Origin: an uncultured Candidatus Binatia bacterium | Lineage (GTDB): Bacteria; Desulfobacterota; Binatia; Bin18 | Reading direction: 5' to 3' | NCBI GenBank assembly: GCA_965242795.1 | Contig: OZ251505.1 | Location: 431,133-495,132, forward strand | Length of the DNA stretch: 64,000 nucleotides | Shown here: piece by piece, positions 1-64,000 of the stretch | How the letters are laid out: each line of letters begins with the position of its first letter | How positions within the stretch are numbered: the stretch's first letter is position 1 | The notes under the pieces: generated by a model | What the model was told of the DNA's origin: nothing | The model's input: the letters and a program-made list of their open reading frames with translations, nothing else | Databases searched by the model: none | Position numbers and translations under genes: made by a program

Positions 1-635
<635 letters not shown>

Positions 636-886
636 AGGATCCTCTTAGTGTCTCATTCCCTATCGAAGGGTCGAAGAGTGGGAGAAAGACCGGGGCTGTG
701 AGTCCGCCGCATTGCCTCTACTCGGAAATCTCGAACCGTGACGCGCCTTGACGGACGTATCCCCGGATTTTTGTTGCACCTGCGGGGCGCATCTGATAGG
801 GAGCGGTGAGTCACGCTCCACCACGCACCAATTCGCCGTTTCCATCGACAAGGGGTCGCCCGATTCGGTCCGAAGGAGGTCGTTTC

Positions 887-1114
887 ATGCCGACAGCGAG
901 GAAGAAGGTCGCCAAGAAAACGGTCAAGAGAGCCGCGAAAAAAATGGTCAGAAAAGCCACCAAGAAAGTCGTGAAGAAGGCGGCCAAGAAAAGAGTCGCC
1001 AAGAAGGCCGTGAAAAAAGCGGCGAAAAAGCGCACCGTGAAAAAGGCCGTCAAGCGGGCTGCCAAAAAGGCCCCGGCCAAGAAGAGAGCTACCAAGCGGG
1101 CTGCCCGCCGCTAA
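887..1114 (+). CDS. Histone H1-like / lysine- and alanine-rich nucleoid-associated DNA-binding protein (KKAAKK-type repeats)
   Basis: ATG at 887 preceded by a GGAGG RBS. Product MPTARKKVAKKTVKRAAKKMVRKATKKVVKKAAKKRVAKKAVKKAAKKRTVKK... has the composition of bacterial H1/Hc1/AlgP-like tails. Confidence 0.7.
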   Translation: MPTARKKVAKKTVKRAAKKMVRKATKKVVKKAAKKRVAKKAVKKAAKKRTVKKAVKRAAKKAPAKKRATKRAARR

Positions 1115-1146
1115 CCTCCGAGCCGATACCTTCGGCGGCAGACCTC

Positions 1147-1178
1147 GAAAAAAGGCCCCTCCGGGCCTTTTTTCTTTT
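1147..1178 (+). terminator. Rho-independent terminator (AAAAAAGGCCCCTCCGGGCCTTTTTTCTTTT), potentially bidirectional
   Basis: GC hairpin GGCCC-ctcc-GGGCC followed by a T-run immediately after the histone-like gene. An A-run on the 5' side makes it symmetric. Confidence 0.65.
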
Positions 1179-1199
1179 CCGGCATTAAACCTAGGGGCC

Positions 1200-2054
1200 A
1201 TGCAACAACGGTTGGCGGCGCAGACCGCGCAGGTCACGCTACCCGAGCGTGAGAAGTTTACCGCCCCGCTTCTCCTGCTGCCGGGGTTGTGGACGGGAAG
1301 CTGGGCATGGGACGAGGCGGCCTGGGCGTTTTCGCAGCGCGGCTGGGCGTGCTGGACGCTCGACCCGCTCGTGTCCGGGACGCGCCGCGCGCCGGCGTGC
1401 GATACGTTGGACGAGCGCGCCGCGCGCATAGCATCCGCAGCCGCGGTGCTCGACCAGCCGCCGATCGTCATCGGCTACGACGCGGGCGCGCTGGCGGCAC
1501 TGCTGGCCGCAGAACGCATGCCGCCCGCCGCAAGGTTCCGGGCGCTGGTGTGCGTCTCTCCGCTCGTACCGCGTAGCTTACAGGGGGGACGCAGACACGC
1601 GCTGCCGCTCGTGCGGTTGGCGGCGTTGCCGGCGCTGCTCTGGAATCGTGCTCATCCCCCGCCGTCGCGCCGAATGGCGCGCGATTTCCTGTTCCACGCG
1701 CTGCCCGCGGCCCGACAGGGCGCGCTGGCGACCAGACTGCGCCCCGACACGGGCGGCGTCGTCCGCGACCTGACGCGCGGCAACGTTACCCTGCCCGCGG
1801 CGCCGCTTCGGTGTCCGGTATGCGTCGTGTGGGGCGAGGACGACCGCATGGTCGCGTCGGCCGCGGTGCGCCGGTTCGCCACGACACTGCAAGCCGACGA
1901 GCACCCCTACGCTTGCCAAGGACACTGGCTGTTATCCGGTCCTCCCGCTGCCACACTCGTGGGCGACATCCATCGTTGGCTGATCCGCACTCTGGGCGAT
2001 GCCCTGCTGCTTCCACCGGAAGAGGAACCGACTCCCGCGGAGCGCCGAGACTAG
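1200..2054 (+). CDS. Alpha/beta-hydrolase fold protein
   Basis: 284-aa ORF with LLLPGLWTGSWAWDE...IVIGYDAGALAALLAA resembling an alpha/beta hydrolase core. The start is weakly supported. Confidence 0.5.
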   Translation: MQQRLAAQTAQVTLPEREKFTAPLLLLPGLWTGSWAWDEAAWAFSQRGWACWTLDPLVSGTRRAPACDTLDERAARIASAAAVLDQPPIVIGYDAGALAALLAAERMPPAARFRALVCVSPLVPRSLQGGRRHALPLVRLAALPALLWNRAHPPPSRRMARDFLFHALPAARQGALATRLRPDTGGVVRDLTRGNVTLPAAPLRCPVCVVWGEDDRMVASAAVRRFATTLQADEHPYACQGHWLLSGPPAATLVGDIHRWLIRTLGDALLLPPEEEPTPAERRD

Positions 2055-2112
2055 CACGGCGTCCGTCTCTCGCTTCAATCTTCACTCCCTTCCCTCAAGG
2101 TGTTGCGACTCC

Positions 2113-4134
2113 ATGCTGCAACTCAGGAACGTCAGCCTGTCGTTCGGCGGGCAACAAGTGTTTCGCGGGCTGAATTGGCAGATCCGCAAGGGTGCCCGGA
2201 TCGGGCTGGTGGGGCCCAACGGCGCCGGCAAGACGACGCTGTTCCGCATCCTGATCGGACGGCAGGAACCCGACGCCGGACAAGTGCAGCGTGCCCGCGG
2301 GCTGCGTGTCGGCTATCTGCCCCAGGAAGGCATTGAGGTATCGGGACGAAACGTGTTCGCGGAGACACGCGCGGCGTTGCCGGAGTTACCTGCGTTGCAG
2401 GCCGAACTGGCGACGCTCGAGGCGGGGCTGCATGAGGAAGCGGACGGCCTGGAGGCACAAGCCGAACTGCTGGCGCGCTACGGCGAAGTGCAGCATCGCA
2501 TCGAGGCGTTGGACGGGTTTCGCGCCGACACCGCGGTTGCCACGGTGTTGAACGGCCTGGGCTTTCACCAAGCACAGTTCACGGCGCGCACCGACACGCT
2601 GAGCGGCGGTTGGCAGGCGCGCATCGCACTGGCCAAGCTGTTGCTCCAACGGCCCGACGTCCTACTGCTGGACGAGCCGACGAACCATCTCGACCTGGAT
2701 TCGCTGCTTTGGCTGGAGTCCTACCTGCGCGGCTTTCCGGGCAGTCTGGTCATCGTGTCGCACGACCGCGCGTTTCTGGACCGCATGGTGAACCGCGTCG
2801 CCGCGCTGCACGACGCAGGGCTGACCGAGTACGTCGGCGGCTACGCGGCGTTCGAGCGCGTGTTCGAAGAACGCTTGGAGGCGCACCGCAAGGCGTACGC
2901 GGCCCAACAAGACGAAATCGAGCGCATGACGCGCTTCATCAACACGTTCCGCTACAACGCCCGCAAGGCGTCGCAGGTGCAGAGCCGCGTCAAGCAACTC
3001 GAAAAGATGGATCGGCTGCCGCCGCCGCAGGCTGCGCCCAAGGGCGTCCGGTTCGGGTTTCCCGCGGCACCGCGCAGCGGGCGCCGCATGCTCGAACTCG
3101 ACGGCGCAATCAAATGCTACGGCGCGCTGCACGTCTTCGCGGGAATCGATCTGGTCGTCGAGCGCGGCGACCGCGTGGCCCTGGTCGGCGTCAACGGGGC
3201 TGGCAAGTCCACGTTGAGCCGCATTCTGGCCGGGGTGGAAGCGCCCAGCGCGGGCAGCCGCCGCGTCGGTCATCAGGTCGTGCTCGACTATTACGCCCAA
3301 CAACAGGCCGAGCGTTTGGATGGACGGAACACGGTCTATGACGAGGTGGCGCGCGAGGCCGCGACCGACGTCGTGCCCCAGTTGCGTACGCTGCTGGGGG
3401 CGTTTCTGTTTTCGGGCGATACGGTCGATAAACCCGTCCGCGTGTTGAGCGGCGGCGAGAAGAGCCGCTTGGCGCTCGCGAAAATGTTGCTGCAAGCGTC
3501 CAACCTGCTCATTCTGGACGAGCCGACCAACCATCTCGACATCCGCACCAAGGACGTCCTCAAGCAGGCGTTGTTGCAATACGCCGGCGCCTATCTGGTC
3601 GTCTCGCACGACCGCGACTTCTTGAGCGGGTTGGTAACCAAGGTGATGGAACTGCGCAACGGCGCGTGCCACGTGTATCCGGGGACGTTCGACGAATTTC
3701 TGGATCGCAAGGCGCGCGAAACCGCCCAAGCCGGTCGGACCGCGCAAGGCAACGGTTCCGTCCCCGGTCAAGCCGGGACTTCGACCGCTCCCGTGACAGA
3801 TGTCGAGGATCCCGCTGTGGAGGCGACGCTCGTCGCGATTCGGCACGCCGGCCGTCTCAAGAAAAAAGGCAAACGCGCCTACCAGCAACACAAGGCGGCA
3901 CGCGCCGCCCGGCAACAGCGGGCCAAGAGGGTCGCCGCTGCCGAACGGCGCATTACCGCACTGGAAGACGAAATTAAGGAACTGGAACGCACGCTGGCCA
4001 GTCAGGAAACCTTCAGCGATGCCGAGCGCGCCCGTGAGGCCGCGGCCCGGCACGAACGGCTCCGCCGGCAACTCGACGAGCAGTACGCGGTCTGGACGGA
4101 GTTGGCAGGCGAGACGACCGATGAATCCGCCTGA
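2113..4134 (+). CDS. ABC-F family ATPase (tandem ATP-binding cassettes, Uup/EttA/YheS-like) with a C-terminal coiled-coil tail
   Basis: Two Walker A motifs (GPNGAGKTT, GVNGAGKST), two LSGG signatures, two Walker B (LLLDEPTNHLD, LILDEPTNHLD) and no TM domain. The tail is rich in K/R/E/A. Confidence 0.9.
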   Translation: MLQLRNVSLSFGGQQVFRGLNWQIRKGARIGLVGPNGAGKTTLFRILIGRQEPDAGQVQRARGLRVGYLPQEGIEVSGRNVFAETRAALPELPALQAELATLEAGLHEEADGLEAQAELLARYGEVQHRIEALDGFRADTAVATVLNGLGFHQAQFTARTDTLSGGWQARIALAKLLLQRPDVLLLDEPTNHLDLDSLLWLESYLRGFPGSLVIVSHDRAFLDRMVNRVAALHDAGLTEYVGGYAAFERVFEERLEAHRKAYAAQQDEIERMTRFINTFRYNARKASQVQSRVKQLEKMDRLPPPQAAPKGVRFGFPAAPRSGRRMLELDGAIKCYGALHVFAGIDLVVERGDRVALVGVNGAGKSTLSRILAGVEAPSAGSRRVGHQVVLDYYAQQQAERLDGRNTVYDEVAREAATDVVPQLRTLLGAFLFSGDTVDKPVRVLSGGEKSRLALAKMLLQASNLLILDEPTNHLDIRTKDVLKQALLQYAGAYLVVSHDRDFLSGLVTKVMELRNGACHVYPGTFDEFLDRKARETAQAGRTAQGNGSVPGQAGTSTAPVTDVEDPAVEATLVAIRHAGRLKKKGKRAYQQHKAARAARQQRAKRVAAAERRITALEDEIKELERTLASQETFSDAERAREAAARHERLRRQLDEQYAVWTELAGETTDESA

Positions 4135-4173
4135 ATCGACGACCCGCCCGACCGGAAACGAGGAGACACCACC

Positions 4174-5157
4174 ATGCGTATCGGATTAGGACTGCCGCCC
4201 ACCGGACACCGGTTCGAAGTCTATAAGGACGTCGCGCAGCAGGCCGAGGCCGGCGGCTTCGAGAGCCTGTGGTGCGGCGAAGCGTGGGGCACCGAGACGA
4301 GTACCCTCGTCACCGCGTTTCTGGCGTGGACACGGCGGATGTCCGTGGGCACCGGGATCATCTCGCTGTATCTGCGCCCGCCTACGCTGACCGCAATGCA
4401 GGCGGCGAGCATGGACCTGGTCGCCCCGGGCCGGGCGCGGCTGGGCATCGGCGTGAGCACGCGGAACATCAACGCATTTCACGGCATCCCGTGGGACCAT
4501 CCGGTCGCCCGCACGCGCGAATACGTGGACGTGCTACGCCGTGTGCTGGCGGGCGAGCGGGTCACTCACGCCGGACGCTTCTACCGGCCGCAGGGCTTTC
4601 GGCTGAGCGCCACGTTGTCACAGAAAGTGCCGATCTACCTGGCCGCGGTGAACCCACGCATGTTGCGCCTAGCGGGTGAGATTGCCGACGGCGTGTTGCT
4701 CGCGTGGCTGCCGGCGCGCCAAGTGGCCGCGTCGGTCGCCGAAATCGCCAAAGGGGCGGCGCGCGCCGGGCGCCGCCTCGCGGACATCGATATCGGCTGT
4801 TACGTCCACACCTTGGTCAATCCCGACCGTGAACGCGCGCTGGCGCAACTCCGCCACGTCCTGGTCGGCTATTGCCAGGCCAACACCTACATTCAGGGAT
4901 TTCGGCGTTTCGGCTATGGCGACGTGCTGGACGAGGTCCTGGCCCGTTGGCAAGCCGGAGACCGGGCCGGTGCGGAGCAGGCGATTCCCGACCGCATGGT
5001 GGAGGAACTGTTCGTCTTCGGCGCGCCGGCGGACTGCCATGCCCAACTCGCCCGCTTCGTCGATGCCGGCGTCCAGCATCCGATCGTGGCCGCGCCGCCC
5101 ACCAGCCAACTTACGGCCGATGACCTGCACGCGATGGTCGCCGCGTTCGCGCAATAG
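4174..5157 (+). CDS. Luciferase-like monooxygenase (LLM) family, probable F420/flavin-dependent oxidoreductase
   Basis: GGAGA RBS; 327 aa with an LLM-like TIM-barrel pattern (GFESLWCGEAWG...PIYLAAVNPRMLRLAGEIADGVLL). Confidence 0.8.
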   Translation: MRIGLGLPPTGHRFEVYKDVAQQAEAGGFESLWCGEAWGTETSTLVTAFLAWTRRMSVGTGIISLYLRPPTLTAMQAASMDLVAPGRARLGIGVSTRNINAFHGIPWDHPVARTREYVDVLRRVLAGERVTHAGRFYRPQGFRLSATLSQKVPIYLAAVNPRMLRLAGEIADGVLLAWLPARQVAASVAEIAKGAARAGRRLADIDIGCYVHTLVNPDRERALAQLRHVLVGYCQANTYIQGFRRFGYGDVLDEVLARWQAGDRAGAEQAIPDRMVEELFVFGAPADCHAQLARFVDAGVQHPIVAAPPTSQLTADDLHAMVAAFAQ

Positions 5158-5162
5158 GCCGA

Positions 5163-6167
5163 TCAGCCGACCAGCATCTTCAACGCCCGCTCGTATGCGC
5201 GGGTGTCCGTGGCCTCGATATTGACCGGGTGGATGTCCACCCCGCACTCGGCCTGCGCCTCCAGGCGGTCGAGACACGCTTCGGCCGAACCCGCGCACAA
5301 GGTCTCGTCCACGAGTTCGTCGGTGACCACCAGCGCCGCGGCCCGAGAGCCGTCTTTCCAGGCCGCCTTGACCTTTTCGACCGTGTCGGCATGGCCGAGT
5401 CGGCTGAGTTGCGCCGCATAGTACGCGCCCATCCGACCGATGTAGAACGCCGCGGCCGCGGCGTGCGCGGCGCGGACTTTTGCGACGTCGGAGGTCACCG
5501 CGACACTCCCCGGCGCACGGACACTGACCGCGTTTGCAGGCCGTCCCGCGGCCATGCTCATGGCGCGCACCGCGTCGATTTCGGCCTGCAGCTTCTTCAT
5601 GGGCAGCCAGATCGGCAGCCAGCCGTCGGCCAGTTCCGCGGTCAGTTTCAGAGCCTTGGCATTCAGCGTCGCCAGATAGATCGGAATGCGGTCACGTACC
5701 GGCTGGAAACGCAACGTAAACCCGCGTTGGAGATTGAACAGCGAGCCCTCGTAGTGCAGCTTCTCGCCCTTCAGCAGCATCTGCATGATTTCGACGTACT
5801 CTTTGAGTCGGGTGCGCGGCGGCTCGAACGGCACGCCGTGAAAGTGCTCGATGACCTGCGCGCCGCTCGTGCCCAGGCCGATCAGCATCCGCCCTTCCGA
5901 CAACTCGTCCAGCGTCGCAAAATGCTGGGCCAGTGCGGCCGGAGTCCGCGAATAGACGTTCACGATGCCGGTGCCGAGGCGGATGCGGTCGGTCTCGGAG
6001 GCCAACAGCGACAGCAGCGTGAACGCGTCGCGGCCCCACCCCTCGGGAATCCAGACCGAATGGACGCCCGCGGCGTCCGCGACCTTCACGCGCTCGATGA
6101 TCGCGCGGTAGTCGGTCCGCCCCTGCCGATCGTTCCAATCAACGCCGATAGCAATATCGCGAGCCAT
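5163..6167 (-). CDS. Luciferase-like monooxygenase (LLM) family oxidoreductase, paralogous to the gene at 4174-5157 and convergent with it
   Basis: 334 aa with GVHSVWIPEGWG...PIYLATLNAKALKLTAELADGWL. The stop codons of the two LLM genes are only ~5 bp apart. Confidence 0.8.
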   Translation of the reverse strand: MARDIAIGVDWNDRQGRTDYRAIIERVKVADAAGVHSVWIPEGWGRDAFTLLSLLASETDRIRLGTGIVNVYSRTPAALAQHFATLDELSEGRMLIGLGTSGAQVIEHFHGVPFEPPRTRLKEYVEIMQMLLKGEKLHYEGSLFNLQRGFTLRFQPVRDRIPIYLATLNAKALKLTAELADGWLPIWLPMKKLQAEIDAVRAMSMAAGRPANAVSVRAPGSVAVTSDVAKVRAAHAAAAAFYIGRMGAYYAAQLSRLGHADTVEKVKAAWKDGSRAAALVVTDELVDETLCAGSAEACLDRLEAQAECGVDIHPVNIEATDTRAYERALKMLVG

Positions 6168-6217
6168 GTTTCCTCCAGACGGTTGTCTTCAAAGACGACT
6201 CCGAGAGGCGACATACT

Positions 6218-6826
6218 TTAGAAGGCTTGATTCTCCTGAAGCCATTCGCCGACGATGGTCGTGTAGTCGTTGAAGATGAGTTCGCTCGGTTGCAGGCGCA
6301 ATTCGGCGCAGAGCCCCGGCAGCGTTCTTCTGAAGTGCCGATACCGTTTCCAGATGTGGGTTCCGCCGGGCACGTCGGCCTTCGTCTGGGAAGAGCGCAG
6401 CCATTGGCTTACGACCTGGACCGCTGTCTGCGGTGTGTTGTCGTGCGCCTTGATGTCCTGGCCCGAAATGTCGGAAATGAACTTCTGGTAGCGGTACCGG
6501 TCCCGATCCACGACGAGGACGTTTCTCTCGCCATCGTGCCGAGCGAGACCCAGGAACAACCCGAGCTCGAAAGGCATGTTGAACCGGGGAAGCCGATGGG
6601 CCGTATCGAGCCCGGTTCTGGAAATGTCGTGGTATCCGAACCGGCAATCGTCCATGATCTGAACGATCGTGTCCACGCGGACTTTTGCCGTGTTGATGAT
6701 TTCGAGCGTGGAGCGAGCCACGAATCCGCAGTCGAAGATGGCGAAGACGACCGCGTCGAAGATGGGCTTGTACGACCTATCGAAAGGACAATTGATGAAA
6801 ACGTTGGCGTTGTCTTCAGCGACCAT
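6218..6826 (-). CDS. Hypothetical protein with weak TIR/DUF4062/nucleoside-2-deoxyribosyltransferase-like features
   Basis: 202 aa. The N-terminal VFINCPFD strand resembles VFIS(S/Y) of TIR/DUF4062, and there is a later FELG motif. GC of the gene (~58%) is lower than its flanks. Confidence 0.45.
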   Translation of the reverse strand: MVAEDNANVFINCPFDRSYKPIFDAVVFAIFDCGFVARSTLEIINTAKVRVDTIVQIMDDCRFGYHDISRTGLDTAHRLPRFNMPFELGLFLGLARHDGERNVLVVDRDRYRYQKFISDISGQDIKAHDNTPQTAVQVVSQWLRSSQTKADVPGGTHIWKRYRHFRRTLPGLCAELRLQPSELIFNDYTTIVGEWLQENQAF

Positions 6827-6837
6827 TCACACCTGCG

Positions 6838-7053
6838 TCAGCCGACTCGGTGCATGACCTTTCGCACGGCTTCTCGCACGGCCTCGCGCGAGACCGTCCC
6901 GATCTGGTGCGACGGCTTGACGATCCGCTGCGGGAGGACACGCCCCTCGCCGACCCGCGGCTCTGAACCGCCCTCCAAGGTACTGAGATCAGCGTATCTG
7001 ACCGGGCGATCCGTCTTTTCTCTCGTGCCTCTCATTCCTGAATAGTGTGCCAT
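6838..7053 (-). CDS. Small hypothetical ORF (71 aa) coupled directly upstream of the TIR-like gene
   Basis: Its stop lies 11 nt before the downstream ATG, with an AGGTG RBS embedded in the junction. There is no recognisable domain and it could be spurious. Confidence 0.25.
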   Translation of the reverse strand: MAHYSGMRGTREKTDRPVRYADLSTLEGGSEPRVGEGRVLPQRIVKPSHQIGTVSREAVREAVRKVMHRVG

Positions 7054-7237
7054 GCCTACTCTCCTTCATGGTTCCCCATCGTCTTCTGTCTCGGGGAACG
7101 ATGTGAGCTTGTTGCATCATTGCTTCTTCCGTTTTGTCAAGAGGCATCGTCACGAGTTACGCGATATGAAGAAGTTCGGGGCATCATGCAGACGACCTCC
7201 AGGAGAATCCGGGGACCACACAACGCCGCTCACACTG

Positions 7238-7840
7238 TCAAAGTTGAGCGTCTATGGCGTAATAGCCCATCTGGGTTGGCGCGGTGAAATACTCCGCCAG
7301 CCGGGAGAGTACCAGCGGAAAGAATTCGCCTTCTCGGTCCGCCGCTTGCATCTGCTCCAAGCCTGTCCAGAAGCTGATCCCGCGTCCGCTGCCTTGTGCA
7401 CGGTTAACCAGCCACAGCACGCCTTGGAAGCCGGGCTGCCGTTTCAGCAACGACAGATAGTCGGCTTCATACACTTCGCGGGCCGATTCGATGTGCCGGT
7501 CGGGGATCGGCAGCCTAATCACGCGGGCAACCCGTCCGCCGATATGGTGGCCTGCTCGGACCAATACTTCGTAACTTTCGGGCTGCGGCGGTTCGGCCAG
7601 AAAGGGGAGCAGCGTGGAGGCGACGGCCTTGCGGCTGGCGGGCTCGGAATCGGCCAGGGAGTCCGGTGAGTTCCACAGGCTGAGAAGGAATCCGGCCGAT
7701 GTGTCGGCCTGCGACATCAGCAGCGCCGCGCCGAACCCCGGCGCGTGTACGAGCGGCGGCAACACCGCCTGCCGGCAGACCGACACACAGTCGGACAGCA
7801 GCGACGGTTTGCACTGAAACGGAATGACTCGCGCGTGCAT
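7238..7840 (-). CDS. Hypothetical protein, possibly a tandem ABM (antibiotic-biosynthesis-monooxygenase-like) fold
   Basis: 200 aa. The C-terminal half GFQGVLWLVNRAQGSGRGISFWTGLEQMQAA is reminiscent of an ABM/Dabb domain. Confidence 0.4.
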   Translation of the reverse strand: MHARVIPFQCKPSLLSDCVSVCRQAVLPPLVHAPGFGAALLMSQADTSAGFLLSLWNSPDSLADSEPASRKAVASTLLPFLAEPPQPESYEVLVRAGHHIGGRVARVIRLPIPDRHIESAREVYEADYLSLLKRQPGFQGVLWLVNRAQGSGRGISFWTGLEQMQAADREGEFFPLVLSRLAEYFTAPTQMGYYAIDAQL

Positions 7841-8018
7841 GACGCCTCCCCTTCTCGACCCTCGCCGGATGGATACCTGATTCTCAGATGGAATGCAGCC
7901 GATACTGGTTCAGCGGCGTCGGCAGGTTTTCGTTTCAACTTGACGGACGCGGCGGAACGGTGTCACACAACGATCAGAACGGTCGGCAACGGTTCGGATA
8001 CCCCGAATGAGGTACGAA

Positions 8019-9389
8019 ATGAGCGATTCGCAGAAGACTCCGCCGCACGCACTGACCCTCGCCGACGCCGCAGACCGGATCCGAACCGGCCAGCTTTCGC
8101 CGGTCACGCTCGTAGAGTCGTGCCTGGAGCACCTCGGCCGGCTGGAACCCGATCTGTGCGCCTGGACGATGGTCGATCGCAAAGGCGCGTCCGATGCCGC
8201 CAGGCGTTGTGAGGCCGAAATCAGCGGCGGACGCTACCGTGGCCAGCTGCACGGCATCCCGCTCGGACTCAAGGACATCTTCTTCACCGCGGGGGTCAAG
8301 ACGAGTATGGGTTCGCCGATCTACGCGGACTACGTCCCGGAGTACGATGCGACCGCGGTCCGGCGCCTCAAAGAGGCCGGCGCCGTGATTCTCGGCAAAG
8401 CCCACACGACCGAGTTTGCCGCATTGGCGCCCTCGCCGACCCGCAATCCGTGGAATCTCGAACACACGCCCGGCGGTTCCAGTAGCGGCTCGGCCGCCGC
8501 GGTCGCCGCCCGGGCGTGTTTCGGGGCGCTCGGCTCGCAGACGTACGGCTCGACCGTGCGGCCCGCGGCCTATTGCGGCTGTGTCGGCCTCAAGCCGACG
8601 TTCGGGCGCATCAGCGTGCACGGCGTCTATCCGCTGGCCGGCAGCCTGGACCATGTCGGCATCTTCGCGCGCACGGTGACGGACATCGCCCTACTGCTGC
8701 GCGTCCTGGCTGGCGAGGATCCGAACGACCCGGTAAGCGCCGTGCAGCCCGTGCCCGACTACCTTCAAGCGCTGCAATCCGCGGAGCCGCCGCGTATCGG
8801 CGTGGTCCGCGAGTTCTTCTTCGAGCGCGCCGACGAAGAAACCAGGCAACATGTCGAAGCCGTCGTGCGGCAATGCGAGCAGGCCGGGGCACGGGTCAGC
8901 GAGGTGATACTTCCCTCGAGCTTCGCCGGGGCGCCCGAAGCCCACTTCAACATGATGTTCGTCGAGGCTGCCTTCAGCCACCGCGAAGTCTATGCCGAGC
9001 ATCGAGACCGCTACAGCCCGCAAATGCGCGACCTGATAGAAAAAGGCCGCGCCCTGTCCGGCGTCGCATACTTACAAGCCCAACGGCAGCAAGAGACGTT
9101 CCGCACCGAACTGGACGCGATCTGCCGCGGCGTGGACGTCCTGCTGACACCGGCGACCCCCGCGCCGGCGCCGCGAGGTTTCACGACCACCGGCGACCCG
9201 ACCTTCAACGGCCCGGCCACGTTCGCCGGCCTACCCAGCCTGTCTCTGCCCTCGGGACTGAGCCGCGGCGGCCTGCCGTTCGGCGTCCAACTCATGGCCG
9301 CGGCGTTTGCCGAACCCCGCCTGCTGGCCGCGGCCAAATGGTGCGAAGACGTGATCGGGTTTTCCGCAACTCCGCGGCTTGCGGAATAG
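8019..9389 (+). CDS. Amidase (amidase-signature family, GatA-like)
   Basis: GIPLGLKDIF...GGSSSGSAAAVAA...GSQTYGSTVRPAAYCG matches the AS signature with the Ser-cisSer-Lys triad context. An alternative ATG lies at 8007. Confidence 0.9.
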   Translation: MSDSQKTPPHALTLADAADRIRTGQLSPVTLVESCLEHLGRLEPDLCAWTMVDRKGASDAARRCEAEISGGRYRGQLHGIPLGLKDIFFTAGVKTSMGSPIYADYVPEYDATAVRRLKEAGAVILGKAHTTEFAALAPSPTRNPWNLEHTPGGSSSGSAAAVAARACFGALGSQTYGSTVRPAAYCGCVGLKPTFGRISVHGVYPLAGSLDHVGIFARTVTDIALLLRVLAGEDPNDPVSAVQPVPDYLQALQSAEPPRIGVVREFFFERADEETRQHVEAVVRQCEQAGARVSEVILPSSFAGAPEAHFNMMFVEAAFSHREVYAEHRDRYSPQMRDLIEKGRALSGVAYLQAQRQQETFRTELDAICRGVDVLLTPATPAPAPRGFTTTGDPTFNGPATFAGLPSLSLPSGLSRGGLPFGVQLMAAAFAEPRLLAAAKWCEDVIGFSATPRLAE

Positions 9390-9559
9390 AGCAGCGCGGG
9401 AAATGTCCGAGGAAACATCGCCGCACACGGACACGCGGAATTGCTCCGGCTCCGCGGAAACCATCTTCGACATTCCGTCTGTAGAAGCGGGGAATGACCC
9501 GCCCCGCCTTGCCAAGAAAGCGGCGGAACTGCTAAGGGAACGCCCTGCATTCCCCCCGT

Positions 9560-9634
<75 letters not shown>

Positions 9635-9716
9635 TTCTTCCCTCCTTCAGTCGGACCCGTTCGCCGGCACCCGACATCGCCGCCCACCCTTCCGGGAGTT
9701 ACGGAACAGCAGCACG

Positions 9717-10142
9717 ATGACGCGGGCCGGCACTCCATCGGGACCGCAGCGCTCGTTCGACCTGAAGTGGGTGCTGGCAAGCATGGGCGTCTTCATCGCC
9801 GCGGAGATTCTGTTCGGCGCCCTGCTCGCCGACGTCCTCGCGGGTCCGGTGACGTCGATGACGCTGCGCTTCATGCTGCAAGGCGTGCTCAACCTGTTGG
9901 GGTTTTTTGTCGGCGGGGTGCTGATCGGCCTGTTCTCCCCCGGCCTGCGTATTCGGGAGCCGGCGATGGGCGCCTTCTTGTGCGTCGTGCTGATGATGGT
10001 GCTCACGCTCTTCACGCCGTACAGTTTCATCCGTTTCAGTCTGACGAAGATGCTGATCGGCGGCGCGGTCGCGTTCTGGCTCGCCCTGGTCGGGGCGCGG
10101 TGCGGCGAGCGCCTCGCCGGCAACCGGGTGCACGGGGTCTAA
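9717..10142 (+). CDS. Small integral membrane protein (hypothetical, ~3-4 TM helices)
   Basis: Hydrophobic segments VLASMGVFIAAEILFGALLADVLAG, LLGFFVGGVLIGLF, AFLCVVLMMVLTLF and MLIGGAVAFWLALVGA. Confidence 0.5.
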   Translation: MTRAGTPSGPQRSFDLKWVLASMGVFIAAEILFGALLADVLAGPVTSMTLRFMLQGVLNLLGFFVGGVLIGLFSPGLRIREPAMGAFLCVVLMMVLTLFTPYSFIRFSLTKMLIGGAVAFWLALVGARCGERLAGNRVHGV

Positions 10143-10213
10143 CGTCGTTCCTTGGGCGGGCGGCGTCCCTTCGGACTCGAAGGAATCGGCGGACCCGGCC
10201 CACCCGCGCGAAC

Positions 10214-11968
10214 CTACGACCGGCGCGCCTTCGCGTCGCCCGGGATACGGATGTCGTCAACGAGCGTCTGCACGTCCGCGGGCGGCGGCGCGGTCAGCCA
10301 CGAGAGGCCGAGCGCGACCGCGAAATTCAGCAGCATCCCGACCCCGCCGATGCCTTCCGGTGAAATACCCCACCACCAGTGCGCCGCGCTGTTCAGTTCC
10401 GGGGAAACGAATTTGAAATAGATGATGTAGGCGCCCGTAAATCCCAAACCGACCACCATGCCGGCAACCGCGCCCATGCAGTTCGTCCGCTTGGTGAAGA
10501 TGCCCAGCACGATGGCCGGAAAGAAACTCGACGCGGCCAAGCCGAACGCGAACGCCACGACCTGCGCGACGAAGCCGGGCGGATGGATGCCGAAATACCC
10601 GGCCACCAGCACCGCCACGCCCGCGGCCAGCCGCGCATAGCCCAACTCCTGCCGTTCGGTCAGGTCGGGGCGGATGACCTTCTTCATCAGATCGTGGGAG
10701 ATGGAGACGGACAGCACGAGGAGGAGACCCGCTGCGGTGGACAACGCCGCGGCCAACCCGCCGGCCGCCACCAGCGCGACCAGCCACGCCGGCAGCCGCG
10801 CGATTTCCGGGTTGGCCAACACGATGATGTCCCGGTCGATGTCCAGTTCGTTGCCTTGCCAGCCCCGCGCCGCGGCCTGTGCGGCGAACGCCGGGTTCCG
10901 GTCGTTGTAGTACTGAATGCGCCCGTCGCGATTCTTGTCCGAAAAGCGGATCAGCCCGGTCTCCTCCCATTTGGAGAACCACGCCGGCATGCCGGCGTAC
11001 TCGGCGCCGTGAACGGTCGTCAGGATGTTCGTGCGCGCGAACGCGGCGACCGCCGGCGCGCTGGCGTACAGGATGACGATGAACAGCAGCGCCCAGCCCG
11101 CGGACAGGCGCGCGTCGCGCACGTTGGGGACCGTGAAGAACCGGGTGATGACGTGCGGCAGGCCCGCGGTGCCGACCATCAGCGACAGGGTGATGAAGAA
11201 GACGTCGACGACCGTCTTGCTGCCGCGGCCGGTATAGGCCGCGAAGCCCAGTTCCCGGCTCAAGGCGTCGAGCTTGTCCAACAGCGCGACACCGGGCTCG
11301 GCCGACAGGTCTGCGCCGAACCCCATCTGCGGCAGCAACGTGTCGGTCATCATCAGCGAAATGAAGAAGATCGGCAGCATGTAGGCGAAGATCAGCACGC
11401 AATATTGGGCCACTTGGGTGTACGTGATGCCCTTCTGGCCGCCGGTCACCGCATAGACGAACACGAGCGCCATGCCGACCGCCACGCCCCACTCGACCGG
11501 CACTTCGAGGAACCGGGCGAACACCACCCCGACCCCGCGCATCTGTCCGGCAACGTAGGTGAACGACACGAAGATGGCACACACCAGGGCGACGACCCGC
11601 GCGGTCTGCGAATAATACCGCTCGCCCACGAAATCGGGCACCGTGTATTTGCCGAACTTGCGCAGATACGGCGCCAGCAGCAACGCCAGCAGCACGTAGC
11701 CGCCGGTCCAGCCCATCAGATACATGGCGCCGTCGCGGCCCAGCACCGACATCATGCCGGCCATCGAAATGAATGACGCCGCGCTCATCCAGCCGGCCGC
11801 GGTCGCCATGCCGTTGGCGAGCGCGCCGACCCGCGAGCCGGCCACGTAGAAATCCGCGGTCGATTCGGCCTTGGCGCGCCACGCGATGCCGATGTACAGC
11901 GCGAACGACAGACCGACGAGAACGAAGGTCCAGACTTTGACCGGGTCGGTCGGGAGCAGGTCGGTCAC
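10214..11968 (-). CDS. actP: Cation/acetate symporter ActP (sodium:solute symporter family)
   Basis: 584 aa with strong SSS/ActP similarity (YVAGSRVGALANGMATAAGWMSAASFISMAGM...GTAGLPHVITRFFTV...SHDLMKKVIRP). The GTG start overlaps the upstream stop as GTGA. Confidence 0.9.
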   Translation of the reverse strand: MTDLLPTDPVKVWTFVLVGLSFALYIGIAWRAKAESTADFYVAGSRVGALANGMATAAGWMSAASFISMAGMMSVLGRDGAMYLMGWTGGYVLLALLLAPYLRKFGKYTVPDFVGERYYSQTARVVALVCAIFVSFTYVAGQMRGVGVVFARFLEVPVEWGVAVGMALVFVYAVTGGQKGITYTQVAQYCVLIFAYMLPIFFISLMMTDTLLPQMGFGADLSAEPGVALLDKLDALSRELGFAAYTGRGSKTVVDVFFITLSLMVGTAGLPHVITRFFTVPNVRDARLSAGWALLFIVILYASAPAVAAFARTNILTTVHGAEYAGMPAWFSKWEETGLIRFSDKNRDGRIQYYNDRNPAFAAQAAARGWQGNELDIDRDIIVLANPEIARLPAWLVALVAAGGLAAALSTAAGLLLVLSVSISHDLMKKVIRPDLTERQELGYARLAAGVAVLVAGYFGIHPPGFVAQVVAFAFGLAASSFFPAIVLGIFTKRTNCMGAVAGMVVGLGFTGAYIIYFKFVSPELNSAAHWWWGISPEGIGGVGMLLNFAVALGLSWLTAPPPADVQTLVDDIRIPGDAKARRS

Positions 11969-12294
11969 CGCGGCGCTCCGGTCTCGTGCGCGCCGGAGCG
12001 TTCCGTTGCATCCTGCGCGGCGTGGCGTTCGTCCAGACTGTAGGCGCGGTCCAGCCGGTTCATCAGCCAGACGTAGGCGAAGATCAGCACCACGAAGACG
12101 TACATGGAGCCTTGCTGCGCCATCCAGAAGCCGAGCCGGAACCCGCCTAGCCGGATTTCGTTCAGCGCATCGACGAACACGACCGACAGCCCGAACGAGA
12201 CAATGGCCCACACGCCGAGCAACGCGGCCACGATGCCGACGTTCGCGCGCCAATAGGCACGCCGGCGCGTTGCGGAGGAAGCGGGCGCGTTCAT
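11965..12294 (-). CDS. DUF485 (YjcH-like) small inner-membrane protein, the canonical partner upstream of actP
   Basis: 109 aa with two TM helices. Its stop overlaps the actP GTG start by 4 nt (translational coupling). Confidence 0.8.
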   Translation of the reverse strand: MNAPASSATRRRAYWRANVGIVAALLGVWAIVSFGLSVVFVDALNEIRLGGFRLGFWMAQQGSMYVFVVLIFAYVWLMNRLDRAYSLDERHAAQDATERSGAHETGAPR

Positions 12295-12388
12295 GTCGAG
12301 AGGCTATACCACAAGCCCGAACGGGATGGCACGGGAGTTGCGCAATCCCCAAGCGACAAGATAAGCAAGCGAACCGGAGCACGAACCC

Positions 12389-14155
12389 ATGCTGCGCGAG
12401 TTGCAATTGGCGAACTTCAAGGCGTTCGGCGAGAAGGTGAGAATCCCGATTCGTCCGCTGACGCTCATCTTCGGCGCCAACTCCTCCGGCAAGAGTTCCG
12501 TCTTCCAGGCGTTGTTGCTCTTGAAGCAGACGCTGGAGGAGGCGCAGAGCCCAGAGACCCTCCTACTTTTCAAAGGCAATTTGGTGGACCTGGGAACGTA
12601 TAGAGACATCGTACACCGGCACGATGTCGATCTGAGTTTCGAGGTTGGAGTACAATTCGATAAAAAAAACTTCAAGGATGCAGATATAGAAAAAGACGTG
12701 TACGGGGAAGAATGGTCGCGAGCTTCTCCCCCGATCAGTCGAGTAAAGGGACCCGGATCGTTACCCAACGCACGAGAAATTCTCAATGATGCAGACGCAT
12801 TGAGTGCCGGCATGACGATCAAGTTTTTCGAAAATTCCGGCAAATCGGAGGTGAATGTCCATATCGGAAACGAATCTTTACCTCTGATTTCGTATGATGA
12901 CGGTTCTCCTTTCAAGATGCACATGAATTTCGATTCAAGATTCTGGCATCCCTGGTGGGGGTTGATGAAACATACGATTAAGGGAACCTTGCTCAAAGTG
13001 GCCCACTCCGTAGGTGTCAATGGAGAAGAAATATATCGATCCGACGGCACTGGCAAATACAAGACTCGGACGGAACTTGAGCGGCTTCTAGACAATTATG
13101 AATGGAAGGACGTGACAAGAGATCTCGAGCGGATGAAAAAATTCCGTTTCGCTAGTTCTTACCCGTCTCAGTTTAGGACTGTGAAGTCCGTCGAAAATGC
13201 CAAACTTTATATTCCTGCCATCATGTTTAACCGTGGACTACCTCCCCTAGAACACAGTCCCCTCAATGAAGACAGTCCCCTCAATTGGAAGATACGCACC
13301 CGGGCGGACTATTCCCGGCCTCCTGGTTCAGAATCCATATCTGCAATAGCAGACTCCTGGAACGTTGGGGAGGAGTTAGGTCGTTCCATCAATCAATTCA
13401 CGTCCGATGTAGGTTCTCTTTTTCATCGGAGCCTAAAAGAATCGGTATATCTCGGTCCTCTGAGGAGCCAACCCGAGCGTCATTACCTATTCAGAGGGGA
13501 TACGGCAGAACACGTCGAGCAAGCCGGAGAAAATCTTGCCGATCTTTTGTTCAAAATGTCACAAGATCGACAGGGCCATCTACAAAATGAACGTCTCGAT
13601 AAGATCAATGACGCCCTCAAGCTTCTCGGCATAAAATACGAACTCAGACTGTCAAGATTACAAAACGAGAATAAGACGCCAAGCAACATCTTCTCTCTGG
13701 TTCTCGTTGACCGCCAAGGGGTCGAAGCCAACGTCCGGGATGTCGGTTTTGGTATCAGCCAGGTGCTTCCCATTGTCGTACAGAGCAGACTTTCGGAGAA
13801 GCAGATGCTTTTGATCGAACAGCCCGAAATTCACCTGCACCCCGCCCATCAGGCCGAACTCGGCGACCTGTTCATCCGGTCCGCCCTCGGCGAACAACGC
13901 AATACCTTCTTGTTGGAGACACACAGCGAACACCTGATCCTCCGCATCCTGCGCCGTATCCGCGAAACGACGGAAAAGGGAAAGCCCTCGGACCCGGACG
14001 TCCCCCCGATCCGCCCGGAGGACGTGTCCGTTCTCTACGTGCAGCCGAGCAAGAACGGCGCCCGTGTCATCGAGATTCCGGTTACCGAAGACGGCGATTT
14101 CGCGCGCAACTGGCCGGGCGGCTTCTTCTCCGAGCGCGTCGAAGACCTGTTCTAG
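12389..14155 (+). CDS. ABC-type AAA ATPase (AAA_21/AAA_15-like, RecF/SbcC-like fold) with a DUF3696-like C-terminal domain; candidate defence-system ATPase
   Basis: Walker A GANSSGKSS in the first 35 aa; Walker B/D-loop LLIEQPEIHLHPAHQAELGDLF; H-loop LLETHSEHLI; a long inserted middle region; C-terminal ...YVQPSKNGARVIEIPVTEDGDFARNWPGGFFSERVEDLF. GC ~50% against a ~68% background. Confidence 0.85.
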   Translation: MLRELQLANFKAFGEKVRIPIRPLTLIFGANSSGKSSVFQALLLLKQTLEEAQSPETLLLFKGNLVDLGTYRDIVHRHDVDLSFEVGVQFDKKNFKDADIEKDVYGEEWSRASPPISRVKGPGSLPNAREILNDADALSAGMTIKFFENSGKSEVNVHIGNESLPLISYDDGSPFKMHMNFDSRFWHPWWGLMKHTIKGTLLKVAHSVGVNGEEIYRSDGTGKYKTRTELERLLDNYEWKDVTRDLERMKKFRFASSYPSQFRTVKSVENAKLYIPAIMFNRGLPPLEHSPLNEDSPLNWKIRTRADYSRPPGSESISAIADSWNVGEELGRSINQFTSDVGSLFHRSLKESVYLGPLRSQPERHYLFRGDTAEHVEQAGENLADLLFKMSQDRQGHLQNERLDKINDALKLLGIKYELRLSRLQNENKTPSNIFSLVLVDRQGVEANVRDVGFGISQVLPIVVQSRLSEKQMLLIEQPEIHLHPAHQAELGDLFIRSALGEQRNTFLLETHSEHLILRILRRIRETTEKGKPSDPDVPPIRPEDVSVLYVQPSKNGARVIEIPVTEDGDFARNWPGGFFSERVEDLF

Positions 14156-14157
14156 CC

Positions 14158-15096
14158 ATGATCCACGAATACGCGTTGGAACCCGAAGTCGTCGCCTCGT
14201 GGCATGACCGCGTCAAATTCCGGTTCTTCATCGACCAGTTCGGATGTGGAGCCGGACGGGTCGTCGGGATGTATCCGAGCAAAACGAATTGGAGAAAACA
14301 CGTTCGGGCGGCGTTGGATGCCGACTTTTCTCCAACCGACAAAGATCGAAAGAGAGTGGAGGAGATCGTCAAGAAACTCATTGCGTCCAAGGTGCAACGT
14401 GATGGGAGTGAATGGAACGGCACGCTTGATTGGCTCACCAACGCGGAAAGCGAACATCTCCGCAAACCCTTCCACGCCATTCTTGCCCGTGAGAACCCGC
14501 GCAATAACGAGACGGTCATGCGTGAAGCCGACGTCCTGGAAAGAGAAGCAGCCGGTTGGAATGCTCCACACTCGATAGTTGTCCGACGGAGTGCGGAGAA
14601 CATGGCGGAGTGCGTGGCACTGATGCTGCGTTGTGCAACCCGCGTACTCTTCGTCGATCCGTATTTCCGGGCCGACAAACCACGATTCAGAGAGCCACTA
14701 GCCGCGTTTCTTCGGCGGGTCAGCCCACAAGCCACGCTGGAAATTCATGCCTCAGCCTCTTACAAAAACGCTCCGAATGAGGAGCATTTCCGGAACGAAT
14801 CTGAACGCGACTTGCAGCGTCATTCCGTCATTCCAGACGGACGAGAACTCACGGTGTACCGTTGGCGAGACCGTACAGGCGGCGAAAAAATGCACAATCG
14901 TTACGTCTTGACCGACATCGGCGGCGTCGAATTCGGCGCCGGGCTGGATGAAGGGGAGGAGGGTACTAAAGACGATGTCAACCGCTTGGGCGCGGAGCCC
15001 TACGAAAAGCGGTATCAGGACTATGCCGGACCGTGCTTCTCCTTCGATCCTGATGGTGAGCCGTTCCGTGTTCCATCCAACCAGGAACGGACATAA
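14158..15096 (+). CDS. Hypothetical protein (312 aa), coupled partner of the AAA ATPase and possible effector
   Basis: Its start lies 2 nt after the ATPase stop, on the same strand and in the same AT-rich islet. No confident domain was found. It has a single H-x-R-x4-D-x6-G stretch (HNRYVLTDIGGVEFG) loosely reminiscent of a PLD/HKD motif. Confidence 0.6.
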   Translation: MIHEYALEPEVVASWHDRVKFRFFIDQFGCGAGRVVGMYPSKTNWRKHVRAALDADFSPTDKDRKRVEEIVKKLIASKVQRDGSEWNGTLDWLTNAESEHLRKPFHAILARENPRNNETVMREADVLEREAAGWNAPHSIVVRRSAENMAECVALMLRCATRVLFVDPYFRADKPRFREPLAAFLRRVSPQATLEIHASASYKNAPNEEHFRNESERDLQRHSVIPDGRELTVYRWRDRTGGEKMHNRYVLTDIGGVEFGAGLDEGEEGTKDDVNRLGAEPYEKRYQDYAGPCFSFDPDGEPFRVPSNQERT

Positions 15097-15131
15097 AGTC
15101 GAGCCAGAAAATTTGCTCGGCCTTCCGGGGG

Positions 15132-15146
15132 GAGAAAAAATTTCTC
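15132..15146. terminator. Short palindrome GAGAAAAAATTTCTC between convergent genes; possible bidirectional terminator hairpin
   Basis: Perfect 6-bp inverted repeat with an A/T-rich centre, lying between the 3' ends of 14158-15096 (+) and 15177-15581 (-). Confidence 0.35.
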
Positions 15147-15176
15147 GGAATGCCGGCGCCAGCGATGAAATGTAGA

Positions 15177-15581
15177 TTACGCCGCGTCCCGCGGCGGGGG
15201 CAGTTCGCGCGAAACGATGTACTGCAAGACGCTCTGCGGCGTAATCAGTCCCACCACAATGCCTTGGCGCACCACCGGCAGGTGATGGATGTGCTGCTCG
15301 CGCAGGATGCGGATCACGTGATCCGCGGGGGTGAACTCGTCAACGGTCGTCACGGGCGCGGTCATCAGCGTCGGAATGGTCGCCTCGCCCGGCTGCGGCC
15401 CCAAAAAGGCGTCCAGCACGTCGCTTTCGGTGATGATGCCCAGCACGTGGCCGTCGGCGTCCGTCACCGGGAGCCCGGTGATGTCCAGACGGGCGAGGCG
15501 CCGCGCCGTCTCCGCCAACGTCGTCTCGGGCGTGACCACCACGTCGTTGACCACCATGAGTTGCCGGGCGTGTCCTCTCAC
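15177..15581 (-). CDS. CBS domain-containing protein
   Basis: 134 aa with a tandem CBS pattern (TPETTLAETARRL...ITGLPVTDADGHVLGIITESDVL...HHLPVVRQGIVVGLITPQSVL). Confidence 0.8.
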   Translation of the reverse strand: MRGHARQLMVVNDVVVTPETTLAETARRLARLDITGLPVTDADGHVLGIITESDVLDAFLGPQPGEATIPTLMTAPVTTVDEFTPADHVIRILREQHIHHLPVVRQGIVVGLITPQSVLQYIVSRELPPPRDAA

Positions 15582-15852
15582 TGAAGCCTCCCCGCGGGCG
15601 ACCGGGTCTGCCGAAGCAAGCCGCTGGGCCGGACGGAGCCTATCAGGCGCGCGCAGTGTGGCATACCCGGCCGGGCCGGTCGAGCTTGGAACCTCAGTCC
15701 GGTATCCGAGATATAATAGAGAGGCCGAAGTATCGGATTTCCAAAGGTTCGGCTTGACCGGTCTGAAATTTCCTGTTCCCTTTCGCCCATAAAGGCGGGA
15801 ACCTGGTGCGGAGTAGCCATCAAAACGGCGAGAGGCTGGGAGGGCTCCGAAA

Positions 15853-16101
15853 ATGACCGCAAGGGAACAGCTTCACCAATTGGTGGACACGTTACCGGAA
15901 CACGATCTGGCAACCGCGGAACGTGTGCTGGCCGGATTGTCCGCACTGTCCGATCCTGTGAGGGCGGCGCTGGCAACGGCACCCCCTGACGATGAACCCC
16001 TGACGGACGCCGAAGCGGAACAGATTGCCGCCGGCGAACGCGACATCGAAAACGGGCGAATGGTTACAAACGCCCAAGTTCGTACCCACCTTGGGCTGTG
16101 A
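15853..16101 (+). CDS. Type II antitoxin paired with the RelE/ParE toxin
   Basis: 82-aa acidic protein immediately upstream of the toxin, overlapping it by 4 nt (GTGA). Confidence 0.6.
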   Translation: MTAREQLHQLVDTLPEHDLATAERVLAGLSALSDPVRAALATAPPDDEPLTDAEAEQIAAGERDIENGRMVTNAQVRTHLGL

Positions 16102-16340
16102 CGGTCCACTACACCAAGCGAGCCGTGAAGGACCTCGAGAGGCTTCCACGCACCGGCCAACGGCGAATCGTGGAGGCAGTGGATCGCTTCGCCATGAACG
16201 GCGTCGGTGACGTGCGGACACTGACGGGACGATGGCGGGGGAGGTTTCGCTTGCGCGTCGGAACGTTGCGCGTCATTTTCCGTATGGACGACGGTATCAA
16301 CGTCGTTCGTGTGCTGCACCGGCGGGAGGCATACCGTTAG
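16098..16340 (+). CDS. Type II toxin, RelE/ParE family
   Basis: 80 aa with VHYTKRAVKDLERLP...IVEAVDRFA...FRLRVGTLRVIFRMDDGINVVRVLHRREAY, typical of RelE/ParE. The GTG start overlaps the antitoxin stop. Confidence 0.8.
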   Translation: MTVHYTKRAVKDLERLPRTGQRRIVEAVDRFAMNGVGDVRTLTGRWRGRFRLRVGTLRVIFRMDDGINVVRVLHRREAYR

Positions 16341-16499
16341 AGAATGACGATCAAGACACTTCTGACCGTAATGCGGCAACGGTCCCCCGATTCCGAATCG
16401 ACGCGCTTGGGGAGATGCGTTCAGGTCATTCACACGTCTGTCTTTTCTCAGTATAGTGGCGGGCCACGCCGGTCGGGTGCGTAAGGCACGCTGGGTCGC

Positions 16500-17270
16500 A
16501 TGAATCGAATACGAACGACGAGATCGCGGACATGGCGCTGGGGGCTGCTCGGAGTTGCGGCCCTGACGGCGCTGAGCTTGGGCGAGTTCGCCGCGCCCGT
16601 GCCATGCGAAGCGCAGTTCCTGAACCAGGGGATGCGCATGGGGAGCCAACTGACGCGCCAGAGCCGGACCCGATTGCGCCAGGAGAAGCAGAAACGCGGC
16701 ACCGGCCCGGAAATCGAAGAGGTCGTCCGCCGGCTCGCCAACGACCGACCCGAGACGCGCATGGCCGCGGTCAAGTCGCTCGGGGAAATGCAGAATCCCA
16801 AGGTCGTCGATTATCTGCTCAACGCGACCGCGGATTCCGACATCCGGGTCAAGGTCAAAGCCATCGAATACCTGGGGAAGATGCGCGCGACGGATGCCAC
16901 GACCGCGCTGGCGCAGCAGCTTTTTCTGCGCGACGTGCATACCGGAGTCAAGAAAAAAGTGCTGATCGCGTTGGGCAAGATCGGCGACCCGCGCGGCGCC
17001 ACGCCCATCATCGAGTTCATGAGCCGCGACCTGGACGAGCCCACGTTGGGCACCGCGCTGTTCGCGCTCAAGGAAGTCGGCACCGAGGACGTGCTGACGT
17101 TTCTCGACGAATTCTCGCGGATCGAAGAGTCCGTCCAACTGCGGCGGCTGGCGGCCGACGCGGCAATGGACATTCGGACGCGCCTGTCGCCGGAATTCGC
17201 GCCGGTCGTCCCGTCGTTCGTGAAACAGGTCGAACTGCGCGAGAAGATGCAGAAAGGCGGCGAAGGCTGA
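16500..17270 (+). CDS. HEAT-repeat (PBS-lyase-like) protein with an N-terminal signal peptide
   Basis: Signal-like N-terminus WRWGLLGVAALTALSLGEFAAP, then repeated xxRxxAxxxLGxxxxxxxxxxL units (RMAAVKSLGEM, RVKVKAIEYLGKM, KKVLIALGKIGDP). Confidence 0.7.
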   Translation: MNRIRTTRSRTWRWGLLGVAALTALSLGEFAAPVPCEAQFLNQGMRMGSQLTRQSRTRLRQEKQKRGTGPEIEEVVRRLANDRPETRMAAVKSLGEMQNPKVVDYLLNATADSDIRVKVKAIEYLGKMRATDATTALAQQLFLRDVHTGVKKKVLIALGKIGDPRGATPIIEFMSRDLDEPTLGTALFALKEVGTEDVLTFLDEFSRIEESVQLRRLAADAAMDIRTRLSPEFAPVVPSFVKQVELREKMQKGGEG

Positions 17271-17353
17271 CGTCCCGCTCCCAACCTCCCCGCCCGCGTT
17301 GCCGAAGGCCGCGGGCGCACGGAAACTTCACGCCCAACAGAGGAACCTCGTCC

Positions 17354-18874
17354 ATGTCAACCACCGTGTCGATGCGACGCTTCCGGTTCGGTTTCATCTC
17401 TCTCGTCCTGGCGGCCCCGTTCCTGATGGACGTCGGATCGCTCCATGCCCTCGACCTGTTCGGCACGCCCAAAGCCGAGGAGGCTGAAGAGAAGCCGAAA
17501 GCCACGGCGCCGGCGGCGGCGTCTCCGGCCAGCCGGCTGCCGCATTTCACCGAGATCGCCAAAACCACCATGCCGGCGGTCGTCAACATCTCGACGACGC
17601 AGAAATCCATGAGGCGGTCCCGTCGGGGCCAGCGGCCGATGCCCGGTCCGTTCGGCATGCCCGGCCCTTTCGGGGACGACCTGTTCGAGGAATTCTTCCG
17701 CCGCTTCCGCCCGCCGCAACAGCGCCAGCGGCGCAGCCTGGGATCGGGTTTCATCATCAGCACGGACGGCTACATCGTCACCAACGAACACGTGGTCGGC
17801 GAGGCGGAGAAAATCACGGTCCGCCTGTCCGGCGAGGAAGAGTTCGAGGCCGAAGTCGTGGGCACCGACGACAAGACCGACCTGGCGTTGATCAAGATCG
17901 AATCCGACCAGCCCCTGCGGACCGTGCCGCTGGGCACGTCCGCGGATCTGCAGATCGGCGACTGGGTCATGGCGATCGGCAACCCCTTCGGGTTGGAACA
18001 GACGGTGACCGCGGGCATCGTCAGCGCCAAGGGCCGGGTCATCGGCGCCGGCCCGTACGACGACTTCATTCAGACCGACGCCTCCATCAACCCCGGCAAC
18101 TCCGGCGGCCCGCTGCTCAACCTGCAAGGCGAGGTCGTGGGGATCAACTCGGCCATCTTCAGCGGCAGCGGCGGGAACATCGGGATCGGCTTCGCGATTC
18201 CCGTCGATATGGCGCGCGCGATCATCGACCAGTTGCAGAGCACCGGCAAGGTGACGCGCGGGTGGTTGGGCGTCGCGATCCAGACGGTCACGAGCGAGTT
18301 GGCCGAGTCCTTCGACCTGGACGAGCCGAGCGGCGCGCTGGTCGCCGAGGTCACCGAGGACGGCCCCGCGAAAAAAGCCGGGCTGGCGCGCGGCGACATC
18401 ATCACCCACTTCAAGGGTCGGAAGGTCGTCAAGTCGCACGAACTGCCGGCGATGGTCGCCCGTTCCGCGGTCGGCGAACAGGTCGAGATCAGGATCCTGC
18501 GCGGCGGCAAATCGCGCACGCTCACGGTCACGCTGGGCGAACTCACCGACCGCGTGGCGCGCGCCGGCGGGCAGGAAGAGATCGAAGCGGGCTGGGGCAT
18601 GACCGTGTCCGGCATTTCGGACGAACACCTCCAGCGCTATCGCCTGCCCGAGGATCAACAGGGCGTGGTGGTCACCGAGGTCGAGTCCGGCGGGCCGGCG
18701 GAAATGGCCGGCATCCGGCCCGGGGACGTGATCGAAGAGGTCAACCGGCAGGCCGTGAACTCGGTGGGCGACTTCACGGGCATCCTGGACAAATCCGGAC
18801 AGACCGACACCCTGCTGCTGCTCGTGCGGCGCGGAAACTTCACGTCCTTCTTTCCGCTCCGCAAGCGGAACTGA
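17354..18874 (+). CDS. Periplasmic serine endoprotease DegP/HtrA (Do family) with trypsin-like domain and two PDZ domains
   Basis: Signal peptide, HVV...D...GNSGGPL catalytic triad context, then two PDZ-like regions. The 780-aa ORF in the track is an upstream read-through. True start is the ATG at 17354, with an AGAGGAA RBS. Confidence 0.9.
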   Translation: MSTTVSMRRFRFGFISLVLAAPFLMDVGSLHALDLFGTPKAEEAEEKPKATAPAAASPASRLPHFTEIAKTTMPAVVNISTTQKSMRRSRRGQRPMPGPFGMPGPFGDDLFEEFFRRFRPPQQRQRRSLGSGFIISTDGYIVTNEHVVGEAEKITVRLSGEEEFEAEVVGTDDKTDLALIKIESDQPLRTVPLGTSADLQIGDWVMAIGNPFGLEQTVTAGIVSAKGRVIGAGPYDDFIQTDASINPGNSGGPLLNLQGEVVGINSAIFSGSGGNIGIGFAIPVDMARAIIDQLQSTGKVTRGWLGVAIQTVTSELAESFDLDEPSGALVAEVTEDGPAKKAGLARGDIITHFKGRKVVKSHELPAMVARSAVGEQVEIRILRGGKSRTLTVTLGELTDRVARAGGQEEIEAGWGMTVSGISDEHLQRYRLPEDQQGVVVTEVESGGPAEMAGIRPGDVIEEVNRQAVNSVGDFTGILDKSGQTDTLLLLVRRGNFTSFFPLRKRN

Positions 18875-18925
18875 CGCGGCGTGCGGCCGGCGGGCGAATC
18901 GTCCGGGAGCGGCGGCCCGCGGCGC

Positions 18926-19324
18926 TCAGGCTTTTTCGTCTTTCAGGTCCTGGGCGAACTCGATGATGTGCCCGTCCGGGTCGCGCACGTAGGCCGTGCG
19001 TTGCCCCCATGCCCGCGTCGTCGGCGGGGTGACCGCCGCGGCGCCGCCGGCCAGCACTTCGGCATACGCGGCGTCGACGTCGTCCACCTTGAAGCCCAAC
19101 TCGAACCCCGCGGCCCCGGCTGGCGGCGCGGCGATCTCGAACCCCAACGCCTTGGACATGGCAGGCCGGGTATAGAACCCGATCCGGGTGACGCCGGTAT
19201 CGAGTTGGGCGTACTCCCCGGACCGGTGTCCCAAGCGCAGGCCGAGGACGCGCGTATAGAAGTCCACGGCCCGGTCGACGTCCTCGACGATCAGGATCAC
19301 GTAGTCCGCGGCGCGGAGTTGCAT
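18926..19324 (-). CDS. VOC family (glyoxalase/bleomycin-resistance/dioxygenase) protein
   Basis: 132 aa with ADYVILIVEDVDRAVDFYTRVLGL...RDPDGHIIEF. Confidence 0.75.
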   Translation of the reverse strand: MQLRAADYVILIVEDVDRAVDFYTRVLGLRLGHRSGEYAQLDTGVTRIGFYTRPAMSKALGFEIAAPPAGAAGFELGFKVDDVDAAYAEVLAGGAAAVTPPTTRAWGQRTAYVRDPDGHIIEFAQDLKDEKA

Positions 19325-19343
19325 GGCTGGGTGCGGGCGCGGG

Positions 19344-20588
19344 TCAGCCCGCGGCGGCCTCGGCTGAGGGATAGGGATGCAGGACCTCGTCCATGCCCCG
19401 CGCTCCCGGAAAGAAGGACAGCACGCGGATCAGGACCTCGTCCACGATGGCGTCGGGACAGGACGCGCCGCAGGTGAGCGCGACGTCCACCGGACGGTGG
19501 GCAGGCAGCCAGTCCGTGGTGGTCACGACCGACTGCGACGACAGGACGAAATGGTGGATGCGCCGGTCGGACGCAATCTCCTCCGCGCCCCGAATGAAAT
19601 ACGTCGGCATGGCATCCTGACACAGTTCGACGATGTGCGAGGTATTGGAGGAATTGTACCCGCCGACGACCAGCGCCAAATCGGCACCGTGCCGGATCAG
19701 CGCGTACGTGGCGTGCTGGTTCTCGTTGGTGGCGTAGCACAGCGTGTCGGACGTATCGGCGAAGGTGTCGGCCAGCGCGGCTTCGCCGTAGCGGTCGGCC
19801 AGTGCGGCGCGCAGAATTCTGGCGACTTGGCGCGTCTCCGACGCCAGCATGGTCGTCTGGTTCACCACTCCGAGCCGATGCAGGTCGCGCGTCGGGTCGA
19901 ATCCTTCCGAACACTTGTGGCCGAAGCGGTCGAAGAACACCGCGGGTTGGAGCCTTCCGCGGATGATGTCGCCCAGGACGTTCGCCTCTTCGCAGTTGAG
20001 CACGACAACGGTCGGCGCGTCCTGGATGCTGTGCGAAAACGTGGCGCGGGTCTCCTCGTGGGACGCCTTGCCGTGCACGACGACGGTGTAACCCGCGTGT
20101 CCCAACTGGGCGCTCCGCTTCCAGACTTTCTCCACGAACGGGCACGTCGTGTTGTAGGTATATGGGTCGAGGCCGCGGCGCGCCAAGGCTTCCTGCACCT
20201 CGATGCTCGCGCCGAAGGCCGGCACCACCACGATGTCGTCCGCGGTGAGTTCGTCCCACCCGATCAGGTGTTCGCCCGAGGACGAGAAGATGAACCGCAC
20301 GCCCCGGTCCTGCAGGTCGCGGTTGACCGCGGGGTTGTGGATCATCTCGCTGAGGAAGAAGACCCGCTTGTCGCCGTTCTCGGCCAGCGTCCGGTAGGCG
20401 ATCTCGACCGCGTTTTCCACGCCGAAGCAGAAACCGAAGTGCCGGGCCAGAATGAAGCGCACCGGCCCGAAGTCGAGCACGGTCGGCAGATGGTCCTGCT
20501 TGCGCGGGTCCTGGAATTGGCGGGATTTCTTGACCCGCGAAATCACCGAGCTTTTGTAGAAGTCCGGGATGTCGAACTGCCGCGCCAT
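19344..20588 (-). CDS. ispH: 4-hydroxy-3-methylbut-2-enyl diphosphate reductase IspH/LytB (long form)
   Basis: Conserved IspH blocks (FCFGVENAVEIA, VVVHGKASHEET, VVNQTT, VVGGYNSSNTSHIVE). Start chosen at MARQFDIPDFYKS (ATG at 20588). The upstream part of the ORF is R/P-rich junk. Confidence 0.9.
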   Translation of the reverse strand: MARQFDIPDFYKSSVISRVKKSRQFQDPRKQDHLPTVLDFGPVRFILARHFGFCFGVENAVEIAYRTLAENGDKRVFFLSEMIHNPAVNRDLQDRGVRFIFSSSGEHLIGWDELTADDIVVVPAFGASIEVQEALARRGLDPYTYNTTCPFVEKVWKRSAQLGHAGYTVVVHGKASHEETRATFSHSIQDAPTVVVLNCEEANVLGDIIRGRLQPAVFFDRFGHKCSEGFDPTRDLHRLGVVNQTTMLASETRQVARILRAALADRYGEAALADTFADTSDTLCYATNENQHATYALIRHGADLALVVGGYNSSNTSHIVELCQDAMPTYFIRGAEEIASDRRIHHFVLSSQSVVTTTDWLPAHRPVDVALTCGASCPDAIVDEVLIRVLSFFPGARGMDEVLHPYPSAEAAAG

Positions 20589-20739
20589 GTCTCTGTATGC
20601 AGGATTTCCGCCGGAGTCGCGGGCGGGCCGCCGACTGTCCGAACGCGGGGAAGATGCGGGATTCTGCCTACCAGATTCGGGCCGGGGCCGCAATTCTCGC
20701 CCCGTCGGCGGATGAGGCAGTCTTCCTTTGCAAGGGAAT

Positions 20740-21000
20740 TCCATACAAGAGGGTCCTCCTGGTCAAAGAGCTGGGGTGCGGGGCGAAGGCCGCGGTGACC
20801 TCGGGGTTCGTTTCGACAGGCTCAACGAACTGAGGGGGGCGGGGAAGGTCCTTGAGCCCGTCGAAAGGCCGGGGGCTGGGGCAGTGTGGGAGAGCGGAGG
20901 TCCTGTTGGGGTTCGCTTCGAGCCTTCGAGCCTTCGACAAGCTCGGGACAGCGCCGGCTCGACGAACTGAGGGTTGGAGAAGTCCCTACGACACCGGGTG
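20740..21000. repeat. Composite locus of repeat family A modules (direct and inverted copies)
   Basis: Reverse complement of 20800-20830 equals AGTTCGTTGAGCCTGTCGAAACGAACCCC, the core at 478-506. Further modules GGGGTTCGCTTCGAGCCTTCGAGCCTTCGACAAGCTC lie nearby. Confidence 0.7.
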
Positions 21001-21055
21001 ACTGTACGGGAGTTCTGACTGAGAGACGCCCACGCCCGCGGCTTGTTCCGTTTAA

Positions 21056-22261
<1,206 letters not shown>

Positions 22262-22289
22262 CCCCGCCCCACACCGCGGCGACCGGCCC

Positions 22290-24965
22290 TCAACGCGCCC
22301 CGCGGCCGGGCGGGGGAATGATCTTCTCGATCAGGCTCAGGCGCACCCGCGGCGCGGCGTAGGAGCCCGTTATCTTGAACGGGAGCGCCGTCAATTCATC
22401 CGCACTCCGGGCGACCAGCTTGCCGGCCAGCGGGACCTTCTCGACGACGCTGGTAATGCCGCGCAGCGGAATGACGCGCGTCGTGAGATCGACCGTTTCG
22501 TCCTGCAACCGGACCTCGCCCCAGGTATCGAGCCGGACGGCCTGCCCGACCAGGGACAGGTTGTCGGTCGTCAGCTTCCCCTGCCCGAGCGTCAGGTCGC
22601 CGGCGAGCGACGAGAAGCCGAGCCCTTCGCCGGGAATTTCCGGCAGGACGAAACTCAGAATGCTTTGCAAGCTGAGCGCCGTCCAGAGCCGGACCAGAAT
22701 CGGGACCCGTTTGGCCACGCCGTCCCGGAACGCGACGGCCAACTCGCCGGCCCAATCCGCGGGTTCGTTCCACGCTTCCCAGTGGGCGATTTCCAGCGTG
22801 CCGCTCGCGTCGAGCGTGCCCGACACCACGTCCGTGGGATGTCCCAACACGGCGAAGAACGGCCCGGCCTCCGCGCCACTGATGCGCGGCGCCACGGACA
22901 GCGCGTTGGAGTCGAGCCAGAGGGTAGCGGTCCCGGCGATCTGTCCCTCCGCAACGCCGGCCTCGGCAAGCGCGAAATCGACCTGCCGGGCGTGGCGGTG
23001 CACGGAAAGGTGCACGTCCTCCGCGGAAAAGTCCCCATACCGGACCCGGGCGCAGCGGGCGTCGAGATGGACGTCGGGGCGGGTTTCTCGAACCTGCGTG
23101 TCCGGCTCCGGGTCGTCCGCGCCGAACCGCAACACCGGTTCGAGGTCCATGTCTTCGCAGGCCAGCGTGATCGACACGTCCAGCGGGTCGAAGCTGCGGA
23201 CCTCGGCCGAACCACTGAGACGATTGCCGGACAGGCTGCCGTCCGCCACCTCGACGCGAGCCGCCGCACCGTTCCACGACACCTGCCCGGTTACAATGTC
23301 GAGGGGAGCAAACGCGGTGGCGACATCTACGCGCGCGTGGCCGAGATTGAGGCGCCCGCTGGTATGCAGCCCCTCGGATTCCGGGCCGAAGCGGGCGTGC
23401 AGTTCGCCGTCCAGCCGGCCGGTCGAGGGCCACGAGCCGCCGTCGGGCAGCAGCGCGGCAACGTCACTCATGCGCGCATGCGGCACCGCCACGTGCAGGC
23501 GGCCGCGGCGGCTTGCGGCGAACGGGTCGAATATCTCGCCGTTCAGCACGCCGCGCGACTCGCCCAGGCGAAACGCGATGTCCTCCAGCACGGCCTGTTG
23601 CGGCGTGACGCGGACCAATCCGTTCACGTCCGATACGGCCGTCTCCCATTCGGGTAGCCGAAGACCGGCAGACTGCCAGCGTAAGGTCGCGGCAAAAACT
23701 GTCGGGCCGTGCCGGTTCTGCGGGCCGGAGACCGGCATCTCGGCCTGCAACTCCACGTCCACATGACCCCCATCCGCGGAAATGGACGAGGCGAACGCGG
23801 CGGTCTCGGCAAGGCGACCGGACAGCGTCTCGATCCGGCCCTCAATCACCAGCGCCGCCATGTCCGCTGCGGATGATCCGAACAGTCCGGCTGGTGACGG
23901 GCGTTCGGACTTCTCGGACACGCGAACCGGGGACGGCCAGCTCAGTTCGTCAATCGTGATGCGCCCCTTGTGTACGTCGAGGTGGGGAAATTGCGCAGTG
24001 CGGATGTCGAGCACCCCGCGGGCGCGGGTTCGACCGGCCTCGGGCGTGACGTAGCTTCCCGAAAAATCGATGTTGGCCCGCGGCCATTCCGCGTCGAACC
24101 ACTCGCCGAGTTCACGCAGCGCAACGTTCTCCAACACGACGTCGCCTTGCCAGAGAACGCCTTCTGCCTCTCCGACCGCGGCTTCCTGCGCCGCGGACCG
24201 ATCTCCCGATCTGGTGTCCAGCGTCAGCCTGCCCATTTCGCCCTGCCGGCCGAGGTCCGCGGCGAACCGGGCGGAGACGTCGCGCCGACCGCCGACCGCG
24301 ACTCGCAGTCCGGCGTTGCTGAAAACCACCGGTGGCGTGCCGTATCGCTGCGTGAGGACGACCTCGGCTCGATCCACGACGATGCGCCGCACGCTCAGTC
24401 GCGGGGAGAACCAGCCCTCGTCCGTGGGTTCGGCTTCGACGGTCCCAGAGGGCGGAAGCGCGGACCATGTCGGGCCGGAGAACAGGCCGGCGAGGAACGC
24501 AGCAGAAGGCACGGCCGGAATGCCCTGTTCGGCGGGCAGCGGGGAAGCTTCCGCGGTCGGGGCCGCGAGACGGAGGCTCGGTTGTAGACAGTAGATGCGC
24601 CGAAACAGGAGTTCGCCACGCCACAACGCCCAGAAATCGAGCGAAAGATCGAGCCGTTGCGCAGTCAGAGACTGGCCGGGCGCGCCCAGGTCCTGCACCG
24701 CCACGTCCGCGAACCGGATGCCCAAGCCCCGCCTGAACGACAGTCGGCTCGAACCGATGTCCACCTCGGCACCCAGCCAGGTTTCGATTTCGCGTTCGAG
24801 CACCGCGACGTAGCGCTCGCCGGACAGAAACCAGCCGAGCCCGGCCAATGCGGCCAATACCGAACCGAAGAGGACGACGGCCGCGCCGAACACCCACCGC
24901 CGCCAACGCGGAGGGCGGCGGCGCTCCGCGGGGGGCGCGTCGTCAGGGCGACGGGACCGAGGCAT
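22290..24965 (-). CDS. AsmA-family / DUF3971-like large envelope protein (N-terminal TM anchor, long beta-rich periplasmic region)
   Basis: Start set at MPRSRRPDD...WVFGAAVVLFGSVLAALAGLGWFL (ATG at 24965). The AsmA-like C-terminus is ...LPFKITGSYAAPRVRL. The 1163-aa ORF in the track extends spuriously over the upstream hydrolase gene. Confidence 0.7.
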   Translation of the reverse strand: MPRSRRPDDAPPAERRRPPRWRRWVFGAAVVLFGSVLAALAGLGWFLSGERYVAVLEREIETWLGAEVDIGSSRLSFRRGLGIRFADVAVQDLGAPGQSLTAQRLDLSLDFWALWRGELLFRRIYCLQPSLRLAAPTAEASPLPAEQGIPAVPSAAFLAGLFSGPTWSALPPSGTVEAEPTDEGWFSPRLSVRRIVVDRAEVVLTQRYGTPPVVFSNAGLRVAVGGRRDVSARFAADLGRQGEMGRLTLDTRSGDRSAAQEAAVGEAEGVLWQGDVVLENVALRELGEWFDAEWPRANIDFSGSYVTPEAGRTRARGVLDIRTAQFPHLDVHKGRITIDELSWPSPVRVSEKSERPSPAGLFGSSAADMAALVIEGRIETLSGRLAETAAFASSISADGGHVDVELQAEMPVSGPQNRHGPTVFAATLRWQSAGLRLPEWETAVSDVNGLVRVTPQQAVLEDIAFRLGESRGVLNGEIFDPFAASRRGRLHVAVPHARMSDVAALLPDGGSWPSTGRLDGELHARFGPESEGLHTSGRLNLGHARVDVATAFAPLDIVTGQVSWNGAAARVEVADGSLSGNRLSGSAEVRSFDPLDVSITLACEDMDLEPVLRFGADDPEPDTQVRETRPDVHLDARCARVRYGDFSAEDVHLSVHRHARQVDFALAEAGVAEGQIAGTATLWLDSNALSVAPRISGAEAGPFFAVLGHPTDVVSGTLDASGTLEIAHWEAWNEPADWAGELAVAFRDGVAKRVPILVRLWTALSLQSILSFVLPEIPGEGLGFSSLAGDLTLGQGKLTTDNLSLVGQAVRLDTWGEVRLQDETVDLTTRVIPLRGITSVVEKVPLAGKLVARSADELTALPFKITGSYAAPRVRLSLIEKIIPPPGRGAR

Positions 24966-24982
24966 GTCTCTCGATGCCCGAT

Positions 24983-25843
24983 CTACCGAGATGCCGCGCC
25001 GTCGGGCGGCGGGTCGGCGACGAACTCGGCGATGGTCTCGAAATACGCATGGCCCACGACTTCGTAGAGACCGACGTGGCCGCCGGCCGGAACCGGGGAG
25101 AATCGCTTGGGCGGTGCAGCCGCCTCGTACAGCGCGCGGCCTTGCGCGAACGGTACGGTCTGATCCCGCGTCCCGTGCAGGATGAGCTTCGGGACGTCCA
25201 GTTCCGCGAGGGACCGCGCGGAATCCAGTTCGCCTTTCACCAGAAAGGCCAGCGGCGGCAGGACGCGGCGCGCCATCGCGTGCAGCGAATAGAACGGCGC
25301 CTCCAGGATGAGGCGGTCCGGGGCGCGGGGAGCCGGGTCCTGCCGGGTTCCCTTCCGAGCGGCCCGAATTTCCGCGGCCAGCGCCACGGCGACCGCGGCG
25401 CCCAGGGACTCGCCGTGGAAGACCAACCGCTTCTCGCGCGCCCAACCCCGTTCGTGCACCATGTCCAGCACGGCCCGCCCGTCCGAGAGGATACCCGGAA
25501 TGGACGGCCTCCCGCGGCTCCATCCGTAGCCTTGATAATCGAACACCACGTGGCTGCCGCCGACGTGCTCTCGCATCAGGCGGACGTGTTCGAGCCGGTC
25601 CTGGATGTTCCCCGCGTTCCCGTGGAACCAGACGAACAGCAGGTCCCCCGGGCCGCGGACGTACCACCCATGCACGAGCGAACCCTCGCCGAACCGGACG
25701 TCTTCGTAGTCGAGTCCATAAGCCGCGGGCGTGACTTCGATGCCGACGCGGGGATGGAAGAGCAGCGCGTTCTTGAGCCATTCGACCGGCGCCCCGAGCA
25801 CCGATGCCGCCAGGGTACTCCAGCCGAGAAGGGAGTGCGTCAT
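24983..25843 (-). CDS. Alpha/beta hydrolase (GESLG nucleophile elbow)
   Basis: VWFHGNAGN...VFHGESLGAAVAVALAA...LILHGTRDQTVPF. Start at MTHSLLG (ATG at 25843). Confidence 0.75.
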   Translation of the reverse strand: MTHSLLGWSTLAASVLGAPVEWLKNALLFHPRVGIEVTPAAYGLDYEDVRFGEGSLVHGWYVRGPGDLLFVWFHGNAGNIQDRLEHVRLMREHVGGSHVVFDYQGYGWSRGRPSIPGILSDGRAVLDMVHERGWAREKRLVFHGESLGAAVAVALAAEIRAARKGTRQDPAPRAPDRLILEAPFYSLHAMARRVLPPLAFLVKGELDSARSLAELDVPKLILHGTRDQTVPFAQGRALYEAAAPPKRFSPVPAGGHVGLYEVVGHAYFETIAEFVADPPPDGAASR

Positions 25844-26034
25844 ACTCTTCGACGGGCAGGGAACGTATGCGACTTGGACGACGGAGTCCTGATCGAACTG
25901 AAAGAAAGATAAACGAGCATGTCGCGGACCGGAAGATGGTGCAGCGGCCACCCGCAAAGAGCGCGAAGCGCTCACCCGGCGCCGAGCAGAGAGGAAAATC
26001 ACCAGAAGACGATTTCTGGTCCTGGAATGCCGCG

Positions 26035-26853
26035 TCAGTCGATCCCCAAGCAGGCCAGGATCTGGTGGCGAACGTCTTGCTTGCTGGGCGCCAGCTTTGC
26101 GCGGAGCGCGGCCCGAAGATAGACGCGCAGATTGGGAATGCTGCGCAGCGCTGGCATCTCGAAACTCTGCAGCACCCGATGCAGGGTTTCGGATGTGCGC
26201 GATGGGAAGTGGTCGAGACTGCTGCGGACGATTTTCAAAAATAATCCGTGGTGGGCAAGTTCGTCATGGGCGATCCGGCGGAAACACTCGGACGCACCGA
26301 CTTCGTACCCTCGTTCGCTTTCTTCGGGCGTGGCCGCGGGAGGCAATCCGTACTCACGCCGAACCCGCGCGCGGACTCCCACATAGTGGAGATAGGTCGC
26401 CCACTCCTGCACCATCGAATACACGGTGGCGCCGAGCGGCGCTTCCAGACCGGCATGATCGTGTGCGTTCCAAGCGACATCGTGCGCGCGATTCAGATAC
26501 GCTCGGATCTGCGTCTCCGTGCGCACGCCGGAATGCTGCAATGCGAGTTCCAACGCGGCACCGTGGCGGGCCTCTTCCGCCCCCCACTGGAGTTGCAGGT
26601 TACGTCGGGTCCGATCGCGGTCGAACAGTTCGAGCCCGACTCGCGTATATTCCGCCACGTGTTCTTCCACGCTCAGGGAACCTTCGATCAAGGTGACCGT
26701 CTCCGTGCTCAGCCTGCCTCCGAGCGGCTCCATTTCTTCGAGAGGAAAATCGTGCCACGGGGACCAGTTCCGTGTCTTCATGGATTTCTGGAAAAACCGC
26801 ATGACATGCTCCGAAATTTCCTGCTCGAAGGTCGGCTGTCTCACCTCGGACAT
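26035..26853 (-). CDS. Acyl-ACP desaturase-like di-iron (ferritin-like) protein
   Basis: Two E-x-x-H di-iron motifs (EEARHG, DELAHH). Start at MSEVRQP, with an AAGGAGGAG RBS. Confidence 0.7.
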   Translation of the reverse strand: MSEVRQPTFEQEISEHVMRFFQKSMKTRNWSPWHDFPLEEMEPLGGRLSTETVTLIEGSLSVEEHVAEYTRVGLELFDRDRTRRNLQLQWGAEEARHGAALELALQHSGVRTETQIRAYLNRAHDVAWNAHDHAGLEAPLGATVYSMVQEWATYLHYVGVRARVRREYGLPPAATPEESERGYEVGASECFRRIAHDELAHHGLFLKIVRSSLDHFPSRTSETLHRVLQSFEMPALRSIPNLRVYLRAALRAKLAPSKQDVRHQILACLGID

Positions 26854-26954
26854 ACTCCTCCTTTTCCGTTGGACTTCCTCCCGCCAACGGTGTCGGGGAA
26901 GCGTCCACGGGAAGGAAAAGACCATCCCTTCCCGGTCTGCCGAATAAGGGAAAA

Positions 26955-28265
26955 TCAGAATGTGTAGCCCAGGTTACCGGTGACCGAATCGTAATCGCGC
27001 CCAAAGGTATAGGTCACACCCAACGAGAGCTTGTCCGTCAAGAATCCGAGGAAATCGACGGGTGATCCGACGCTCAGCGAAAGCTCGTGAAAGTGGTTCA
27101 AATACAAATCCGTCCCAGCCAGATAGGTGTGAGCGTACGAGGCGTCCACTTCCAGATTATGGTCTCCGAAGATTTTGAGACCGAGCGGGTGAGAGAACAT
27201 CACCCCGTTCTTGAACGCGGTATTTCGAATGTCCGGATTGAAGCTGTAATCTCCGATGGAGAGCTTCAACGTCTGATAGCGACCGATCATATTTCCCAGC
27301 ACGATCTTCGTTCGCTTGCTCAGTCCGAGGTTGCCCACCGGCAGGTGTTCCGCCAAGTTGTACTTGCTCGTCATAGAGCCGCCGATGATCTGGCCGACGG
27401 AGGCCGCGTCGTACGAGCCCGTCAGACCGTATGCTAGCGACGCCGTGACTGCCCAATTCCGCATGACCGGGACCGTCAGACCGGCTCCAGGGGCCACACT
27501 GTAAACGTCTGCGCCCTCGATGTCGACATAGGTCAGCGGAAGTTTGAACGTCAGTTTCGTGCCGGGCCAGCGGTCGAGTTTCAGGGTGTACTTGAGCGGA
27601 GCCGTCAGGCTCGTTCCACGAAACCCCCCGGCTTTGAAGCTCCCGCCATTGATCTGCAGACCGATTAAATTGGTCGTACCCTGTGTGCCCCCCGGGTCGT
27701 GAAGGGTCGTCCGGTCGGTAGCGAAGCCTCCGTCGTTGAAAGCGCTGTTGAGCAATGTCGATTGCAAGCTGTTCGGATTGCCGGCAATCGGGTCCACCGG
27801 AGAAACGCGCGCAAGTTCTTTTTGGATGCGGTCGAGAATGTTTGCCCCATCCTTCTCCAGAAAATCGACGAACTCATCAACGCTGTCGTCCCGCGTGGCA
27901 CCCATGAAGCTTTTATCGATGTTCAGTGATTCCACCTGGAAATGCAGAACGGTACTGTCCTTCTCGAATTGGGCGCGCATGTCCAATCCGCGGAAATTGA
28001 TGTCGCCGACAACCGCAAGGGAATCGTCGTAGGTAGGAAAGATAGCGTTCAGTGGGTCGCTCTCGGCAAAGCGCATTACGTCTTCGGCTCGGGAGAATCC
28101 GCGCACGTCGCTATCCATATATGCCGTTCCCTGGCCAATGACGACGTCGACGGTGAACAGATCTGCCCCCAAAGTCTCGGTTGGAGACACCGGCACTATG
28201 CAGAGCACCGTCAGTAAAAGGAGACCCGCCCAGCTTCTTCCCTTGTGCTTGCTGTTTTTCGACAT
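26955..28265 (-). CDS. Outer-membrane beta-barrel protein (hypothetical)
   Basis: Signal peptide MSKNSKHKGRSWAGLLLLTVLCIVPVSPTETLGA, alternating amphipathic beta pattern, C-terminal ...GNLGYTF aromatic terminus. GC is lower (~55%). Confidence 0.6.
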   Translation of the reverse strand: MSKNSKHKGRSWAGLLLLTVLCIVPVSPTETLGADLFTVDVVIGQGTAYMDSDVRGFSRAEDVMRFAESDPLNAIFPTYDDSLAVVGDINFRGLDMRAQFEKDSTVLHFQVESLNIDKSFMGATRDDSVDEFVDFLEKDGANILDRIQKELARVSPVDPIAGNPNSLQSTLLNSAFNDGGFATDRTTLHDPGGTQGTTNLIGLQINGGSFKAGGFRGTSLTAPLKYTLKLDRWPGTKLTFKLPLTYVDIEGADVYSVAPGAGLTVPVMRNWAVTASLAYGLTGSYDAASVGQIIGGSMTSKYNLAEHLPVGNLGLSKRTKIVLGNMIGRYQTLKLSIGDYSFNPDIRNTAFKNGVMFSHPLGLKIFGDHNLEVDASYAHTYLAGTDLYLNHFHELSLSVGSPVDFLGFLTDKLSLGVTYTFGRDYDSVTGNLGYTF

Positions 28266-28445
28266 ACCCCTTCCTTCCTCGTTGAAACAGGCTCCAGGAC
28301 GAGCCCATCTCGCGCCTGGATTCGAGAGACGAAGGGATTCTACGTCCAGCAAGCAGTATTTATCAAGTAATTTATGTCTGTCAAACGGTTTATTTATGAT
28401 TCGCGATTTCCCACACTGCGTCCACGTTCCGAGGCACTGCGTGAT

Positions 28446-28766
28446 ATGGAAGAGCGAAAACTGTTGGGGCGACGCATCAAAACCTTAAGAAAATCAAAGG
28501 GTTACACGCAAGAGCAGCTTGCCGAGATCATCCATGCGAACGTCAAATACCTTGCCGGGATTGAACGGGGAGAGGCGAATCCGACGATCTCGCTGCTCGA
28601 ACGAATCTCTTCGGGCCTGAATTTGCCGCTGTTCGAACTATTTCAATATGCCGAGACAGGGATGTCTCCGGCACAGCTTCGGGAAACGCTGGATCGACTT
28701 GTTGTCGAGGCGAAAGATGAAGACCTGCCCCGTTTGACCCGTATTTTCAGGGTCCTGGTCCGCTAA
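28446..28766 (+). CDS. XRE-family HTH transcriptional regulator (Cro/C1-type), divergent from the OMP gene
   Basis: LGRRIKTLRKSKGYTQEQLAEIIHANVKYLAGIERGEANPTISLLERISSGLNLPLFELF is a classic HTH_3. Confidence 0.75.
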   Translation: MEERKLLGRRIKTLRKSKGYTQEQLAEIIHANVKYLAGIERGEANPTISLLERISSGLNLPLFELFQYAETGMSPAQLRETLDRLVVEAKDEDLPRLTRIFRVLVR

Positions 28767-28851
28767 CGGCACTATAATGGATTCGGCGTCGGACTTCGAG
28801 AATCGAATATACGGCCACGGAGCCTGTTCGTCCGGCTACTCGGGCCGCACC

Positions 28852-29283
28852 TTACTTCTTCCCGTACAGGCCGCTGCGGTCTTCCAGCAGGTCGCTCGGC
28901 GCCAACGTGTCTTCGGGGCTCTCCTGGCCGCTGACGAAGCGATAGCTCGCCAGGATCAGAGCGTCGGTCGCTTCTTCGTCGGCCAAGGTTTCGGCGCTGA
29001 GGGCCAGATATTCGCGCATCGCGATCTTTCCGGCGCCCGGACGGAATATCGCGCCCGCGCCGCGGGTACATGCCTGCGCAAGCTGGGCGGCAGGCAGCTT
29101 GAGGGCCAAGTCGCCGGCGAGCAGAAAGCAGAACGGGTTCCCGCCTGCGTAATAACACAAGCCACCGAACATGCGGCGGCGGGTCACGCCCTTGAGCGCC
29201 AGCCGCGAGAGCGCCTCGTCGAACGTGAGTTGGTGGCGCGGCGGCGGGCGTTTCGTCGTGGCGTGGGGCGCTTTTCGTGCCAT
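28852..29283 (-). CDS. TfoX/Sxy N-terminal-domain protein
   Basis: KGVTRRRMFGGLCYYAGGNPFCFLLAGDLALKL matches the TfoX_N signature. Confidence 0.7.
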   Translation of the reverse strand: MARKAPHATTKRPPPRHQLTFDEALSRLALKGVTRRRMFGGLCYYAGGNPFCFLLAGDLALKLPAAQLAQACTRGAGAIFRPGAGKIAMREYLALSAETLADEEATDALILASYRFVSGQESPEDTLAPSDLLEDRSGLYGKK

Positions 29284-29317
29284 GCCGATGTCGGGCGGAG
29301 CGAGTGGCGACGCGCGT

Positions 29318-29791
29318 TCAGGGCAACGCTCGGACCGTCTCCTCCTCGACGATGCCGGGCGCGGGCGTCAGACCCAGCCCGACCAGCAGCCAGAGCAGGA
29401 TCAGCCCGCACACGACGCCGATCCCCACCGCGCCCCAGTGCGAGGCCATCTCGCCGCCACGTTCGATATGCGCGGCAATCGCCCGGCCTTGGAGACGGGT
29501 CGCCAGTAGATACATGATGGCAACCTGCACCAGGACGAGCAGCGCCTCGAGGAGACGCAGGTCGGATGGAACCAGACCGCCCAGCGTCACCGAGGCGCAC
29601 GTGAGCAAGCCCGTCCACAGCAGGATCTGAGGAATGACGCCCGGTTGCGCCAGCCGCTGACAGTTGAGCGACAGCACGACCCCGCCCGCGATCGGCGAGC
29701 CGAGAAACGTCGCCAGTACGACGGCCAACACCGAGTACAGCCGCTCCGACGTGACGTCGGTCGTCCGGCGAGGCAAGTCGGTGGGCGGCAT
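29318..29791 (-). CDS. Hypothetical integral membrane protein (4 TM)
   Basis: Hydrophobic helices LYSVLAVVLATFLGSPIAGGVVL, ILLWTGLLTCASVTLGGLV, LLVLVQVAIMYLLA and GIGVVCGLILLWLLVGLGL. Confidence 0.45.
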   Translation of the reverse strand: MPPTDLPRRTTDVTSERLYSVLAVVLATFLGSPIAGGVVLSLNCQRLAQPGVIPQILLWTGLLTCASVTLGGLVPSDLRLLEALLVLVQVAIMYLLATRLQGRAIAAHIERGGEMASHWGAVGIGVVCGLILLWLLVGLGLTPAPGIVEEETVRALP

Positions 29792-30006
29792 GACGGCGTT
29801 CGAATCGTGGATGCCTGAGCGGGGGAGATGTCAGGCAGGGCTTGAATACGCGCCCGAAGCTACCCGCTGCCCGATGACAATTCAAGCGGAGCCTAGGGCA
29901 ATGCGTCAGGAGAGGATGGGCATCCTTCCCCCATCTCGACTTCCGTCGAAGTGACGAATAGGAGGCGGGTAAGGACCACGAGAGGAAAACGGAAAGGTCG
30001 CCGTTT

Positions 30007-30033
30007 GTAGGGGCGAAAAATCTTTCGCCCCCC
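30007..30033. repeat. Hairpin repeat family B copy: GTAGGGGCGA-AAAATCTTT-CGCCCC
   Basis: Stem GGGGCGAAA/TTTCGCCCC. Related copies occur at 32709-32738, 32776-32806, 32832-32861 and 57789-57816, with conserved stems and variable loops. Confidence 0.65.
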
Positions 30034-30117
30034 CGCCCGCATCCAGAACCTGTACTGTGATTGGTGAGCCCGGTCCCCGAGCGTGGAGGAGGGAGACGAA
30101 GGAGGTGGACTCCGCAG

Positions 30118-30165
30118 GCAGTACTCCCCCGGGGTTCGTTTTGACAAGCTCAACGAACTTGAGGG
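30118..30165. repeat. Repeat family A copy (CCCCGGGGTTCGTTTTGACAAGCTCAACGAACTT), inverted relative to the copy at 478
   Basis: Near-identical reverse complement of AAGTTCGTTGAGCTTGTCGAAACGAACCCC. Confidence 0.7.
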
Positions 30166-30446
30166 AGGCACTGAGCGCGGCGCAGGGGTTTTGCTTTCTG
30201 CCCCTTCTCCCTCTGGGAGAGGGCTAGGGTGATGGGTCTGGGCGTGGTCCGAAGGATTCAGGTGGGAACGACTCCGGCTATCAAGGGCGACGCATGCGGC
30301 GTCCTCCGCAACGAATCGCGGCAAGACTCTCACGGAAACCTCCCCCGCTAAGCTGTCGGACCGTCGCTTGCCAAGCGGTGGCGAATACCGCGACGGGGAT
30401 GTATGCAGAATCCGTTCAACAATCACGACAGACAGGAGACGGGACC

Positions 30447-31208
30447 GTGGGCAGTTTCGAATATGCGACCGTGCTGAGTACGCTGGACGAAAAGGGCGTG
30501 CGCACCATTAGGCTCAACCGGCCGGAGCGGCTCAACGCCATGAACCTCGACTTGATGCGCGACGTCGGCCGCGCCTTTGCCGACGCGCATGCCGACGCCG
30601 ACACGCGGGCGATCATCTTCACCGGCGCCGGCCGGGCCTTTTGCGCCGGGGACGACCGCCGCGATCACCGGCAGCCCGCGGACGCGACCGAGGCGCGCGC
30701 GTTCGTGGACACCATCCAGGACGCGACGCGGCAGATCGTGTTCGGCGATACGCCGGTGGTCGGGGCGATCAACGGCTGGGCGGTCGGCGGCGGGTTCGAG
30801 TTGGCGATCGACTGCGACTTTCCGATCTGGGCCGCGAGCGCCAAGGGCTTTTTTCCCGAAGTGTCGCTGAACGCGTTCGTGACCGGCGGCGTCACCTCGC
30901 TGCTGCCGGCGCTGGTGGGGCTGAACAAGGCGCGTGAAATGCTGTTCTTCGGCGAGCGGTACGAGGCGGCCACGCTGCTGGACCTCGGCGTGGCGTGGCG
31001 CGTCGTGCCCGACGAACGCCTGATGGAGGAAGCGCAGCGCGTGGCCGAGCGACTCGGCGGGCTGCCGCGGCTGGCGGCGCGGGCCATGAAGCGCGTGCTC
31101 AACCAGAGTGCCGCGGCAAACATCGACACCGCACTGCGGCTCGAAACGGATGCCACGGTCGCCGGCTTTCTCGACCCGGAGACGACCGCCCGGCTGCGGG
31201 ATTTCTGA
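30447..31208 (+). CDS. Enoyl-CoA hydratase/isomerase (crotonase) family protein
   Basis: IRLNRPERLNAM...AIIFTGAGRAFCAGDD...GAINGWAVGGGFELAIDCDF. Start is GTG at 30447 (AGGAGA RBS), with an alternative ATG at 30399. Confidence 0.85.
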   Translation: MGSFEYATVLSTLDEKGVRTIRLNRPERLNAMNLDLMRDVGRAFADAHADADTRAIIFTGAGRAFCAGDDRRDHRQPADATEARAFVDTIQDATRQIVFGDTPVVGAINGWAVGGGFELAIDCDFPIWAASAKGFFPEVSLNAFVTGGVTSLLPALVGLNKAREMLFFGERYEAATLLDLGVAWRVVPDERLMEEAQRVAERLGGLPRLAARAMKRVLNQSAAANIDTALRLETDATVAGFLDPETTARLRDF

Positions 31209-31431
31209 CCGGAGCCGACCGGAGACGAGAAGCCCGGGAACGCGACCGATTCAACGTCCACATCCCGGCGGACAAGTCTGGCCGCGGGCGGGGAACGGCG
31301 CTAGTATCCGCAGCGGGGATGAAGCGAACTCCTGACTCGACGGTCCCACCCGGTCGTCATTCCCGCGCAAAACGTCGGCACGTTCCGTTCACGCCGTTCG
31401 GACGAAGCGACTAGTTGAAAGGGGGGAAACC

Positions 31432-32628
31432 GTGAGCGCGCTCGATCATATCCGGGTCCTCGATCTGACCCAGTTCGAGGCCGGGCCGTCGTGTACCGAA
31501 ATCCTGGCCTTTCTGGGCGCCGACGTCGTGAAGGTCGAACCGCCCAAGGGCGGGGATCAAGGCCGCTATCTGATTACGGACGAGCCCGGCTTGGATTCGC
31601 CCTACTTTCTGCTGCTGAACGCCAGCAAGAAGAGCATCACCCTCAACCTGAAGCATGACGAAGGCTTACGACTATTCAAGCGCCTCGTCCCCCATTTCGA
31701 CGTGCTGGTCGAGAATTACGGGCCCGGCGCGATTGCCGCCCTGGGGCTGGGGTACGACGTGGTCTCCGCCATCAACCCGCGGTTGGTGTACGCCCAGGTG
31801 AAGGGCTTCGGCACGTACGGCCCGTACGCCGGCTTCAAGAGTTTCGACATGATCGCGCAGGCCACGGGCGGGGCGATGAGCGTGACCGGCACCCCGGACA
31901 CGCCGCCGCTGCGGCCCGGCCCGACCATCGGCGATACCGGAACCGGCATGCACTGCGCCGTGGGGATTCTGTCCGCGCTGCTCCAACGCGACAAGACGGG
32001 CAAGGGACAACGGGTCGAAGTCGCCATGCAAGACGCGGTCGTCAACCTGACCCGCATCGGCATGATGGGACACTACTACGGCAACGTCCCGGCGCCGCGC
32101 TCGGGCAACCGGCTGGCCGCGCTGGCACCGACCGATCTCTACCCCTGCGCCCCCGGCGGCCCGAATGACTACGCCTACATCATCAACACCACCCCGGCGA
32201 TGTGGGAAGCGACACTCGAAACCGTCGGACGCGCCGACCTGCTGGACGACCCGCGCTTCTGCGATCAAAAAAGCCGCAACCGGCACTTCGACGAGGTGTT
32301 CGAGACGATCGCGGCGTGGACCCGGCAGCGCGACAAGTTCGCGGTCATGCGCGCCTTCGGCGAGGCCGGGGTGCCGTGCGGCGCGGTGCTGGACAGCGGC
32401 GACGTTCTGGCGAACGAACACCTCAAAGAGCGCGGCATGATTACCACGGTCGCACACCCGACGCGCGGCAGCTTCACCATGCCGGGCTGCGCGGTGCAGA
32501 TGTCCGATTCCCCCGCGGAGGTGCGCCCGGCGCCGCTGTTGGGCGCACACAACGCCGCGATCTTCGGGACGCTGCTGGGGCTCACCGAACGCGATCTGGC
32601 CGGCCTGAAGGACGACGGCGTCATCTGA
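31432..32628 (+). CDS. CoA-transferase family III (CaiB/BaiF-like) protein
   Basis: LDHIRVLDLTQFEAGPSCTEILAFLGADVVKVEPP...LNASKKSITLNLK. Confidence 0.85.
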   Translation: MSALDHIRVLDLTQFEAGPSCTEILAFLGADVVKVEPPKGGDQGRYLITDEPGLDSPYFLLLNASKKSITLNLKHDEGLRLFKRLVPHFDVLVENYGPGAIAALGLGYDVVSAINPRLVYAQVKGFGTYGPYAGFKSFDMIAQATGGAMSVTGTPDTPPLRPGPTIGDTGTGMHCAVGILSALLQRDKTGKGQRVEVAMQDAVVNLTRIGMMGHYYGNVPAPRSGNRLAALAPTDLYPCAPGGPNDYAYIINTTPAMWEATLETVGRADLLDDPRFCDQKSRNRHFDEVFETIAAWTRQRDKFAVMRAFGEAGVPCGAVLDSGDVLANEHLKERGMITTVAHPTRGSFTMPGCAVQMSDSPAEVRPAPLLGAHNAAIFGTLLGLTERDLAGLKDDGVI

Positions 32629-32708
32629 CCCGCGGTCCCCGGTTCGCTTCCCCCCGCACTGGACGGGGAGCGTCCCCTGCCCGGCCGGATTGCTTTTCGT
32701 TTCTTCTT

Positions 32709-32861
32709 TAGGAGGGGCGACGCATGCGTCGCCCCTACGAAGGGGGGCAGACGCCCGAGGGGAGGATGACGTTGCGTAGAGGGGCAGGCGAAAGATTGTT
32801 CGCTCCGACCGCCAGAGAGACATCTTTGCTCCGTAGGGGCGACCGGCCGGTCGCCCCTACG
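32709..32861. repeat. Cluster of three family-B hairpins: GGGGCGACGCATGCGTCGCCCC, GTAGAGGGGCAGGCGAAAGATTGTTCGCTCC (degenerate), GTAGGGGCGACCGGCCGGTCGCCCCTAC
   Basis: Perfect 10-11 bp palindromic stems with the loop sequence swapped between copies. BIME-like tandem arrangement in the 460-bp gap between co-directional genes. Confidence 0.65.
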
Positions 32862-33089
32862 CCGGCGGGTCATACGCGGGCCGGGCCGGTTACCAGCCCA
32901 GGTGGCCGTGGAGGGCGACTTGGTGTGCGCCGCCGCCCTGCGTGGTGCGTTCGCCCTCCACGCTCAGGTCGATCCAGACGCCAACGCCCGTCCGCGTGTC
33001 GTCCGGTTCGGCCCACGGACGCCGACCGCGGGGACACTTGCGACCGATATGCAAAGCTGACACAAAAACCGCGCAACAGGAGGACGGAC

Positions 33090-35237
33090 ATGCAAGAGGT
33101 CACCCGGGAGATTCTGTGGAACATCTCGCTGGCGGGCAAGGTCGTCATGTACCTGCTCCTGCTCACGACGTTCTTCGGCGCGCCGCTGGTCCTGGCTTAC
33201 ACGTGGTGGAACCGGGTCCGGTTCGGCACGGCGGCCAATCGCATCGACGACATCCCGGAACGGACCAAGCGGTTTCTTCTGGAAGCCTTCGGGCAGGGCA
33301 ACGTCGTGCGCGAGCAGCCCGGCGGCTTGTACCATCTGACCCTGTTCGTCGCGTTCTTCGGGCTGTTCGTCGGGACCGGCTTGGTCACGCTCGAACACGA
33401 TACGCCCCTGAACTTCTACTTCGGCGCGTTCTACAAGGTCTATAAGTTCGTGCTGGACACCTGTGGGGTGCTGCTGATCGCCGCCTGCGGCCTGTTTCTG
33501 TACCGCCGCTACGTGCAGCGGCCGGCCGCGCACGCCGGCCCCGCCCCGGAAGACATGGTGGACAACTTCGAGAATCGCGTGGGCTACGGCCTGCCGCTCG
33601 CCCTGATCCTGTTGATCGCCCTGACCGGCCTGATGCTCGAGGGTGTCCGCATTCACACCAACCCGGCCAGCCATCCGGGCTGGGCCTACGCCGGCATGGC
33701 GTTCGCCGCCGTCTTCGCCCTGGCCGACGCCGGGCCGTACACCCATCAGGTCGTGTGGTGGATCCACACCCTCATCATCAGCACGTTCTTCGGCCTGATC
33801 CCGTTCACCAAGATGCGGCACATGTTTCTGGCACCGGTCAACATCTTCTTCGGCAATCTGCGCCCGCGCGGCCGGCTCGAGCCCATTACGGACTTCGAGA
33901 CCGCGGAGACCTTCGGCGTTTCGCAGGTCGAGGAGTACAACTGGAAGCAACTGCTGGACATGGCGTCGTGCCTGGAATGCGGACGGTGCACGCTCAACTG
34001 TCCGACGGTGAATACGGACAAACCGCTCAACCCCAAGAAACTGGTGATGGTGCAGCGCGAGCATCTGATCCAGAAGACGCCGTTTCTGGTGCGGCACGCC
34101 GCGGTCAAGGCCGCGAACGCCAAACAGGCCGCCCACACCGAACTGCCGGTCTGGGAGGGCAAGGACATGATTACCGAGGTGGCGACCGAAGACGTCATCT
34201 GGGGCTGCACCACGTGCGGCTGGTGCGAGGAGGGCTGCCCGGTCGACATCGAGCACATTCAGCGCATCGTGGACATGCGGCGCTACGACGTGATGATGGA
34301 AGCCCGCTTCCCGCAGGAAGTCGTCAACGTATTCAAAGGCTTGGAGACGAACTCCAACCCCTGGAACCTGGGCTTCGACAAACGCGCCGATTGGGCGGCC
34401 GGCCTGGGCGTCAAGACCTTGGCCGAAGACCCGGACGCCGAGGTGCTGTACTGGGTCGGCTGCGCTGGCTCGTTCGACGAGCGCAACCAGAAGGTCTCCA
34501 CCGCGATGGTCAACGTCCTGCAGAAAGCCGGCGTGCGGTTCGCCATTCTCGGCAAGGAGGAAGGTTGTACCGGCGACCCGGCGCGGCGCCTGGGCAACGA
34601 GTATCTGTACAGCACGCTCGCCGAGCAGAACGTGGACACGCTGAACCGCTACAAGGTGAAGGAGGTCGTGACGCAGTGCCCGCACTGCTTCCACACCCTG
34701 GCCAACGAATACCCGGACCTGGGCGGCAACTACACCGTGTACCACAGCACCGAGTACATCGAGCAACTCGTCAAGCGCGACAAACTGAGCCCGGAAGTGA
34801 TGGACTCACAGAACGTGACCTTCCACGATCCCTGCTATCTCAGCCGTCACAACGGGCGGTACGCACCCCCGCGCGAGGCGCTGCGCGCGATTCCGGGCAT
34901 CAAGCTCAACGACGTCGCGCAGTCCAAGACGCGCACCTTCTGCTGCGGTGCGGGCGGCGGCTCGGTCTGGAAGGAAGAGACGCAAGGAGCGCGCATCAAC
35001 GTCACGCGGCTCGACCAGTTGATGCAGGCCGAGCCTGACACCATCGCGGTCGGCTGCCCGTACTGCATGATCATGATGGACGACGCGGTGAAGGGAAAAG
35101 ATCTCGACGAGACGGTCGCGGTGAAGGACGTGGTCGAACTGGTGTCCGACTCGCTCGACGCCGCGCAAGAAGCCGCGGGAGCAAGCGGAAAGAGCGGCGA
35201 TTCGGCACGCAGAGAGACACAAGAACCTGCGGCATGA
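33090..35237 (+). CDS. Membrane-anchored Fe-S oxidoreductase: NarI/HdrE-like N-terminal membrane domain fused to 4Fe-4S ferredoxin and two CCG cysteine-rich domains (HdrD/DsrK/GlpC-like)
   Basis: N-terminal TM helices; CLECGRCTLNCP and CTTCGWCEEGCP ferredoxin motifs; CCG-type motifs (YWVGCAGSFD...CTG, DPCYLSRHNG...FCCGAGGG, VGCPYC). CAGGAGG RBS. Confidence 0.75.
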   Translation: MQEVTREILWNISLAGKVVMYLLLLTTFFGAPLVLAYTWWNRVRFGTAANRIDDIPERTKRFLLEAFGQGNVVREQPGGLYHLTLFVAFFGLFVGTGLVTLEHDTPLNFYFGAFYKVYKFVLDTCGVLLIAACGLFLYRRYVQRPAAHAGPAPEDMVDNFENRVGYGLPLALILLIALTGLMLEGVRIHTNPASHPGWAYAGMAFAAVFALADAGPYTHQVVWWIHTLIISTFFGLIPFTKMRHMFLAPVNIFFGNLRPRGRLEPITDFETAETFGVSQVEEYNWKQLLDMASCLECGRCTLNCPTVNTDKPLNPKKLVMVQREHLIQKTPFLVRHAAVKAANAKQAAHTELPVWEGKDMITEVATEDVIWGCTTCGWCEEGCPVDIEHIQRIVDMRRYDVMMEARFPQEVVNVFKGLETNSNPWNLGFDKRADWAAGLGVKTLAEDPDAEVLYWVGCAGSFDERNQKVSTAMVNVLQKAGVRFAILGKEEGCTGDPARRLGNEYLYSTLAEQNVDTLNRYKVKEVVTQCPHCFHTLANEYPDLGGNYTVYHSTEYIEQLVKRDKLSPEVMDSQNVTFHDPCYLSRHNGRYAPPREALRAIPGIKLNDVAQSKTRTFCCGAGGGSVWKEETQGARINVTRLDQLMQAEPDTIAVGCPYCMIMMDDAVKGKDLDETVAVKDVVELVSDSLDAAQEAAGASGKSGDSARRETQEPAA

Positions 35238-35332
35238 GCCTCCCGTTCTCCGCAACCGCTTTTTTTGGAGATTCCAGACGGGACGATCCTGCGGTCAGGC
35301 TCTCTTCGTCATACTTGCGGAAGCAAGTACCC

Positions 35333-35848
35333 ATGTCCCGGATTCCCGCTTCCGCAGGTATGCCGACGGGGCGGGCGGGAGCGACGACCGGATCGGATCA
35401 TCAAGTATGTCATCCCCTTTTTTTCTTCCTGTTCGTCGTCCTTTCCGCGTGCGCCCCGGATTCCCCCGCGGTCGTCATCCATCCCGAAAACGGTGCGCCG
35501 GTGACGGTGCGGGTCGAAGTGGCCGACACCGACGAGACCCGGCAGCTCGGGCTGATGTACCGCAACGAACTCCCGGCGTCCGCCGGGATGCTGTTCGTGT
35601 TTCCCGGCGAGCGTCCGCGCAGCTTCTGGATGAAGAACACGCCGCTGCCGCTCGACATCCTCTACATCGGCGCCGACCTGCGCATCGTCTATATCGCCGC
35701 GCGGACGACGCCCTACTCCACCGCGCCGCTGCCCTCCCTCCGACCGGCCAAATTCGTACTCGAAGTGAACGCCGGCTTCTGCGATGAATGGGAAATCCGG
35801 GTCGGCGACCGGGTCGCATTGCGCGGCGTGACGTCGCCCCTGCTGTAA
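35333..35848 (+). CDS. DUF192 (COG1430)-like protein, probable lipoprotein
   Basis: LFFFLFVVLSACAP lipobox-like signal, then the characteristic MLFVFPGERPRSFWMKNTPLPLDILYIGADLRIVYI block. Start is ambiguous (35333 or 35360). Confidence 0.55.
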   Translation: MSRIPASAGMPTGRAGATTGSDHQVCHPLFFFLFVVLSACAPDSPAVVIHPENGAPVTVRVEVADTDETRQLGLMYRNELPASAGMLFVFPGERPRSFWMKNTPLPLDILYIGADLRIVYIAARTTPYSTAPLPSLRPAKFVLEVNAGFCDEWEIRVGDRVALRGVTSPLL

Positions 35849-35899
35849 CCGGGGGCTCGGAGTCCGCAGGGCGGCGATTCGGAACGGGACGGACTCTCT

Positions 35900-36442
35900 A
35901 TGCCCACCGCGTGGATCCCGCTCCTCGTCATCTTCGCAGTCCTGACGACGGGGGTTGAGCGCGGGCCGGGGCGCATTCCGTTTCCGCGGAACGTGCAGCC
36001 CGCGCCCGGCGAACAGGAACCGCCTTCGTCCGTGCGGCCCCATCCCGACCTGTCGCCCGCGGCCGTCGTGCGGATTCAGGTCGCGGCGCTGGGCAAGAAC
36101 GACGCGCCGCACATCGACGCGGGCATCGAAACGGCCTTTCGGTTCGCCTCGCCCGGGAACAAACGGTCGACCGGCCCGCTGGCGCGGTTTCGGCTGATTG
36201 CCCGCTCCCCGACCTACCGGCCGCTGCTCGATCACGTGCGCGCCGACTACGGCGGCTTGCGCGAACGCGGAGACGAAGCCGCGCTCCCCGTCATCGTGAC
36301 GACCCCGGCGGGCCGACGTGTCGGCTATACCTTCTTTCTGTCGAAGCAGACCCGCCAACCCTTCCAGGGCTGCTGGATGACCGACGGAGTCATCCGCTTC
36401 CAGGTTCCGCAAAAACGGTTGCCGCCGCCGCAAACCATCTGA
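35900..36442 (+). CDS. Hypothetical secreted/membrane-anchored protein (DUF4864-like?)
   Basis: N-terminal TM/signal WIPLLVIFAVLTTGV and C-terminal GYTFFLSKQTRQPFQGCWMTDGV. The family name is a guess. Confidence 0.4.
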   Translation: MPTAWIPLLVIFAVLTTGVERGPGRIPFPRNVQPAPGEQEPPSSVRPHPDLSPAAVVRIQVAALGKNDAPHIDAGIETAFRFASPGNKRSTGPLARFRLIARSPTYRPLLDHVRADYGGLRERGDEAALPVIVTTPAGRRVGYTFFLSKQTRQPFQGCWMTDGVIRFQVPQKRLPPPQTI

Positions 36443-36678
36443 CGGCGCGCACGGACTCCGCCGGATTTCTTGCATGCGCGAGAGCGGAGACATCCATGAA
36501 TGCAGACTTTCTGCCGACGCAGCGGAGACCGGCAGGGTTTCGGACGACCACGTTCCGGGCAGGGCTGGTAAAGTTCACCCGTTTTCGGTAAGGAAACGAA
36601 AATTCCGCTTTCCCCGGAGACGCCGCGCGCCCGGTTCGCCCCGAACGATCGAGCAACGCACAAGAGGTACGGCACCGC

Positions 36679-37494
36679 ATGATCCATACTGCATACGTCG
36701 CATGGCTGCTCGTCGGGATGGTCGTGGGCGTCTGGCCGGCCGACGCAGCCGCCCAAGCGCTGGACGCGACCCTCGAAACGCAAACCGAAACCGTCCAGGC
36801 TGCGATCCGCTCGCAGGACAAGATCGACCAGCTTGCGGACGAAACGCAGCAGGCGCTCGGCGAGTATCAGAGCGCGCTACGGCAGACGAAGAGCCTGGGC
36901 GTGTACAACGCGCAGCTCGACCGCCTGCTCGCTTCCCAACAGCGGGAAATCGAGTCGCTGGGAACCCAGATGCAGGAGATCGAGGTGACCCAGCGCGAGA
37001 TCGTGCCCCTGCTCGTCCGCATGTTCGAACGTCTCGATCAGTTCGTCGCCCTGGACGTGCCGTTCCTGCCCGAGGAACGGCAGACGCGGCTGACCCGGCT
37101 CCAGGGCCGACTCGACGAAGCCGACGCCACGGTGGCCGAGAAATATCGAGCGGTCATGGAAGCCTACCAGATCGAGGCCAACTACGGACGCACGATCGAG
37201 GCGTACCGCGGCACCATCACCGTGAACGACGAGGAGCAGACGGTCGACCTGTTGCGGATCGGCCGACTGGCCCTGGTGTACCGGAGTCTGGACGGAGAGC
37301 ACGTCGGGCAGTGGAATCACGCGATCCGCCGGTGGGAACCCGTCTCCGGCCAGTATCTGCGCGCCATCGACCGCGGGTTGGAAGTCGCGGAAAAACGCGC
37401 CGTGCCGCAGTTGCTCGAACTCCCGATTCCCGCGCCGAACGTCGCCGCGCCGGCCCGGGAACCGACCGAAGCCGAAGAAGAGGTGCTGCCGTGA
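36679..37494 (+). CDS. DUF3450 family protein (TtpB-like first gene of TonB2-type clusters)
   Basis: Signal peptide, then a long coiled-coil. It sits immediately upstream of the large MotA/TolQ/ExbB-family gene. Confidence 0.6.
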   Translation: MIHTAYVAWLLVGMVVGVWPADAAAQALDATLETQTETVQAAIRSQDKIDQLADETQQALGEYQSALRQTKSLGVYNAQLDRLLASQQREIESLGTQMQEIEVTQREIVPLLVRMFERLDQFVALDVPFLPEERQTRLTRLQGRLDEADATVAEKYRAVMEAYQIEANYGRTIEAYRGTITVNDEEQTVDLLRIGRLALVYRSLDGEHVGQWNHAIRRWEPVSGQYLRAIDRGLEVAEKRAVPQLLELPIPAPNVAAPAREPTEAEEEVLP

Positions 37495-38858
37495 AGTTCA
37501 TGCACTGGGTTGTCGTCTGGCTGCTGTGTGTGGCCGCACCGTCCGCGTTCGCACAGGACGGCGCACCTGCGTCCCTCCAGGATCTGCTGGAACGGGTCCG
37601 GGCCGAACGGGAGGCCGACGCCGAGCTGAACCGCGAACGCGAAGCACGCTTTCTGGCCGAGCGTGACGAACGCCAGAACCTGCTCCGGCAGGCCCGCCAG
37701 GACCTCGCCGACGTCAAACGCGCGAGTGATCGGAAGCGCGCCGCGTTCGAGCAGAACCAAACCGAACTGGAAACGCTGCGCGCCCAACTCGACGACCGGG
37801 CCGCCTCGCTGGGTGAACTGTTCGGCGTCGTCCGGCAGGTCGCCCGGGATACCGCGGGCGTCGTCGAGGGCTCGTTCATCTCCGCCCAGTACCCCGGCCG
37901 CACCGCCTTTCTCTCCGAATTGAGCGAAAGTACGGCGCTCGCTTCGTCCGAGGAGCTCGAACGGCTGTGGCTCATCCTGTTGGAGGAGATGATCCAGTCC
38001 GGACAGGTCGTCAAATTTCCGGCGACCGTCCTGGACCCCCAAGGCGCCGAATCCCAACGCGACGTCGTGCGGGTCGGCGTCTTCAACGCCGTTTCGCAGG
38101 GTCAATATCTCCGCTATCTGCCCGAGACCGGCCAGCTGGCCGAGTTGCCGCGCCAGCCCGAGCGGAGCTTTCGGAGCGGCGCCGAGGACCTGGAAGCGTT
38201 GGACGAGGGGTACGCCGCGTTCGGCGTCGATCCGTCGCGGGGCGCGATTCTCGCCGCGCTCGTACAGGCGCCCGACGTGTGGGAACGCATCCAACAGGGC
38301 GGAGTCGTCGGCTATGTCATTCTCGGAGTCGGCCTGCTGGCCCTGGGGCTGTCGGTGGAGCGGGGGTTCTATCTGTGGCGCGAGGGGCAACGCATGGAAG
38401 CGCAACGCGGCTCGGGGACGCTGAAATCCGACAACGCGTTGGGGCGGGTGATGATGGCGTACGACCGGGAGTCGGTGCTCGAGATCGAGACCCTGGAAGC
38501 CCGCCTGGACGAGGCCATCATCGAACAGACGCCGCGCCTCGAACGCGGCCTCTCGACGCTCGGCATCCTCGCCGCCATGGCCCCGCTGCTGGGGCTGCTC
38601 GGCACGGTGATCGGCATGATTCAGACGTTCCAGTCCATCACCCTGTTCGGCGCGGGCGACCCCCGCATCATGTCGGACGGCATTTCCCAGGCGCTGGTGA
38701 CGACCCAGCTCGGGCTGATCGTCGCCATTCCGATCATTCTCCTCCACACCCTGTTGTCCAACCGCAGCAACCGGCTGCTGCACGTACTGGAAGAGCAGAG
38801 CGCCGGCATGATCTCCATGATGGCGGACCGGAAAGAGATGGAGAAGATCAGTGTCTAG
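37491..38858 (+). CDS. Large MotA/TolQ/ExbB-family proton-channel protein with N-terminal periplasmic domain (TtpC-like)
   Basis: C-terminal LGILAAMAPLLGLLGTVIGMIQTF...ISQALVTTQLGLIVAIPIIL is the MotA_ExbB core. The GTG start overlaps the previous stop (GTGA). Confidence 0.75.
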   Translation: MKFMHWVVVWLLCVAAPSAFAQDGAPASLQDLLERVRAEREADAELNREREARFLAERDERQNLLRQARQDLADVKRASDRKRAAFEQNQTELETLRAQLDDRAASLGELFGVVRQVARDTAGVVEGSFISAQYPGRTAFLSELSESTALASSEELERLWLILLEEMIQSGQVVKFPATVLDPQGAESQRDVVRVGVFNAVSQGQYLRYLPETGQLAELPRQPERSFRSGAEDLEALDEGYAAFGVDPSRGAILAALVQAPDVWERIQQGGVVGYVILGVGLLALGLSVERGFYLWREGQRMEAQRGSGTLKSDNALGRVMMAYDRESVLEIETLEARLDEAIIEQTPRLERGLSTLGILAAMAPLLGLLGTVIGMIQTFQSITLFGAGDPRIMSDGISQALVTTQLGLIVAIPIILLHTLLSNRSNRLLHVLEEQSAGMISMMADRKEMEKISV

Positions 38859-39366
38859 CCTGTTTCTCCATTTGCAGCAGTTCATGGCGACCGGCGGACC
38901 GGCGCTGTGGGCGATTCTCGCGGTCGCCGCGGCGTTGTGGGCGCTGGCGATCGAGCGATACCTGTACTTTCGGACGCGGCATGCCGCGGTGGAAAACGAA
39001 TCGGTGGCGCGCTGGAAGGCGCGCGAAGACCGGACGTCCTGGTACGCCAAACAGATCCGCCGCATGGAGATCGCCCAGATGTCCGACCGGGCCCGCCGCA
39101 CCCTCCCCTTGATCCGCACGCTGACCGTGCTCCTGCCCATCCTGGGGCTGTTGGGCACCGTCAACGGGATGATCTTCACGTTCACGGTCATGGAGGTGTA
39201 CGGCACCGGCAACGCCAACGGCATGGCGGGCGGGATCTCCGGGGCGTTGGTCACGACGATGGCGGGCTTGGTGTGCGCCCTGCCCGGCCTCTACTTCGGT
39301 TTTTATCTCGACTATCGGGCCGAAGAGGCGGTGCGGAGACTGACCCTGCGCCTGCAGGTCGAGTAG
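38851..39366 (+). CDS. MotA/TolQ/ExbB proton-channel family protein (ExbB)
   Basis: LPLIRTLTVLLPILGLLGTVNGMIFTF...ISGALVTTMAGLVCALPGL. The start overlaps the upstream gene by 8 nt. Confidence 0.75.
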   Translation: MSSLFLHLQQFMATGGPALWAILAVAAALWALAIERYLYFRTRHAAVENESVARWKAREDRTSWYAKQIRRMEIAQMSDRARRTLPLIRTLTVLLPILGLLGTVNGMIFTFTVMEVYGTGNANGMAGGISGALVTTMAGLVCALPGLYFGFYLDYRAEEAVRRLTLRLQVE

Positions 39367-39387
39367 GATGGGAAGGATGCTGCCGTC

Positions 39388-39795
39388 ATGAGACGCCGTC
39401 ACCGGGCCAGGGCCCAAGCGGACCAGGAGATCAATCTCACTCCGATGATCGACATGGTCTTCATCCTGCTGATCTTCTTTCTCGTCGCGTCCTCCTTCGT
39501 CAAGGAAGCCGGCATCGAAGTGACCCGGCCCGTCGCGCAGACCGCAGAGATTCAGGGCCGCGGCACGATCCGCATCGCCCTGTCGGAGAACGGCGAAGTG
39601 TGGATGGACCGCCGGCCGGTGGACGTGCGCGCGGTGCGGGCCAACGTGGAGCGCATGCTGGCCGAGAGCCCGGAGGCGAGCGTGGTCGTGCTGTCCGACG
39701 CCGCGGCGCAGACCGGCCTGCTGATCCAGGTCATGGACCAGGTCCGGCTGGCCGGGGTGGACGACATCGCCGTGGCCGCGCGACAGGATAGGTAG
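39388..39795 (+). CDS. exbD: Biopolymer transport protein ExbD/TolR
   Basis: INLTPMIDMVFILLIFFLVASSF is the canonical ExbD N-terminus. Confidence 0.85.
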   Translation: MRRRHRARAQADQEINLTPMIDMVFILLIFFLVASSFVKEAGIEVTRPVAQTAEIQGRGTIRIALSENGEVWMDRRPVDVRAVRANVERMLAESPEASVVVLSDAAAQTGLLIQVMDQVRLAGVDDIAVAARQDR

Positions 39796-39797
39796 CC

Positions 39798-40442
39798 ATG
39801 CTCCGGCGCAGTGCTGCGTCGACCGCGGCGGGTCTGATCATCGTCGTGGCGATCTTCATGGCCATGCAGGCCGTGATCGCCCGTTCGCAAGGCGGCGGCC
39901 TGCGGCGCGACACCTATACGATCGTCGATTTCGTCCGGCTCGCGCGGGAAGAAGCGCCGCCCGACCAGACGCGCCGCGAGCCGCCGAAAGAACCCGACCC
40001 GCCCGAAGTACCGCCCACGCCGGACGTCGCCCTCCCCACGACGTCGGCGCCCCAGGTCTCCGCGCCGCGCATCGAGACCGCGTCGGCGATTGCGCCCGGA
40101 CAACTGCTCGACATGCAGCCCCTCGCCGCCGCAGGACCGGGAACCGGCCAACAGACCATCCTGATGGGCCACGAGTTGATTCCGCTGGTGCGTGTGCCGC
40201 CCCGCTATCCGACGCGTGCGGTCCGCTTGCAGATCGAAGGCTTCGTCACGCTCGAATTCACCATCAATCCGGACGGCAGCGTCAGCGAGCCCGAAGTCGT
40301 CGAAGCGTCGCCGGCCAAGATTTTCGACAAGGCCGCGCTGCAGGCCATCGCGCAATGGAAATTCAAGCCCCGCGAGGAGAACGGCAAAGCCGTGGCCTCG
40401 CGGGCGCTGCAACGCATCGAATTCACGCTGGGAGACGGCTAG
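39798..40442 (+). CDS. tonB: Energy transducer TonB (N-terminal TM, Pro-rich spacer, TonB_C domain)
   Basis: TM AAGLIIVVAIFMAMQAV, spacer EPPKEPDPPEVPPTPDV, C-terminal PRYPTRAVRLQIEGFVTLEFTINPDGSV. Confidence 0.7.
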   Translation: MLRRSAASTAAGLIIVVAIFMAMQAVIARSQGGGLRRDTYTIVDFVRLAREEAPPDQTRREPPKEPDPPEVPPTPDVALPTTSAPQVSAPRIETASAIAPGQLLDMQPLAAAGPGTGQQTILMGHELIPLVRVPPRYPTRAVRLQIEGFVTLEFTINPDGSVSEPEVVEASPAKIFDKAALQAIAQWKFKPREENGKAVASRALQRIEFTLGDG

Positions 40443-41677
40443 TGGGCGCCAAGCAGGCAGGCAATAGGGCCGACCGGTTCCGGCGGTGGTTCGGCGCAGC
40501 CGCGACATGGCTCATCTTGGCCGCGGGGGCGGGCGCCGAAGAACCGACCCTGTCGAAAAAGGTGTATGACCAGATCACCGGCGCCCAGACGTTGATGGAG
40601 CAGGAGCAGCACCCGCAGGCCGTGTCGCAATTGCGCGCGCTGCTGCAAGACGGCGACCTGAGCCCGTACGAGACCGCGATGCTCAACCAGACGCTCGGCT
40701 ATGCGTACGCGGCGCAGGAACGGTACGCCGAGTCGGCCGCGGCGTTCCGCAAAAGCCTCGACACCGGCGCGCTGCCGGAGGAGAGCGCGCAGATCGTCCG
40801 CTACAACATGGCGCAGATTCTGATCGCCGCGGAGCACTATGCGGACGGGGCCGCCATCCTCGAAGACTGGCTGGCCACGGGAACCGAAGCCGAGCCGCGC
40901 GCGCGGGTCCTGCTGGCCCAAGCCTATACCCAACTCGAGCAGTACGACCGGGCCGAACGGCATCTTTTGCAGGCGATCTCCCAGGCAACGACGTTCCAGG
41001 AGCCCTGGCACCGGCTGCTCGTCTCGACCTACGTCGAACAGGAAAAATTCTCCGAAGCCGCCGGGGTGTTACGGCGACTGCTGGGGCACTTTCCGGCAAA
41101 GAAGACCTACTGGATGCAACTCTCGCAGACGTACTCCGGGGCCGAACAGCACGAGCGGGCCGCGTCCACGCTGGCAATGGCGTACAAACAGGGGCTGCTG
41201 CGAGAACGCGAAGCCCTGCAAATCGTCAGCTACTATCTGCATCTCGGCCTGCCCTACAAAGCCGCGGAACTGCTGGCGGACGGGCTGACACGCGGCCTCA
41301 TCGAGGACTCCGACGAACACCAGGAATTGCTCGTCACCTGCTGGCTGCACGCCAGGGAGTATCAACGCGCCCTGGACGTCCTCGAACGGAAGGCCAAAAC
41401 CGCAGAGACGGGCGAGGCCGACATCAGACGCGCGGAAATCCTCGTCCAGTTGGAACGCTGGCCCGAGGCTGCGGCCAGCGCGTCATCAGGGATCGGCAAG
41501 GGCGGGATCGAGGAGCCGGGCAACGCCCATCTTCTGCTGGGCATTGCCGAATATCAGGCCGGCAAGCTGGACGAGAGCACCGAAGCGTTCAACACGGCGA
41601 CCTCCTACAAACCCGTCGCCAAACGGGCGCGGCAATGGCTGATGCTCCTGAAGCGGGAACAGGAGAAGCAACTCTAG
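40442..41677 (+). CDS. TPR-repeat protein (TtpD-like, last gene of the TonB2-type cluster)
   Basis: Multiple TPR-like A/Y/L-rich repeats and a signal peptide. The start overlaps the tonB stop. Confidence 0.7.
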   Translation: MGAKQAGNRADRFRRWFGAAATWLILAAGAGAEEPTLSKKVYDQITGAQTLMEQEQHPQAVSQLRALLQDGDLSPYETAMLNQTLGYAYAAQERYAESAAAFRKSLDTGALPEESAQIVRYNMAQILIAAEHYADGAAILEDWLATGTEAEPRARVLLAQAYTQLEQYDRAERHLLQAISQATTFQEPWHRLLVSTYVEQEKFSEAAGVLRRLLGHFPAKKTYWMQLSQTYSGAEQHERAASTLAMAYKQGLLREREALQIVSYYLHLGLPYKAAELLADGLTRGLIEDSDEHQELLVTCWLHAREYQRALDVLERKAKTAETGEADIRRAEILVQLERWPEAAASASSGIGKGGIEEPGNAHLLLGIAEYQAGKLDESTEAFNTATSYKPVAKRARQWLMLLKREQEKQL

Positions 41678-42217
41678 TCCCCCGCTCCTCCTCCCGACAC
41701 CCAATAAGACCCGAAGCAAAAACGGGGTGGGGCTCGATTCGAAATTTTCCCCCCTCCTCCGTCCGGACCCCCTGCCCCAGATCATGTCCGGGGCAGGCTC
41801 CAGCCCTTCCCCGGTGGTCCCTGAGCCTGTCGATGAGGGGATGAGGAAAAATGAACAGCAGGATCCTCTCCCCGGGAGAGATGTGTTGGGGTGAGAGTTC
41901 CCGCCCGCAGCAGAGATTTCCTCAAATGGAAAGAAACCTCTTCAAACCAAGATTAAGAACGGTACCGACCGACATTCCGCATTCAGAGTGAGGCGGTAGT
42001 CTATACCGCGCTGCCTGCCTGACCCAATCGTTGTTCGGAGATTCTCACCGCTGCCGGTCAGTTCATCGGCAATCCGGGTGCACACGACCTGGGAAAAGTC
42101 GAATCTCGACCGATCTCTCCGTTGATGGAGGCGTTTGGATGAATGCTGCTGGAACAGCGGATGGATGGATTGCGGCGTATTCGGCCTCATCGGAAACTCG
42201 CAACCAGGGGGGGGGTG

Positions 42218-44221
42218 ATGGCTAACCAGGAGTGGACGCGTTTGCCAGCACCGCCTCTCGTCCTGTTGTTCCTGGCACTGACGACGATGTTCCTCTTCGG
42301 GGGCGACCGAGGCTACTTATATCGGCCTGCCGGTGACGAGCACCTAACGTGGAATCACATGACGGTAGCCGAAAATTTGGCGCCGGAGCATTACTTCCTC
42401 GGCTTCTACAAGCGGATCCTGGACACCGACGGCACCCCCTCCTACGAGCCGTACAACCGCTTCCCCGTGGGCGGCCACATCTTGATCAAACTCGTCACGC
42501 TCCCCTTCTCCGACGACCTGTCGGCCCGGCTGTTCGCTGCAAGGATGTTGATGCTGACGTTCGCTACCGCCGCCGCAACACTCGCCTACCTCGCCTTGTG
42601 CCGGCTGGTGGGCAACCGCTGGACGGCGCTGACGGCCACCCTGCTGGCGTTCTCCTCGTACTACGCTCTCTACTACAACGACATGGTCGCCACGGAGGGA
42701 GTCGTCGACCTGTTCGGCGTCCTGCTGGTCTTTCACGGCATGGCGGTGGCCGCCACCGAGAACCGACACGGGCAACTGCTGGCGAAGACGTGCGTGGCCC
42801 TGCTGCTGGGGTGGCACGTCTATGCGATCATAGGACCTTTCGTGCTGTTCGGGCTGGTGGCCGCATGGCGCCGCCGGGAGGGAGAGGCTATCCGGCGCCA
42901 TGTGAAGTTGGGAATAGTTGCCGTGCTGTTCGGTTCAATGGTCCTTTCCGTCAATTTTATGAGAGAGTCCATTGCACTGGACGTTAAGGTGTCAGCGGCG
43001 GAAGAATTGCCTTCCACGAGGTCAATGCTGCGCCGCATCGGTATATTACGGTTCTCTGGTATGCCTAGGTTCAACTGGCTGAAGGAGGCCAGACAAGGGT
43101 TAGAGGATATCGGTCGTGCGTCGGTCCCTTACGCCCTCAGTTACTTCATCGGCGACGACATTTGCGGCCTGGACGATTCTGTCGGCAGGAAGACGTATCG
43201 CATACTTGGCATCGTCGTCGTTCTGTCCGTCCTGCTTCTCCTGTTTTCACCTGCCACTCGCTACCGGGTCCCACTGGCGGCGCTCGTCGTGTCCCGACCT
43301 TGTTGGCTAGTCGTCGTGCCCTACAACTATGAGCTGGCATTCGAAAGGTTGTTCTACGTTGGCCTCCTGCTTGTGCTGTTCACACTGACGCTGACACACC
43401 TCGATCGCTTGGGCCGAGGGAGGGGGAATGTCTCGGTACTCGCAGGCGTCGCCTCGGTACCGATATTCGCATTGTCGAGTCTTCTCATGGCTGGGATCAA
43501 CCAGGACCCCGAACGCGCCACACGGGAAAGGACTTTGACCGCCGACATCGAATCTATCCGCAAATTAGCGAAAGGGAAAACGATCTTCCTCGGGGAGAAT
43601 AACGCGACGAAGCTTTGGTACTACCGTCAAAAGTTCTACTTCACGGACAGCATCTTCGTGTCCTCCGCCCACAGACACCTTGCCGACTTCATCGTGGCGG
43701 AACGGTTCGCGGGCGTCCGCTCCCTGACCCCCGACAACCGATTGGTGTTCCTCTACGAGACCGCCGACTATGCCGCCGGTATGGCCGCCGCCTTGATTTC
43801 GTACAAGCAGTCCGTGAGGCATAACACCCCGGTCGTACAATCCTCTGACTACGCCGTTTACTTTATCAAAGGGGAACGGAACCAGGGAAATAAACTGCTT
43901 TACCTCCGCGCCGACTGCCCGGCGACGCTGTTCCAGCAGCCCTGGGCGCGCTTCTTCCTACACGTGATTCCCGTGGACCCGACCGACCTTCATAAAGACA
44001 GAGAACAACGGTACGGGTTCGCCAATCTGGACTTCACTATCAACTGGTATTGGCCCGTAGAAGGCGAGTGCTACGTCGTGCGGCGTTTGCCGGGTTACGG
44101 AATCGCTGAGATCCGCACCGGACAGTTCAGAGGACGCAAAGGTGGGTATGAAACACTCTGGGGGGGGCGCTTCTCACCGGCAGCGGACGGGGATCAGCGT
44201 TCTTCACGACCTGCACCTTGA
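42218..44221 (+). CDS. Large polytopic membrane protein, possibly a GT-C-fold glycosyltransferase (ArnT/PMT-like)
   Basis: >10 predicted TM helices, a DE dipeptide after TM1 (RPAGDEHLTW) and a long C-terminal soluble domain. GC is lower (~58%). GGGGGGGTG RBS. Confidence 0.5.
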   Translation: MANQEWTRLPAPPLVLLFLALTTMFLFGGDRGYLYRPAGDEHLTWNHMTVAENLAPEHYFLGFYKRILDTDGTPSYEPYNRFPVGGHILIKLVTLPFSDDLSARLFAARMLMLTFATAAATLAYLALCRLVGNRWTALTATLLAFSSYYALYYNDMVATEGVVDLFGVLLVFHGMAVAATENRHGQLLAKTCVALLLGWHVYAIIGPFVLFGLVAAWRRREGEAIRRHVKLGIVAVLFGSMVLSVNFMRESIALDVKVSAAEELPSTRSMLRRIGILRFSGMPRFNWLKEARQGLEDIGRASVPYALSYFIGDDICGLDDSVGRKTYRILGIVVVLSVLLLLFSPATRYRVPLAALVVSRPCWLVVVPYNYELAFERLFYVGLLLVLFTLTLTHLDRLGRGRGNVSVLAGVASVPIFALSSLLMAGINQDPERATRERTLTADIESIRKLAKGKTIFLGENNATKLWYYRQKFYFTDSIFVSSAHRHLADFIVAERFAGVRSLTPDNRLVFLYETADYAAGMAAALISYKQSVRHNTPVVQSSDYAVYFIKGERNQGNKLLYLRADCPATLFQQPWARFFLHVIPVDPTDLHKDREQRYGFANLDFTINWYWPVEGECYVVRRLPGYGIAEIRTGQFRGRKGGYETLWGGRFSPAADGDQRSSRPAP

Positions 44222-44504
44222 GCATTCTTTCCCGGCTCCGAATGCCGCGTGACAAGCGATTAACGGCTCGACTACCCTCAGCCTCCAGCCATCAAGAGCA
44301 AAGATGTTAGGGGCTGCGATGACTTCTATTCCTGAAGCGGGAGTGGGAGCACTCCGGCTCCAGCTTGCCGTTACGCCCATCTGAAACGGCATATCGGCTC
44401 GTCTTTTCTTCTTTCCGATGCAGAGGGGAATGCACAAATCATCCTTATACTTCTCCTCTTTTTTCTTCTCTCCTCGGAAGAGACAAGAAGCGTCGGGGAG
44501 ACAT

Positions 44505-44881
44505 TCAACCCGCCGTCCCGGCGGCGTCTGAATCTTGGGACGCCAGTTCGATGAGGTCGGCGGCGGCCATCTCGTCGAGCAAGACCCCCACGTCGTGCAG
44601 ACAGGTTTCCTCGTCGACCTCGAACTCCTCGCACAACGCCTTCGTCAGTGCGCCCACCGTCTCCAGGCACCCCCCTCGTCGATGAGTCGCCACGTTACGA
44701 TGCCGGTCTCCTTCAGGCCGTAGAACCGGCCCTCCCCGACATCCATGAAGACCAGTTCGCCGTCCACCTCCGCGTCGACGAACTTGTCGATGGTGCGCCG
44801 CGCGCGGGTCGTTGAGCATGGCGACGCTCTGCCCAACCTCTCCGTGGCCGGCGTAGTGTACCCTGGAGACCGCCACATCAA
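44505..44881 (-). pseudogene. PqqD-like (RiPP recognition element) gene disrupted by a frameshift
   Basis: N-terminal half DGELVFMDVGEGRFYGLKETGIVTWRLIDEGG (frame of 44645-44881) and C-terminal half LTKALCEEFEVDEETCLHDVGVLLDEMAAADLIEL (frame of 44505-45191) lie in different frames. Confidence 0.5.
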
Positions 44882-45260
44882 GCGGATTACGCACGAGGTA
44901 GCTGGCGCCGACGGTCACGTCGTCGGGAAACAGTGGCTCCGCGGCCCCGTTGCCGAGGAATGCGTCGTAGATGCGGCAGAACAGCGCCCTGCCGGCAGGC
45001 GCGGGCTGCGCCGCGTGTGCCCGGTACACGGCCGGGCGCAGCAGGTCGGCTTCTGCGTCCGTACAACACCCCGACGGAACGTCCGTCCAATCGTCGAATT
45101 CGCTCCAACCGTACAAACCGGAGCCGATACGCGCACTCACCTCGCCGAAGGAAACGGCGGCGTCCGCGTCGGTCAGAAAATTCGCGAGCAACGTGCGCAG
45201 CCAGGAGTTGCCGGAGCGCGGCTACGAGGCCAGCCACACGATACGCCGCCGGCCGGTCGT
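44790..45260 (-). pseudogene. Sulfotransferase-family gene remnant with an in-frame TAG and 3' truncation
   Basis: Minus-strand translation reads RRRIVWLAS*PRSGNSWLRTLLANFL... (5'-PSB loop with an amber codon where Tyr is expected) ...SYLVRNPLDVAVS (3'-PB motif). It then runs into unrelated sequence and the PqqD fragment. Confidence 0.5.
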
Positions 45261-45659
45261 CGGGCGGGCTGCAGCGGCTCCCCCGCCCGGCGACGTTCGG
45301 GCATCACGCATCCTCAGATGGGGTTGCACAATATCCTGATCCGCCCTTCCCGACAGGATCTCGCGCTCCGGAAGTACGGTCCGATGCTGTAGACGCGGAT
45401 ACGCTCGACCAGGCGCGTGTGGCGGGCGAACTCTGGATGGATGGGACTGCGTGGGCACAAGGCCCGGTGGTCGTTGCCGCGACCGAAGACCCGGCGGGGC
45501 CGCGGGGGCAGGAAAGGCCGTATGCGAGAGGGCGCAGTAGTCCGAGCCGTCCCGATGTCGCCTCGCGCCATAACGTCGGCCATCAGCTCGTCAAGTTCAG
45601 TCGGGTGGATCTCAATAGAACCCACTGCCATTCCCCGGCGATATTGGTGAATATACCGG

Positions 45660-46721
45660 CTAGGACACGGACAGTTCCATCTCACCGACGAACCTGCTGA
45701 CCGGCACGCCTTTCGTCAAGACTAGGACGACACGTCCCTGGCCCTGGTGAACGCGACGTAGAAGAACCTGCGCTCTGCCTTGATGTCGCGTGGCGTCTCG
45801 GCGCGTTTGTACCACCACATTCTCGTTGACGTCGAGCAGGATGACCGTGTCGAACTCCTTGCCCTTGGCCCGTGTCGCCGTCATGAGGTGGAGTGGCCTG
45901 TCTTTGCAATCTCGTCGCCTTCGTCGCCAAACCCATGGTAGTGCGCAGACTGTTCTTGGCGTCGTCGAGTCGCTCAATCAGATCGTCGGCCGACATCCCT
46001 TCGCTTTCCGCCATGTCGGCCAGTTACTTGAGCGGTGGGTCCGCGAACCAGACGTCATCCTCGGCTTTCTCGAAGTCGAATCTCAGGCCGGAAAATCCAT
46101 CCGAGATCGATCTGACGGCCCCGGCCACGGTGTCGGCCATGATGAAGTCGCCTGCCGCGTTCGCTAACTGGGCTGGCGTCTTGCCGCTGAGCTTCGGTCC
46201 ACTATACGAGGCCATTCTACACACCGCATCCGTCGTCGTCTTCGCGCCGAGAGCCTAGAAGTATTTGCTGACGCTCGCTTCGTCTTTTCTGCTGAAGGGG
46301 AAACGCTTCACGCGGCTGAGCACCTCCATCGCATCGTTGAGGGCGCGCGGCGACCGCTGACGCTCGTCCCGGCGCTCCCAGACCTCGATCAGCGCCATCA
46401 AATGACTGAAAGCCTCAGCAGACTGGGTTGTCGGACCTCGCTTCGGAGGCGGCGGTAACTGTAGGCATTGAGCGTACGCACTGTCACAGAGTCCCACAGG
46501 GGATCGAAATCGCGGTCAACCGCGAGGCGAGATTCAGCTTCTAGTTCAGCGGCCTTCGTGAAAGTGACGAGGAGGAACCATTCGTTGTGCGCCGCCTGCT
46601 CGGCCAGATGGAGGCAACGGTAGAGAAGAGCGTTGGTCTTGCCGCAGCTCGCCGGGGCGAGGACACGGACGTGGCGGGCGTCGGATTCGCAGAACCTTCG
46701 TTGCGATTCGTCGAGTTTCAT
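45660..46721 (-). pseudogene. UvrD/Rep-like SF1 helicase gene, internally deleted and split across 4 or more frames
   Basis: N-terminal piece LDESQRRF...VLAPASCGKTNALLYR...LLVTFTKAAELE (Walker A and motif Ia) at 46398-46721; C-terminal piece MTATRAKGKEFDTVILLD (motif VI-like) at 45660-45977; intervening short ORFs. The ~1.06 kb total is too short for an intact helicase. Confidence 0.5.
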
Positions 46722-46914
46722 GCGGCATGTTCTCCTAATCGATTCCGTTGGCGCTCGGGGTGGACGTCGTGGTTCAGGGGCTGGGCATAGCGCAGGAAAG
46801 CGCCGGAGTAGTTAGGACCGGCCGACCATCAAAGCCTCCCAAGAGTCGAAAGTCCGTGTGGTGTTACAGTCGAAACTTCCCCGTTAGATCTGCTTCTTCG
46901 GATCACTTCCGGGA

Positions 46915-47306
46915 TGGCCCCACCCCGCTCCTACCGAGGGGAAAATGGGAAGAAGAAGCCGGTGGGGAGGAGGGCAAAGCGATTCTTTCCCGTCCGCCCT
47001 TTCTTGATATTTTCTCCCCTGCATAATGCAGAGATGGGATTTCGCGCTCCGGGGAATTTTCAACATACGCGGGGACAGGACGCGACATGGGCCTGGAGGA
47101 AAATATCGACCGACTCGAAGACCTGAACCGCCAATCGCTCCAAGGTGGCGGGGATACCCGCATCGCGCGTCAGCACGAATTGGGCAAGAAGACCGCTGGC
47201 GAGCGGGTCAGGGCGTTTATGGACCCGGGCGACTTCATGGAACTGGACCGGCTCAAGACCCACCGCTGTAGCGACTTCGACATGGCCGAGACGAAAATCC
47301 CGGGCG
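46915..47306 (+). repeat. Direct repeat DR-L: diverged copy of the promoter and first ~73 codons of the acyl-CoA carboxylase beta gene (contains truncated ORF 47087-47306)
   Basis: Aligns with 48745-49146. Identity is ~85% over most of the length but 68/69 in the last ~70 bp before the junction at 47306. Confidence 0.8.
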
Positions 47307-47397
47307 GATTCAATACTGCGCCTTCCCCCTTCGTCAGGATCGGGGTCTAGTAGATCATTCCCTATGAAACGTATCTCTGGGACAGGGAGGGACGACG

Positions 47398-48603
47398 ATG
47401 GAATGGCCTGACGTCGAGCGGCGCATCGCCGCCGGAGAAGACGCCCGTACCGAGTTCAAACGCGGGAGCGGCGACTTGCGGGGCATCGGCAAGTCGCTCT
47501 GTGCGTTTGCGAATGGCGATGGCGGCCTGATCGTGATCGGCGTTGACGACGCCACCAGGACAGTAGTCGGAATGGACGCAGACCCCGAGGCGGTGCAGGA
47601 ACAGTTGACGAGCCTGCTGTATACCGGCTGCGGCAAGCCGGTCACTGCACAGTGTGGACGGCACGACACCGGCTCCGGGTGGGTCCATTGGATCGACGTA
47701 CATCGCCATCAACGGGGCTACGAGCCATTCGCGTATGGCGGCCGGTTCTGGGTTCGGCGTGGTCGGGCGACGGTCGCGCCGTCTCCGTCCGAGCTGCAGG
47801 AGTTGATGAATGCCTTCGGGTTCGTCCTCACCGAGCAACAGGTCGTGTCGTCGGCGACCGTTGATGACATCGACTTCGGCGCCGTGCGAACCTTCATGCA
47901 GGCGCAGGGGATGGAGACCGATCTGGAGCCGCAACCAACGCACGAGGCCGATTTGCGCAGCGCCAGTATCGTCGACGAACTCGACGGCGTCCTTCGCCCC
48001 ACGCTGTACGGGCTGATGGTGTTCGGGCGCGACCCGCAGGCGTTCCCGCAGACCGGAAGCCTGTTCGTGCAATGCGCCGCGTATGCCGGCGCCGACCAGG
48101 CGTCCGACGTGCTGAGTGCAGGAGAGGGAAAGGGACGCCTGGAAGATCAGGTGCATCGGGCGATGGGATGGTTCCGCAGCTTGGGCCGACGCGAGGTCTA
48201 TCACGGGCTCTATCGCCGGGACGTTCCACCGCTGCCGGAGGTCGCGCTGCGCGAAGCCCTCGTCAACGCGGTCATCCATCGGGATTACGCCGTTACCGGA
48301 TCCCAAGTCCTGCTGGAGGCGTTCGACGACCGTATCGTGGTGACCAGCCCCGGCACCTTACCCAACCACATGACGGTCGAGCAGGCACGGATGGGCGGCG
48401 CGCCGCGGTCCCGCAATGAGATGATGGCGAACGCGCTGGTCGGGCGCGGACTCATGGAGCGGCGCGGGCGGGGCTGGCTGACGATGCGCCACGCCATGCG
48501 ACGCTTCAACGGAACCGAACCGACGCTGACCAACGACGAGCGCAACCGATTCGTGCGAGTGACGTTCCGTCTGGAGCCGGATTCACCCGGGAACGGTGCG
48601 TGA
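47398..48603 (+). CDS. Schlafen/AlbA_2-like DNA-binding domain plus HATPase_c_4 (divergent ATPase) protein; sole gene of the insert between DR-L and DR-R
   Basis: N-terminal EDARTEFKRGSGDLRGIGKSLCAFANGDGGLIVIGVDD (AlbA_2/Schlafen box). C-terminal EALVNAVIHRDYAVTGSQVLLEAFDDRIVVTSPGTL (HATPase_c_4 signature). GGGAGGGA RBS. Confidence 0.7.
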   Translation: MEWPDVERRIAAGEDARTEFKRGSGDLRGIGKSLCAFANGDGGLIVIGVDDATRTVVGMDADPEAVQEQLTSLLYTGCGKPVTAQCGRHDTGSGWVHWIDVHRHQRGYEPFAYGGRFWVRRGRATVAPSPSELQELMNAFGFVLTEQQVVSSATVDDIDFGAVRTFMQAQGMETDLEPQPTHEADLRSASIVDELDGVLRPTLYGLMVFGRDPQAFPQTGSLFVQCAAYAGADQASDVLSAGEGKGRLEDQVHRAMGWFRSLGRREVYHGLYRRDVPPLPEVALREALVNAVIHRDYAVTGSQVLLEAFDDRIVVTSPGTLPNHMTVEQARMGGAPRSRNEMMANALVGRGLMERRGRGWLTMRHAMRRFNGTEPTLTNDERNRFVRVTFRLEPDSPGNGA

Positions 48604-48744
48604 GCCGGAGAAAAGACGATTCCTCACCCTCCCGGCTGAAAGACATGCGGTCCCTCCATCCCTCATCGTGGGAGTTCGTTTCACGGAGCACCCGTCGCGA
48701 CACCCTTCGGCAGGCTCGGGGACCTGTCTCAATGGGCTGATCCC

Positions 48745-49146
48745 CCACCCTATCGGCCGGTCCCATTGCGAGCCGCGGGAAGGGGGAAGAATGGCAAGAA
48801 CCTAAGATAGAGACTGGCACACCGCGTCCTTCCCGCCCCTTTCTTGATATTTTCTCCCCTGCGTAATACAAAGCCGGGATTCCGCACTCCGGGGAATTCT
48901 CAGCACGTGTGGGGACAGGACACGACATGGGCCTGAAGGAGAACATCGACCGACTCGAAAGCCTGAACCGCCAAGCGCTCCAAGGCGGCGGGGAAGCCCG
49001 CGTCGCGCGGCAGCACGAACTGGGCAAGAAGACCGCGCGCGAGCGGGTCGAGGCGTTTCTGGACCCCGGCAGCTTCGTGGAACTGGACCGGCTCAAGACC
49101 CACCGCTGTACCGACTTCGACATGGCCGAGACGAAAATCCCGGGCG
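48745..49146 (+). repeat. Direct repeat DR-R (promoter and 5' end of the intact carboxyltransferase gene)
   Basis: Partner of DR-L. The near-identical ~70 bp core GTGGAACTGGACCGGCTCAAGACCCACCGCTGTACCGACTTCGACATGGCCGAGACGAAAATCCCGGGCG ends at 49146. Confidence 0.8.
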
Positions 49147-50477
49147 ACGGGGTGGTGACCGGCTACGGCTTGGTGGACGGGCGCCGAGTCTATGTGTTCT
49201 CCCAGGACTTCACGGTGTTCGGCGGCAGCCTGTCCAGCGCGTTCTCGGAAAAGGTCTGCAAGGTCATGGACCTCGCCATGAAGACGGGCTGCCCGGTGAT
49301 CGGCCTCAACGATTCGGGCGGCGCGCGCATCCAGGAAGGCGTGGACAGCCTCGCGGGCTACGGCGAGATTTTCCTGCGCAACGTGCAGGGATCGGGCGTC
49401 GTGCCGCAAATCTCCGCGATCATGGGGCCGTGCGCCGGGGGCGCCGTGTATTCGCCGGCGATTACCGACTTCATCTTCATGGTCGAAAATTCCAGCTACA
49501 TGTTCATCACCGGGCCGGACGTGATCCGCACCGTCACGCACGAAGAAGTCACCATGCAGGAGTTGGGCGGCGCGGCCACGCACAACGCGACCAGCGGCGT
49601 GGCCCACTTCGCCTCGCCCACCGAGGACGAATGTTTCCACTCGATCCGCGAACTGCTGAGCTACCTGCCCGGCAACAACCTGGAAGACCCGCCGTTCCAT
49701 CCGACGACGGACGACCCCAACCGGCGTGACGAACAGCTCGACGTCGTCGTACCCGACAATCCGAACCGGCCGTACGACGTGACCGACATCATCCGCTCGG
49801 TGGCCGACGAAAACCACTTCTTCGAGGTCCACAAGGACTACGCGCGAAACATCGTCGTCGGGTTCGCGCGGCTCGGGGGCCGGCCGGTGGGCATCGTGGC
49901 CAACCAGCCCGCCTTCCTGGCCGGCGTGCTGGACATCGACGCGTCGGTCAAAGGCGGGCGGTTCGTGCGGTTCTGCGACTGTTTCAACATTCCGATCGTC
50001 AGCTTCGTCGACGTGCCGGGCTTTCTGCCGGGCACGTCGCAGGAGTACGGCGGGATCATCCGCCACGGCGCCAAACTGCTGTACGCCTACTGCGAGGCCA
50101 CGGTACCGAAGATCTCGGTCATCACCCGCAAAGCCTACGGCGGGGCGTATGTCGTGATGTCCAGCAAGGCCATCCGCGGCGACGTCAATCTGGCCTATCC
50201 GACCGGGGAAATCGCCGTCATGGGGCCCGAAGGCGCGGTGAACATCATCTTCCGCAACGCCCTCAAGCGGGCCGCGGACGAGGACGCCGAACGCACCAAG
50301 CTGGTCGACGACTACCGCGAGGCGTTCGCCAACCCGTTCAAGGCGGCCGAGTTGGGCTACGTGGACGAGATCATTATGCCCGCGGACACGCGCCCGCGGC
50401 TGATCCAGTCGCTCGCCATGCTCCAGAACAAGCGCGAGCAGAACCCGCCCAAGAAGCACGGCAACATCCCCCTCTAA
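48927..50477 (+). CDS. Acyl-CoA carboxylase carboxyltransferase beta subunit (propionyl-CoA carboxylase beta / methylmalonyl-CoA decarboxylase alpha family)
   Basis: 516 aa with strong carboxyl_trans-domain similarity ([27 protein letters not shown]...[20 protein letters not shown]). Confidence 0.9.
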
Positions 50478-50551
50478 GACGGACCCACCGCGGCGTGAGG
50501 CTTTCGGCCCCGGCTTTCCGCTGCGCGGCGTTCCACGGAACCGAGACGACC

Positions 50552-52057
50552 ATGTTCAAACGGGTGCTCATCGCCAACCGGGGCGAAATCGCGGTACGGG
50601 TCATTCGCGCCTGCCGCGAACTCGGCATCGAAACGGTGGCGGTCTATTCGGACGCCGACCGGGCCGCCCTACACGTCCAATACGCCGACCACGCCTATCC
50701 GATCGGGCCGGCGCCGTCCGCGGAGAGTTATCTCGTCGCGGACAAGATCCTGGACGCCGCGGCCAAGAGCGGCGCGGATGCCATCCACCCCGGCTACGGC
50801 TTTCTGTCCGAACGCGCGCCGTTCGCCGCAGCGTGTCGCGCCGCGGGGGTCACGTTCATCGGTCCCAAGCCGGACGCGATCGAGAAGATGGGCGACAAGG
50901 TCACCGCACGCGCGATCATGCAGGACGCCGGCGTCCCGGTCGTACCCGGCACCGACGTGCTGGGCGACGAGGACGAGGTCGTGGCGGCCGCGCAGAAAAT
51001 CGGCTTCCCGGTCATGTTCAAGGCGTCGGCCGGCGGCGGCGGCAAGGGGATGCGCTTGGTAGAAAATCCGGCCGACGTGGTCTCGGCGCTGCGCGGCGTC
51101 CGTTCGGAGGCCAAGTCGTCCTTCGGCGACGACCGCATGTATCTGGAGAAGTTCGTCGAGAAACCGCGCCACGTCGAGGTCCAGGTGCTGGGCGACGGCC
51201 ACGGACACATCGTCCACCTGTACGAGCGCGAATGCTCGCTCCAGCGGCGGCACCAGAAGGTCATCGAAGAGTCGCCGTCCACCGCGATCGGCCAGGAAGT
51301 CCGCGAGGAGATGGGCCGCGTCGCGGTCGAAGCGGCGCGTGCGGTCGATTACGTGGGCGCCGGCACGGTCGAGTTTCTGGTGGACGCGCACCAGCATTTC
51401 TATTTCCTGGAAATGAACACCCGCATTCAGGTCGAGCACCCGATCACCGAACTCGTGACCGGGGTCGATCTGGTCAAGGCGCAGATCGAGATCGCCGCGG
51501 GCCAGCCGCTCACCTTGCGCCAGGAAGACATCCGGCAGCGCGGCTGGGCGGTCGAATGCCGCATCTACGCCGAGGACCCGGCGCGCGACTTCTTTCCCTC
51601 GCCCGGCAAGATCCAGATTCTCAGGACGCCGGGCGGCTACGGCATCCGCGACGACAGCGGCGTGTACGAGGGCTGGGACGTCCCCATCCACTACGACCCG
51701 ATGATCTCCAAGCTGTGCACCTACGGTCGGACGCGCGACGAAGCCATCCGGCGCATGTTGCGCGCGCTGCAGGAGTACACGGTCGAGGGCATCGTCACGA
51801 ACATCCCATTCCACCGCTGGGCGTTGACCCACCCGCGTTTTCTGTCGGGGGATCTGGACACCGGCTTCATTCCGCAGGAATTCACGGGCCTGCCCGCGGA
51901 GGAGGATCACCTGCGGCAGGAGGTCGTGTTGGCCGCGGCCACGCTGGCCGCCTATCACCGTGACGAGGCATTGCGCCGGATACCGGCCGGAGGGAACCCG
52001 GGCACGGGCGGCGTGTCGGCATGGCGCGCCGCGGGCTGGCGCGCCGGTCTGCGATAG
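50552..52057 (+). CDS. accC: Biotin carboxylase (acetyl/propionyl-CoA carboxylase alpha chain, BC domain)
   Basis: MFKRVLIANRGEIAVRVIRACRELGI...GGGGKGMR...EMNTRIQVEHPITE are canonical. Confidence 0.95.
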   Translation: MFKRVLIANRGEIAVRVIRACRELGIETVAVYSDADRAALHVQYADHAYPIGPAPSAESYLVADKILDAAAKSGADAIHPGYGFLSERAPFAAACRAAGVTFIGPKPDAIEKMGDKVTARAIMQDAGVPVVPGTDVLGDEDEVVAAAQKIGFPVMFKASAGGGGKGMRLVENPADVVSALRGVRSEAKSSFGDDRMYLEKFVEKPRHVEVQVLGDGHGHIVHLYERECSLQRRHQKVIEESPSTAIGQEVREEMGRVAVEAARAVDYVGAGTVEFLVDAHQHFYFLEMNTRIQVEHPITELVTGVDLVKAQIEIAAGQPLTLRQEDIRQRGWAVECRIYAEDPARDFFPSPGKIQILRTPGGYGIRDDSGVYEGWDVPIHYDPMISKLCTYGRTRDEAIRRMLRALQEYTVEGIVTNIPFHRWALTHPRFLSGDLDTGFIPQEFTGLPAEEDHLRQEVVLAAATLAAYHRDEALRRIPAGGNPGTGGVSAWRAAGWRAGLR

Positions 52058-52100
52058 CCCGGCACTCCCTCGGTTCGGCCGCGGACGGGAAGACGAAGCT

Positions 52101-52604
<504 letters not shown>

Positions 52605-52659
52605 GTCGTCTTCCGGATCACCGCCCGAATCGCGGTCGATTCATCCGCCGGGGCGCGAC

Positions 52660-54336
52660 ATGCACGACGACTTCTCCCCGGCCGAGAAAAAGAAACTCCA
52701 GCCGTTCTTCACCAACCTGACCCAGCCGATCTTCGGGCTGCGGCTTCCGCAGGAGGTCGCCGGCGCCCTCTTCTCCCGCTACAGCCGTTCGTCCAAGAGC
52801 CTCCGCCGCATCTTCCTGGATGAATTCCTCGGCAACGAGGACCTCAAACTCGGCCGCCCGCCCGCCCTCAAGTCCTCTTCCCTAGACAAGGCACGCGCGT
52901 TCTACGACCGGGTTCTGGTCGGCTACGGCGACGACTCGGTCGCCCAACTCGGCGGGGCGCACGTGGCGTGCGAGCACGTCTCCAACGTTGCTGCCAAGCT
53001 GCTCGAAGACGCGCGCATCGGCATCGCACCCCTCGAAAAGTCCACGCGCTACGTCCGTTTCGATGCCAAGGGAGCGGACGGCGACTACCCGTTCTACAAA
53101 GAGCCGCGGCTGATGGGCTCGCCGCACGCCGCGGCGTACGTCTCGTGCATGCGGTCGTTGTTCGAAACGTATGCCGCCCAGATGGAGCCGATGTTGGCCT
53201 TCGTTCGGCACAGCCTGCCCATCGAGACGGTCGAATGGAAACACCCGCAGACCGGCGCACCGCTCAGCTACCGCGACGCGGAAAAAGACGCGACGCTCAA
53301 ACGCTGGGCCGAGTCGGCCTACGGTTCGACCGTCCGCGCCCACGCCTGCGACGTGCTGCGGTCGTATCTGCCCGCGGCCACGCTGACCAACGTCGGGCTG
53401 TTCGGGGTGGGCCAAGCGTTCGAGCATCTGCTGAACAAGCTGTACTCGCTCGATCTGGCCGAGGCGCGGGATATTGCCGAGCCGATGCACAAGGCCCTGA
53501 ACGTGTTGACGCCGTCATTCGTCAAACGCGCGCAGCGCAACGCCTATCTGGTCGAGACCGCGGAGGCTTCCCGCAAACTGGCCGACGCGCTGCTCACGAG
53601 TCATGCCACGGAACCGACGGACGCGGTGACGCTCGTGGACTACGACCCTGACGCTGAAGAGAAAATGCTCGCGGCCATCCTGTACCCGAACGCCCGCCTG
53701 CCCCTCGCCCAACTGCGGACCTTGGTCAAGAAGCTCTCATCCGACGAGCGGAACCGGATTTTCGAGACGTACGTCGGGCAACGCCGCCACCGCCGCGACA
53801 AGCCCGGCCGCGCGCTGGAACACGGCTATTACACGTTCGACATCCTGGGCAATCTGGGTCTGTACCGCGATCTGCAACGCCACCGGATATTGACCCAGGA
53901 GCGGCAGGCGTACACGACGGTCCACGGTTACGATACGCCGCGGGAAATCGAGGAGGCCGGCTTCCGATCGGAATTCGTGGAGTGCATGGAACGCACGGCC
54001 GGCTTGTACGAACGGATTGCCGCGAACTTTCCCGTCGAGGCGCAGTACGTCGTGCCGTTCGCGTACCGGGTGCGCTGGTACATGAAGCTCAACCTGCGCG
54101 AGGCCATTCACCTGGGCGAACTGCGCACCATGCCGCAAGGGCACCCCGACTACCGTTCCGTCGTACAGGAGATGTGGCGGCTGATCGGCGAAGTGCATCC
54201 GAACTTGGCTCGCAGCGCCAAGTTTCTGGACAGGCGGACGTACCGCTTGGGGCGGCTTCAGTCAGAAATGCGGACGGAGAAGCGGATAGAAGACCTCGTG
54301 CCGCAAATGCAGTTACCAGGAATAGGGACGAAGTAA
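52660..54336 (+). CDS. Tandem-duplicated Thy1/ThyX-like (flavin-dependent thymidylate-synthase fold) protein with divergent active-site motifs
   Basis: Two ThyX-like blocks: HVACEHVSNVAAKLLEDARIGIAPLEKSTRY and HGYYTFDILGNLGLYRDLQRHRILTQERQAY (RHR kept; downstream Ser replaced by Thr/Glu). Confidence 0.5.
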   Translation: MHDDFSPAEKKKLQPFFTNLTQPIFGLRLPQEVAGALFSRYSRSSKSLRRIFLDEFLGNEDLKLGRPPALKSSSLDKARAFYDRVLVGYGDDSVAQLGGAHVACEHVSNVAAKLLEDARIGIAPLEKSTRYVRFDAKGADGDYPFYKEPRLMGSPHAAAYVSCMRSLFETYAAQMEPMLAFVRHSLPIETVEWKHPQTGAPLSYRDAEKDATLKRWAESAYGSTVRAHACDVLRSYLPAATLTNVGLFGVGQAFEHLLNKLYSLDLAEARDIAEPMHKALNVLTPSFVKRAQRNAYLVETAEASRKLADALLTSHATEPTDAVTLVDYDPDAEEKMLAAILYPNARLPLAQLRTLVKKLSSDERNRIFETYVGQRRHRRDKPGRALEHGYYTFDILGNLGLYRDLQRHRILTQERQAYTTVHGYDTPREIEEAGFRSEFVECMERTAGLYERIAANFPVEAQYVVPFAYRVRWYMKLNLREAIHLGELRTMPQGHPDYRSVVQEMWRLIGEVHPNLARSAKFLDRRTYRLGRLQSEMRTEKRIEDLVPQMQLPGIGTK

Positions 54337-54364
54337 ATTATAGAATTACAGACAAGATTATTAC

Positions 54365-54450
54365 GGGGCCTTTTCGACACCCTTCGACAGGATCGGGGAC
54401 CGAACTCAACAGGCTGGACCCTGAGCTTGTCGGAAAGGTTTTGACCAGAG
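54365..54450. repeat. Repeat family A copy (TTCGACACCCTTCGACAGGATC ... CTGAGCTTGTCGGAAAGG)
   Basis: Shares the TTCGACAGG and GAGCTTGTCGAAAGG modules with the other copies. Confidence 0.55.
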
Positions 54451-54567
54451 GGCACGAGATGTCCGCAGGGGGAAAGTCCTCGGATCATCTTGGAGATAGT
54501 TTCCGTAGGAAGCTATCGAACGCTCCGTCCGACGCTGCTGCCCACCGCGGGCGAGTCGGGACGGCGT

Positions 54568-54888
54568 CTAGGCCGGTGCGGCCCGCCACCCCTCCCACGG
54601 CAGATAGTACTTCTTCTTGCTGTTACAGTCTTTGCAGGCGACGACGAGATTGCCTTTGGTTGACTTCCCCCCACGGACGAGCGGAACGAGGTGGTCCATG
54701 GTCAGATCCGCGGGCGGAAACTTCTTCTGGCAATAGTGGCATACGCCGCTGGCGCGTTTGCGCTGCCACCACGCCGAGGCCCGCAGTTCGCGGGCGCGGT
54801 TCTTTTCGCGCTGGATGTCGAACGTATGCACGTCCGAAAAGAACGGTTCGCTTCTCCTATCGCTCTCCATCACGTGCTCTCGGCCCAT
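54568..54888 (-). CDS. HNH endonuclease-domain protein (small, stand-alone)
   Basis: CHYCQKKF...DHLVPLVRGGKSTKGNLVVACKDCNSKK has the C-x2-C...H...C-x2-C-N HNH zinc-finger pattern. Confidence 0.7.
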   Translation of the reverse strand: MGREHVMESDRRSEPFFSDVHTFDIQREKNRARELRASAWWQRKRASGVCHYCQKKFPPADLTMDHLVPLVRGGKSTKGNLVVACKDCNSKKKYYLPWEGWRAAPA

Positions 54889-55014
54889 ACGGAACGGGTG
54901 GGGACGACGTCAATCGAGTCGGCGATGATCTTCAGGGGGCGCAAACACGAACGGGGCGCGATAGACACGCCCCGTTTCGTTCCGTGCGGTATCCAGACAG
55001 GATAACCGGCAACC

Positions 55015-55287
55015 TTAGTGGGAGCCCTCGGGCATGTCCGCGGATGCGTCGCTGGTTTCCTGCGCGGTGGCCTCGGCTGCCGCACCGTCTTCGGCTGCTC
55101 CCGCTTCGGCGGCTCCCGCAGCTTCGTCGGTCGTGCCTTCCTCGGCCATGTCCGTCGCCGCTGCCGCGCTTTCGCTCGTCGCTGCCGCCTTCTCCCCTCC
55201 TTCGTGGTGGGCCGCCTGTACCGACAACGGCGCGCCAACGAGCCCGAACGTCAGGGCGTACGCGGTGATGGTTGTCCAATGCCTCAT
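55015..55287 (-). CDS. Small secreted Ala/Glu-rich acidic protein (hypothetical)
   Basis: Strong GGAGGAAAGGAGA RBS, signal peptide MRHWTTITAYALTFGLVGAPLSVQA, then a low-complexity acidic tail. Confidence 0.4.
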   Translation of the reverse strand: MRHWTTITAYALTFGLVGAPLSVQAAHHEGGEKAAATSESAAAATDMAEEGTTDEAAGAAEAGAAEDGAAAEATAQETSDASADMPEGSH

Positions 55288-55568
55288 GGATAGTCTCCTT
55301 TCCTCCTTGGAATTCACGTTCCCTTAACCTAGTTCTTCTCTAGTGTCGAGTCTGTCCGGCCCATTCGCCTCGGCCCAGATTGCGCACGCCCGGATTCAGC
55401 CGCTCCACAGCCCAACAATAGCCTACAATCCGGAAGATCGATTCGCCGTTTACCCACACGGCTGAGGATCGGTTCGACTTGACGTCCCGGCGAGCTTGGG
55501 CCGGCGGGGAACCGAGGAGCCGCGTCCCCGCCCTTTTGACTCCCGCGCGTATCCGTTAGAGTCCTCGT

Positions 55569-57038
55569 ATGCCGGAAGCAAGTTCCCGCCGCCGTCTGAC
55601 ACAGACCGAAGCCGCCTTTCTGTATGCCGAAACACCACAGACGCCCATGCACGTCGGAGGCTGCGGACTGTACGCCGGCACCCTGTCCACAACCACGCTG
55701 TGCGACCTGATCGCCAGCCGGCTCGACCGCCTGCCCCAATACCGCCGGAAAGCCGTCTTCGCACCGCTGAACTTGGCGCACCCGACCTGGGAAGACGACC
55801 CGGACTTCGCCCTCTCCCGCCATATCGACGAAGTGGAACTCCCGGCCCCGGCCGACGACCGCGTCATTTCCCAAGTCTGCGGCCAACTCTTTTCGACCCC
55901 GCTCGACCGCGACCGGCCGTTGTGGAAACTCACCCTCATCCACGGCCGTCCGGATGGAGACAGCATGGTGTTGGCTCGTGTCCACCAAGCCATGCTGGAA
56001 GGGGTGTCGGGGATCGACCTCATGCTGACCCTGCACGATTTCACGTCCCGGCCGGCGCCCGGGGCGCCGGCCGCGGGCGCGTGGCGGCCCGAGGCCACGC
56101 CGGACGCCCTGTCGCTCCTGCAAGAGGCGGTGCAAGACCGGATCGCCGAAGTCGTGCAGTGGTGGACCGACAACAGCTTCCAGTTCTTCCGTGCGCCCAA
56201 CCAGACGTCGTACGCCAAACGAGTGGTGAACGGCTGCCTGAGCCTCTCCACGACGCTGTTGCAACCCACCCCCGGCACGCCGTTCAACGCCACGCTGTCG
56301 GGCCGGCGCGAGATCGTATGGCTGGAACTGTCGTTCGCCGACGCCCGGTTCATCCGCTCGGTGCTGCGGGGCAGCGTGGACGACGTCGTCCTCGCGATCA
56401 TCGCCGGCGGCATCGGACACTATCTGCGTTCCAAGGGCGTGGACACGGACGGCCTGGAGTTACGCGCCGCCCTCCCCGTCAACCTGAAACGTCACGAGCC
56501 CCGCCACCGCCGCGGCACTCGGACCGGCGACCGGACCTCGACCATGTTGGTCCCGCTGTACGTCGGGATCACCGACCCGTTGCTCCGGTTTTCGGCTCAT
56601 CAGGCCGCGGTCGTGGAACTCCGCGAACAGGATCAGGCCGGGACGTTTCACGCGCTCAAACACTTGACGACGTGCATTCCGCCGGCGTGGCAGGCCGTCG
56701 CCGGTCGGCCGCTGTCGGCCAGCACGCTGGCGAATACCGTGGTCATGAATATCCCCGGGCCGCAAATTCCGCTCTACCTCGCCGGACACAAACGGCACGC
56801 CTTTTTTCCGATGGGACCCCTCGGCGGGCGGGTCGGCCTGTTCCACGCGGTGGCGAGCTACAACAAGAAGCTATCCATCGGCGTCACGCTCGACCCGCGT
56901 CTCGTGCCGGACGGCCAAGCGTACGTCGATTGCCTGCGGGAGTCGTATCGGGAACTGCACGGGGCCGCGGTCAGATTCTCGCGGCGCTCGGCCCGCGGCA
57001 GGACGGCGACGGCCGCCTCCCGCCCGCACGCCGCGTAA
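55569..57038 (+). CDS. Wax ester synthase/diacylglycerol acyltransferase (WS/DGAT) family O-acyltransferase with a non-canonical active-site motif
   Basis: N-terminal LTQTEAAFLYAETPQTPMHVGG and the WS/DGAT fold. The position of the HHxxxDG motif reads VHQAMLEGVSG. Confidence 0.75.
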   Translation: MPEASSRRRLTQTEAAFLYAETPQTPMHVGGCGLYAGTLSTTTLCDLIASRLDRLPQYRRKAVFAPLNLAHPTWEDDPDFALSRHIDEVELPAPADDRVISQVCGQLFSTPLDRDRPLWKLTLIHGRPDGDSMVLARVHQAMLEGVSGIDLMLTLHDFTSRPAPGAPAAGAWRPEATPDALSLLQEAVQDRIAEVVQWWTDNSFQFFRAPNQTSYAKRVVNGCLSLSTTLLQPTPGTPFNATLSGRREIVWLELSFADARFIRSVLRGSVDDVVLAIIAGGIGHYLRSKGVDTDGLELRAALPVNLKRHEPRHRRGTRTGDRTSTMLVPLYVGITDPLLRFSAHQAAVVELREQDQAGTFHALKHLTTCIPPAWQAVAGRPLSASTLANTVVMNIPGPQIPLYLAGHKRHAFFPMGPLGGRVGLFHAVASYNKKLSIGVTLDPRLVPDGQAYVDCLRESYRELHGAAVRFSRRSARGRTATAASRPHAA

Positions 57039-57060
57039 CCCGCGCTCGTGTCGGGCGGGT

Positions 57061-57648
57061 TCAGGCGGAGGGGACGTGACCCGACAGACCGGTCACGTCG
57101 TAAGCCATGATAATCAGGTCGCGGGTCTGTCCGGACCGGTCGATCACGAAGTCGGCCAACAGCGCTTCGGTCTGAAAGCCGAGGCGCGTGAACAGCGCCT
57201 GTGCTCCAGGCTGATCGGCCATCATTTGCGCGACGACCTTGCTCAGTTCGAGGTCGTGCGCGACCTCGACGATCTCCTCGGCCAGGACGCGCCCGAGTCC
57301 GACCCGGCGGTATTCGGGCGCGATGAGGATGCGCGTTTCGCCCAGGTGGCGCTGCCACATCACGGTGTTGAGGTGCAGAATGGCGTAGCCGGCGAACGTC
57401 TCGCCCGCCTCGGCAATCACGGTCACGGTCTTGCGGGCTTCCAGGTTCCGCACCCATTCCTTGACGATTGCCGGGTCGGTGATGTCGATGCGCAGATGCA
57501 ACAGGTCGTCCGCGGGCAGGCTGTTGGCGAAACTGACGATGCGGTCCGCGTCGAACGCGGTCATCAGCCGCAGCGTCACGAGCGTCCCGTTTCCCAACGT
57601 CACGGTGTGTGGATACGGTCGCTCCAGATACATCCGCGCTTCAGCCAT
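57061..57648 (-). CDS. GNAT-family N-acetyltransferase
   Basis: RRVGLGRVLAEEIVEVAHD matches the acetyl-CoA binding motif A context. Start at MAEARMY, with an AAGGAG RBS. Confidence 0.75.
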   Translation of the reverse strand: MAEARMYLERPYPHTVTLGNGTLVTLRLMTAFDADRIVSFANSLPADDLLHLRIDITDPAIVKEWVRNLEARKTVTVIAEAGETFAGYAILHLNTVMWQRHLGETRILIAPEYRRVGLGRVLAEEIVEVAHDLELSKVVAQMMADQPGAQALFTRLGFQTEALLADFVIDRSGQTRDLIIMAYDVTGLSGHVPSA

Positions 57649-57975
57649 GTACGCTCCTTGTGTCGGGGTTCTCGAACGAGGGCACGGAGTCGGCGTCCAA
57701 CTCTCCGCCCGTTCGGCGAGTGCTAACAGAAGTGAGCGGAGCATCTAGCACACATGGAGAACCGGGAAAACTCCTTGCAGGCCGCAACCGTAGGGGCGAA
57801 AAATTTTTCGCCCGTCCTCCGACAGCGCGGGGCTACGTGACCGCAACGATCGACCCAGAACCACGATCCGGCCGCGGGCGCGGTTTTCTTCCATCCGTCT
57901 TTTTGGTACGCTTGCAAAAGTTCCCATCCCCTGCAAGCAAGGCATATTCCCGACACCCTCTCACGAGCAGACACC

Positions 57976-58809
57976 ATGCCGGACGACGGATCGCTGCCGC
58001 ACGTGCTGCCCACCGCGGACGAAACCGATTCCTTCAGCACCCTGTTCTGGCAGCTCGGCGCGGCGTACCCGGACTCGCTCCACCAATTGGGCATTCTCTT
58101 ACGCGACGAGGTGTACCGCCGCCCGCCGGGACCCAAGGCGTCGGGTCAGCCGGTGCTGCTGATTCCCGGCTTTCTGGCCGGCGACTGGACCTTGCAGGTC
58201 CTGGCCGGTTGGCTGACCCGGATGGGCTACAACCCCTATTTCTCCGGGCTGGACTGGAACGTGGATTGTCCGAATCGGACCGGGCATTTGTTGCGCTGGC
58301 GCGTCAATCAGATCATCCGCGAGACCGGCCACCCGCTGATCGTCTTCGGCCACAGCCTCGGCGGGATGCTGGCACGGTTCCTGGGCGCCAATTTCCCCGA
58401 CCAGGTGCGGTATGTCGTCACGCTCGGCTCGCCGATTCAACGCACGTCGCAGGTCAGTCCGCTCGTGGTGTTCGCCTCGCGCGTGCTGCAACCGTTCCGG
58501 CGTTGGCGCGGCGACCTGCCGCCGGACTGCGGCACGCTGGACTGCAACTGCCACTTCAACCGCAGCGTCATTTCCCCCCTGCCCGAGGAAGTCGGGTTCA
58601 CCGCGGTGTTCTCCAAGCAGGACGAGGTCGTCGAGTGGCGGGCGTGTCTCGACCCGCAACGCGAGAGCCGCGAAGTGACCGGACGGCATATCGGCTTGAT
58701 CGTGAATGCCCAGGCGTACCGCGTGCTGGCCGAGGTCTTGGCGCGGCTGCACGTCCGGGAGCGCACCCACGACGTCACGCTGGCCGCGCCGGCGCGGCTC
58801 GACGCCTGA
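57976..58809 (+). CDS. Alpha/beta hydrolase, lipase/esterase-like (GHSLGG)
   Basis: VLLIPGFLAGD...IVFGHSLGGMLARF is a PGAP1/lipase class-2-like pattern. Confidence 0.7.
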   Translation: MPDDGSLPHVLPTADETDSFSTLFWQLGAAYPDSLHQLGILLRDEVYRRPPGPKASGQPVLLIPGFLAGDWTLQVLAGWLTRMGYNPYFSGLDWNVDCPNRTGHLLRWRVNQIIRETGHPLIVFGHSLGGMLARFLGANFPDQVRYVVTLGSPIQRTSQVSPLVVFASRVLQPFRRWRGDLPPDCGTLDCNCHFNRSVISPLPEEVGFTAVFSKQDEVVEWRACLDPQRESREVTGRHIGLIVNAQAYRVLAEVLARLHVRERTHDVTLAAPARLDA

Positions 58810-58836
58810 ACGGCGCCGGCGCGCGCAAAAACCCGG

Positions 58837-59274
58837 CTATTCCGGCGGGGCCGTCATGAGTTCCTTCGCCAAGTCGTTCTTGGCGATGACGTGCTTGCGG
58901 TACAGATCGGTCTCCCACTCCGCCTCGTGGGTTCCGTCCTTGTCGGTATAACCGAAGCGCACCCAGCGACCGCTCGGCGCCTCGAAGATATTGAAGTAAT
59001 TGCTCAGCTCGTCGTTGAGGCGGTCGCCCTCCAGCAGCCCGGCCTCCCACGGCCCTATGCTCCACGGATTGCCTTCACGACCCGCGTTGGCGCGGCGTTT
59101 TTCGATGTTGGAGATGACGCTGAACATCTCGCCTTCGGGGGTATGGCCTTTGATGATCTGAATCGCCTGCTCTTCTTTCGCGCCCATCGGTCGTTCGCCG
59201 CACGCCCAGAGAAACAGACATCCGACCGCGACCAGACCGGCCACCCGCTTGTGATACGCGTATGCTTGTCTCAT
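58837..59274 (-). CDS. Hypothetical lipoprotein
   Basis: GAGGAGG RBS and a lipobox, MRQAYAYHKRVAGLVAVGCLFLWAC. Confidence 0.5.
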   Translation of the reverse strand: MRQAYAYHKRVAGLVAVGCLFLWACGERPMGAKEEQAIQIIKGHTPEGEMFSVISNIEKRRANAGREGNPWSIGPWEAGLLEGDRLNDELSNYFNIFEAPSGRWVRFGYTDKDGTHEAEWETDLYRKHVIAKNDLAKELMTAPPE

Positions 59275-59550
59275 CCTGCCTCCTCGTGTTGCAGCCTGCG
59301 GGCGGATCATGGAATCGGCGCCCGGCTGCACGGCCAATGTTGGGGCGGAATCCTACAATGAAATACGGAACGGGTCCATCACGACCGCGGCGTCTTTCGG
59401 CTCCCTCCGGTCCCCGAGCTCGTCGAAACGGGCGAAGGATCTATTGCTGCCGGGCTGCTTGCTTTTTTGTCACCTGGGTGACACATAGGCCATTCAAATC
59501 TTTGGACCGACGCCTCTTGCGTCCATGACTCGAACTCGAGCGACACTTCT

Positions 59551-60264
59551 ATGGTGCGCACTCCGATCCTGAACGTCGCGACGGTCCGCCGACTCAAAGC
59601 CTTTTCCTGGGCGACCGACCGACAGGTCGAACGGCTGCTGAGTCACATGCGGCTGCAATACGTCGAAAAACGGACCGTCCTCTTCAACGAGGGCGTTCCT
59701 TCGGACTCGCTCTATCTGCTCGTTTCCGGGGTCGCCAAGCTGTCCCTACGCAGTCCGGACGACGAGCGCGTCCTGGTGAGCCTGGTCGCTCCCGGCGAAC
59801 TGTTCGGGATCACTTCGCTGATGCCGGGGATGCACCGGGCCTTCCGCTCCGAGGCGTTCAGCGATTGCTGGGTCGGGGCGGTCCGCCCCGAAGTCTTCGT
59901 GACGACGCTGCTCGATTGCCCGTTCGCCGAATTCAGCGCCATGATGGAAGGGACGGTCGGCCGCTGGTTCGCCCTGCTCTACCGCTATACCCGCTTCCAG
60001 AGTTCCAGCCTCAGACAGAAACTCGCTCTGGCCCTCCTGGAATTGGCCCGGAAGTTCGGCGTGCGAGACGCGCGCGGCACGCTGTTGATTCTGCGGCTCA
60101 CTCACGAAGATTTGGCCGACCTGGTCGGTGCCTCGCGCCAGAAGGTCACCGAGCACATGAAGGAACTCGAACGGCAGCAGGTGCTGTTGCGCGACCGGCG
60201 CAAGCTGATCGTGCACCCCGACCGCCTGCGGGAAACCGCCGGCTTGCCGCCGGACGAGAAATGA
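59551..60264 (+). CDS. Crp/Fnr-family transcriptional regulator (cNMP-binding domain plus C-terminal HTH)
   Basis: TVLFNEGVPSDSLYLLVSGVAKL...GELFGITSL then LTHEDLADLVGASRQKVTEHMKEL. Confidence 0.85.
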   Translation: MVRTPILNVATVRRLKAFSWATDRQVERLLSHMRLQYVEKRTVLFNEGVPSDSLYLLVSGVAKLSLRSPDDERVLVSLVAPGELFGITSLMPGMHRAFRSEAFSDCWVGAVRPEVFVTTLLDCPFAEFSAMMEGTVGRWFALLYRYTRFQSSSLRQKLALALLELARKFGVRDARGTLLILRLTHEDLADLVGASRQKVTEHMKELERQQVLLRDRRKLIVHPDRLRETAGLPPDEK

Positions 60265-60333
60265 GAGGGGAGAGAAGGGGGCGGCTGAGGACATCGAGCG
60301 GGGAGAGATGCCCTCAGCCTGGGGAAAGGGAAA

Positions 60334-60699
60334 TTATTCAGCGGCGGCTTGACTCGGGCTCTCCGGCGCTGCCTCGGCCGCGGCCTCGATCTGCCAGATC
60401 CGGCGGGCCATGGCGGTCGAAGAGTCGATCACCTGAAGCGCGAACGCGCGTTGCGTCTCGAACATGGACGCAAGCGGCGTGTCCTTCGCCCACTCGGTCG
60501 CCTTCTCGTTCATCTCGACGGCTTGGCGCGCCCACTTCTCTCCCGAATCGAGCGACTTGGCCGCCATTTCCTTGACCGGCTCGCCGAGGGGAACCTTCAC
60601 GTCGCCGAACATCTTCACGAACGGATTGTTCATGAATGGATTGGTGTCCGCGTCGAACATCTTGCCGAACGTCCCGCAACTCCATGCGTTGTCTGCCAT
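60334..60699 (-). CDS. Phasin-family (PHA-granule-associated) protein, putative
   Basis: 121 aa, helical and Ala/Glu-rich, with a phasin-like N-terminus (FGDVKVP...ARQAVEMNEKATEWAKDTP). Confidence 0.45.
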   Translation of the reverse strand: MADNAWSCGTFGKMFDADTNPFMNNPFVKMFGDVKVPLGEPVKEMAAKSLDSGEKWARQAVEMNEKATEWAKDTPLASMFETQRAFALQVIDSSTAMARRIWQIEAAAEAAPESPSQAAAE

Positions 60700-60762
60700 G
60701 AGAAACCTCCCGTGTTTCCGGGCGACGTCCGTTGCGACGTGCGCCGTGTTTGCGAATGTCGG

Positions 60763-60794
60763 AATGCTAACAACTGTCGCTAACTATTGCAAGC
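60763..60794. promoter_or_regulatory. Candidate operator motif AATGCTAACAACTGTCGCTAACTATTGCAAGC upstream of the phasin gene
   Basis: 26/32 identical to 61215-61246, which sits upstream of the adjacent XRE regulator gene. Contains a tandem GCTAAC half-site. Confidence 0.5.
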
Positions 60795-60840
60795 ATCCGA
60801 AGAACGGAAATTTGTCTCCAAGGTGACGGGAATGCCGTTT

Positions 60841-61209
60841 TCAGGCCGAGGCGCTCTTTTCGTTGACTTGGCGGAACGAGCGGTACATGTCGATCAGCAT
60901 CTCGCGCTGGCGGGCGGAGAGTTCCGGGTCGTGCAGGACGGCTTTCACCACGTCGCTCTCTTCAGCGTCCTGGGGGTCGAGGATCCCCGCCTGGGTGTAC
61001 AGCGTTTCGGCTGAAATACGGAGCCCTTTGGCGAGGGATTGCAGAATCATGCTGCTCGGCACGCGCAGCCCGCGTTCGATCTGGCTCAGGTAGGGATTGG
61101 AAATGCCGCACAATTCCGCCAACTGGCGCACCGAGAGTTGCGACAACTCGCGCTGACGCCTGATGAACTCGCCGAGCGTGACGTACGGGTCGGGACGTTT
61201 CCGGGTCAT
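60841..61209 (-). CDS. XRE-family HTH transcriptional regulator
   Basis: LGEFIRRQRELSQLSVRQLAELCGISNPYLSQIERGLRVPS is HTH_3. Confidence 0.75.
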   Translation of the reverse strand: MTRKRPDPYVTLGEFIRRQRELSQLSVRQLAELCGISNPYLSQIERGLRVPSSMILQSLAKGLRISAETLYTQAGILDPQDAEESDVVKAVLHDPELSARQREMLIDMYRSFRQVNEKSASA

Positions 61210-61214
61210 GCCCG

Positions 61215-61246
61215 AACGCTAACAAAAATCGCTAACTCGTGCAAGC
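61215..61246. promoter_or_regulatory. Second copy of the GCTAACAA-N3-TCGCTAACT-N3-GCAAGC motif, upstream of the XRE regulator gene (autoregulation candidate)
   Basis: AACGCTAACAAAAATCGCTAACTCGTGCAAGC, starting 6 bp beyond the ATG of 60841-61209 on the minus strand. Confidence 0.5.
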
Positions 61247-61315
61247 GCGGCGCAAACAGGATGGGCATGCGGGGAGGAACGGGGATGCGGGGAGTTGCGA
61301 GTCGGGGGGAATCGG

Positions 61316-61346
61316 TTGACACCCGCGGACGAGCGGGATGTATGAT
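61316..61346 (+). promoter_or_regulatory. Sigma70-like promoter TTGACA-N19-TATGAT for the MetE-like gene
   Basis: TTGACA at 61316-61321 and TATGAT at 61341-61346, ~30 nt upstream of the GGGAGG RBS and ATG at 61376. The spacer holds a CCCGCGGACGAGCGGG palindrome. Confidence 0.4.
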
Positions 61347-61375
61347 GCGCCAGCCACATCGAACGGGAGGACCCA

Positions 61376-62545
61376 ATGTTCGTTGCCACGAAGGATACCC
61401 TGCTGCCCACGGCGATGGTCGGTTCGTTTCCCAAGCCGAGCTGGTTCACCGAGAGCCTCCGCGGCCGGCCGTTCAAGGTCGCAATGGGCGATTCGCTGTA
61501 CCGCGAGCAGTACATCGACGCGGTCGCCTGCTACGTGAACGAGCAGGATCAGGCCGGCCTCGACATCTTCACCGACGGGGACACGCGCTTCGACCTGGAA
61601 GTCGGCGGCCGATCCTGGTTCTTCTATACGATCGAGCGGCTGAACGGCATCGGCGGTTACCGCGACTCTTCGCACTTTCTGGACTACGCGGACATCAAGC
61701 CCGGCCACATCCTGTACGAAGTGCAGGAAGCCTACCACCCGCCCGCGGTGACGGATGACGTCACGCGCGGCCCACTCCACTTCACCGCGATCTGGAAGAC
61801 CGCCCAGAAGATGACACGCAAACCCGTGAAATTCGGGTCCATCAGCGCCACCTGTCTGCCGATGATGCTGTGGAACGAACATTACCGGAGCGACCACGAA
61901 CTCGTCATGGATCTGGCCGCGGCGCTGAACGAGGAGTTGCGCGAGTTGGCCGACGCCGGCTGTCCGGTCATTCAGATCGAGGAGCCACCGCACCACTTCG
62001 CCTGCTGCACCGACCCGCCGGCGACCGACAAGGAACTCCAGAATTACACCGACGCCTTCAACCGCGAGGTGCAAGGCGTCGAGACCGAAATCTGGGCGCA
62101 CACCTGCTGGGGCAATCCCAACCAGCAGAGCTTCTACTGGGAACGGCCCAGCTACGAGCGGTCGTTGCCGCACCTGCTCCAACTCGACGCCGACGTGCTC
62201 ACGTTGGAAGGCGCCAGCAACAACGGCCGCGACCTGCCCTTGCTGAAGCACTCCAAGACCGACAAGAAGATCGCCATCGGCGTCATCAACCACACGGTCA
62301 CCACGGTCGAGCCGCCGGAGATGATCGCCGACCTGATCCGCCGGGCGCTGGAATACGTGCCGCCCGAACGGCTGATCGTGACGGCCGACTGCGGCTTCGG
62401 GCGCGAGGGGCTGTCGCGGCGGATCGCGTTCTACAAGTGCGTTGCCCTCGTGCAAGGGACGAACATGGTTCGCCGGGAACTCGGCCTGCCCGAGGCGGAG
62501 ATTCGGGCGGCCGACCCGCGCTACGCTTTCCGACAGGTGGATTAG
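61376..62545 (+). CDS. Cobalamin-independent methionine synthase (MetE) C-terminal-domain family protein
   Basis: 389 aa with MVGSFPKPSWF and CGFGREGLSRRIAFYKCVALVQGT (the Zn-binding Cys context of the MetE_C/UROD-like fold). Confidence 0.8.
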   Translation: MFVATKDTLLPTAMVGSFPKPSWFTESLRGRPFKVAMGDSLYREQYIDAVACYVNEQDQAGLDIFTDGDTRFDLEVGGRSWFFYTIERLNGIGGYRDSSHFLDYADIKPGHILYEVQEAYHPPAVTDDVTRGPLHFTAIWKTAQKMTRKPVKFGSISATCLPMMLWNEHYRSDHELVMDLAAALNEELRELADAGCPVIQIEEPPHHFACCTDPPATDKELQNYTDAFNREVQGVETEIWAHTCWGNPNQQSFYWERPSYERSLPHLLQLDADVLTLEGASNNGRDLPLLKHSKTDKKIAIGVINHTVTTVEPPEMIADLIRRALEYVPPERLIVTADCGFGREGLSRRIAFYKCVALVQGTNMVRRELGLPEAEIRAADPRYAFRQVD

Positions 62546-62641
62546 CTGCGCGAGACTCGGACCGACTCGGTCGAACGAACGCGGCTGGCAGACGGCCGGC
62601 AAACGATGACAGAGGAGCCGAGAAGGCCGCCCGCGGCGTGG

Positions 62642-63523
62642 CTAGACGGGCCGGCCGGCTTGGCGTGCGCGATCCAGGACGATGCGTTCGATATCGGCGA
62701 TCGGGCCGTCCACCATCCGCCCCCGAAAGGCGACGGCGCCCTTCCCTTCCGCGACCGCGGCGTCGAAGGCGGCGACCAGTTCGCGGGCGTACTCGATTTC
62801 GTCCGGTGTCGGCGTATAGATCGAGTTCACCGCGGCGACCTGATTCGGATGAATGCACGCCTTGCCTTCGTATCCCAACGCCTTGCCTTGCCGGGTTTCC
62901 CTGGTCAGGCCGTCGGTATCCCGAATGTCGAGATAGACGTTGTCGATCGGCGTGACGCCCGCGGCTTTCGCCGCCATGACCACCTGACCGCGTGCCTGCA
63001 GAACCACACCGTCGGTGGACGGCCCCGCGGCAATGCCCATGGACAGGGAGAAATCCCCATGCCCGAAGGCAATGCCGGCGATGCGCGGTGTGGCCGCGGC
63101 AATCGAAAAAGCGTTGCCGATGGCCGCCGGCTGCTCGAACAACGGAATCAGCACGACCTCGCCCGCGGCGCGGCCGGCACGGCGTTCGGCCAACCCGACC
63201 AGTCGATCGACGAAGCGGATCTGCTCGGCTGCATTCGTCTTGGGCACGACCAGCCCGTCGGCCCCGGCCGTGACCATCGCGAGCACGTCGTCCAGGAAGT
63301 ACGGCGTATCGAGCCCGTTGATGCGCACGGTGCGCTCGAATCGCGCGAACCCGGCATCTCCGAGGACGGCGTCCAGCGCGTCGCGCGCCGCGGCCTTGCG
63401 GTCCGGGGCAACCGCGTCCTCCAAATCGAAGATGAGCGTGTCGGCCGGCGAGTCCTTGGCTTTGGCGAAAAAGCGTTCGTTACTCGCCGGCACGAACAAA
63501 AGACTGCGGCGCAGCCGCGGCAT
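62642..63523 (-). CDS. HpcH/HpaI aldolase / citrate-lyase beta (CitE)-like (malyl/citryl-CoA lyase family)
   Basis: LRRSLLFVPASNERFFAKA...DTLIFDLEDAV...GIAFGHGDFSLSMGI is the CitE pattern. The ATG overlaps the upstream stop. Confidence 0.8.
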   Translation of the reverse strand: MPRLRRSLLFVPASNERFFAKAKDSPADTLIFDLEDAVAPDRKAAARDALDAVLGDAGFARFERTVRINGLDTPYFLDDVLAMVTAGADGLVVPKTNAAEQIRFVDRLVGLAERRAGRAAGEVVLIPLFEQPAAIGNAFSIAAATPRIAGIAFGHGDFSLSMGIAAGPSTDGVVLQARGQVVMAAKAAGVTPIDNVYLDIRDTDGLTRETRQGKALGYEGKACIHPNQVAAVNSIYTPTPDEIEYARELVAAFDAAVAEGKGAVAFRGRMVDGPIADIERIVLDRARQAGRPV

Positions 63524-64000
63524 CAGACGACCCCCTGTGCTGCGAGTTCGGCGAGCCGGGCTTCCGACAGTCCCAGCTTGCCGCAATAAATCTCGCGGTT
63601 GTGCCGGCCCATTTCGGTCGGCCCCGGCCAGCGCACCTTGCCCGGGGTGCGCGAGAACTTGGGCACCACGTTCTGCATGCGGACCGGGCCCAGTTCGGGA
63701 TCGGCGACCGTCGTAATCGTCTCGCGGGCCTGCACGTGCGGGTCGGCGAAAATTCCGGCGATGTCGTAAACCGGCACGCAGGCACACTCGTATGCGTCGA
63801 ACGTGGCCAACACGTCCGCGGCGGGGCGCTCGCCGATCCAGCCGCCCACGATGGCATCCACCTCGTCGATGTGTGCAATCCGGGCGCGGTTATCGGCGAA
63901 CCGCGGGTCGTCGTTCAATTCTGGCCGGCCAATGGCCTCGAACACCCGTTTCGCCAAGGCCGGCGCATTGGCCGACAACGCCAGCCAGACGCCGTCCTTG
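63523..64000 (-). CDS. CoA-transferase family III protein, C-terminal part (gene continues beyond the window end)
   Basis: VFEAIGRPELNDDPRFADNRARIAHIDEVDAIVGGWIGERPAADVLA is the CaiB/BaiF C-terminal region. There is no start codon within the window. Confidence 0.7.
   Translation of the reverse strand, partial: KDGVWLALSANAPALAKRVFEAIGRPELNDDPRFADNRARIAHIDEVDAIVGGWIGERPAADVLATFDAYECACVPVYDIAGIFADPHVQARETITTVADPELGPVRMQNVVPKFSRTPGKVRWPGPTEMGRHNREIYCGKLGLSEARLAELAAQGVV

Follow-up and report, generated by a model that had tools for sequence, protein, structure and literature searches.

A probable Menshen-like gene pair without NsnA, preceded by a sigma-54 promoter, in a Candidatus Binatia genome

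Menshen consists of NsnA, NsnB and NsnC (Millman 2022), which are encoded by contiguous genes. According to the domain analysis of Li et al. (NAR 2025, PMC12065111), the effector NsnC has the architecture inPIN + PB-PLD1, and NsnB deviates from other ABC ATPases in three motifs: arginine replaces the glutamine of the Q-loop, the signature is GxG, and Walker B carries an EN dyad. HEC-03 (Hma-embedded candidate 03) is made up of an ABC ATPase and a PIN protein; it is found embedded in other defence systems and protects E. coli, for which both genes are needed (Payne et al., bioRxiv 10.1101/2024.01.29.577857). Its ATPase is named HEC-03B in PADLOC and HEC-03A in the preprint. In PARIS (AriA-AriB), Septu (PtuA-PtuB) and Gabija (GajA-GajB), an oligomer of the ATPase restrains a nuclease until phage is sensed, and the effectors are of the Toprim (AriB, C-terminus of GajA) or HNH (PtuB) type. 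Defence operons can also be headed by RtcR-like (CARF-AAA+-HTH) sigma-54 activators (Makarova 2014, PMC4012209; CoCoNuT, Bell 2024, PMC11090510). The published cargo of these operons is restriction-modification (R-M) and CoCoNuT (McrBC-type) systems; an ABC-ATPase/PIN-PLD pair, such as the one described here, is mentioned in neither report.

The window, i.e. the whole 64 kb stretch of Candidatus Binatia DNA that was analysed, contains two intact, coupled ORFs, whose coordinates and lengths are exactly those given in a preliminary description of the locus:

12389..14155, forward strand: gene 1 (ORF1), NsnB/HEC-03-type ABC ATPase with a DUF3696 tail, 588 aa (Pfam, PADLOC)
14158..15096, forward strand: gene 2 (ORF2), 312-aa candidate effector, translationally coupled to gene 1 (ORF call, 2-nt gap)

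The stop codon of ORF1 is separated from the start codon of ORF2 by 2 nt (TAG cc ATG). The symporter gene, the CBS gene and the tRNA-Phe were all found where the preliminary description had placed them: a sodium:solute symporter gene and a DUF4212 gene lie 5' of the pair and the CBS gene lies 3', all on the minus strand, and the tRNA-Phe is at 9560-9634. The same description put the GC content at about 50% against a background of about 68%. The dip is real, but it is smaller than this, with 53.2% for the pair (ORF1 51.6%, ORF2 56.2%, lowest 400-nt window 45.5%) versus 64.7% across the remaining window and 64-70% in the local flanks. The minimum falls in the hypervariable middle of ORF1 (aa 80-340, 47.1%), and a low GC content is characteristic of the pair as a family, in Binatia as well as in Latescibacterota. 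When the borders of the islet were searched for att-like direct or inverted repeats, only short, chance-level matches came up, and no intrinsic terminator beyond chance level was detected.

The low GC content had been taken as a sign of horizontal acquisition. A recent event is not borne out: a related Ca. Binatia genome (L001) has the islet as well, at 94% nucleotide identity and with dS similar to that of the flanks; an origin of the GC dip in a recent strain-specific insertion is thereby ruled out. When compared with L001, the dN/dS of the pair is 0.35-0.79 (ATPase 0.41-0.79, its insert 0.79, effector 0.35), and that of the flanking genes is 0.04-0.10 (CBS, SSF, amidase and HEAT) or 0.34 (DUF4212). 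Raised values that remain below 1, as in the pair, are typical of defence genes.

The gene 1 product matches AAA_15 (2e-25), AAA_21 (8e-18) and DUF3696 (PF12476, 5e-5, above the DUF3696 cut-off) in Pfam. In PADLOC the best match is NsnB (4.5e-58), followed by PDC-M55A (1e-54), for which a literature search found no paper mentioning PDC-M55, and HEC-03 (2.9e-51); the original view of a defence-type ATPase with a DUF3696 tail is thus upheld. Matches to AriA (1.2e-27), GajA (about 1e-6) and PtuA (1e-4) in HMM or PDB profile searches are weaker, and an ATPase profile found only distant matches in the PDB, to OLD, GajA and PtuA. The combination that defines PARIS, AriA with an AriB Toprim/DUF4435 protein, was not found: the AriA match ranks below NsnB and the partner has no Toprim or AriB match. 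The following features were assigned to gene 1:

12473..12496, forward strand: Walker A GANSSGKS, aa 29-36 (G29, N31, S32, G34, K35 and S36 invariant in the alignment)
12626..13408, forward strand: hypervariable, indel-rich insert, aa about 80-340, candidate sensor (conservation profile of 74 ATPases)
13448..13465, forward strand: YLGPLR, aa 354-359 (P357 and R359 invariant; Y354, G356 and L358 at least 90%)
13739..13762, forward strand: signature variant DVGFGISQ (G453, G455 and Q458 invariant; GxG, not SGG)
13808..13828, forward strand: Walker B LLIEQPE (E477, Q478, P479 and E480 invariant)
13916..13933, forward strand: H-loop ETHSEH, aa 510-515 (E510, H512, S513 and E514 invariant)
14009..14146, forward strand: DUF3696 C-terminal tail, aa 541-586 (PF12476, 5e-5)

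All motifs first quoted for the two proteins could be located in their translations, among them GANSSGKSS (aa 29-37 of ORF1), LLIEQPEIHLHP (aa 474-485 of ORF1, the Walker B region), NWPGGFFSERVEDLF (the C-terminus of the ORF1 product) and HNRYVLTDIGGVEFG (aa 246-260 of ORF2). In YLGPLR, an arginine replaces the glutamine of the ABC Q-loop, and Walker B has an E-Q dyad where D-E is expected, i.e. the catalytic glutamate is substituted. The insert, which holds an 18-nt tandem duplication (13250-13285), accounts for the roughly 240 aa by which the protein exceeds the NsnB profile. Conservation within the ATPase is highest in the C-terminal region, and the DUF3696 tail is the predicted docking site for the gene 2 product. 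Locus L011 has two ATPases in tandem with 92.5% identity, most of the differences lying in the last ~90 aa, and their partners are 28.6% identical to each other. We count this as a putative covariation of tail and partner, which would favour docking through the tail.

The gene 2 product has no match in Pfam, NCBIfam, PADLOC or PHROGs, and searches of PDB sequences, with the single sequence and with a 48-sequence profile, gave nothing usable. The preliminary description saw no recognisable family in this protein. A fold can nevertheless be recognised in its AlphaFold2 model (pLDDT 87.3, pTM 0.82), which combines a PIN-like N-terminal domain with a PLD/MIT_C-like C-terminal domain that has the alpha/beta fold of PLD proteins:

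14158..14553, forward strand: PIN-like N-terminal domain, aa about 1-132 (predicted fold)
14566..15093, forward strand: PLD-superfamily (MIT_C-like) C-terminal domain, aa about 137-312 (predicted fold)
14656..14667, forward strand: DPYF (D167, P168, F170), after a beta-strand (D167 in 98% of 251 relatives)
14893..14943, forward strand: H-x-R variant of the PLD HKD motif, H246-N-R248-YVLT-D253-IGG...G262 (251 relatives)

PIN nucleases have 3-4 invariant acidic active-site residues. Such a set is not conserved in the 251 relatives, where no acidic residue of the N-terminal domain reaches the 93% cut-off (E4 at least 90%, E8 60-90%); judged by this pattern, the PIN-like domain is probably catalytically inactive. 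In the C-terminal domain, D167 matches the acidic residue after beta-2 that is conserved in PB-PLD1/MIT_C, and H-x-R resembles the HDR motif of the same domains. When aligned with the PLD catalytic motif HxK(x)4D(x)6G(S/T)xN, gene 2 has H246-x-R248-x4-D253-x6-G260, with R for K and no GSxN. Among the 251 relatives H246 (99%), R248 (99%), T252 (97%), G255 (93%), G256 (95%) and G262 (98%) are highly conserved, and D253 is below the 90% mark. Catalysis by MIT_C-type domains is at the stage of hypothesis in the literature, and none has been demonstrated for human MITD1, a eukaryotic ESCRT-III/membrane-binding protein. The sequence similarity of gene 2 to MIT_C of MITD1 and to the C-terminal domain of BrxL is marginal.

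The gene 2 family is large, with more than 1,000 clusters when grouped at 50% identity, and is represented by no model in Pfam, NCBIfam or PADLOC. By sequence, it is weakly linked to the models for BrxL and NsnC: six of 48 relatives match PADLOC NsnC weakly (best E 0.0034), and the product from the window itself matches none of the NsnC (at E<=1), HEC-03 and PDC-M55 partner models. No identical copy of the window protein is on record in public assemblies, and a scan of viral contigs found no relatives of the family.

The pair can be compared with Menshen. Gene 1 has NsnB as its best match, and shares with it the DUF3696 tail and all three motif deviations; in the predicted model gene 2 follows the plan of NsnC, with an inactive-looking PIN-like domain and a PB-PLD1/MIT_C-type domain carrying H-x-R; and the order of the genes, ATPase then effector, and their tight coupling are the same. 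A canonical three-gene Menshen, the NsnA (ParB-DUF262) sensor of which is encoded elsewhere, would account for both the NsnB match and the NsnC architecture. This is barely credible, as Menshen genes are contiguous and no gene for NsnA (ParB-DUF262 + ParBDB) or another DUF262/ParB-like protein lies beside the pair in the window, in the 80 related loci, in two plasmid loci or in L083; these neighbourhood data largely rule out a full system, and the pair is not Menshen proper. In relatives, the place upstream that NsnA has in Menshen is usually taken by type I R-M genes or by a sigma-54 activator of the RtcR-like kind. HEC-03 likewise has two genes, for an ABC ATPase and a PIN-type partner, but the latter is VapC-like, whereas gene 2 lacks the conserved acidic set and has a PLD/MIT_C-like domain fused to it; the PIN-like/PLD effector also sets the pair apart from PARIS, Gabija and Septu, the restrained nucleases of which offer a parallel for the mechanism proposed below. 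From sequence, the structural model and these analogies, the pair is likely to be a two-gene Menshen-like (NsnB/NsnC-type, NsnA-less) anti-phage or abortive-infection module. It had been suggested that the module might be undescribed. Since the NsnC architecture is published (PMC12065111) and HEC-03 has been validated (bioRxiv 10.1101/2024.01.29.577857), it is better regarded as a variant of known systems.

The earlier proposal of a two-gene module is borne out by other genomes, where the ATPase gene is directly upstream of the partner gene in 78 of 80 related loci from about ten phyla. The pair is found in Binatia, Latescibacterota, Desulfobacterota, Acidobacteriota, Gemmatimonadota, Myxococcota, Planctomycetota, Pseudomonadota and others, and also on Methylocella and Deinococcus plasmids. 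A location in defence islands elsewhere, which the preliminary description had proposed to look for, is evident from neighbouring type I R-M, Gabija, SIR2-HerA, Fic, KAP and NACHT genes, with SIR2/DUF87 and ThiF-JAB as further defence neighbours. Type I R-M genes are directly 5' in 33 of the 80 loci, the pair forming the 3' end of a same-strand hsdR-hsdM-hsdS operon. Only an RtcR-like activator is upstream in 22 loci, and neither activator nor R-M in 15; in some relatives the activator is upstream with type I R-M in between. The idea that R-M-linked loci always conceal an upstream RtcR-like gene was rejected, as in L083 it is an ABC transporter that precedes hsdR.

The R-M linkage might indicate a restriction guard, i.e. 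a pair that monitors type I R-M, fires on an anti-restriction protein and depends on R-M for its function. PrrC and RloC provide a model, being nucleases regulated by an ABC-type ATPase module within type I R-M loci. PARIS is a further precedent, as this related ABC ATPase system responds to Ocr, an anti-restriction protein. In PrrC and RloC, however, a single protein combines the ATPase with the nuclease, the domain of which is of another kind, hsd genes are not adjacent to the pair in the window, and the guard reading does not fit the 22 loci with an activator only or the 15 with neither. Moreover, defence genes often cluster or embed without functional dependence (bioRxiv 10.1101/2024.01.29.577857). 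We consider a guard function quite improbable.

Upstream of gene 1, two regulatory features were identified:

12327..12341, forward strand: sigma-54 (-24/-12) promoter TGGCACGGGAGTTGC (read directly; 62 nt 5' of the ORF1 ATG)
12342..12388, forward strand: conserved 5' leader with Shine-Dalgarno GGAG at 12376-12379 (alignment of Binatia loci)

The promoter fits TGGCAC-N5-TTGC perfectly (-24 GG / -12 GC) at a suitable distance from the start codon, and it is the sole match in the 64 kb window, with 0.12 expected by chance. Nine Binatia relatives have the same element 62-63 nt 5' of the ATPase gene, and the motif is found upstream of related operons in 19 of 76 loci versus about 0.76 expected (~25-fold enrichment). 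In the Binatia loci, conservation runs from the promoter through the leader to the ATG. No sigma-70-like promoter beyond chance was detected 5' of ORF1. An RtcR-like sigma-54 activator gene adjoins the pair in 24 related loci; as in published RtcR-headed operons, relatives have the activator 5' together with a -24/-12 promoter, of which the window retains the promoter. Judging from these motifs, the operon appears to be switched on via sigma-54. The promoter and the activator link were absent from the preliminary description.

Control of the RtcR type is also compatible with a non-immune stress or repair module, in which an ATPase would deliver the gene 2 product, a PLD-family phosphodiesterase that processes ends in the manner of Tdp1, and RNA damage would induce the module as it does the RtcBA repair operon. 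We regard this as very unlikely: neither rtcA nor rtcB adjoins the pair, RtcR-like activators are already known at the head of R-M and CoCoNuT defence operons, and several properties are those of immunity genes and not of repair genes. The ATPase insert is hypervariable, partners in tandem arrays diverge strongly, the phyletic distribution is patchy, GC is low, dN/dS is raised, and the context is one of R-M systems and defence islands.

A different question is whether the pair is active in this genome. No sigma-54 activator gene is encoded within the 64 kb window, so that expression may hinge on a regulator elsewhere, or be silent. Alignment with activator-linked Binatia loci breaks off just upstream of the TGGCAC (-24) element, and no enhancer (UAS) was found to be shared between the intergenic regions of those loci and the window. 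A rearrangement might thus have cut the pair off from activator and enhancer, leaving a silent relic that is unexpressed and drifting. In L001, which carries the closest ortholog, the ATPase gene is frameshifted and split across three reading frames, suggesting that this lineage may carry a decaying or silent copy, and the dN/dS of the ATPase is in keeping with drift. The L001 frameshifts may be long-read assembly errors, however, and the activator gene could lie in another part of the genome. Both ORFs in the window are intact with every catalytic or structural motif kept, and the dN/dS of the effector indicates that purifying selection persists, which makes a relic unlikely.

For the favoured Menshen-like module, the following mechanism is proposed. 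If the tetramer predicted for NsnB and the solved complexes of Gabija, PARIS and Septu are a guide, the ATPase would oligomerise, and its DUF3696 tails may clamp the inactive PIN-like domain and hold the effector harmless. The hypervariable insert would detect a phage cue. Because the catalytic glutamate of Walker B is replaced (E-Q), the ATPase probably works as an ATP-binding switch rather than as a fast hydrolase. Triggering would free or re-orient the effector, the single-HxR PLD domains of which might pair into a complete active site and cleave nucleic acid (RNA or DNA), halting phage replication or host growth. Transcription would require sigma-54 and an RtcR-like CARF activator, and the module is therefore probably induced by RNA-damage signals.

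These results suggest that the core of Menshen, NsnB-NsnC, is also widespread on its own, as a cassette of two genes in which the partner upstream is exchanged: in Menshen this is NsnA, and here it is an operon for type I R-M or a sigma-54 activator of the RtcR-like kind. The finding is relevant to the way in which systems of the Menshen type detect infection. Members of the effector family abound in environmental phyla, among them Binatia, Latescibacterota and Desulfobacterota, but current annotation and defence-finder libraries miss them. The near-invariant H-x-R site of the family offers a direct test of whether MIT_C-type PLD domains, as in BrxL and human MITD1, are enzymes, and the sigma-54/RtcR-like link is a tractable case of inducible, not constitutive, defence expression. 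A tentative and somewhat doubtful extension is that the pair represents a large unnamed defence family acting as an inducible second line, in which the CARF activator would sense RNA fragments, produced by infection or by other defence nucleases, sigma-54 would induce the ATP-gated clamp, and the nuclease would then be released. If true, this would be the first enzymatic role for a PLD domain of the MIT_C/BrxL C-terminal type, and a case of transcriptional cross-talk among defence systems.

The two coupled genes of the preliminary description were confirmed, and all of the peptide motifs quoted there were found in the translations. Only 2 bases separate the ORF1 stop from the ORF2 start (…TTC TAG cc ATG…). 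The features of the islet and its surroundings are the following.

9560-9634, tRNA-Phe
12327-12341, plus strand, sigma-54 -24/-12 element TGGCACGGGAGTTGC, a perfect match 62 nt 5' of the ORF1 start
12389-14155, plus strand, ORF1 (ATPase gene), 588 aa
14158-15096, plus strand, ORF2 (partner gene), 312 aa

The dip in GC content was likewise borne out, at 53.2% for the pair vs 64.7% for the remaining window. In 400-nt windows, GC is 0.455-0.49 across 12600-13800, 0.55-0.58 across ORF2 and 0.64-0.70 in the flanks. The genomic context, with tRNA-Phe, a symporter side and a CBS side, was also as reported. The 5' neighbours are a sodium:solute symporter gene and a DUF4212 gene, both on the minus strand, and on the 3' side a CBS-domain gene (minus strand) is followed by an antitoxin/ParE-toxin pair. 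The latter (15853-16340; 82 aa and 80 aa, the stop of one gene overlapping the start of the next; ParE_toxin in Pfam at 2e-10) looks variable, because the segment carrying it (15688-16421) has no counterpart in L001, a Candidatus Binatia MAG (OZ241332.1) that is elsewhere collinear. L001 has ~2 kb of additional DNA (1211-3260) separating its amidase gene from tRNA-Phe; this stretch is absent at window position 9474/9475 and may be a small insertion beside the tRNA gene.

ORF1 matches the Pfam families AAA_15 (2e-25), AAA_21 (8e-18) and, over the family cut-off, the DUF3696 tail (5e-5). The top PADLOC models are NsnB, the ATPase of the Menshen system (4.5e-58), PDC-M55A (1e-54) and the HEC-03 ATPase (3e-51), with AriA (1e-27) and GajA far behind. 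A profile search of the PDB found no close solved structure, the best matches being an OLD-family nuclease (2e-12), GajA (~1e-6) and PtuA (1e-4). In two alignments of 74 and 24 orthologues, drawn from related loci, the invariant positions comprise Walker A (G29…G34-K35-S36), a GPLR359 motif, a signature variant (G453-x-G455…Q458), E477-Q478-P479-E480 at the Walker B position, the H-loop (E510-T-H512-S-E) and the tail W575-P-x-G-F-F-x-E. NsnB is described as deviating in three ways, by replacement of the Walker B DE dyad, a Q-loop changed to arginine, and SGG changed to GxG (Li et al., PMC12065111), and ORF1 shares all three. Replacement of the catalytic Walker B glutamate suggests that the ATPase is a switch operated by ATP binding and not a fast hydrolase. 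Residues ~80-340 are hypervariable and rich in indels, and coincide with the GC minimum (47.1%) and the highest dN/dS (0.79); this region is the prime candidate for a sensor surface that diversifies. Within the insert, at 13250-13285, there is a tandem duplication of 18 nt in perfect register (GAACACAGTCCCCTCAAT / GAAGACAGTCCCCTCAAT), coding for EHSPLN-EDSPLN.

The product of gene 2 had been called unrecognised. This holds for family libraries, since Pfam, NCBIfam, PHROGs and PADLOC v2 contain no model for it, and current pipelines would therefore miss the effector; nevertheless, the family is large and its fold is readable. A word-indexed search returned 410 relatives. When all of 1.84 billion cluster representatives were compared with a profile, 2,844 reached E<=1e-3 and 1,067 reached E<=1e-30; almost every one is 295-335 aa long and matches end-to-end. 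Foldseek with the predicted structure placed MITD1 first (E 4.7e-5, probability 1.0) and PLD proteins next. Based on this ranking and the order of secondary structure elements, the protein is predicted to consist of a PIN-like N-domain (aa ~1-132) and a PLD/MIT_C-like C-domain (aa ~137-312). Conservation across 251 diverse relatives is 99% for H246 and R248, 98% for D167, and 93-98% for T252, G255, G256, G262 and D264. In the N-domain, the positions that reach at least 93% (P9, P40, W45, W92, F28, R34, N95) are for the most part structural, and the same relatives have no invariant acidic set there, so the PIN-like domain appears to be catalytically inactive.

This architecture is that of Menshen NsnC, which combines an inactive “inPIN” N-domain with a variable effector (Li et al., PMC12065111). 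In one NsnC effector type, PB-PLD1, whose closest similarity is to MIT_C, beta-2 is followed by an acidic residue and an H-D-R motif is present (PMC12065111). Weak PADLOC matches were found for BrxL in 19 of 48 effector-family members (best 1.4e-5) and for NsnC in 6 of 48 (best 0.0034). The former fit the remark that MIT_C-like domains also terminate many BrxL proteins (Li et al., PMC12065111). Given these matches and the predicted C-domain, the earlier guess that the HNR stretch recalls a PLD motif appears to have been right.

The pair was also sought in other genomes. A scan of one genome per species gave 80 loci with relatives, the closest being the Candidatus Binatia MAG at 87% identity. 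In 78 of these the ATPase homologue ends no more than ~35 nt from the partner start, or overlaps it; of the other two, one has a small ORF in between and one lacks the ATPase. Hosts include Binatia, Latescibacterota, Desulfobacterota, Acidobacteriota, Gemmatimonadota, Myxococcota, Planctomycetota, Accumulibacter and others, and the pair is present on Methylocella and Deinococcus plasmids. The effector family was not found in the viral contigs searched. Two settings prevail upstream of the pair. At 33 loci an hsdR-hsdM-hsdS type I restriction-modification (R-M) operon on the same strand ends with the pair, as on the Methylocella plasmid (WYL regulator, hsdR, hsdM, hsdS, ATPase, partner, SIR2, DUF87). 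A sigma-54 enhancer-binding activator lies immediately upstream at 22 further loci (14 co-directional, 8 divergent), and two R-M-linked loci have both upstream. Other neighbours are Gabija (GajA/GajB), Fic, KAP NTPase, NACHT-like and ThiF-JAB proteins and extra AAA_15/21 ATPases. This neighbourhood is a defence-island signature, the setting for which the preliminary description had proposed to look. At several Latescibacterota loci (L012, L017, L019; about 1522-6131) a ~1,500-aa NACHT/AAA_16 + HEAT protein lies between hsdS and the pair.

ATPase-partner pairs also occur in tandem (three in L038 and L060; two in L011, L013, L023 and L061), and in L023, L038, L060 and L061 a single RtcR-like activator precedes the array. 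Several Latescibacterota loci have two or three pairs arranged in this way, with ATPases 55-65% identical and partners 25-31%; over all arrays but L011, ATPase identity is 44-65%. In L011, the ATPases are 92.5% identical, diverging mainly in the last ~90 residues, and the partners only 28.6%. Such a swap in nature speaks for a match between the DUF3696 tail and the N-domain of the partner. It agrees with the sandwich of NsnB tail and inPIN predicted for Menshen by AlphaFold3 (Li et al., PMC12065111).

The low GC had been taken to indicate probable horizontal acquisition. Patchy spread over phyla implies horizontal transfer of the family in general, but does not show recent acquisition here, as the islet is common to L001. 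Window 10213-15687 aligns unbroken to L001 at 94.1% identity (flanks 88-91%), and dS is 0.10-0.32 for the pair and 0.07-0.33 for flanking genes; the islet thus predates the split of the two genomes. Activator-linked pairs in Binatia and Latescibacterota regularly have a GC content 8-17 points under that of their flanks. The dN/dS reaches 0.35 in the effector gene and 0.41-0.79 in the ATPase gene, compared with 0.04-0.10 in the genes for the CBS, symporter, amidase and HEAT proteins. These raised values point to relaxed or diversifying selection, still purifying in the effector. In L001 (6226-7995) the orthologous ATPase gene matches in three reading frames beside an intact partner gene, and is either a pseudogene or an assembly (long-read indel) error.

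The element TGGCACGGGAGTTGC, which the preliminary description does not mention, is the only sigma-54 element in the 64 kb window (0.12 expected by chance), and no sigma-70-like promoter was found 5' of ORF1. Nine Binatia relatives keep the element and the entire leader to the ATG. In Desulfobacterota and Accumulibacter loci, too, the motif stands ahead of the ATPase gene, and at several R-M-linked loci it stands ahead of hsdR; overall it occurs in 19 of 76 loci vs ~0.76 expected. Motifs near hsdR in pair-ending operons (L029, position 223; L054, 243; L077, 141; L039, 859; L074, 118) lie at or just 5' of the called start, that of L074 being 41 nt within the called ORF. Thus, entire R-M operons may be under sigma-54 control.

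The activators adjoining the pair belong to one family with a distinctive N-terminal domain of ~185 aa and an HTH_8 domain, and 15 of 21 full-length members have the GAFTGA loop. Of the NCBIfam models, RtcR fits them best; its scores of 325-359 bits fall short of the equivalog threshold, and the aligned region reaches into the N-domain. Pfam RtcR/CARF matches go up to 9e-6. They are best classed as RtcR-like, not as RtcR. Such activators have been described beside R-M systems (Makarova et al. 2014, PMC4012209) and heading R-M/CoCoNuT superoperons (Bell et al. 2024, PMC11090510). Together with the promoter, their presence in relatives suggests that the module is probably inducible. The window itself encodes no sigma-54 activator, RtcR-like or other; homology to activator-linked loci breaks off just 5' of the -24 element, and no enhancer words common to those loci and the window were found. 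The operon might be expressed via a regulator encoded elsewhere, or be silent. In several Binatia loci (L005, 6064-6232; L008; L014; L078), between the divergent RtcR-like gene and the sigma-54 promoter, there is a GC-rich palindrome, CCCTCTCCCC-TGGAG-GGAGAGGG, a candidate enhancer site that is absent from the window.

The proposal that the module may be undescribed does not stand, since the NsnB-NsnC core already has such an architecture and HEC-03 is a comparable two-gene pair, and the module resembles both in its likely working. HEC-03, a two-gene system of ABC ATPase and PIN protein, protects E. coli and needs both genes (bioRxiv 10.1101/2024.01.29.577857). With the match of ORF1 to its ATPase, this makes a defence role credible. 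Assignment to HEC-03 itself is tentative, because the effector does not match the HEC-03 partner model and has an extra PLD domain. Membership of Menshen was rejected, as the defining NsnA (DUF262/ParB) gene adjoins the pair neither in the window nor at any of the related loci examined, and PARIS, Septu and Gabija were rejected because their effectors differ from gene 2. HEC-03 naming is inconsistent: PADLOC labels the model matching the ATPase (PDLC04148) HEC-03B, whereas in the preprint (bioRxiv 10.1101/2024.01.29.577857) the ATPase is HEC-03A and the PIN protein HEC-03B.

To the observed coupling, conservation, motifs, folds, promoter and contexts a mechanism can be added by analogy, modelled on the predicted NsnB4-NsnC2 assembly and on the structures solved for Gabija, Septu and PARIS. 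In it, an ATPase oligomer would grip the effector via its DUF3696 tails; the variable insert would detect a phage cue, and ATP binding would switch the clamp. In Nuc-type PLD nucleases, single PLD domains pair into a complete active site. Freed effectors might likewise pair their single H-x-R PLD domains to complete an active site and cut nucleic acid. Most interest attaches to the sigma-54/RtcR-like control of the pair and to a possible enzymatic role of its MIT_C-type PLD domain.

Follow-up and report, generated by a model that had tools for sequence, protein, structure and literature searches.

Gene Context and Repeat Copies in the Window

The 64-kb stretch of DNA analysed here, in the following called the window, carries a short palindromic repeat (REP) at three loci, all of which are intergenic. 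A cluster of copies lies in a spacer of 461 nt (32629-33089, forward strand), which separates the gene for a family III CoA-transferase (31432-32628, forward strand) from the gene for a CCG/4Fe-4S protein (33090-35237, forward strand); the cluster lies 82 nt past the stop codon of the CoA-transferase gene, and its flanking genes are co-directional. The second locus is the divergent gap between a gene on the reverse strand (29318-29791) and an enoyl-CoA hydratase gene on the forward strand (30447-31208, the start at about 30447 being judged from its orthologue), and this gap holds the copies at 30007 and 30281. The third is the divergent gap between a GNAT gene (57061-57744, reverse strand) and a hydrolase gene (57976-58809, forward strand), with the copy at 57790. 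An earlier sequence-only reading of this DNA had already described copies in divergent gaps at 30.0 and 57.8 kb besides those in the co-directional spacer, and this arrangement stands.

The unit has a length of 28 nt and the form GTAGGGGCGA-N8-TCGCCCCTAC, of which the window contains four clear copies together with one degenerate copy and one remnant, i.e., 4 clear and 2 decayed copies per 64 kb. The copy at 32833-32860 is a perfect double-foot REP, GTAGGGGCGACCGGCCGGTCGCCCCTAC, which is composed of GTAGGGGCGA CCGGCCGG TCGCCCCTAC and has both feet intact. The copy at 32711-32738 (GgAGGGGCGA CGCATGCG TCGCCCCTAC) departs from the perfect form at one position of the left foot, the two feet reading GgAG/CTAC. 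Those at 30007-30034 (GTAGGGGCGA AAAATCTT TCGCCCCccc) and 57790-57817 (GTAGGGGCGA AAAATTTT TCGCCCgTcC) have an intact left arm with the 5' GTAG kept, and a right foot that is mutated and decayed. The degenerate copy at 32776-32809 (GTAGaGGGGCaggCGA AAGATTgT TCGCtCCgAC) belongs to the AAGATTTT variant and shows indels in the left and substitutions in the right arm, and the heavily decayed remnant at 30281-30308 (tcAAGGGCGA CGCATGCG gCGtCCTCcg) belongs to the CGCATGCG variant.

The pattern GGGGCGA-N4-16-TCGCCCC matches three times in the window compared to 0.06 expected, and when as many as 3 of the 20 arm positions may mismatch there are 4 matches compared to 0.0 in 40 Markov shuffles. By gapped-alignment statistics against shuffles of the whole window, neither the 32776 nor the 30281 copy is significant alone; roughly every second shuffled window contains a site that reaches the gapped score of 15 of the former. 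As judged from its sequence the element at 32776-32809 is probably a decayed REP; its credibility comes solely from its position, with a good copy on either side, and from its agreement with the AAGATTTT variant of other genomes. The remnant at 30281-30308 is backed by a better-preserved orthologue in a close relative (locus L119), which is nearer to the consensus (TCAAGGGCGACGCATGCGTCACCCCTCC). Of the five copies counted in the sequence-only reading, four (30007, 32711, 32833, and 57790) are therefore clear, the one at 32776 is degenerate, non-folding and not significant alone, and the sixth at 30281-30308 had been overlooked. Likewise, the three tandem copies that it placed between the co-directional genes reduce to two clear ones (32711 and 32833) with a degenerate copy in the middle. 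A CRISPR array was rejected as an explanation of the cluster, since the copies are unevenly spaced (37 and 23 nt apart), the centres differ, the middle copy is degenerate and further copies are dispersed. No Rfam model matches at the REP copies, the only Rfam match in the window being a tRNA gene (9560-9632).

The repeat also touches gene annotation in the window. The central ATG of CGCATGCG is the first start codon of two mechanically called ORFs, 30294-31208 and 32724-35237. As judged from the orthologues both of these starts are spurious, and the true ones are placed at about 30447 and about 33090. REPs can hence cause 5'-extended gene calls, as the ATG of CGCATGCG opens long ORFs at 30294 and 32724.

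Hairpin Structure and Variation of the Centre

Folded as single-stranded DNA, the four good copies reach z values between -2.7 and -5.5. The most stable DNA hairpin is that of 32833-32860 (-17.0 kcal/mol, z = -5.5), in which a flanking C/G pair lengthens the pairing to 13 bp, followed by 32711-32738 (-13.7 kcal/mol, z = -5.4), 30007-30034 (-10.8 kcal/mol) and 57790-57817 (-8.8 kcal/mol); the degenerate element at 32776-32809 folds no better than its shuffles (z = +0.28). In three of the four clear copies the 8-nt centre is self-complementary, and because this apparent loop mostly pairs with itself, the structure is a stem of 12 bp (12-13 bp) closed by a loop of 4 nt. The earlier description as a 10-bp stem with a 9-nt loop has to be corrected accordingly: the loops measured between the arms are 8 nt long, and the real stem has 12 bp with a 4-nt loop. 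Among the copies from other genomes described below, Watson-Crick pairing is found at positions 11/18 in 88 of 90 copies and at positions 12/17 in 87 of 90, with all four pair types in use. As these positions covary across copies from other genomes, the hairpin is maintained, and the earlier suggestion that the structure rather than the sequence of the loop is kept holds true. The loops, described in the same reading as changing completely, do not vary freely; instead, the centres form a small set of discrete variants that recur across several phyla, which is not what free drift looks like.

A further hairpin of 54 nt is located at 32908-32961 (GTGGAGGGCGA-N32-TCGCCCTCCAC), having a GTGG foot and its complement. 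It folds as DNA with -19.8 kcal/mol (z = -3.4), sits in the lineage-specific block that is discussed below, and is unique, as no second copy was found within the window. It is possibly related to the REP family as a diverged form with a long loop.

Relationship to Published REP Families

The classification of REP-associated transposases by Quentin, Siguier, Chandler and Fichant (2018; BMC Genomics 19:475, PMC6006769) contains a TnpA_Y1 subclass 2.4, which corresponds to RAYT group 4 of Bertels et al. (2017). Its members have the motifs NH[IFV]H (HuH), WQ and YIxNNP, and they occur in hosts from “Cyanobacteria, Bacteroidetes and various phyla” in a patchy distribution that is consistent with horizontal transfer (PMC6006769). 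The REPs of this subclass are “double foot” elements with 5' GT[AG]G and 3' C[TC]AC, and they are also found in-frame within tnpA_REP itself, between the HuH and the Y motif (PMC6006769). In their Table S1, GTAGGGGCGACCGGCCGGTCGCCCCTAC is given for Chloroflexus aggregans (ACL24704.1) and GTAGGGGCGAAAAATTTTTCGCCCCTAC for Caldilinea aerophila (BAM00060.1), both of subclass 2.4 and with double foot = T (PMC6006769). Window positions 32833-32860 are identical to the C. aggregans REP, and the intact form of 57790-57817 is the C. aerophila REP. The likeness to REP/BIME elements that had been noted before is thereby supported by identity to published double-foot REPs of subclass 2.4 (PMC6006769). The agreement comprises the same 28-mers, the GTAG foot and the CTAC, the GGGCGA stem, the 4-nt loop, and the centre variants; moreover, the in-frame position between HuH and Y in the transposase gene and the patchy occurrence over many phyla are seen likewise in the genomes that we sampled. 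What differs is the host, since a Binatia-like lineage is not among the entries in the available part of the table (PMC6006769). It is very likely that the window copies belong to the known 28-nt double-foot REP family of the TnpA_REP subclass 2.4/RAYT group 4 lineage, whose transposases are domesticated HUH-Y1 enzymes. Bertels, Gallie and Rainey (2017) found that 16-mers flanking group 4 RAYTs are of modest abundance, with 14 occurrences per replicon, and from this modest number the REP may be a low-copy family.

Several other systems resemble the window element in part. Di Nocera, De Gregorio and Rocco (2013; PMC3733652) described a super-family of GTAG-tagged REPs, which includes intragenic REPs and cases in which the GTAG gives TAG stop codons. 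In common with it are the GTAG tag that adjoins a GC-rich stem of 6-13 bp, the short loop, and complementary stem changes which define sub-families, as well as the appearance as singles, dimers, clusters, intragenic in-frame copies and TAG stops, all of which were met in this sample. Classical GTAG REPs, however, carry an unpaired tag at one end only, whereas in the window element the tag is paired with its own complement and the element is therefore without orientation. The REP/BIME elements of E. coli (RAYT group 2, subclass 2.2) are similar in being extragenic GC-rich hairpins with a GTAG foot that form clusters between co-directional genes and serve as ssDNA substrates of an HUH-Y1 enzyme. 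The comparison with an E. coli-type BIME extends to three copies within 150 nt (32711-32860), with an orientation that is undefined since the element is symmetric. In E. coli the palindrome is imperfect, has a bulge and is oriented (Y and Z alternate in BIMEs), with hundreds of copies per genome and an occurrence restricted to enterobacteria; in contrast, the window element is a perfect symmetric palindrome that is common to many phyla. The Rickettsia palindromic elements (RPEs) are palindromes lying in-frame in tolerant loops of protein genes, as the REP does in other genomes, whereas none of the window copies is intragenic. RPE-1 has a length of approximately 100-150 bp, which is much above that of the 28-nt REP. 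RPE-4/6 have been linked to CGTC REPs, RPEs being described as “longer palindromic insertions”, and no transposase gene accompanies CGTC repeats, RPE-4/6 included (Di Nocera et al., 2013; PMC3733652).

Distribution in Other Genomes and Association with RAYT Transposases

An exact scan for GTAGGGGCGA-N4-16-TCGCCCCTAC in one genome per species gave at least 118 loci (8 kb each) with 123 copies. The matches listed come from more than 20 phyla, cultured isolates included, among them Chloroflexota, Bacteroidota, Desulfobacterota, Myxococcota, Planctomycetota, Cyanobacteria, Acidobacteriota and Nitrospirota, furthermore Spirochaetota, Firmicutes, Alpha-, Beta- and Gammaproteobacteria, Binatia, Latescibacterota, and others. 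The centre has a length of 8 nt in 90 of the 123 copies listed, and the flanks are unrelated. All centre variants of the window recur among these matches, CGCATGCG and CCGGCCGG eight times each, AAAATTTT six times, and AAAATCTT and AAGATTTT three times each. The only signal in the flanks of the listed copies is a preference for Y at position -1 (85 of 122) and R at position +1 (83 of 122). A MITE, which would have 100-400 bp, terminal inverted repeats and a target-site duplication, was rejected, as the unit has 28 nt and the flanks of the 123 copies listed are unrelated apart from this Y(-1)/R(+1) preference. A literature search using the REP 10-mers returned primer coincidences only.

In other genomes the REP also occurs in-frame within ordinary genes, i.e., genes for an AcrB-like protein, the acyltransferase domain of a PKS, RibD, AsnB, and the linker of an E2 acyltransferase. 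Such in-frame copies were seen at eight loci (L044, L051, L023, L103, L009, L015, L038, and L062), where the REP adds a peptide of about 10 residues of the type VGAxxxSPL or xRG[DE]xxxAPT/RPY. A length of 28 nt is not divisible by 3, and for the REP to be in-frame the net insertion must be about 30 nt. In some of the loci listed the TAG of the REP terminates an ORF. In four unrelated genomes (L004, L046, L060, and L097) the REP lies within an ABC transporter operon, between the gene for a family-5 solute-binding protein and that for the first permease, and the spacer between such genes is a classic position of enterobacterial REPs. At five further loci (L007, L080, L081, L085, and L096) the REP has flanks that are complementary over 5-11 nt and is nested in the middle of a longer palindrome, an arrangement that looks like an insertion into the loop of an older hairpin or a palindrome growing outward. 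Predicted viral contigs of IMG/VR contain the exact REP at 87 loci (L123-L209), some contigs having at least 5 copies. No RAYT-like protein is encoded at any of these 87 loci, and the idea that phages act as carriers of the transposase is therefore unsupported.

When crude ORFs of the at least 118 loci were clustered, one small Y1 family emerged, which is encoded at six loci from different phyla. A Y1_Tnp protein by Pfam match is encoded in these 6 of the 118 loci listed, and the family has the motifs PNH[IVM]H, WQRNYY and YI(A/V/L)(N/D)N(P/S). Its best NCBIfam match is NF047646, REP-associated tyrosine transposase, with 62-78 bits, which is under the equivalog cutoff of 80. An exact REP is located inside the transposase gene at five of the six loci, where it is read as VGANGRSPLR, VGAIHESPLR or RRGDPMGRPY, and in the full-length transposase genes it lies between the HuH and the Tyr motif. 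At the sixth locus (L084) an exact REP is found just 3' of the transposase gene, which has a degenerate copy within. The association with RAYT transposases, which the sequence-only reading had raised, is thus present in other genomes, with the REP inside the Y1 gene at five loci and just downstream of it at the sixth.

A profile search retrieved at least 7997 homologues, many of which are named “REP element-mobilizing transposase RayT” by their source. VGAxxxSPL is present in 26 of the best 120 homologues, and in a single reading frame, as VGATGRSPL, VGATHASPL or VGANGRSPL. In at least 22 of the 26 it stands between HuH and WQ; the other four were not placed by this crude check of motif positions. 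VGATGRSPL and VGATHASPL are the translations of two centre variants of the window cluster. Neither the 64-kb window nor 70 kb from the loci of its relatives yielded a Y1 transposase gene when searched by tblastn and scanned for the motifs, and the E. coli TnpA_REP structure was not among the PDB sequences that phmmer matched with a RAYT as the query.

Presence and Absence among Close Relatives

The closest homologues of the CoA-transferase that carry source names are from Candidatus Binatia (75-78% identity), and they suggest that the source genome is Binatia-like. The spacer between the CoA-transferase and the CCG genes differs among close relatives in length as well as in the number of REP copies. 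At 88% protein identity (L122) it has 82 nt and no REP copy, and at 89% (L121) it has 529 nt of unrelated content and again no copy. At 96% (L119/L120) it has 218 nt and one REP, which is orthologous to that at 32711, whereas the window spacer with its 461 nt has three. Copies are thus gained and lost between close relatives, and this presence and absence at orthologous sites points to mobility. A block of approximately 265 nt (window 32739-33003, compared to 11308-11360 of L119) is present in the window only and contains the degenerate copy, the perfect copy at 32833-32860 and the long hairpin at 32908-32961. A clean pair of empty and filled sites, from which the boundary of an insertion could be taken, was sought by comparing the window to L119 and was not obtained; since the difference of about 265 nt is complex and no clean single insertion, the boundary is unreadable. 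At the orthologous site of the decayed 30007 copy, L119 has a perfect copy (L119 8475-8502). Together with the spacer series this indicates that REP copies are passed on by descent and decay, with an occasional gain or loss. That the perfect copy lies in a block missing from the 96%-identical L119 suggests a recent gain, with loss in the relative as the alternative.

The region upstream of the CoA-transferase gene was found to vary as well. In L121 it contains, at 182-8293, a type I restriction-modification system (HsdM, HsdS, and HsdR) and a PIN-domain gene, whereas at the corresponding position L119 has the enoyl-CoA hydratase gene and others. Since the contents of L121 and L119 differ, this region is a variable island.

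Alternative Explanations

The window copies might be relics of an extinct REP population, inherited vertically and decaying, with no active transposase left. Foot or arm mutations occur in four of the six window copies, so the population may be largely relict; the orthologous copies shared by the window and L119 and the missing RAYT gene in the window agree with this as well. The perfect 28/28 copy in the block that is missing from the 96%-identical relative is at odds with it, as it suggests a recent gain, even if loss is possible, and we consider an extinct population possible, although rather unlikely.

Unlikely, and slightly more so, is that the copies are RNA elements exapted by the host, which would act as exonuclease barriers or attenuators in the 3' UTR of the CoA-transferase gene or in the inter-cistronic spacer and tune the expression of the neighbours. 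Such a role is compatible with an origin as REP. The position of the cluster, 82 nt downstream of the stop codon and between co-directional genes, would suit it, as would the four unrelated genomes with a REP between the genes of a family-5 solute-binding protein and a permease, and the finding that most REPs are flanked by unidirectional or convergent ORFs (Di Nocera et al., 2013; PMC3733652). However, the copies at two of the window loci stand in gaps between divergent promoters, relatives with 88-89% protein identity lack the elements in the orthologous spacer, and several copies are decaying.

Rho-independent transcription terminators are very improbable, although the hairpins are stable and GC-rich and one cluster follows a gene: no run of T follows any REP copy in the window on its 3' side and a terminator scan of the window calls none of them, as the earlier reading had also held against plain terminators, and in addition copies are found in divergent gaps and elsewhere in-frame in coding sequences, while an identical sequence over more than 20 phyla would be unexpected for terminators. 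Duplex-DNA operators of a dimeric transcription factor with 10-bp half-sites 8 bp apart, as one form of the structured protein-binding site that had been proposed earlier, can practically be dismissed, because, despite the perfect dyad, the 8-bp spacer fixed in most copies and the two copies in divergent promoter regions, the spacer covaries to stay self-complementary (88/90 and 87/90, with four pair types), which no operator needs, the neighbouring genes are unrelated across loci, copies lie within coding regions and are gained or lost between close relatives, and no conserved regulator gene was seen to co-occur with the motif.

Proposed Mobilisation and Implications

The reading that we prefer is that of a double-foot REP of the RAYT group 4 lineage. 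Since no RAYT gene lies within the window, we infer cognate mobilisation in the source genome only indirectly: by analogy with characterised enzymes, a cognate RAYT would be encoded elsewhere in this genome and would move the copies by ssDNA cut-and-join. RAYTs from E. coli, S. maltophilia and Marinomonas, none of them of subclass 2.4, have been assayed (Corneloup et al., 2021; PMC8266576). These enzymes bind the folded ssDNA hairpin, use the GTAG as a guide-like motif and carry out cleavage and strand transfer; ssDNA cut-and-join has been shown in vitro only for these E. coli, Stenotrophomonas and Marinomonas enzymes. In the source genome, a copy that becomes single-stranded, e.g., at the replication fork, would form the hairpin of 12-13 bp, which the RAYT would recognise together with the GTAG foot. 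By cutting and rejoining the single strand it would then copy the palindrome to new intergenic or tolerant in-frame sites, and point mutation would subsequently decay the copies. Any effect on neighbouring genes, such as a stabilised 3' end of the CoA-transferase mRNA, is putative and would be secondary.

Since the literature already contains the element family along with its transposase and the exact sequences, the value of the window copies as a discovery is low. For annotation it is of relevance that in other genomes the REP adds 10-residue peptides of the VGAxxxSPL or RG[DE]xxxAPT type to real proteins. For RAYT group 4, the uniformity of the REP across phyla in our sample raises a modest question as to its cause. 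One idea, which we regard as doubtful, is that the REP is still proliferating in the Binatia-like lineage, for which the perfect copy in the block missing from the 96%-identical relative would speak, and that the uniformity across phyla comes from the in-frame REP carried by the RAYT gene in the one frame VGAxxxSPL. If this were true, a single horizontally transferred RAYT gene would bring its own template and could seed REPs in any host, and the intragenic REP would have a function in the system, as a cis site or an autoregulator, and would be no accidental insertion. For the Binatia-like lineage itself, the presence and absence series among relatives represents a small natural experiment on the gain and decay of REPs in a little-studied phylum.

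Follow-up and report, generated by a model that had tools for sequence, protein, structure and literature searches.

On the minus strand of the window, the whole 64,000-nucleotide stretch of DNA analysed here, positions 44505-46721 hold the relics of four genes: a sulfotransferase, a PqqD-like gene, a lasso cyclase and a UvrD-like helicase. This 2.2-kb stretch is a true gene graveyard, and it is biologically ordinary. It is very probably non-functional DNA, in which what is left of the 3' part of a lasso-type RiPP cluster with kinase and sulfotransferase tailoring abuts the remnant of a UvrD-like (SF1) helicase, a type found in mobile or defence islands. The sequence features quoted in an earlier note, which had read the zone as local pseudogenisation rather than poor sequence, were all found in place on the minus strand. 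Intact relatives matched the relics far above chance (tblastn E = 6e-93 for the sulfotransferase and E = 2e-24 for the cyclase), and by comparison with L093, L083 and other relatives the disabling lesions were mapped as large deletions, nonsense mutations and indels of 1-2 nt. The nonsense mutations in the relics number three (TGG to TAG, CAG to TAG and CAA to TAA). Pseudogenes are recognised by disabling lesions relative to intact orthologues that recur in independent data, and the lesions of this zone recurred in L092, an independent short-read assembly (Logan SRR18249240). The decay is local, because elsewhere the window has long open reading frames (ORFs) without interruption, of 782, 805, 841, 657, 612 and 536 aa among others, in agreement with the earlier reading that genes elsewhere are intact.

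Lesions in the cluster genes and the helicase

The N-terminal half of the sulfotransferase (sulfotransferase 2) lies at 44797..45316 on the minus strand and corresponds to residues 13-188 of a 345-aa orthologue, with 86% identity to sulfotransferase 2 of the sister lineage L093. Its 5'-PSB loop (VWLAS-TAG-PRSGNSW) is broken, as had been noticed, by an in-frame TAG at 45222-45224. Tyr had been expected at this position; the orthologues in L083, L084 and L086 carry Trp (TGG) instead, and a single transition from TGG to TAG accounts for the lesion. The truncation described after the RNPLDVAVS motif was also seen, since this motif follows the TAG and the frame loses its sulfotransferase likeness about 25 codons later. 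Proteins of the PF00685 family have a PSB loop, a 3'-PB motif and a complete domain of about 255 positions; in the relic the loop is interrupted, the domain breaks off near residue 188 of 345, and Pfam matched profile positions 4-30 and no others (E = 3.8e-6). The break is a deletion junction at 44797..44812 (minus strand), where the matches to L083 and L093 overlap by 16 nt and 396 nt have been lost. This deletion removed the C-terminal half of the sulfotransferase and the first ~11 codons of the PqqD-like gene, fused the two out of frame, and is flanked by two 16-nt near-identical direct repeats, ACGACC(A/C)GCG(C/T)GCGGC. The junction sequences were compared directly, and L088 and L092 have the same junction.

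The PqqD-like RRE (B1) pseudogene occupies 44505..44816 on the minus strand and ends with a stop codon at 44505-44507. DNA alignment with the intact copies of L083, L081 and L086 confirmed the loss of the first ~11 codons, the match to the orthologue starting at residue 5 in a region blurred by the 16-nt repeat, and located, between 44662 and 44661, the loss of a single nucleotide (C) by which the gene is split into two frames. That its halves stand in different frames, as stated before, was borne out by Pfam: PF05402 was matched over its full length (1-67 of 67, E = 4.8e-15, 56 bits) only when the frames 44812-44669 and 44720-44508 were joined. With the lasso-specific NCBIfam model NF033536 (lasso_PqqD_Bac) the relic scored 44 bits, below the cut-off of 80. 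The same lesions gave rise to a chimeric ORF of 228 aa with a TTG start (44505..45191, minus strand), composed of sulfotransferase sequence downstream of the PSB loop, the N-terminal half of PqqD read out of frame and its C-terminal half read in frame. This ORF is probably accidental. It is also called as a gene in L092, where protein P0001 is identical to it.

Between the helicase and the sulfotransferase lies a remnant of an Asn-synthase-like lasso cyclase (45320..45580, minus strand, equivalent to L093 nt 11212-11479), which had been overlooked. It retains 57 readable codons at 45490-45320, covering residues ~437-493 of 650, with 81% identity over 57 aa to the 650-aa cyclase of L093; at the DNA level it is 82% identical to L093 and 87% to L083 (blastn), and it matched the L090 cyclase more weakly. 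About 1.2 kb at the 5' end and about 0.5 kb (~507 nt) at the 3' end of the gene have been deleted. The ATP-dependent lactam synthetase (C) of a lasso cluster is thus represented in the window by residues ~437-493 alone.

The helicase relic is in several pieces. A 107-aa ORF at 46398..46721 (minus strand) represents its N-terminus and is 52% identical to residues 1-102 of protein P0046; as reported earlier, it keeps the Walker A sequence APASCGKT (motif I) and motif Ia (LLVTFTKAAELE), and it matched PF00580 at positions 1-95 of 271 (E = 1.3e-9). An internal deletion junction with a change of frame follows at 46416..46422 (minus strand): in tblastn, residues 1-102 of P0046 matched 46721-46416 and residues 432-591 matched 46422-45943 in a different frame, and residues ~103-431 (~330 codons, ~990 nt), including motifs II-IV and Walker B, are absent. 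The C-terminal half (2B region, motifs V and VI) was mapped with P0045, P0046 and P0054 by tblastn to 45660..46422 of the minus strand, spread over three frames. In a multiple DNA alignment with L088, L084, L086 and L081 it showed two stops, TAG at 46255-46257 (CAG in the relatives) and TAA at 46024-46026 (CAA in the relatives), together with a 1-nt deletion near 45943, a 2-nt deletion near 45820 that is common to L086, and a 1-nt deletion near 45740. TATRAKGKEFDTVILLD and RRFFYVAFTRARD were found in different frames at ~45.7-45.9 kb (Pfam UvrD_C, E = 1e-3 to 4e-4). The former had been taken for a motif-VI-like piece; by the motifs of UvrD/PcrA it is SF1 motif V, and the equivalent of motif VI is RRFFYVAFTRA in another frame.

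An SF1 helicase carries motifs I to VI in one frame, and in the window motifs I and Ia stand in 46398-46721, II-IV are deleted, and V and VI fall in two frames. The fragmentation described earlier stands as far as the breakage over several frames is concerned, and the loss of the central third, Walker B included, had not been recognised. Motifs I, Ia, V and VI make the relic recognisable as a relative of UvrD/PcrA/Rep helicases, including GajB of Gabija. Its UvrD-type homologues are 45-50% identical over the aligned parts, are ~580-610 aa long as called (their full length is probably ~700 aa) and have full UvrD N- and C-terminal domains; the window copy differs from them in lacking ~330 central residues, in being split over at least four frames with two stops, and in having no GajA partner.

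The intact cluster of a sister lineage

The remnant had been attributed to a RiPP or lasso-peptide tailoring cluster, with comparison of close relatives for an intact copy suggested as a check. Such a copy was found in L093, a sister lineage represented by a 4.1-Mb contig, ctg22264 of ERZ25068400, at the syntenic site, which is bounded by the PCC carboxyltransferase gene on one side and by the TPR/TonB genes on the other. Its seven genes are arranged in the order JmjC oxygenase, HprK-like kinase, sulfotransferase 1, 57-aa precursor candidate, cyclase (650 aa), sulfotransferase 2 (345 aa) and PqqD (107 aa). Of this arrangement the final two and a half genes alone survive, as relics, in the window; the whole part that runs from the JmjC gene to about codon 400 of the cyclase is absent from its lineage, and the helicase occupies that place. 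The L093 JmjC protein matched JmjC_2 with 91 bits, both sulfotransferases covered the full PF00685 profile, and PqqD matched lasso PqqD models. The best NCBIfam match of the cyclase was the lasso cyclase model NF033535 (172 bits, cut-off 525); its 90% cluster has 24 members, of which at least 15 are 650 aa long. Directly upstream of the cyclase, the 57-aa precursor candidate is shared between L093 and L083 (78% over 45 aa, E = 1e-22) and reads RKPW(A/V)PPRLE...VW(Q/V)-GH(E/D)xNPGD..., giving Gly1 and Asp8. In the window tblastn found no homologue of this peptide, and so no lasso precursor.

Some known lasso clusters include HPr-kinase homologues and genes listed as putative sulfotransferases (PMC8498205), and the comparison with such paeninodin-type and related proteobacterial clusters, whose tailoring genes are of the HPr-kinase-like and sulfotransferase/nucleotidyltransferase kinds, holds in several points. 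The split-B element, a PqqD-like RRE, survives in the relic as a pseudogene; the L093 orthologue of the cyclase is Asn-synthase-like with a lasso model as its best match; and L093 likewise has an HprK-like kinase, sulfotransferases and a short peptide gene upstream of the cyclase, the peptide carrying a YxxPxL-like (WxxPxL) leader motif. In contrast, the window itself offers a 57-codon piece of cyclase, half a sulfotransferase and a frameshifted RRE, without a precursor. The L093 locus also departs from these clusters in having neither a B2 protease nor an ABC exporter, and the scores of its cyclase and PqqD with lasso-specific models are below the NCBIfam trusted cut-offs. No B2 transglutaminase-like Cys protease was found in the zone, and the precomputed Pfam assignments show none for the genes called in the 22-kb L093 locus. 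Because this leader peptidase was not seen in the L093 locus, the canonical lasso label is not fully justified for the ancestral cluster. The HPr-rel-A system (TIGR04352, TIGR04353) offers a more distant likeness: HprK_rel_A was the best NCBIfam match of the L093 kinase at 40 bits (cut-off 200), while PqqD reached 22 bits (L093) and 17 bits (window) with PqqD_rel_X (cut-off 35), less than with the lasso PqqD models, and no kinase gene is left in the window.

Our literature search returned no description of two sulfotransferases combined with a JmjC oxygenase as in L093. Given these enzymes, the HprK-like kinase, the WxxPxL leader, the Gly1-Asp8 pair and the lack of a linked B2, it is possible, though we hold it only tentatively, that the L093 cluster makes an undescribed, heavily tailored lasso-like peptide and that the window lineage comprises natural knock-outs in whose habitat the product is dispensable. 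To our knowledge, sulfation of a lasso peptide has not been demonstrated. The sulfotransferase in lasso clusters is given as putative only (PMC8498205).

Alternative readings of the lesions

The source is evidently a metagenome assembly, a type that can carry indel errors, and a long-read contig from an unrelated organism (L094) may itself contain a frameshift in its helicase; stops and frameshifts might on these grounds be errors in genes that are otherwise intact. The assembly-quality check that had been proposed for 44.5-46.8 kb speaks against this. L092 is 99.7% identical to the window over 47272-43246 and shows zero differences between 46811 and 44526, so that every lesion, the TAG included, is reproduced in it; the 396-nt deletion is shared with L088, from another sample; most of the damage consists of 0.4-1 kb deletions together with a cluster loss of ~4.8 kb, not of homopolymer slips; and all other long genes of the window are open. 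Sequencing or assembly error is therefore extremely improbable and has effectively been refuted already. A vanishingly small chance is left to decoding of the amber codon by a suppressor tRNA, as pyrrolysine or by programmed read-through, which would make the gene a functional recoded sulfotransferase. The TAG does stand in frame within the conserved PAPS-binding loop; however, the orthologues have TGG there, which makes it a plain one-step nonsense mutation, and a read-through product would still miss the C-terminal half (orthologue residues 189-345). Two further new stops, TAG and TAA, are present in the adjacent helicase relic. Rfam and tRNA scans, in line with the earlier observation that no suppressor tRNA is seen, gave tRNA-Phe as the sole tRNA of the window and no RNA element in the zone.

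In another reading the lesions have created a new selected product, such as the 228-aa chimera or a stand-alone 107-aa Walker-A protein. Gene calling reports both of these ORFs, with no difference between the window and L092, and a 107-aa N-terminal helicase ORF also occurs in L088. L092 is, however, a near-identical strain, so identity with it is uninformative on selection; the chimera begins past the PAPS loop and consists of ~45 out-of-frame residues and half an RRE besides the sulfotransferase part; the counterpart region of L088 has different frameshifts and an extra 79-nt deletion; and the dN/dS of the helicase N-terminus against L088 is 0.85. This reading has a slim chance of being right, and a regulatory or small-protein role for some leftover ORF may be granted as a formal possibility. 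It is very unlikely that the helicase and a neighbouring AlbA_2/Schlafen-like gene form a working or recently working Gabija-like system, with the region a defence island and not what remains of a biosynthetic cluster. PADLOC models of GajB-type UvrD proteins matched the C-terminal part of the helicase only (at most 68 bits), the AlbA_2 protein matched pAgo-associated models (PADLOC), and P0051, an intact helicase homologue, adjoins a HEPN/RES protein and a large serine recombinase. Yet the window helicase, without motifs II-IV, is broken by stops and frameshifts, no gene for a GajA-like nuclease (OLD-family ATPase/TOPRIM) was found adjacent to it, and L093 has AlbA_2 but no helicase. A Gabija identity was rejected, as there is no adjacent GajA and the neighbours of P0051 are not GajA either. 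A past defence role of the helicase is compatible with the preferred reading of the zone as non-functional remnants; a present role is not.

Related loci and the course of decay

Five relatives (L081, L083, L084, L086 and L088) have the locus, each with its own set of deletions and frameshifts. The suggestion that the region is an accessory one in flux gained support, as six related loci, all set within the same core genes, have each undergone deletions, fusions and gene losses of their own. In L084, L081 and L086 the helicase carries a different internal deletion that keeps residues 1-35 and 348 onwards, and no helicase remnants were found in L093. One flank is formed by a gene for a 692-aa membrane protein that matches no family (42143..44221, plus strand). 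This gene is intact in the window, L081, L083, L084 and L088 and duplicated in L093; it is apparently absent from L086, an ambiguous case in which the contig ends in repeated sequence. On the other flank, the PCC carboxyltransferase gene has its upstream region and first 73 codons duplicated out of place (46993..47306, plus strand), and this copy is 86-88% identical to the genuine 5' end at 48837-49146. It marks a boundary of the decayed zone that is also present in L093. A repeat search over 41-50 kb returned this duplication and a weak 40-nt repeat, with no IS-like inverted repeats or tandem arrays; except for one 42-nt match, the sequence between the genes of the zone does not belong to dispersed repeats. 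Exact-protein look-ups with the membrane protein and PCC of the window gave no matches, probably through differing start codons. A PCC scan of genome contigs yielded no close relative (87% at best, on a 6-kb contig, and ~70% for the rest) and was of no use for synteny; it indicates only that sampling of the lineage is poor.

Values of dN/dS between the window and its relatives were 0.04-0.09 for PCC, 0.11-0.25 for TPR and 0.28-0.49 for the intact membrane gene, compared with 0.37-0.61 for the sulfotransferase, 0.25-1.2 for the helicase pieces and ~0.2-2, from few substitutions, for PqqD. The relics are thus several-fold above the neighbouring core genes but mostly below 1, which on such short segments is a weak test alone. 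Multiple independent lesions, strain-specific deletions, some of them at short direct repeats, raised dN/dS and an intact orthologue in a sister lineage are what bacterial pseudogenes and decaying clusters also present; there is no essential difference, and the zone illustrates such decay in an uncultured lineage at the population level and with good resolution.

The course of events can be proposed as follows. In the intact cluster, the PqqD RRE is predicted to bind the WxxPxL leader motif, the cyclase to close a Gly1-Asp8 lactam ring, and the kinase, the two sulfotransferases and the JmjC enzyme to decorate a Ser/Thr/Asp-rich core. Once the precursor and cyclase had been lost, or already inactivated as in L083, the tailoring genes would have had no substrate, would have drifted neutrally and would now be disappearing under the deletion bias that is usual in bacteria. 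The helicase would have been gained by horizontal transfer and then have decayed itself; it may have been inserted with replacement of the upstream half of the cluster; alternatively, the ancestor may already have had it, with a later loss from L093. The window is now incapable of the predicted lasso-type maturation steps.

For the window itself these findings have little consequence: the assembly is trustworthy over 44.5-46.7 kb, and the proper annotation of this segment is a set of pseudogenes, with neither a biosynthetic cluster nor a helicase nor a recoded gene entered there. For the lineage, the six loci and the intact sister locus give an unusually clear stepwise view of how an unselected cluster erodes in an uncultured group, by large deletions, some at short repeats, and then by nonsense mutations and small indels, with lesions that differ by strain. 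L093 holds an intact, uncharacterised cluster of kinase, two sulfotransferases, JmjC, cyclase and RRE, which could be used to test whether sulfated lasso-type peptides exist.

Lesions of the relic genes

Three-frame translation of the minus strand between 44300 and 46900, together with ORF listing, recovered all strings quoted in the earlier note. The sulfotransferase PAPS loop reads VWLAS*PRSGNSW and is interrupted by the amber codon reported there (TAG, 45222-45224); the ancestral residue is Trp rather than the expected Tyr, as the codon is TGG in all three of the related strains L083, L084 and L086. RNPLDVAVS lies about 110 codons past the loop and sulfotransferase similarity stops about 25 codons further on, in agreement with the claimed truncation. 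A 396-nt deletion, also present in L088 and in the independent assembly L092, removed the C-terminal half of this gene (sulfotransferase 2) and the first ~11 codons of the RRE gene PqqD, fusing the two out of frame; its endpoints fall within a pair of near-identical 16-nt repeats, ACGACC(A/C)GCG(C/T)GCGGC. The PqqD halves are indeed in different frames: the domain is full (Pfam 1-67 of 67, E = 4.8e-15) only with 44812-44669 and 44720-44508 joined. A single C is absent between 44662 and 44661, and L088 carries a distinct 1-nt deletion ~12 nt upstream of it.

The N-terminus of the UvrD-type helicase is found in ORF 46398-46721 (PF00580 positions 1-95, E = 1.3e-9), with weaker UvrD_C matches at 45.7-45.9 kb in two other frames. 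The Walker A and UvrD fragments were thus correctly placed in several frames, but TATRAKGKEFD is motif V and not motif VI. When aligned to the fuller-length homologues P0046, P0045, P0051 and P0054 (45-50% identity to the query), the window copy keeps residues 1-102 and everything from 432 onwards; motifs II-IV are lost. Beyond the fragmentation already described, the loss of the whole central third, including Walker B, had gone unrecognised. The C-terminal half carries two nonsense codons, CAG to TAG (46255-46257) and CAA to TAA (46024-46026), and has lost one nucleotide near each of 45943 and 45740 and two near 45820, the last of these lesions being also found in L086. L084, L081 and L086 keep residues 1-35 and 348 onwards, and their internal deletion is thus a second, independent event.

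With the sulfotransferase fragment as query, a protein search returned near relatives (83-99% identity) from a single metagenome set (PANK22-1_SAMN1229... records and Logan assemblies of SRR182492xx). The same neighbourhood was present on L081/L082, L083, L084/L085, L086/L087, L088/L089 and L092, with TPR, TonB, ExbD and ExbB on one side and the PCC carboxyltransferase, biotin carboxylase and ThyX on the other. The sulfotransferase is intact in none of the sampled strains of this lineage, and PqqD in three. L081 has a deletion that starts in the helicase (window 46134) and ends in the sulfotransferase (45222), across TGGCCG microhomology; L088, a deletion from 45763 to 45222 and another of 79 nt; L084, a single 582-aa ORF running from helicase into sulfotransferase, plus a sulfotransferase-PqqD deletion; L086, a frameshifted sulfotransferase; and in L083 the cyclase is frameshifted at least four times and the sulfotransferase twice. 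The right-hand ends of the two independent large deletions (L081 9919; L088 4017) are at most ~3 nt apart, at the window's TAG codon (~45222), which may reflect a local deletion hotspot in the GGCC-rich stretch or coincidence.

A lasso-type cluster in a sister lineage

Upstream of its sulfotransferase, L083 carries a nearly full-length Asn-synthase-like gene. With its frames corrected and used as the query, this cyclase matched P0159 (650 aa, 80% identical) on a 4.13-Mb contig; the 90% cluster of P0159 comprises 24 proteins, of which the 15 listed share the length of 650 aa. This locus, L093, and the window are syntenic. PCC, an AlbA_2 gene and a duplicate of the PCC 5' end are followed by a JmjC_2 oxygenase (91 bits), a 308-aa protein best matching HprK-related kinase A, sulfotransferase 1 (302 aa, covering PF00685 completely), a 57-aa ORF, the cyclase (650 aa, scoring highest in NCBIfam against the lasso isopeptide cyclase model NF033535, with 172 bits where the cut-off is 525), sulfotransferase 2 (345 aa, likewise covering all of PF00685), PqqD (107 aa, matching lasso PqqD models best), two membrane-protein paralogues, TPR and TonB. 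HPr-kinase homologues and putative sulfotransferases have already been recorded in lasso clusters (PMC8498205). No B2 leader peptidase is visible at the L093 locus, and we therefore term the cluster lasso-type and not a proven lasso cluster.

The 57-aa ORF (L093 9809-9982), MITTPPPPPPPRKPWAPPRLETVEVESVWQGHETNPGDADSPSGNTLIDPNLSCPSS, is conserved in L083 (2-196; 78% over 45 aa, E = 1e-22) and ends 18 nt before the cyclase in both. Its WxxPxL motif matches in spacing the YxxPxL leader motif bound by lasso RREs. The core begins GH(E/D)xNPGD, with Gly and Asp eight residues apart, a spacing that would suit a lactam ring; the C-terminus is Ser-rich and ends in Ser, and the L093 peptide has a proline-rich N-terminus. 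From its sequence and position directly 5' of the cyclase, this ORF is a plausible precursor peptide.

Against L093 and L083, blastn and tblastn identified in the window a cyclase piece at 45580-45320 (L093 11212-11479; residues 437-493 readable, 81% identity), a sulfotransferase 2 piece at 45316-44797 (residues 13-188, 86% identity) and a PqqD piece at 44816-44508 that begins partway into the gene. The earlier reading of sulfotransferase plus PqqD as a RiPP/lasso-type remnant is thus supported by the syntenic cluster, though the cyclase remnant had been overlooked. The 3' ~507 nt of the cyclase are deleted, with just 2-4 nt of homology at the junction, in L084 and L086 as well. The window lacks the whole stretch that begins with the JmjC gene and reaches about codon 400 of the cyclase (~4.8 kb in L093); the helicase relic (46721-45660) is found there instead, immediately following the PCC 5' duplicate, whose boundary at 46997 is identical in the two loci.

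Helicase origin and neighbouring genes

No counterpart of the helicase was found in L093; it may have been inserted together with the 5' deletion, or be ancestral and lost in L093. Its best PADLOC matches are GajB-type UvrD models, in the C-terminal part only, and no GajA-like gene adjoins it. The intact homologue P0051 adjoins a HEPN/RES protein and a large serine recombinase; its Walker A part is encoded immediately upstream in a different frame (L094 6666-8773, on a long-read contig of an unrelated organism). We interpret the window helicase as former cargo of a mobile or defence island, now decayed. Several database homologues (P0042, P0045, P0051 and P0054 examined) are called without the Walker A N-terminus, and the central region is missing from one, P0042; this family seems often disrupted or miscalled in metagenome assemblies.

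An intact AlbA_2/Schlafen gene with HATPase_c_4 (401 aa, 47398-48603) is flanked by direct copies of the PCC upstream region and 5' end (46997-47296 and 48837-49136; 300 nt, 88% identity), an arrangement also seen in L093, and is gone from L081, L084 and L086 through a deletion from 48798 to 47144. This has the look of an old insertion, with the 5' end of the target gene carried along or duplicated in the process. In L093, a 258-nt piece between PqqD and the first membrane gene (13445-13702), 83% identical to the AlbA_2 interior (window 47835-47578), is another relic in an otherwise intact lineage. The multi-pass membrane protein (692 aa, 42143-44221) has no match in Pfam, NCBIfam or PADLOC; it is intact in most strains, apparently without a copy in L086, and is 62-66% identical to the two tandem L093 paralogues, with flanking core genes at ~90% at the DNA level. 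A weak 40-nt copy (73% identity) of the TPR gene 3' end (41626-41665) lies just downstream of it (44310-44349), which hints that it is likewise bracketed by a duplicated flank. A dispersed intergenic repeat of ~40-70 nt (76-95% identity) recurs at several sites, including next to PCC (window 48698-48739, 54375-54416, ~406-442 and 555-621; L093 4811-4875 and 6546-6606), and may be a REP- or MITE-like element. Stretches of lower G+C at 12600-15000 and 26200-28500 (0.51-0.60 against ~0.66 elsewhere in the window), with ORFs lacking a Pfam match (e.g. 26958-28484, 509 aa) or few long ORFs, may represent additional accessory or decayed regions.

Decay of the cluster

Assembly error could produce such stops and frameshifts, but L092 (Logan SRR18249240) is 99.7% identical to the window over 47272-43246, with all 12 differences outside 46811-44526, and carries the identical TAG; the lesions are therefore not assembly errors. 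The window outside the zone consists of long open genes, which upholds local pseudogenisation over poor sequence. Decoding of the amber codon is contradicted by TGG at that position in the relatives; a scan for the suppressor tRNA raised earlier found tRNA-Phe as the sole tRNA of the window, and the Rfam scan gave no other match. A functional sulfotransferase-PqqD chimera is contradicted by the out-of-frame junction of the 396-nt deletion, and an active defence system by a helicase without motifs II-IV that carries two nonsense codons and frameshifts.

Nei-Gojobori dN/dS between the window and relatives was 0.04-0.09 for PCC, 0.11-0.25 for TPR, 0.37-0.61 for the sulfotransferase piece, 0.25-1.2 for the helicase pieces and about 0.2-2 for the PqqD halves, which have few substitutions; the relic values would fit relaxed constraint, not being strong evidence alone. 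The membrane gene was rather high at 0.28-0.49.

In the most economical history, an intact L093-like cluster would have been inactivated (the L083 stage) and have lost its 5' half, with a helicase gene present; alternative internal helicase deletions would have followed, one in each of two sub-lineages, then more strain-specific deletions and finally the private point lesions of the window strain (three nonsense codons and small indels). The observation and interpretation of the earlier note are correct in all but four details. The relic zone has no function left, and such pseudogene decay of an accessory cluster is an ordinary phenomenon; the uncharacterised intact cluster of the L093 lineage is the sole part with some discovery potential.

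Follow-up and report, generated by a model that had tools for sequence, protein, structure and literature searches.

A conserved 32-bp repeat in Candidatus Binatia: a probable promoter with built-in operator for an MLDSR-like XRE regulator and a neighbouring phasin-like gene

In a 64-kb stretch of DNA (64,000 nucleotides, called the window throughout) from an uncultured Candidatus Binatia bacterium, a gene for a small XRE-family regulator and the neighbouring gene for a phasin-like protein are each preceded by a copy of the same 32-bp motif. The locus raises the question of what this repeat does, and whether it is, as the initial annotation had proposed, an operator through which the regulator controls both itself and its neighbour. 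The two genes are:

60841..61209, minus strand: XRE-family HTH regulator of 122 aa, MLDSR-like (Pfam HTH_3, HTH_31)
60334..60699, minus strand: phasin-like small helical protein of 121 aa, with ribosome-binding site GGGAGG

The two copies, AATGCTAACAACTGTCGCTAACTATTGCAAGC at 60763-60794 and AACGCTAACAAAAATCGCTAACTCGTGCAAGC at 61215-61246, are identical at 26 of 32 positions; coordinates, sequences and identity proved to be exactly as first annotated. A repeat search extended the pair to 39 nt (60756-60794 and 61208-61246), with 31/39 = 79% identity. The degenerate consensus GCTAACAANNNTCGCTAACTNNTGCAAGC, allowed up to 3 mismatches, matched only the two motif copies in the 64-kb window and had no match across 100 dinucleotide-preserving shuffles, which places the repeat beyond chance. 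The two copies contain four of the window's nine GCTAAC hexamers. Copy 1 precedes the phasin-like ATG (60699, minus strand) by 64-95 nt, and copy 2 ends about 6-7 nt upstream of the XRE ATG (61209, minus strand), in agreement with the annotated placement of one copy before the phasin gene and one before the regulator's own start. In coding-strand orientation (minus) the motif is GCTTGCA-N3-GTTAGCG-N6-GTTAGCRT. A position weight matrix for its 16-mer core was made from orthologous sites, and the maximum of this matrix over 20 random windows was 14.9 bits; the scores of the two cores are given with the sites below.

61215..61246, minus strand: site A (copy 2), predicted promoter/operator of the XRE gene, minus-strand reading GCTTGCACGAGTTAGCGATTTTTGTTAGCGTT, core score 25.0 bits
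Parts of site A, minus strand: core GCTTGC-N4-GTTAGC at 61231-61246; predicted -35 TTGCAC at 61239-61244; predicted -10 TAGCGT at 61216-61221
60763..60794, minus strand: site B (copy 1), predicted promoter/operator of the phasin-like gene, minus-strand reading GCTTGCAATAGTTAGCGACAGTTGTTAGCATT, core score 29.3 bits
Parts of site B, minus strand: core at 60779-60794; predicted -35 TTGCAA at 60787-60792; predicted -10 TAGCAT at 60764-60769

Both sites keep their positions in every Candidatus Binatia locus compared (40 of 40), while the flanks drift. XRE identity in these 40 genomes is 78-96%, and in about 40 Binatia loci the XRE gene is followed by a phasin-like gene. At site B, GCTTGCAA[A/T]AGTTAGC and TAGCAT are nearly invariant in the 40 loci. 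Information content comes close to its maximum over GCTTGCAA.AGTTAGC and TAGCAT but is low in the flanking sequence. At site A, GCTTGC stands 37-39 nt from the ATG in 38 of the 40 loci. The GTTAGC of the spacer is kept as strongly in the Binatia loci as the -35 and -10 hexamers that enclose it.

These hexamers give the sites a promoter-like geometry. The -35 (TTGCAA/TTGCAC) and the -10 (TAGCAT/TAGCGT) are separated by a spacer of 17 nt, and each hexamer agrees with the E. coli consensus at only 4/6 positions. An imperfect palindrome of 16 bp, GCTTGC-N4-GTTAGC, runs across the -35 hexamer into the spacer, while the distal GCTAAC coincides with the -10 hexamer, suggesting that the 32-mer is most likely promoter and operator in one. 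TTGCAC-N17-TAGCGT of site A stops 6 nt short of the ATG (in about a third of loci the -10 is TAGCAC, without the final T), a proximity that would imply transcription from the A of the ATG at 61209 and thus a leaderless regulator mRNA. For site B, transcription is predicted to start near 60757, with a 5'UTR of about 58 nt. A promoter/terminator scan flagged no promoter in the region, because each hexamer matches at only 4/6; given the comparative geometry, this silence would not count against a promoter. A sigma-54 reading, with GCTTGCA as the -12 element, was ruled out, as no locus has a conserved TGGCAC 5 nt upstream. An Rfam search of 57500-61500 at E <= 1 returned no RNA family.

The identity of the regulator was approached through its homologues. 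In Rhodococcus jostii RHA1 the XRE-type protein MLDSR (RHA1_ro02105) regulates MLDS, the apolipoprotein-like major protein of the lipid droplets (Zhang et al. 2017, Nat Commun 8:15979; PMC5504291). The window XRE protein aligned with the R. opacus MLDSR orthologue P0127 over 111 of its 122 aa (residues 12-122) with 50% identity and 74% similarity (BLASTP, E 5e-37). Neither the segment SNPYLSQIERG.R.PS, nor the recognition helix, nor the C-terminal motif RQ..L..Y.SF varies between Binatia and Actinobacteria, and the homology to MLDSR thus reaches beyond the HTH domain to take in the window protein at full length. Peptides translated from the MLDSR cloning primers are likewise collinear with the window protein, which, judged by its sequence, is a Binatia member of the MLDSR family. 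Its AlphaFold2 model comprises a 5-helix HTH domain and C-terminal helices (pLDDT 76). Pfam gave only HTH_3, HTH_31 and HTH_19 and no PhaR domain, and a PDB search with the XRE profile gave generic HTH domains only. NCBIfam holds no specific model for either the XRE or the phasin-like protein, the XRE hits being generic and all below cut-offs.

The DNA box, too, resembles that of the Rhodococcus system. The published MLDSR box, GNT(T/A)GCTNNTGCTANC, is an operator defined by EMSA and SPR, and for MLDSR motif 1, GTGCTTGCAATTGCTAGCAC, a KD of 175 nM and repression of transcription in vitro were reported (PMC5504291). Of the 16 positions of the copy 1 core, GCTTGCAATAGTTAGC, 14 agree with the motif 1 core, GCTTGCAATTGCTAGC; the two window cores, GCTTGCAATAGTTAGC and GCTTGCACGAGTTAGC, each fit 10 of the 13 specified positions of the MLDSR box, and GCTTGCAAGTGCTAGC, present in some Binatia loci, fits 12 of 13. 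The Nocardia sequence GCTTGCAAGAGCTAGC differs from the commonest Binatia site A at a single position (15/16 identical). The promoter-like arrangement recurs as TTGCAA-N17-TAGGCT in R. opacus and TTGCAA-N17-TAGAAT in Nocardia, although the Rhodococcus authors assigned promoter activity to motif 2 and not to the motif-1 region read here as -35 (PMC5504291). Among 120 metagenomic occurrences of GCTTGCAANNGTTAGC, an XRE homologue lies directly downstream in 32, and in 27 of these 32 a TANNNT follows TTGCAA at exactly 17 nt; for the small proteins behind the same operator in the metagenomes, Pfam gave no significant family. In the actinobacterial loci read, none with a Crp/Fnr neighbour, the GCTTGC-N4-GYTAGC box likewise goes with XRE genes.

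These comparisons bear on the annotation in different ways. By analogy with MLDSR, the recognition unit would be the inverted repeat GCTAAC-N4-GCAAGC (plus strand) and not the tandem GCTAACA/GCTAACT pair that had been singled out. The XRE type of the regulator had been called unusual for such a role, yet MLDSR/MLDS is a published precedent with a PhaR-like sequestration logic. The central proposal, an operator at both the regulator and the phasin-like promoters through which the regulator would control itself and a structural gene, finds strong support, as a prediction, in its presence in 40/40 loci, the homology to MLDSR and the 14/16 match of the core.

The two genes belong to a conserved cluster in the order XRE, phasin-like, Crp/Fnr, lipoprotein, hydrolase, GNAT and WS/DGAT. 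The further features of this cluster in the window are:

60814..60827, unstranded: palindrome GTCAC-N4-GAGAC, candidate Crp/Fnr site, between the XRE stop codon and site B
59551..60264, plus strand: Crp/Fnr-family regulator, conserved cluster member (Pfam cNMP_binding, HTH_Crp_2; synteny)
59469..59482, unstranded: perfect palindrome GTCACCTGGGTGAC, 69 nt upstream of the Crp/Fnr start at 59551
57976..58809, plus strand: alpha/beta-hydrolase (PGAP1-like), putative target (Pfam, synteny)
57910..57941, plus strand: fourth box GCTTGCAAAAGTTCCC-N7-GCAAGCAAG, 35-66 nt upstream of the alpha/beta-hydrolase start at 57976
57722..57737, minus strand: variant box GCTCAC-TTCT-GTTAGC, core GCTCACTTCTGTTAGC, 74-89 nt upstream of the GNAT start at 57648
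57061..57648, minus strand: GNAT acetyltransferase, putative target (Pfam; likely start 57648 after AAGGAG)
55569..57038, plus strand: WS/DGAT (wax ester synthase / diacylglycerol acyltransferase), the cluster's last gene (Pfam WS_DGAT_cat 3.6e-42, WS_DGAT_C 5e-24; synteny)

The palindrome between the XRE gene and site B is centred at about -63.5 from the predicted phasin-like transcription start. In the form GTCAC-N4-GTGAC it is present in 38 of 40 loci, centred at -60.5 to -63.5 in 37 of them and at -73.5 in the remaining one, and another copy precedes the Crp/Fnr gene in nearly every locus that extends far enough to include it. A 5-N4-5 palindrome near -61.5, the class I CRP/FNR geometry, is thus found in 37/40 loci, with a half-site GTCAC that corresponds to no characterised consensus. 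GTCAC-N4-GAGAC is proposed as a candidate site for the neighbouring Crp/Fnr regulator, with class-I-like geometry. In many loci the palindrome hairpin and a T-run could double as a terminator.

Weaker boxes were found before two other genes of the cluster. The initial annotation had listed a looser third match at 57718-57752, upstream of the GNAT gene, whose listed ORF reaches upstream to 57744; the called genes of relatives encode 193-195 aa. This match scored only 6.2 bits with the matrix and was at first viewed as chance. That view was overturned by pattern statistics and by the orthologous alignment: GCTNRC-N4-GYTAGC, which GCTCACTTCTGTTAGC fits, has 3 matches in the window (0.01 expected), and the box is a conserved island in the orthologous intergenic region of the relatives L059, L060 and L061, forming a perfect palindrome, GCTAACTTCTGTTAGC, in L061. 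The third match thus holds up as a site conserved in three other genomes, though a weak one by the matrix. The fourth box, absent from the annotation, scored 15.7 bits, just over the random maximum of 14.9, and GCTTGCAANNGTT has 2 matches where 0.03 are expected. In the same relatives it scored 15.4 bits (L059), 23.7 bits (L060) and 11.0 bits (L061) and again forms a conserved island in the alignment.

The predicted target of site B was examined by several methods. Pfam gave no hit on the phasin-like protein of the window. PF09361 (Phasin_2) matched 11 of 20 orthologues at E <= 0.05, the best at 2.6e-6, with one orthologue (L002) at 26.9 bits, over the Phasin_2 cut-off of 24.9; precomputed PF09361 matches are also held by 3 of 6 database homologues. 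The AlphaFold2 model of the window protein is a helical hairpin of low confidence (pLDDT 61), with which Foldseek found generic helical hairpins only, all at E > 1 and uninformative, and a PDB sequence search with the phasin-like profile gave nothing below E 0.3. No homology to MLDS was found, with an hhalign probability of 0.1% between the Binatia profile and R. opacus MLDS (L057:3000-3809). As the window protein has no Pfam hit and is unrelated to MLDS, its putative link to lipid bodies rests on the weak Phasin_2 matches of its orthologues and on the synteny with WS/DGAT. Larger partner proteins in other lineages show weak, below-threshold similarity to the PhaE N-terminus. A literature search for XRE and phasin returned nothing relevant, its matches concerning crystallographic 'phasing', and one on Binatota lipid storage returned nothing specific.

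From these data it appears likely that each copy of the motif is a sigma-70-type promoter with a built-in XRE operator, and that the regulator controls itself and the phasin-like gene. An XRE dimer or oligomer would bind the 16-bp GCTTGC-N4-GTTAGC box over the -35 and half of the spacer. Copy 2 would drive the leaderless regulator mRNA, giving autoregulation, and copy 1 would drive the phasin-like gene through the 5'UTR of about 58 nt. Box-bound XRE protein would block RNA polymerase, making repression the default action; if it behaves as MLDSR does, it may also activate weakly when occupancy is low. MLDSR is sequestered by lipid droplets in Rhodococcus, in competition with DNA (PMC5504291). 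By the MLDSR/PhaR analogy, the Binatia regulator would probably be titrated off DNA by the lipid-inclusion surface, and coat-protein synthesis would then track how much lipid is stored. At about -62 the phasin-like promoter also has the Crp/Fnr-type palindrome, and the weaker boxes before the alpha/beta-hydrolase and GNAT genes would widen the local regulon in the cluster that ends at WS/DGAT.

MLDSR activates at a low protein-to-DNA ratio and represses at high occupancy, and MLDS is lowered by both knockout and overexpression of MLDSR (PMC5504291). Since MLDSR acts both positively and negatively, the sign of regulation may be either here, and an XRE protein that binds the sites and mainly activates, or is dual, by recruiting or stabilising RNA polymerase at weak promoters would also suit hexamers that the promoter scan passed over. 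The box, however, sits over the -35 and the spacer, with one more GTTAGC on top of the -10, a geometry typical of occlusion; together with repression by MLDSR at high occupancy, this leaves a mainly activating or dual role rather unlikely. Another view takes the block as a promoter only, served for example by a dedicated alternative sigma factor, with no XRE binding and a coincidental likeness to the MLDSR box. It would explain why the conserved sequence spans exactly -35 to -10 at a fixed distance to the ATG, but not why GTTAGC is as conserved as the hexamers in a spacer that polymerase does not read. The same 16-mer is moreover the EMSA-proven operator of a 50%-identical regulator and is linked to XRE homologues in metagenomes (32/120), and a conserved sigma-54 -24 element is missing upstream, so that a promoter devoid of XRE binding is very improbable.

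Binding of the motif by the adjacent Crp/Fnr protein instead of the XRE protein would be in keeping with the conserved neighbourhood of the Crp/Fnr gene. That protein has a separate, better candidate in GTCAC-N4-GTGAC, upstream of its own gene and at about -62 of the phasin-like promoter, whereas GCTTGC-N4-GYTAGC goes with XRE genes in actinobacterial loci that lack a Crp/Fnr neighbour, and the chance of such an exchange of regulators is slim indeed. Slimmer still is the chance that the repeat is an accidental likeness, or a functionless leftover of local duplication or of a mobile repeat, an origin with which the presence of only two strong copies in 64 kb would agree. It is effectively refuted already by the empty shuffles and by a position kept in 40 genomes while the flanks diverged. 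A promoter with a built-in XRE operator thus remains the preferred reading of both copies.

A wider proposal is offered more tentatively, and it may well prove wrong: an MLDSR-type XRE protein and GCTTGC-N4-GYTAGC could form an ancient cross-phylum sensor of the lipid-inclusion surface, whose coat protein is swapped by lineage and whose Binatia regulon (coat protein, hydrolase/lipase and GNAT) lies by WS/DGAT. If so, the DNA-binding half and the operator would have remained almost unchanged between Actinobacteria and Binatota, while Actinobacteria would use the apolipoprotein-like MLDS as coat, Binatia a Phasin_2-like protein and other lineages larger proteins. A phasin-family protein would coat wax-ester/triacylglycerol bodies and not PHA granules. 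The preferred reading by itself already links the uncultured, globally distributed Binatota to the only mechanistically studied bacterial lipid-droplet regulator, and indicates that a transcription factor and its operator can stay near-identical across phyla when the structural gene under their control is replaced. For these unculturable organisms it yields predictions at the level of base pairs, namely the binding sites and two transcription starts (one leaderless), together with a four-promoter candidate regulon in the WS/DGAT cluster and a second input from a Crp/Fnr-type regulator. The 16-mer and the XRE gene could also serve as a search key for metagenomic lipid-inclusion coat proteins too divergent for homology.

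Several known systems can be set beside this locus. The solved XRE repressors ClgR, SinR, DdrO and P22 C2 were the best PDB matches, with alignments confined to the HTH domain (E 3e-9 to 1e-6). Common to them and the window protein are the HTH_3 fold and, as predicted here, dimer-on-palindrome binding, whereas the C-terminal half is dissimilar and the operators and regulons differ. Rv0474 of Mycobacterium tuberculosis presumably adjoins hbhA and is taken here to belong to the same actinobacterial family as MLDSR. Copper-responsive autoregulation has been reported for Rv0474 (PMC10961391). It is compared here by description and not by sequence, as a small autoregulating XRE regulator like the one predicted here, with a different reported role, copper-responsive repression of rpoB.

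Phasin genes are controlled by PhaR (PhaF/ApdA) in the PhaR-PhaP systems of PHB producers such as Cupriavidus necator and Paracoccus. The Binatia locus resembles these in its sequence arrangement, with sites at the regulator's own and at the phasin promoter. It would also share their logic, with a repressor presumed to be freed by storage-granule binding and a target with phasin-family similarity. Unlike PhaR, the regulator is an XRE protein with HTH_3, the operator sequence is unrelated, and the neighbouring storage enzyme is WS/DGAT (neutral lipid) and not PHA synthase.

The closest counterpart is MLDSR-MLDS. Both systems have an XRE-type regulator, a near-same 16-bp box upstream of the regulator's own gene and, within the box, a TTGCAA 17 nt from a TANNNT hexamer. 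In both, the gene that directly follows the regulator gene encodes a small helical protein, a known lipid-inclusion coat in the case of MLDS and a putative one here. The Binatia partner, however, is not homologous to MLDS but a distant Phasin_2 relative, and the Binatia XRE protein lacks the N- and C-terminal extensions of MLDSR (122 vs 168 aa). Regulator and structural genes overlap in one operon in Rhodococcus and Nocardia, whereas the Binatia genes are non-overlapping, with a 141-nt spacer and a predicted promoter/operator copy for each. The box lies about 55 nt from the ATG in Rhodococcus, in contrast to the apparently leaderless regulator mRNA of Binatia, and the layout is GCTTGC-N4-GTTAGC-N7-GTTAGC in Binatia and GCTAGC-N5-GCTAAC-N5-GCTTGC-N4-GCTAGC in Rhodococcus. 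Unlike the Rhodococcus system, that of Binatia (Binatota) also has further boxes and a candidate Crp/Fnr site in the WS/DGAT cluster.

The 32-bp motif proposed in the initial annotation as an operator shared by the XRE regulator and phasin genes was recovered as described, with one copy before each gene and 26 of 32 positions identical. The pair reaches 39 nt at 79% identity in a repeat search of the window. The features concerned are:

61209 to 60841, minus strand: XRE-family HTH protein, 122 aa (Pfam HTH_3 and HTH_31)
60699 to 60334, minus strand: phasin-like protein, 121 aa
61208-61246: 39-nt repeat with copy 2 of the 32-mer (site A); the 32-mer ends 6 nt before the XRE ATG
60756-60794: 39-nt repeat with copy 1 (site B), which lies 64-95 nt before the phasin-like ATG

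A degenerate consensus allowing up to three mismatches matched the 64-kb window twice, at these two copies, and gave no match in 100 dinucleotide-preserving shuffles. With a position matrix built from 61 unique orthologous sites, the two strong window sites scored 29.3 and 25.0 bits; the highest random score was 14.9. The reverse complements, which give the coding strand, are GCTTGCACGAGTTAGCGATTTTTGTTAGCGTT before the XRE gene and GCTTGCAATAGTTAGCGACAGTTGTTAGCATT before the phasin-like gene. Read directly from the sequence, they contain a -35-like hexamer (TTGCAC or TTGCAA) and, after a 17-nt spacer, a -10-like hexamer (TAGCGT or TAGCAT) matching TANNNT, while GCTTGC-N4-GTTAGC forms a 16-bp imperfect palindrome spanning the -35 and the adjacent half of the spacer. 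Of the previously described tandem GCTAAC elements, one is the right arm of the palindrome and the other corresponds to the -10 region.

The window derives from Candidatus Binatia. Scanning a single genome per species for homologues gave 56 loci, and close homologues (68-95% identity) are present in 43. Both sites were found at the same positions in all 40 loci examined, site A directly upstream of the XRE ATG and site B 35-55 nt past the XRE stop codon, and about 40 loci have a member of the same family of small proteins encoded downstream of XRE. Across the 40 loci, column information content is near maximal over GCTTGCAA.AGTTAGC and TAGCAT, and it drops almost to zero at flanking positions. 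At site A, GCTTGC stands 37-39 nt from the ATG in 38 of 40 loci; the first base of the start codon then falls about 7 nt past the -10 hexamer, a geometry suggestive of a leaderless XRE transcript. In several assemblies the XRE gene is called from an upstream start (134-159 aa; L060:7001-7423 and P0022-P0037, the latter 134-140 aa), so that the ORF would include the conserved operator and promoter. Because the ATG is conserved and conservation is seen at the DNA level, these starts are argued to be mis-annotated.

One Binatia sublineage carries extra GCAAGC boxes in the phasin 5'UTR, about 15-30 nt past site B (L010, L013, L018, L027, L031, L037); these read GCAAGCAAGCA in three of the six loci and are single variants in the remaining ones. 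The same loci have the site A variant GCTTGCA-N3-(G/A)CAAGC(A/G), and the extra boxes may be additional downstream half-sites. Four contigs with typical Binatia-type XRE/phasin loci (L015, L028, L029, L034) have record titles naming 'Klebsiella pneumoniae' or 'uncultured Enterobacteriaceae' MAGs; mislabelled taxonomy or faulty binning is very likely in these cases.

In Rhodococcus jostii RHA1, the XRE-type regulator MLDSR (ro02105) regulates the bicistronic mldsr-mlds operon, MLDS being the major lipid-droplet protein (Zhang et al. 2017, PMC5504291). Upstream of the operon lie two adjacent MLDSR-binding motifs, of which motif 1 (GTGCTTGCAATTGCTAGCAC, KD 175 nM) serves as operator; the consensus box is GNT(T/A)GCTNNTGCTANC, and the regulator is drawn off DNA by lipid-droplet sequestration (PMC5504291). 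The core of copy 1, GCTTGCAATAGTTAGC, is identical to that of MLDSR motif 1 at 14 of 16 positions. A homologue search seeded with peptides translated from published MLDSR cloning primers, plus two gap-filling stretches based on actinobacterial relatives, recovered real Rhodococcus and Nocardia proteins. The window XRE is 50% identical and 74% similar to the R. opacus orthologue over residues 12-122 (E 5e-37), and the recognition helix SNPYLSQIERG.R.PS and the C-terminal RQ...Y.SF are invariant across both phyla in a 17-sequence alignment. In both R. opacus and Nocardia, GCTAAC-N5-GCTTGC-N4-GCTAGCAC lies upstream of the regulator gene, with TTGCAA followed exactly 17 nt on by TAGGCT or TAGAAT. 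Judged by sequence, regulator and operator are the same as in the MLDSR system.

A metagenome pattern for the box, GCTTGCAANNGTTAGC, was found in at least 120 stretches; since it specifies 14 bases, many chance matches are expected in a collection of that size. Among the matches listed (at least 120), 32 are followed on the same strand, within 300 nt, by the start of an XRE homologue, 35 have TANNNT exactly 17 nt past TTGCAA (about 2 expected by chance), and 27 have both. This co-occurrence ties the box to the XRE regulator family, with its left arm consistently doubling as the -35. Eight promoter-like matches among those listed are without an XRE homologue downstream. Three of them (L088, L095, L127) have an ATG ORF 37-38 nt past the box, encoding small proteins that share an ...AYV.VG.GVLA.QQ.QVRR... 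segment, and two more code for related proteins that begin at alternative start codons nearby. In L088, L095, L127, L151 and L152, the same operator and promoter, GTGCTTGCAA..GTTAGC-N-TANNNT, precede ORFs for small proteins with a D.AYV.VG.GVLA.QQ.QVRR-like segment; the proteins have no Pfam match, and this regulator family may have further coat-protein partners in them.

For the 121-aa partner, the label 'phasin-like' is reasonable but weak, since the Phasin_2 matches (11 of 20 orthologues, best E-value 2.6e-6, one above gathering score) and precomputed PF09361 assignments (three of six database homologues) sit in its relatives, the window protein having no significant Pfam or NCBIfam match of its own. 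Its AlphaFold2 model is a long helical hairpin of low confidence. The protein is unrelated to MLDS. A short GC-rich hairpin lies about 10-35 nt into the inferred phasin-like 5'UTR (window 60721-60745, minus strand; also L001-L037) and matches no Rfam family. The stem is built from different sequences in different lineages (CCGAC/GTCGG, CGGCGC/GCGCCG, GGACGCAC/GTGTGTCC), a pattern suggesting that the stem-loop is conserved as a structure. In more distant relatives, whose XRE proteins are 68-72% identical (MAGs with Binatia, Verrucomicrobiia and Vicinamibacterales labels), the regulator is followed by a larger W-rich protein of 163-186 aa (L040:2941-3501, L041:2940-3500, L042:3013-3504) with weak, below-threshold matches to the PHA_synth_III_E N-terminus and Phasin_2, and a GCTTGCAA/GGTTGCAA-type box again precedes its gene.

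A second palindrome, GTCAC-N4-GTGAC, occurs as follows:

60814-60827: between the XRE stop codon and site B, one mismatch
59469-59482: upstream of the Crp/Fnr gene, perfect match
about 2873-2884 and about 4120-4285 in L001-L043: the copies in homologous loci

In 37 of 40 loci the first copy has its centre at -60.5 to -63.5 relative to the inferred phasin-like start, and in one more locus it lies a helical turn further upstream; the second is found in nearly all loci reaching that far. Together they would make a candidate Crp/Fnr operator with class I CRP/FNR-type activator geometry and autoregulation. In many loci a T-run follows the first copy, and this hairpin could double as a terminator of XRE transcription.

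The seven-gene order XRE, phasin-like, Crp/Fnr, 145-aa lipoprotein-like, PGAP1-like alpha/beta-hydrolase, GNAT and WS/DGAT is conserved (window 55569-61209; L059, L060, L061; 82-95% XRE identity), and it points to storage of neutral lipid (wax ester or triacylglycerol) rather than, or besides, PHA. A borderline matrix match, GCTTGCAAAAGTTCCC at 57910-57925 (15.7 bits), lies 51-66 nt upstream of the hydrolase gene; three relatives keep this box, with a score of up to 23.7 bits (L060). The looser third match of the initial annotation scores poorly with the matrix, but its core, GCTCAC-TTCT-GTTAGC, agrees with a pattern for which 0.01 matches are expected. The hydrolase-GNAT intergenic alignment has only two conserved islands, and this core is one of them; in L061 it is a perfect palindrome, GCTAACTTCTGTTAGC. 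The hydrolase and GNAT boxes are plausible candidates for weaker operators, and all four boxes of the 64-kb window fall inside the 5-kb cluster. L039 carries a 73%-identical XRE paralogue without the box (2912-3466), then a lipoprotein-like gene resembling the 145-aa gene of the cluster (window 58837-59337; common ...EG..(F/Y)SVISNIE...), a hint that there may be a second, related module.

The mechanism proposed here builds on the observed repeat, conservation, homology, operator identity and geometry. The XRE dimer or oligomer would bind GCTTGC-N4-GTTAGC at two promoters, its own, predicted to be leaderless, and that of the phasin-like gene, where it would putatively occlude RNA polymerase, and the weaker boxes would add the hydrolase and GNAT genes to its targets. 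If the analogy with MLDSR and PhaR holds, growing lipid inclusions would titrate the regulator away from DNA and free coat-protein synthesis, and the Crp/Fnr-type regulator may supply an extra physiological input.

The resemblance to PhaR-PhaP is one of logic only, as the Binatia regulator is not a PhaR. With MLDSR-MLDS the module shares both regulator homology and box, whereas its partner is not MLDS and its genes do not form one overlapping operon. The view that an XRE regulator is unusual in this role has been overtaken by the 2017 MLDSR precedent (PMC5504291). New relative to that system are the phylum, the non-homologous partner, the duplicated promoter-operators, the predicted leaderless regulator mRNA and the candidate extra sites in a WS/DGAT cluster; a factor and operator near-invariant across phyla while the partner is swapped merit specialist attention.
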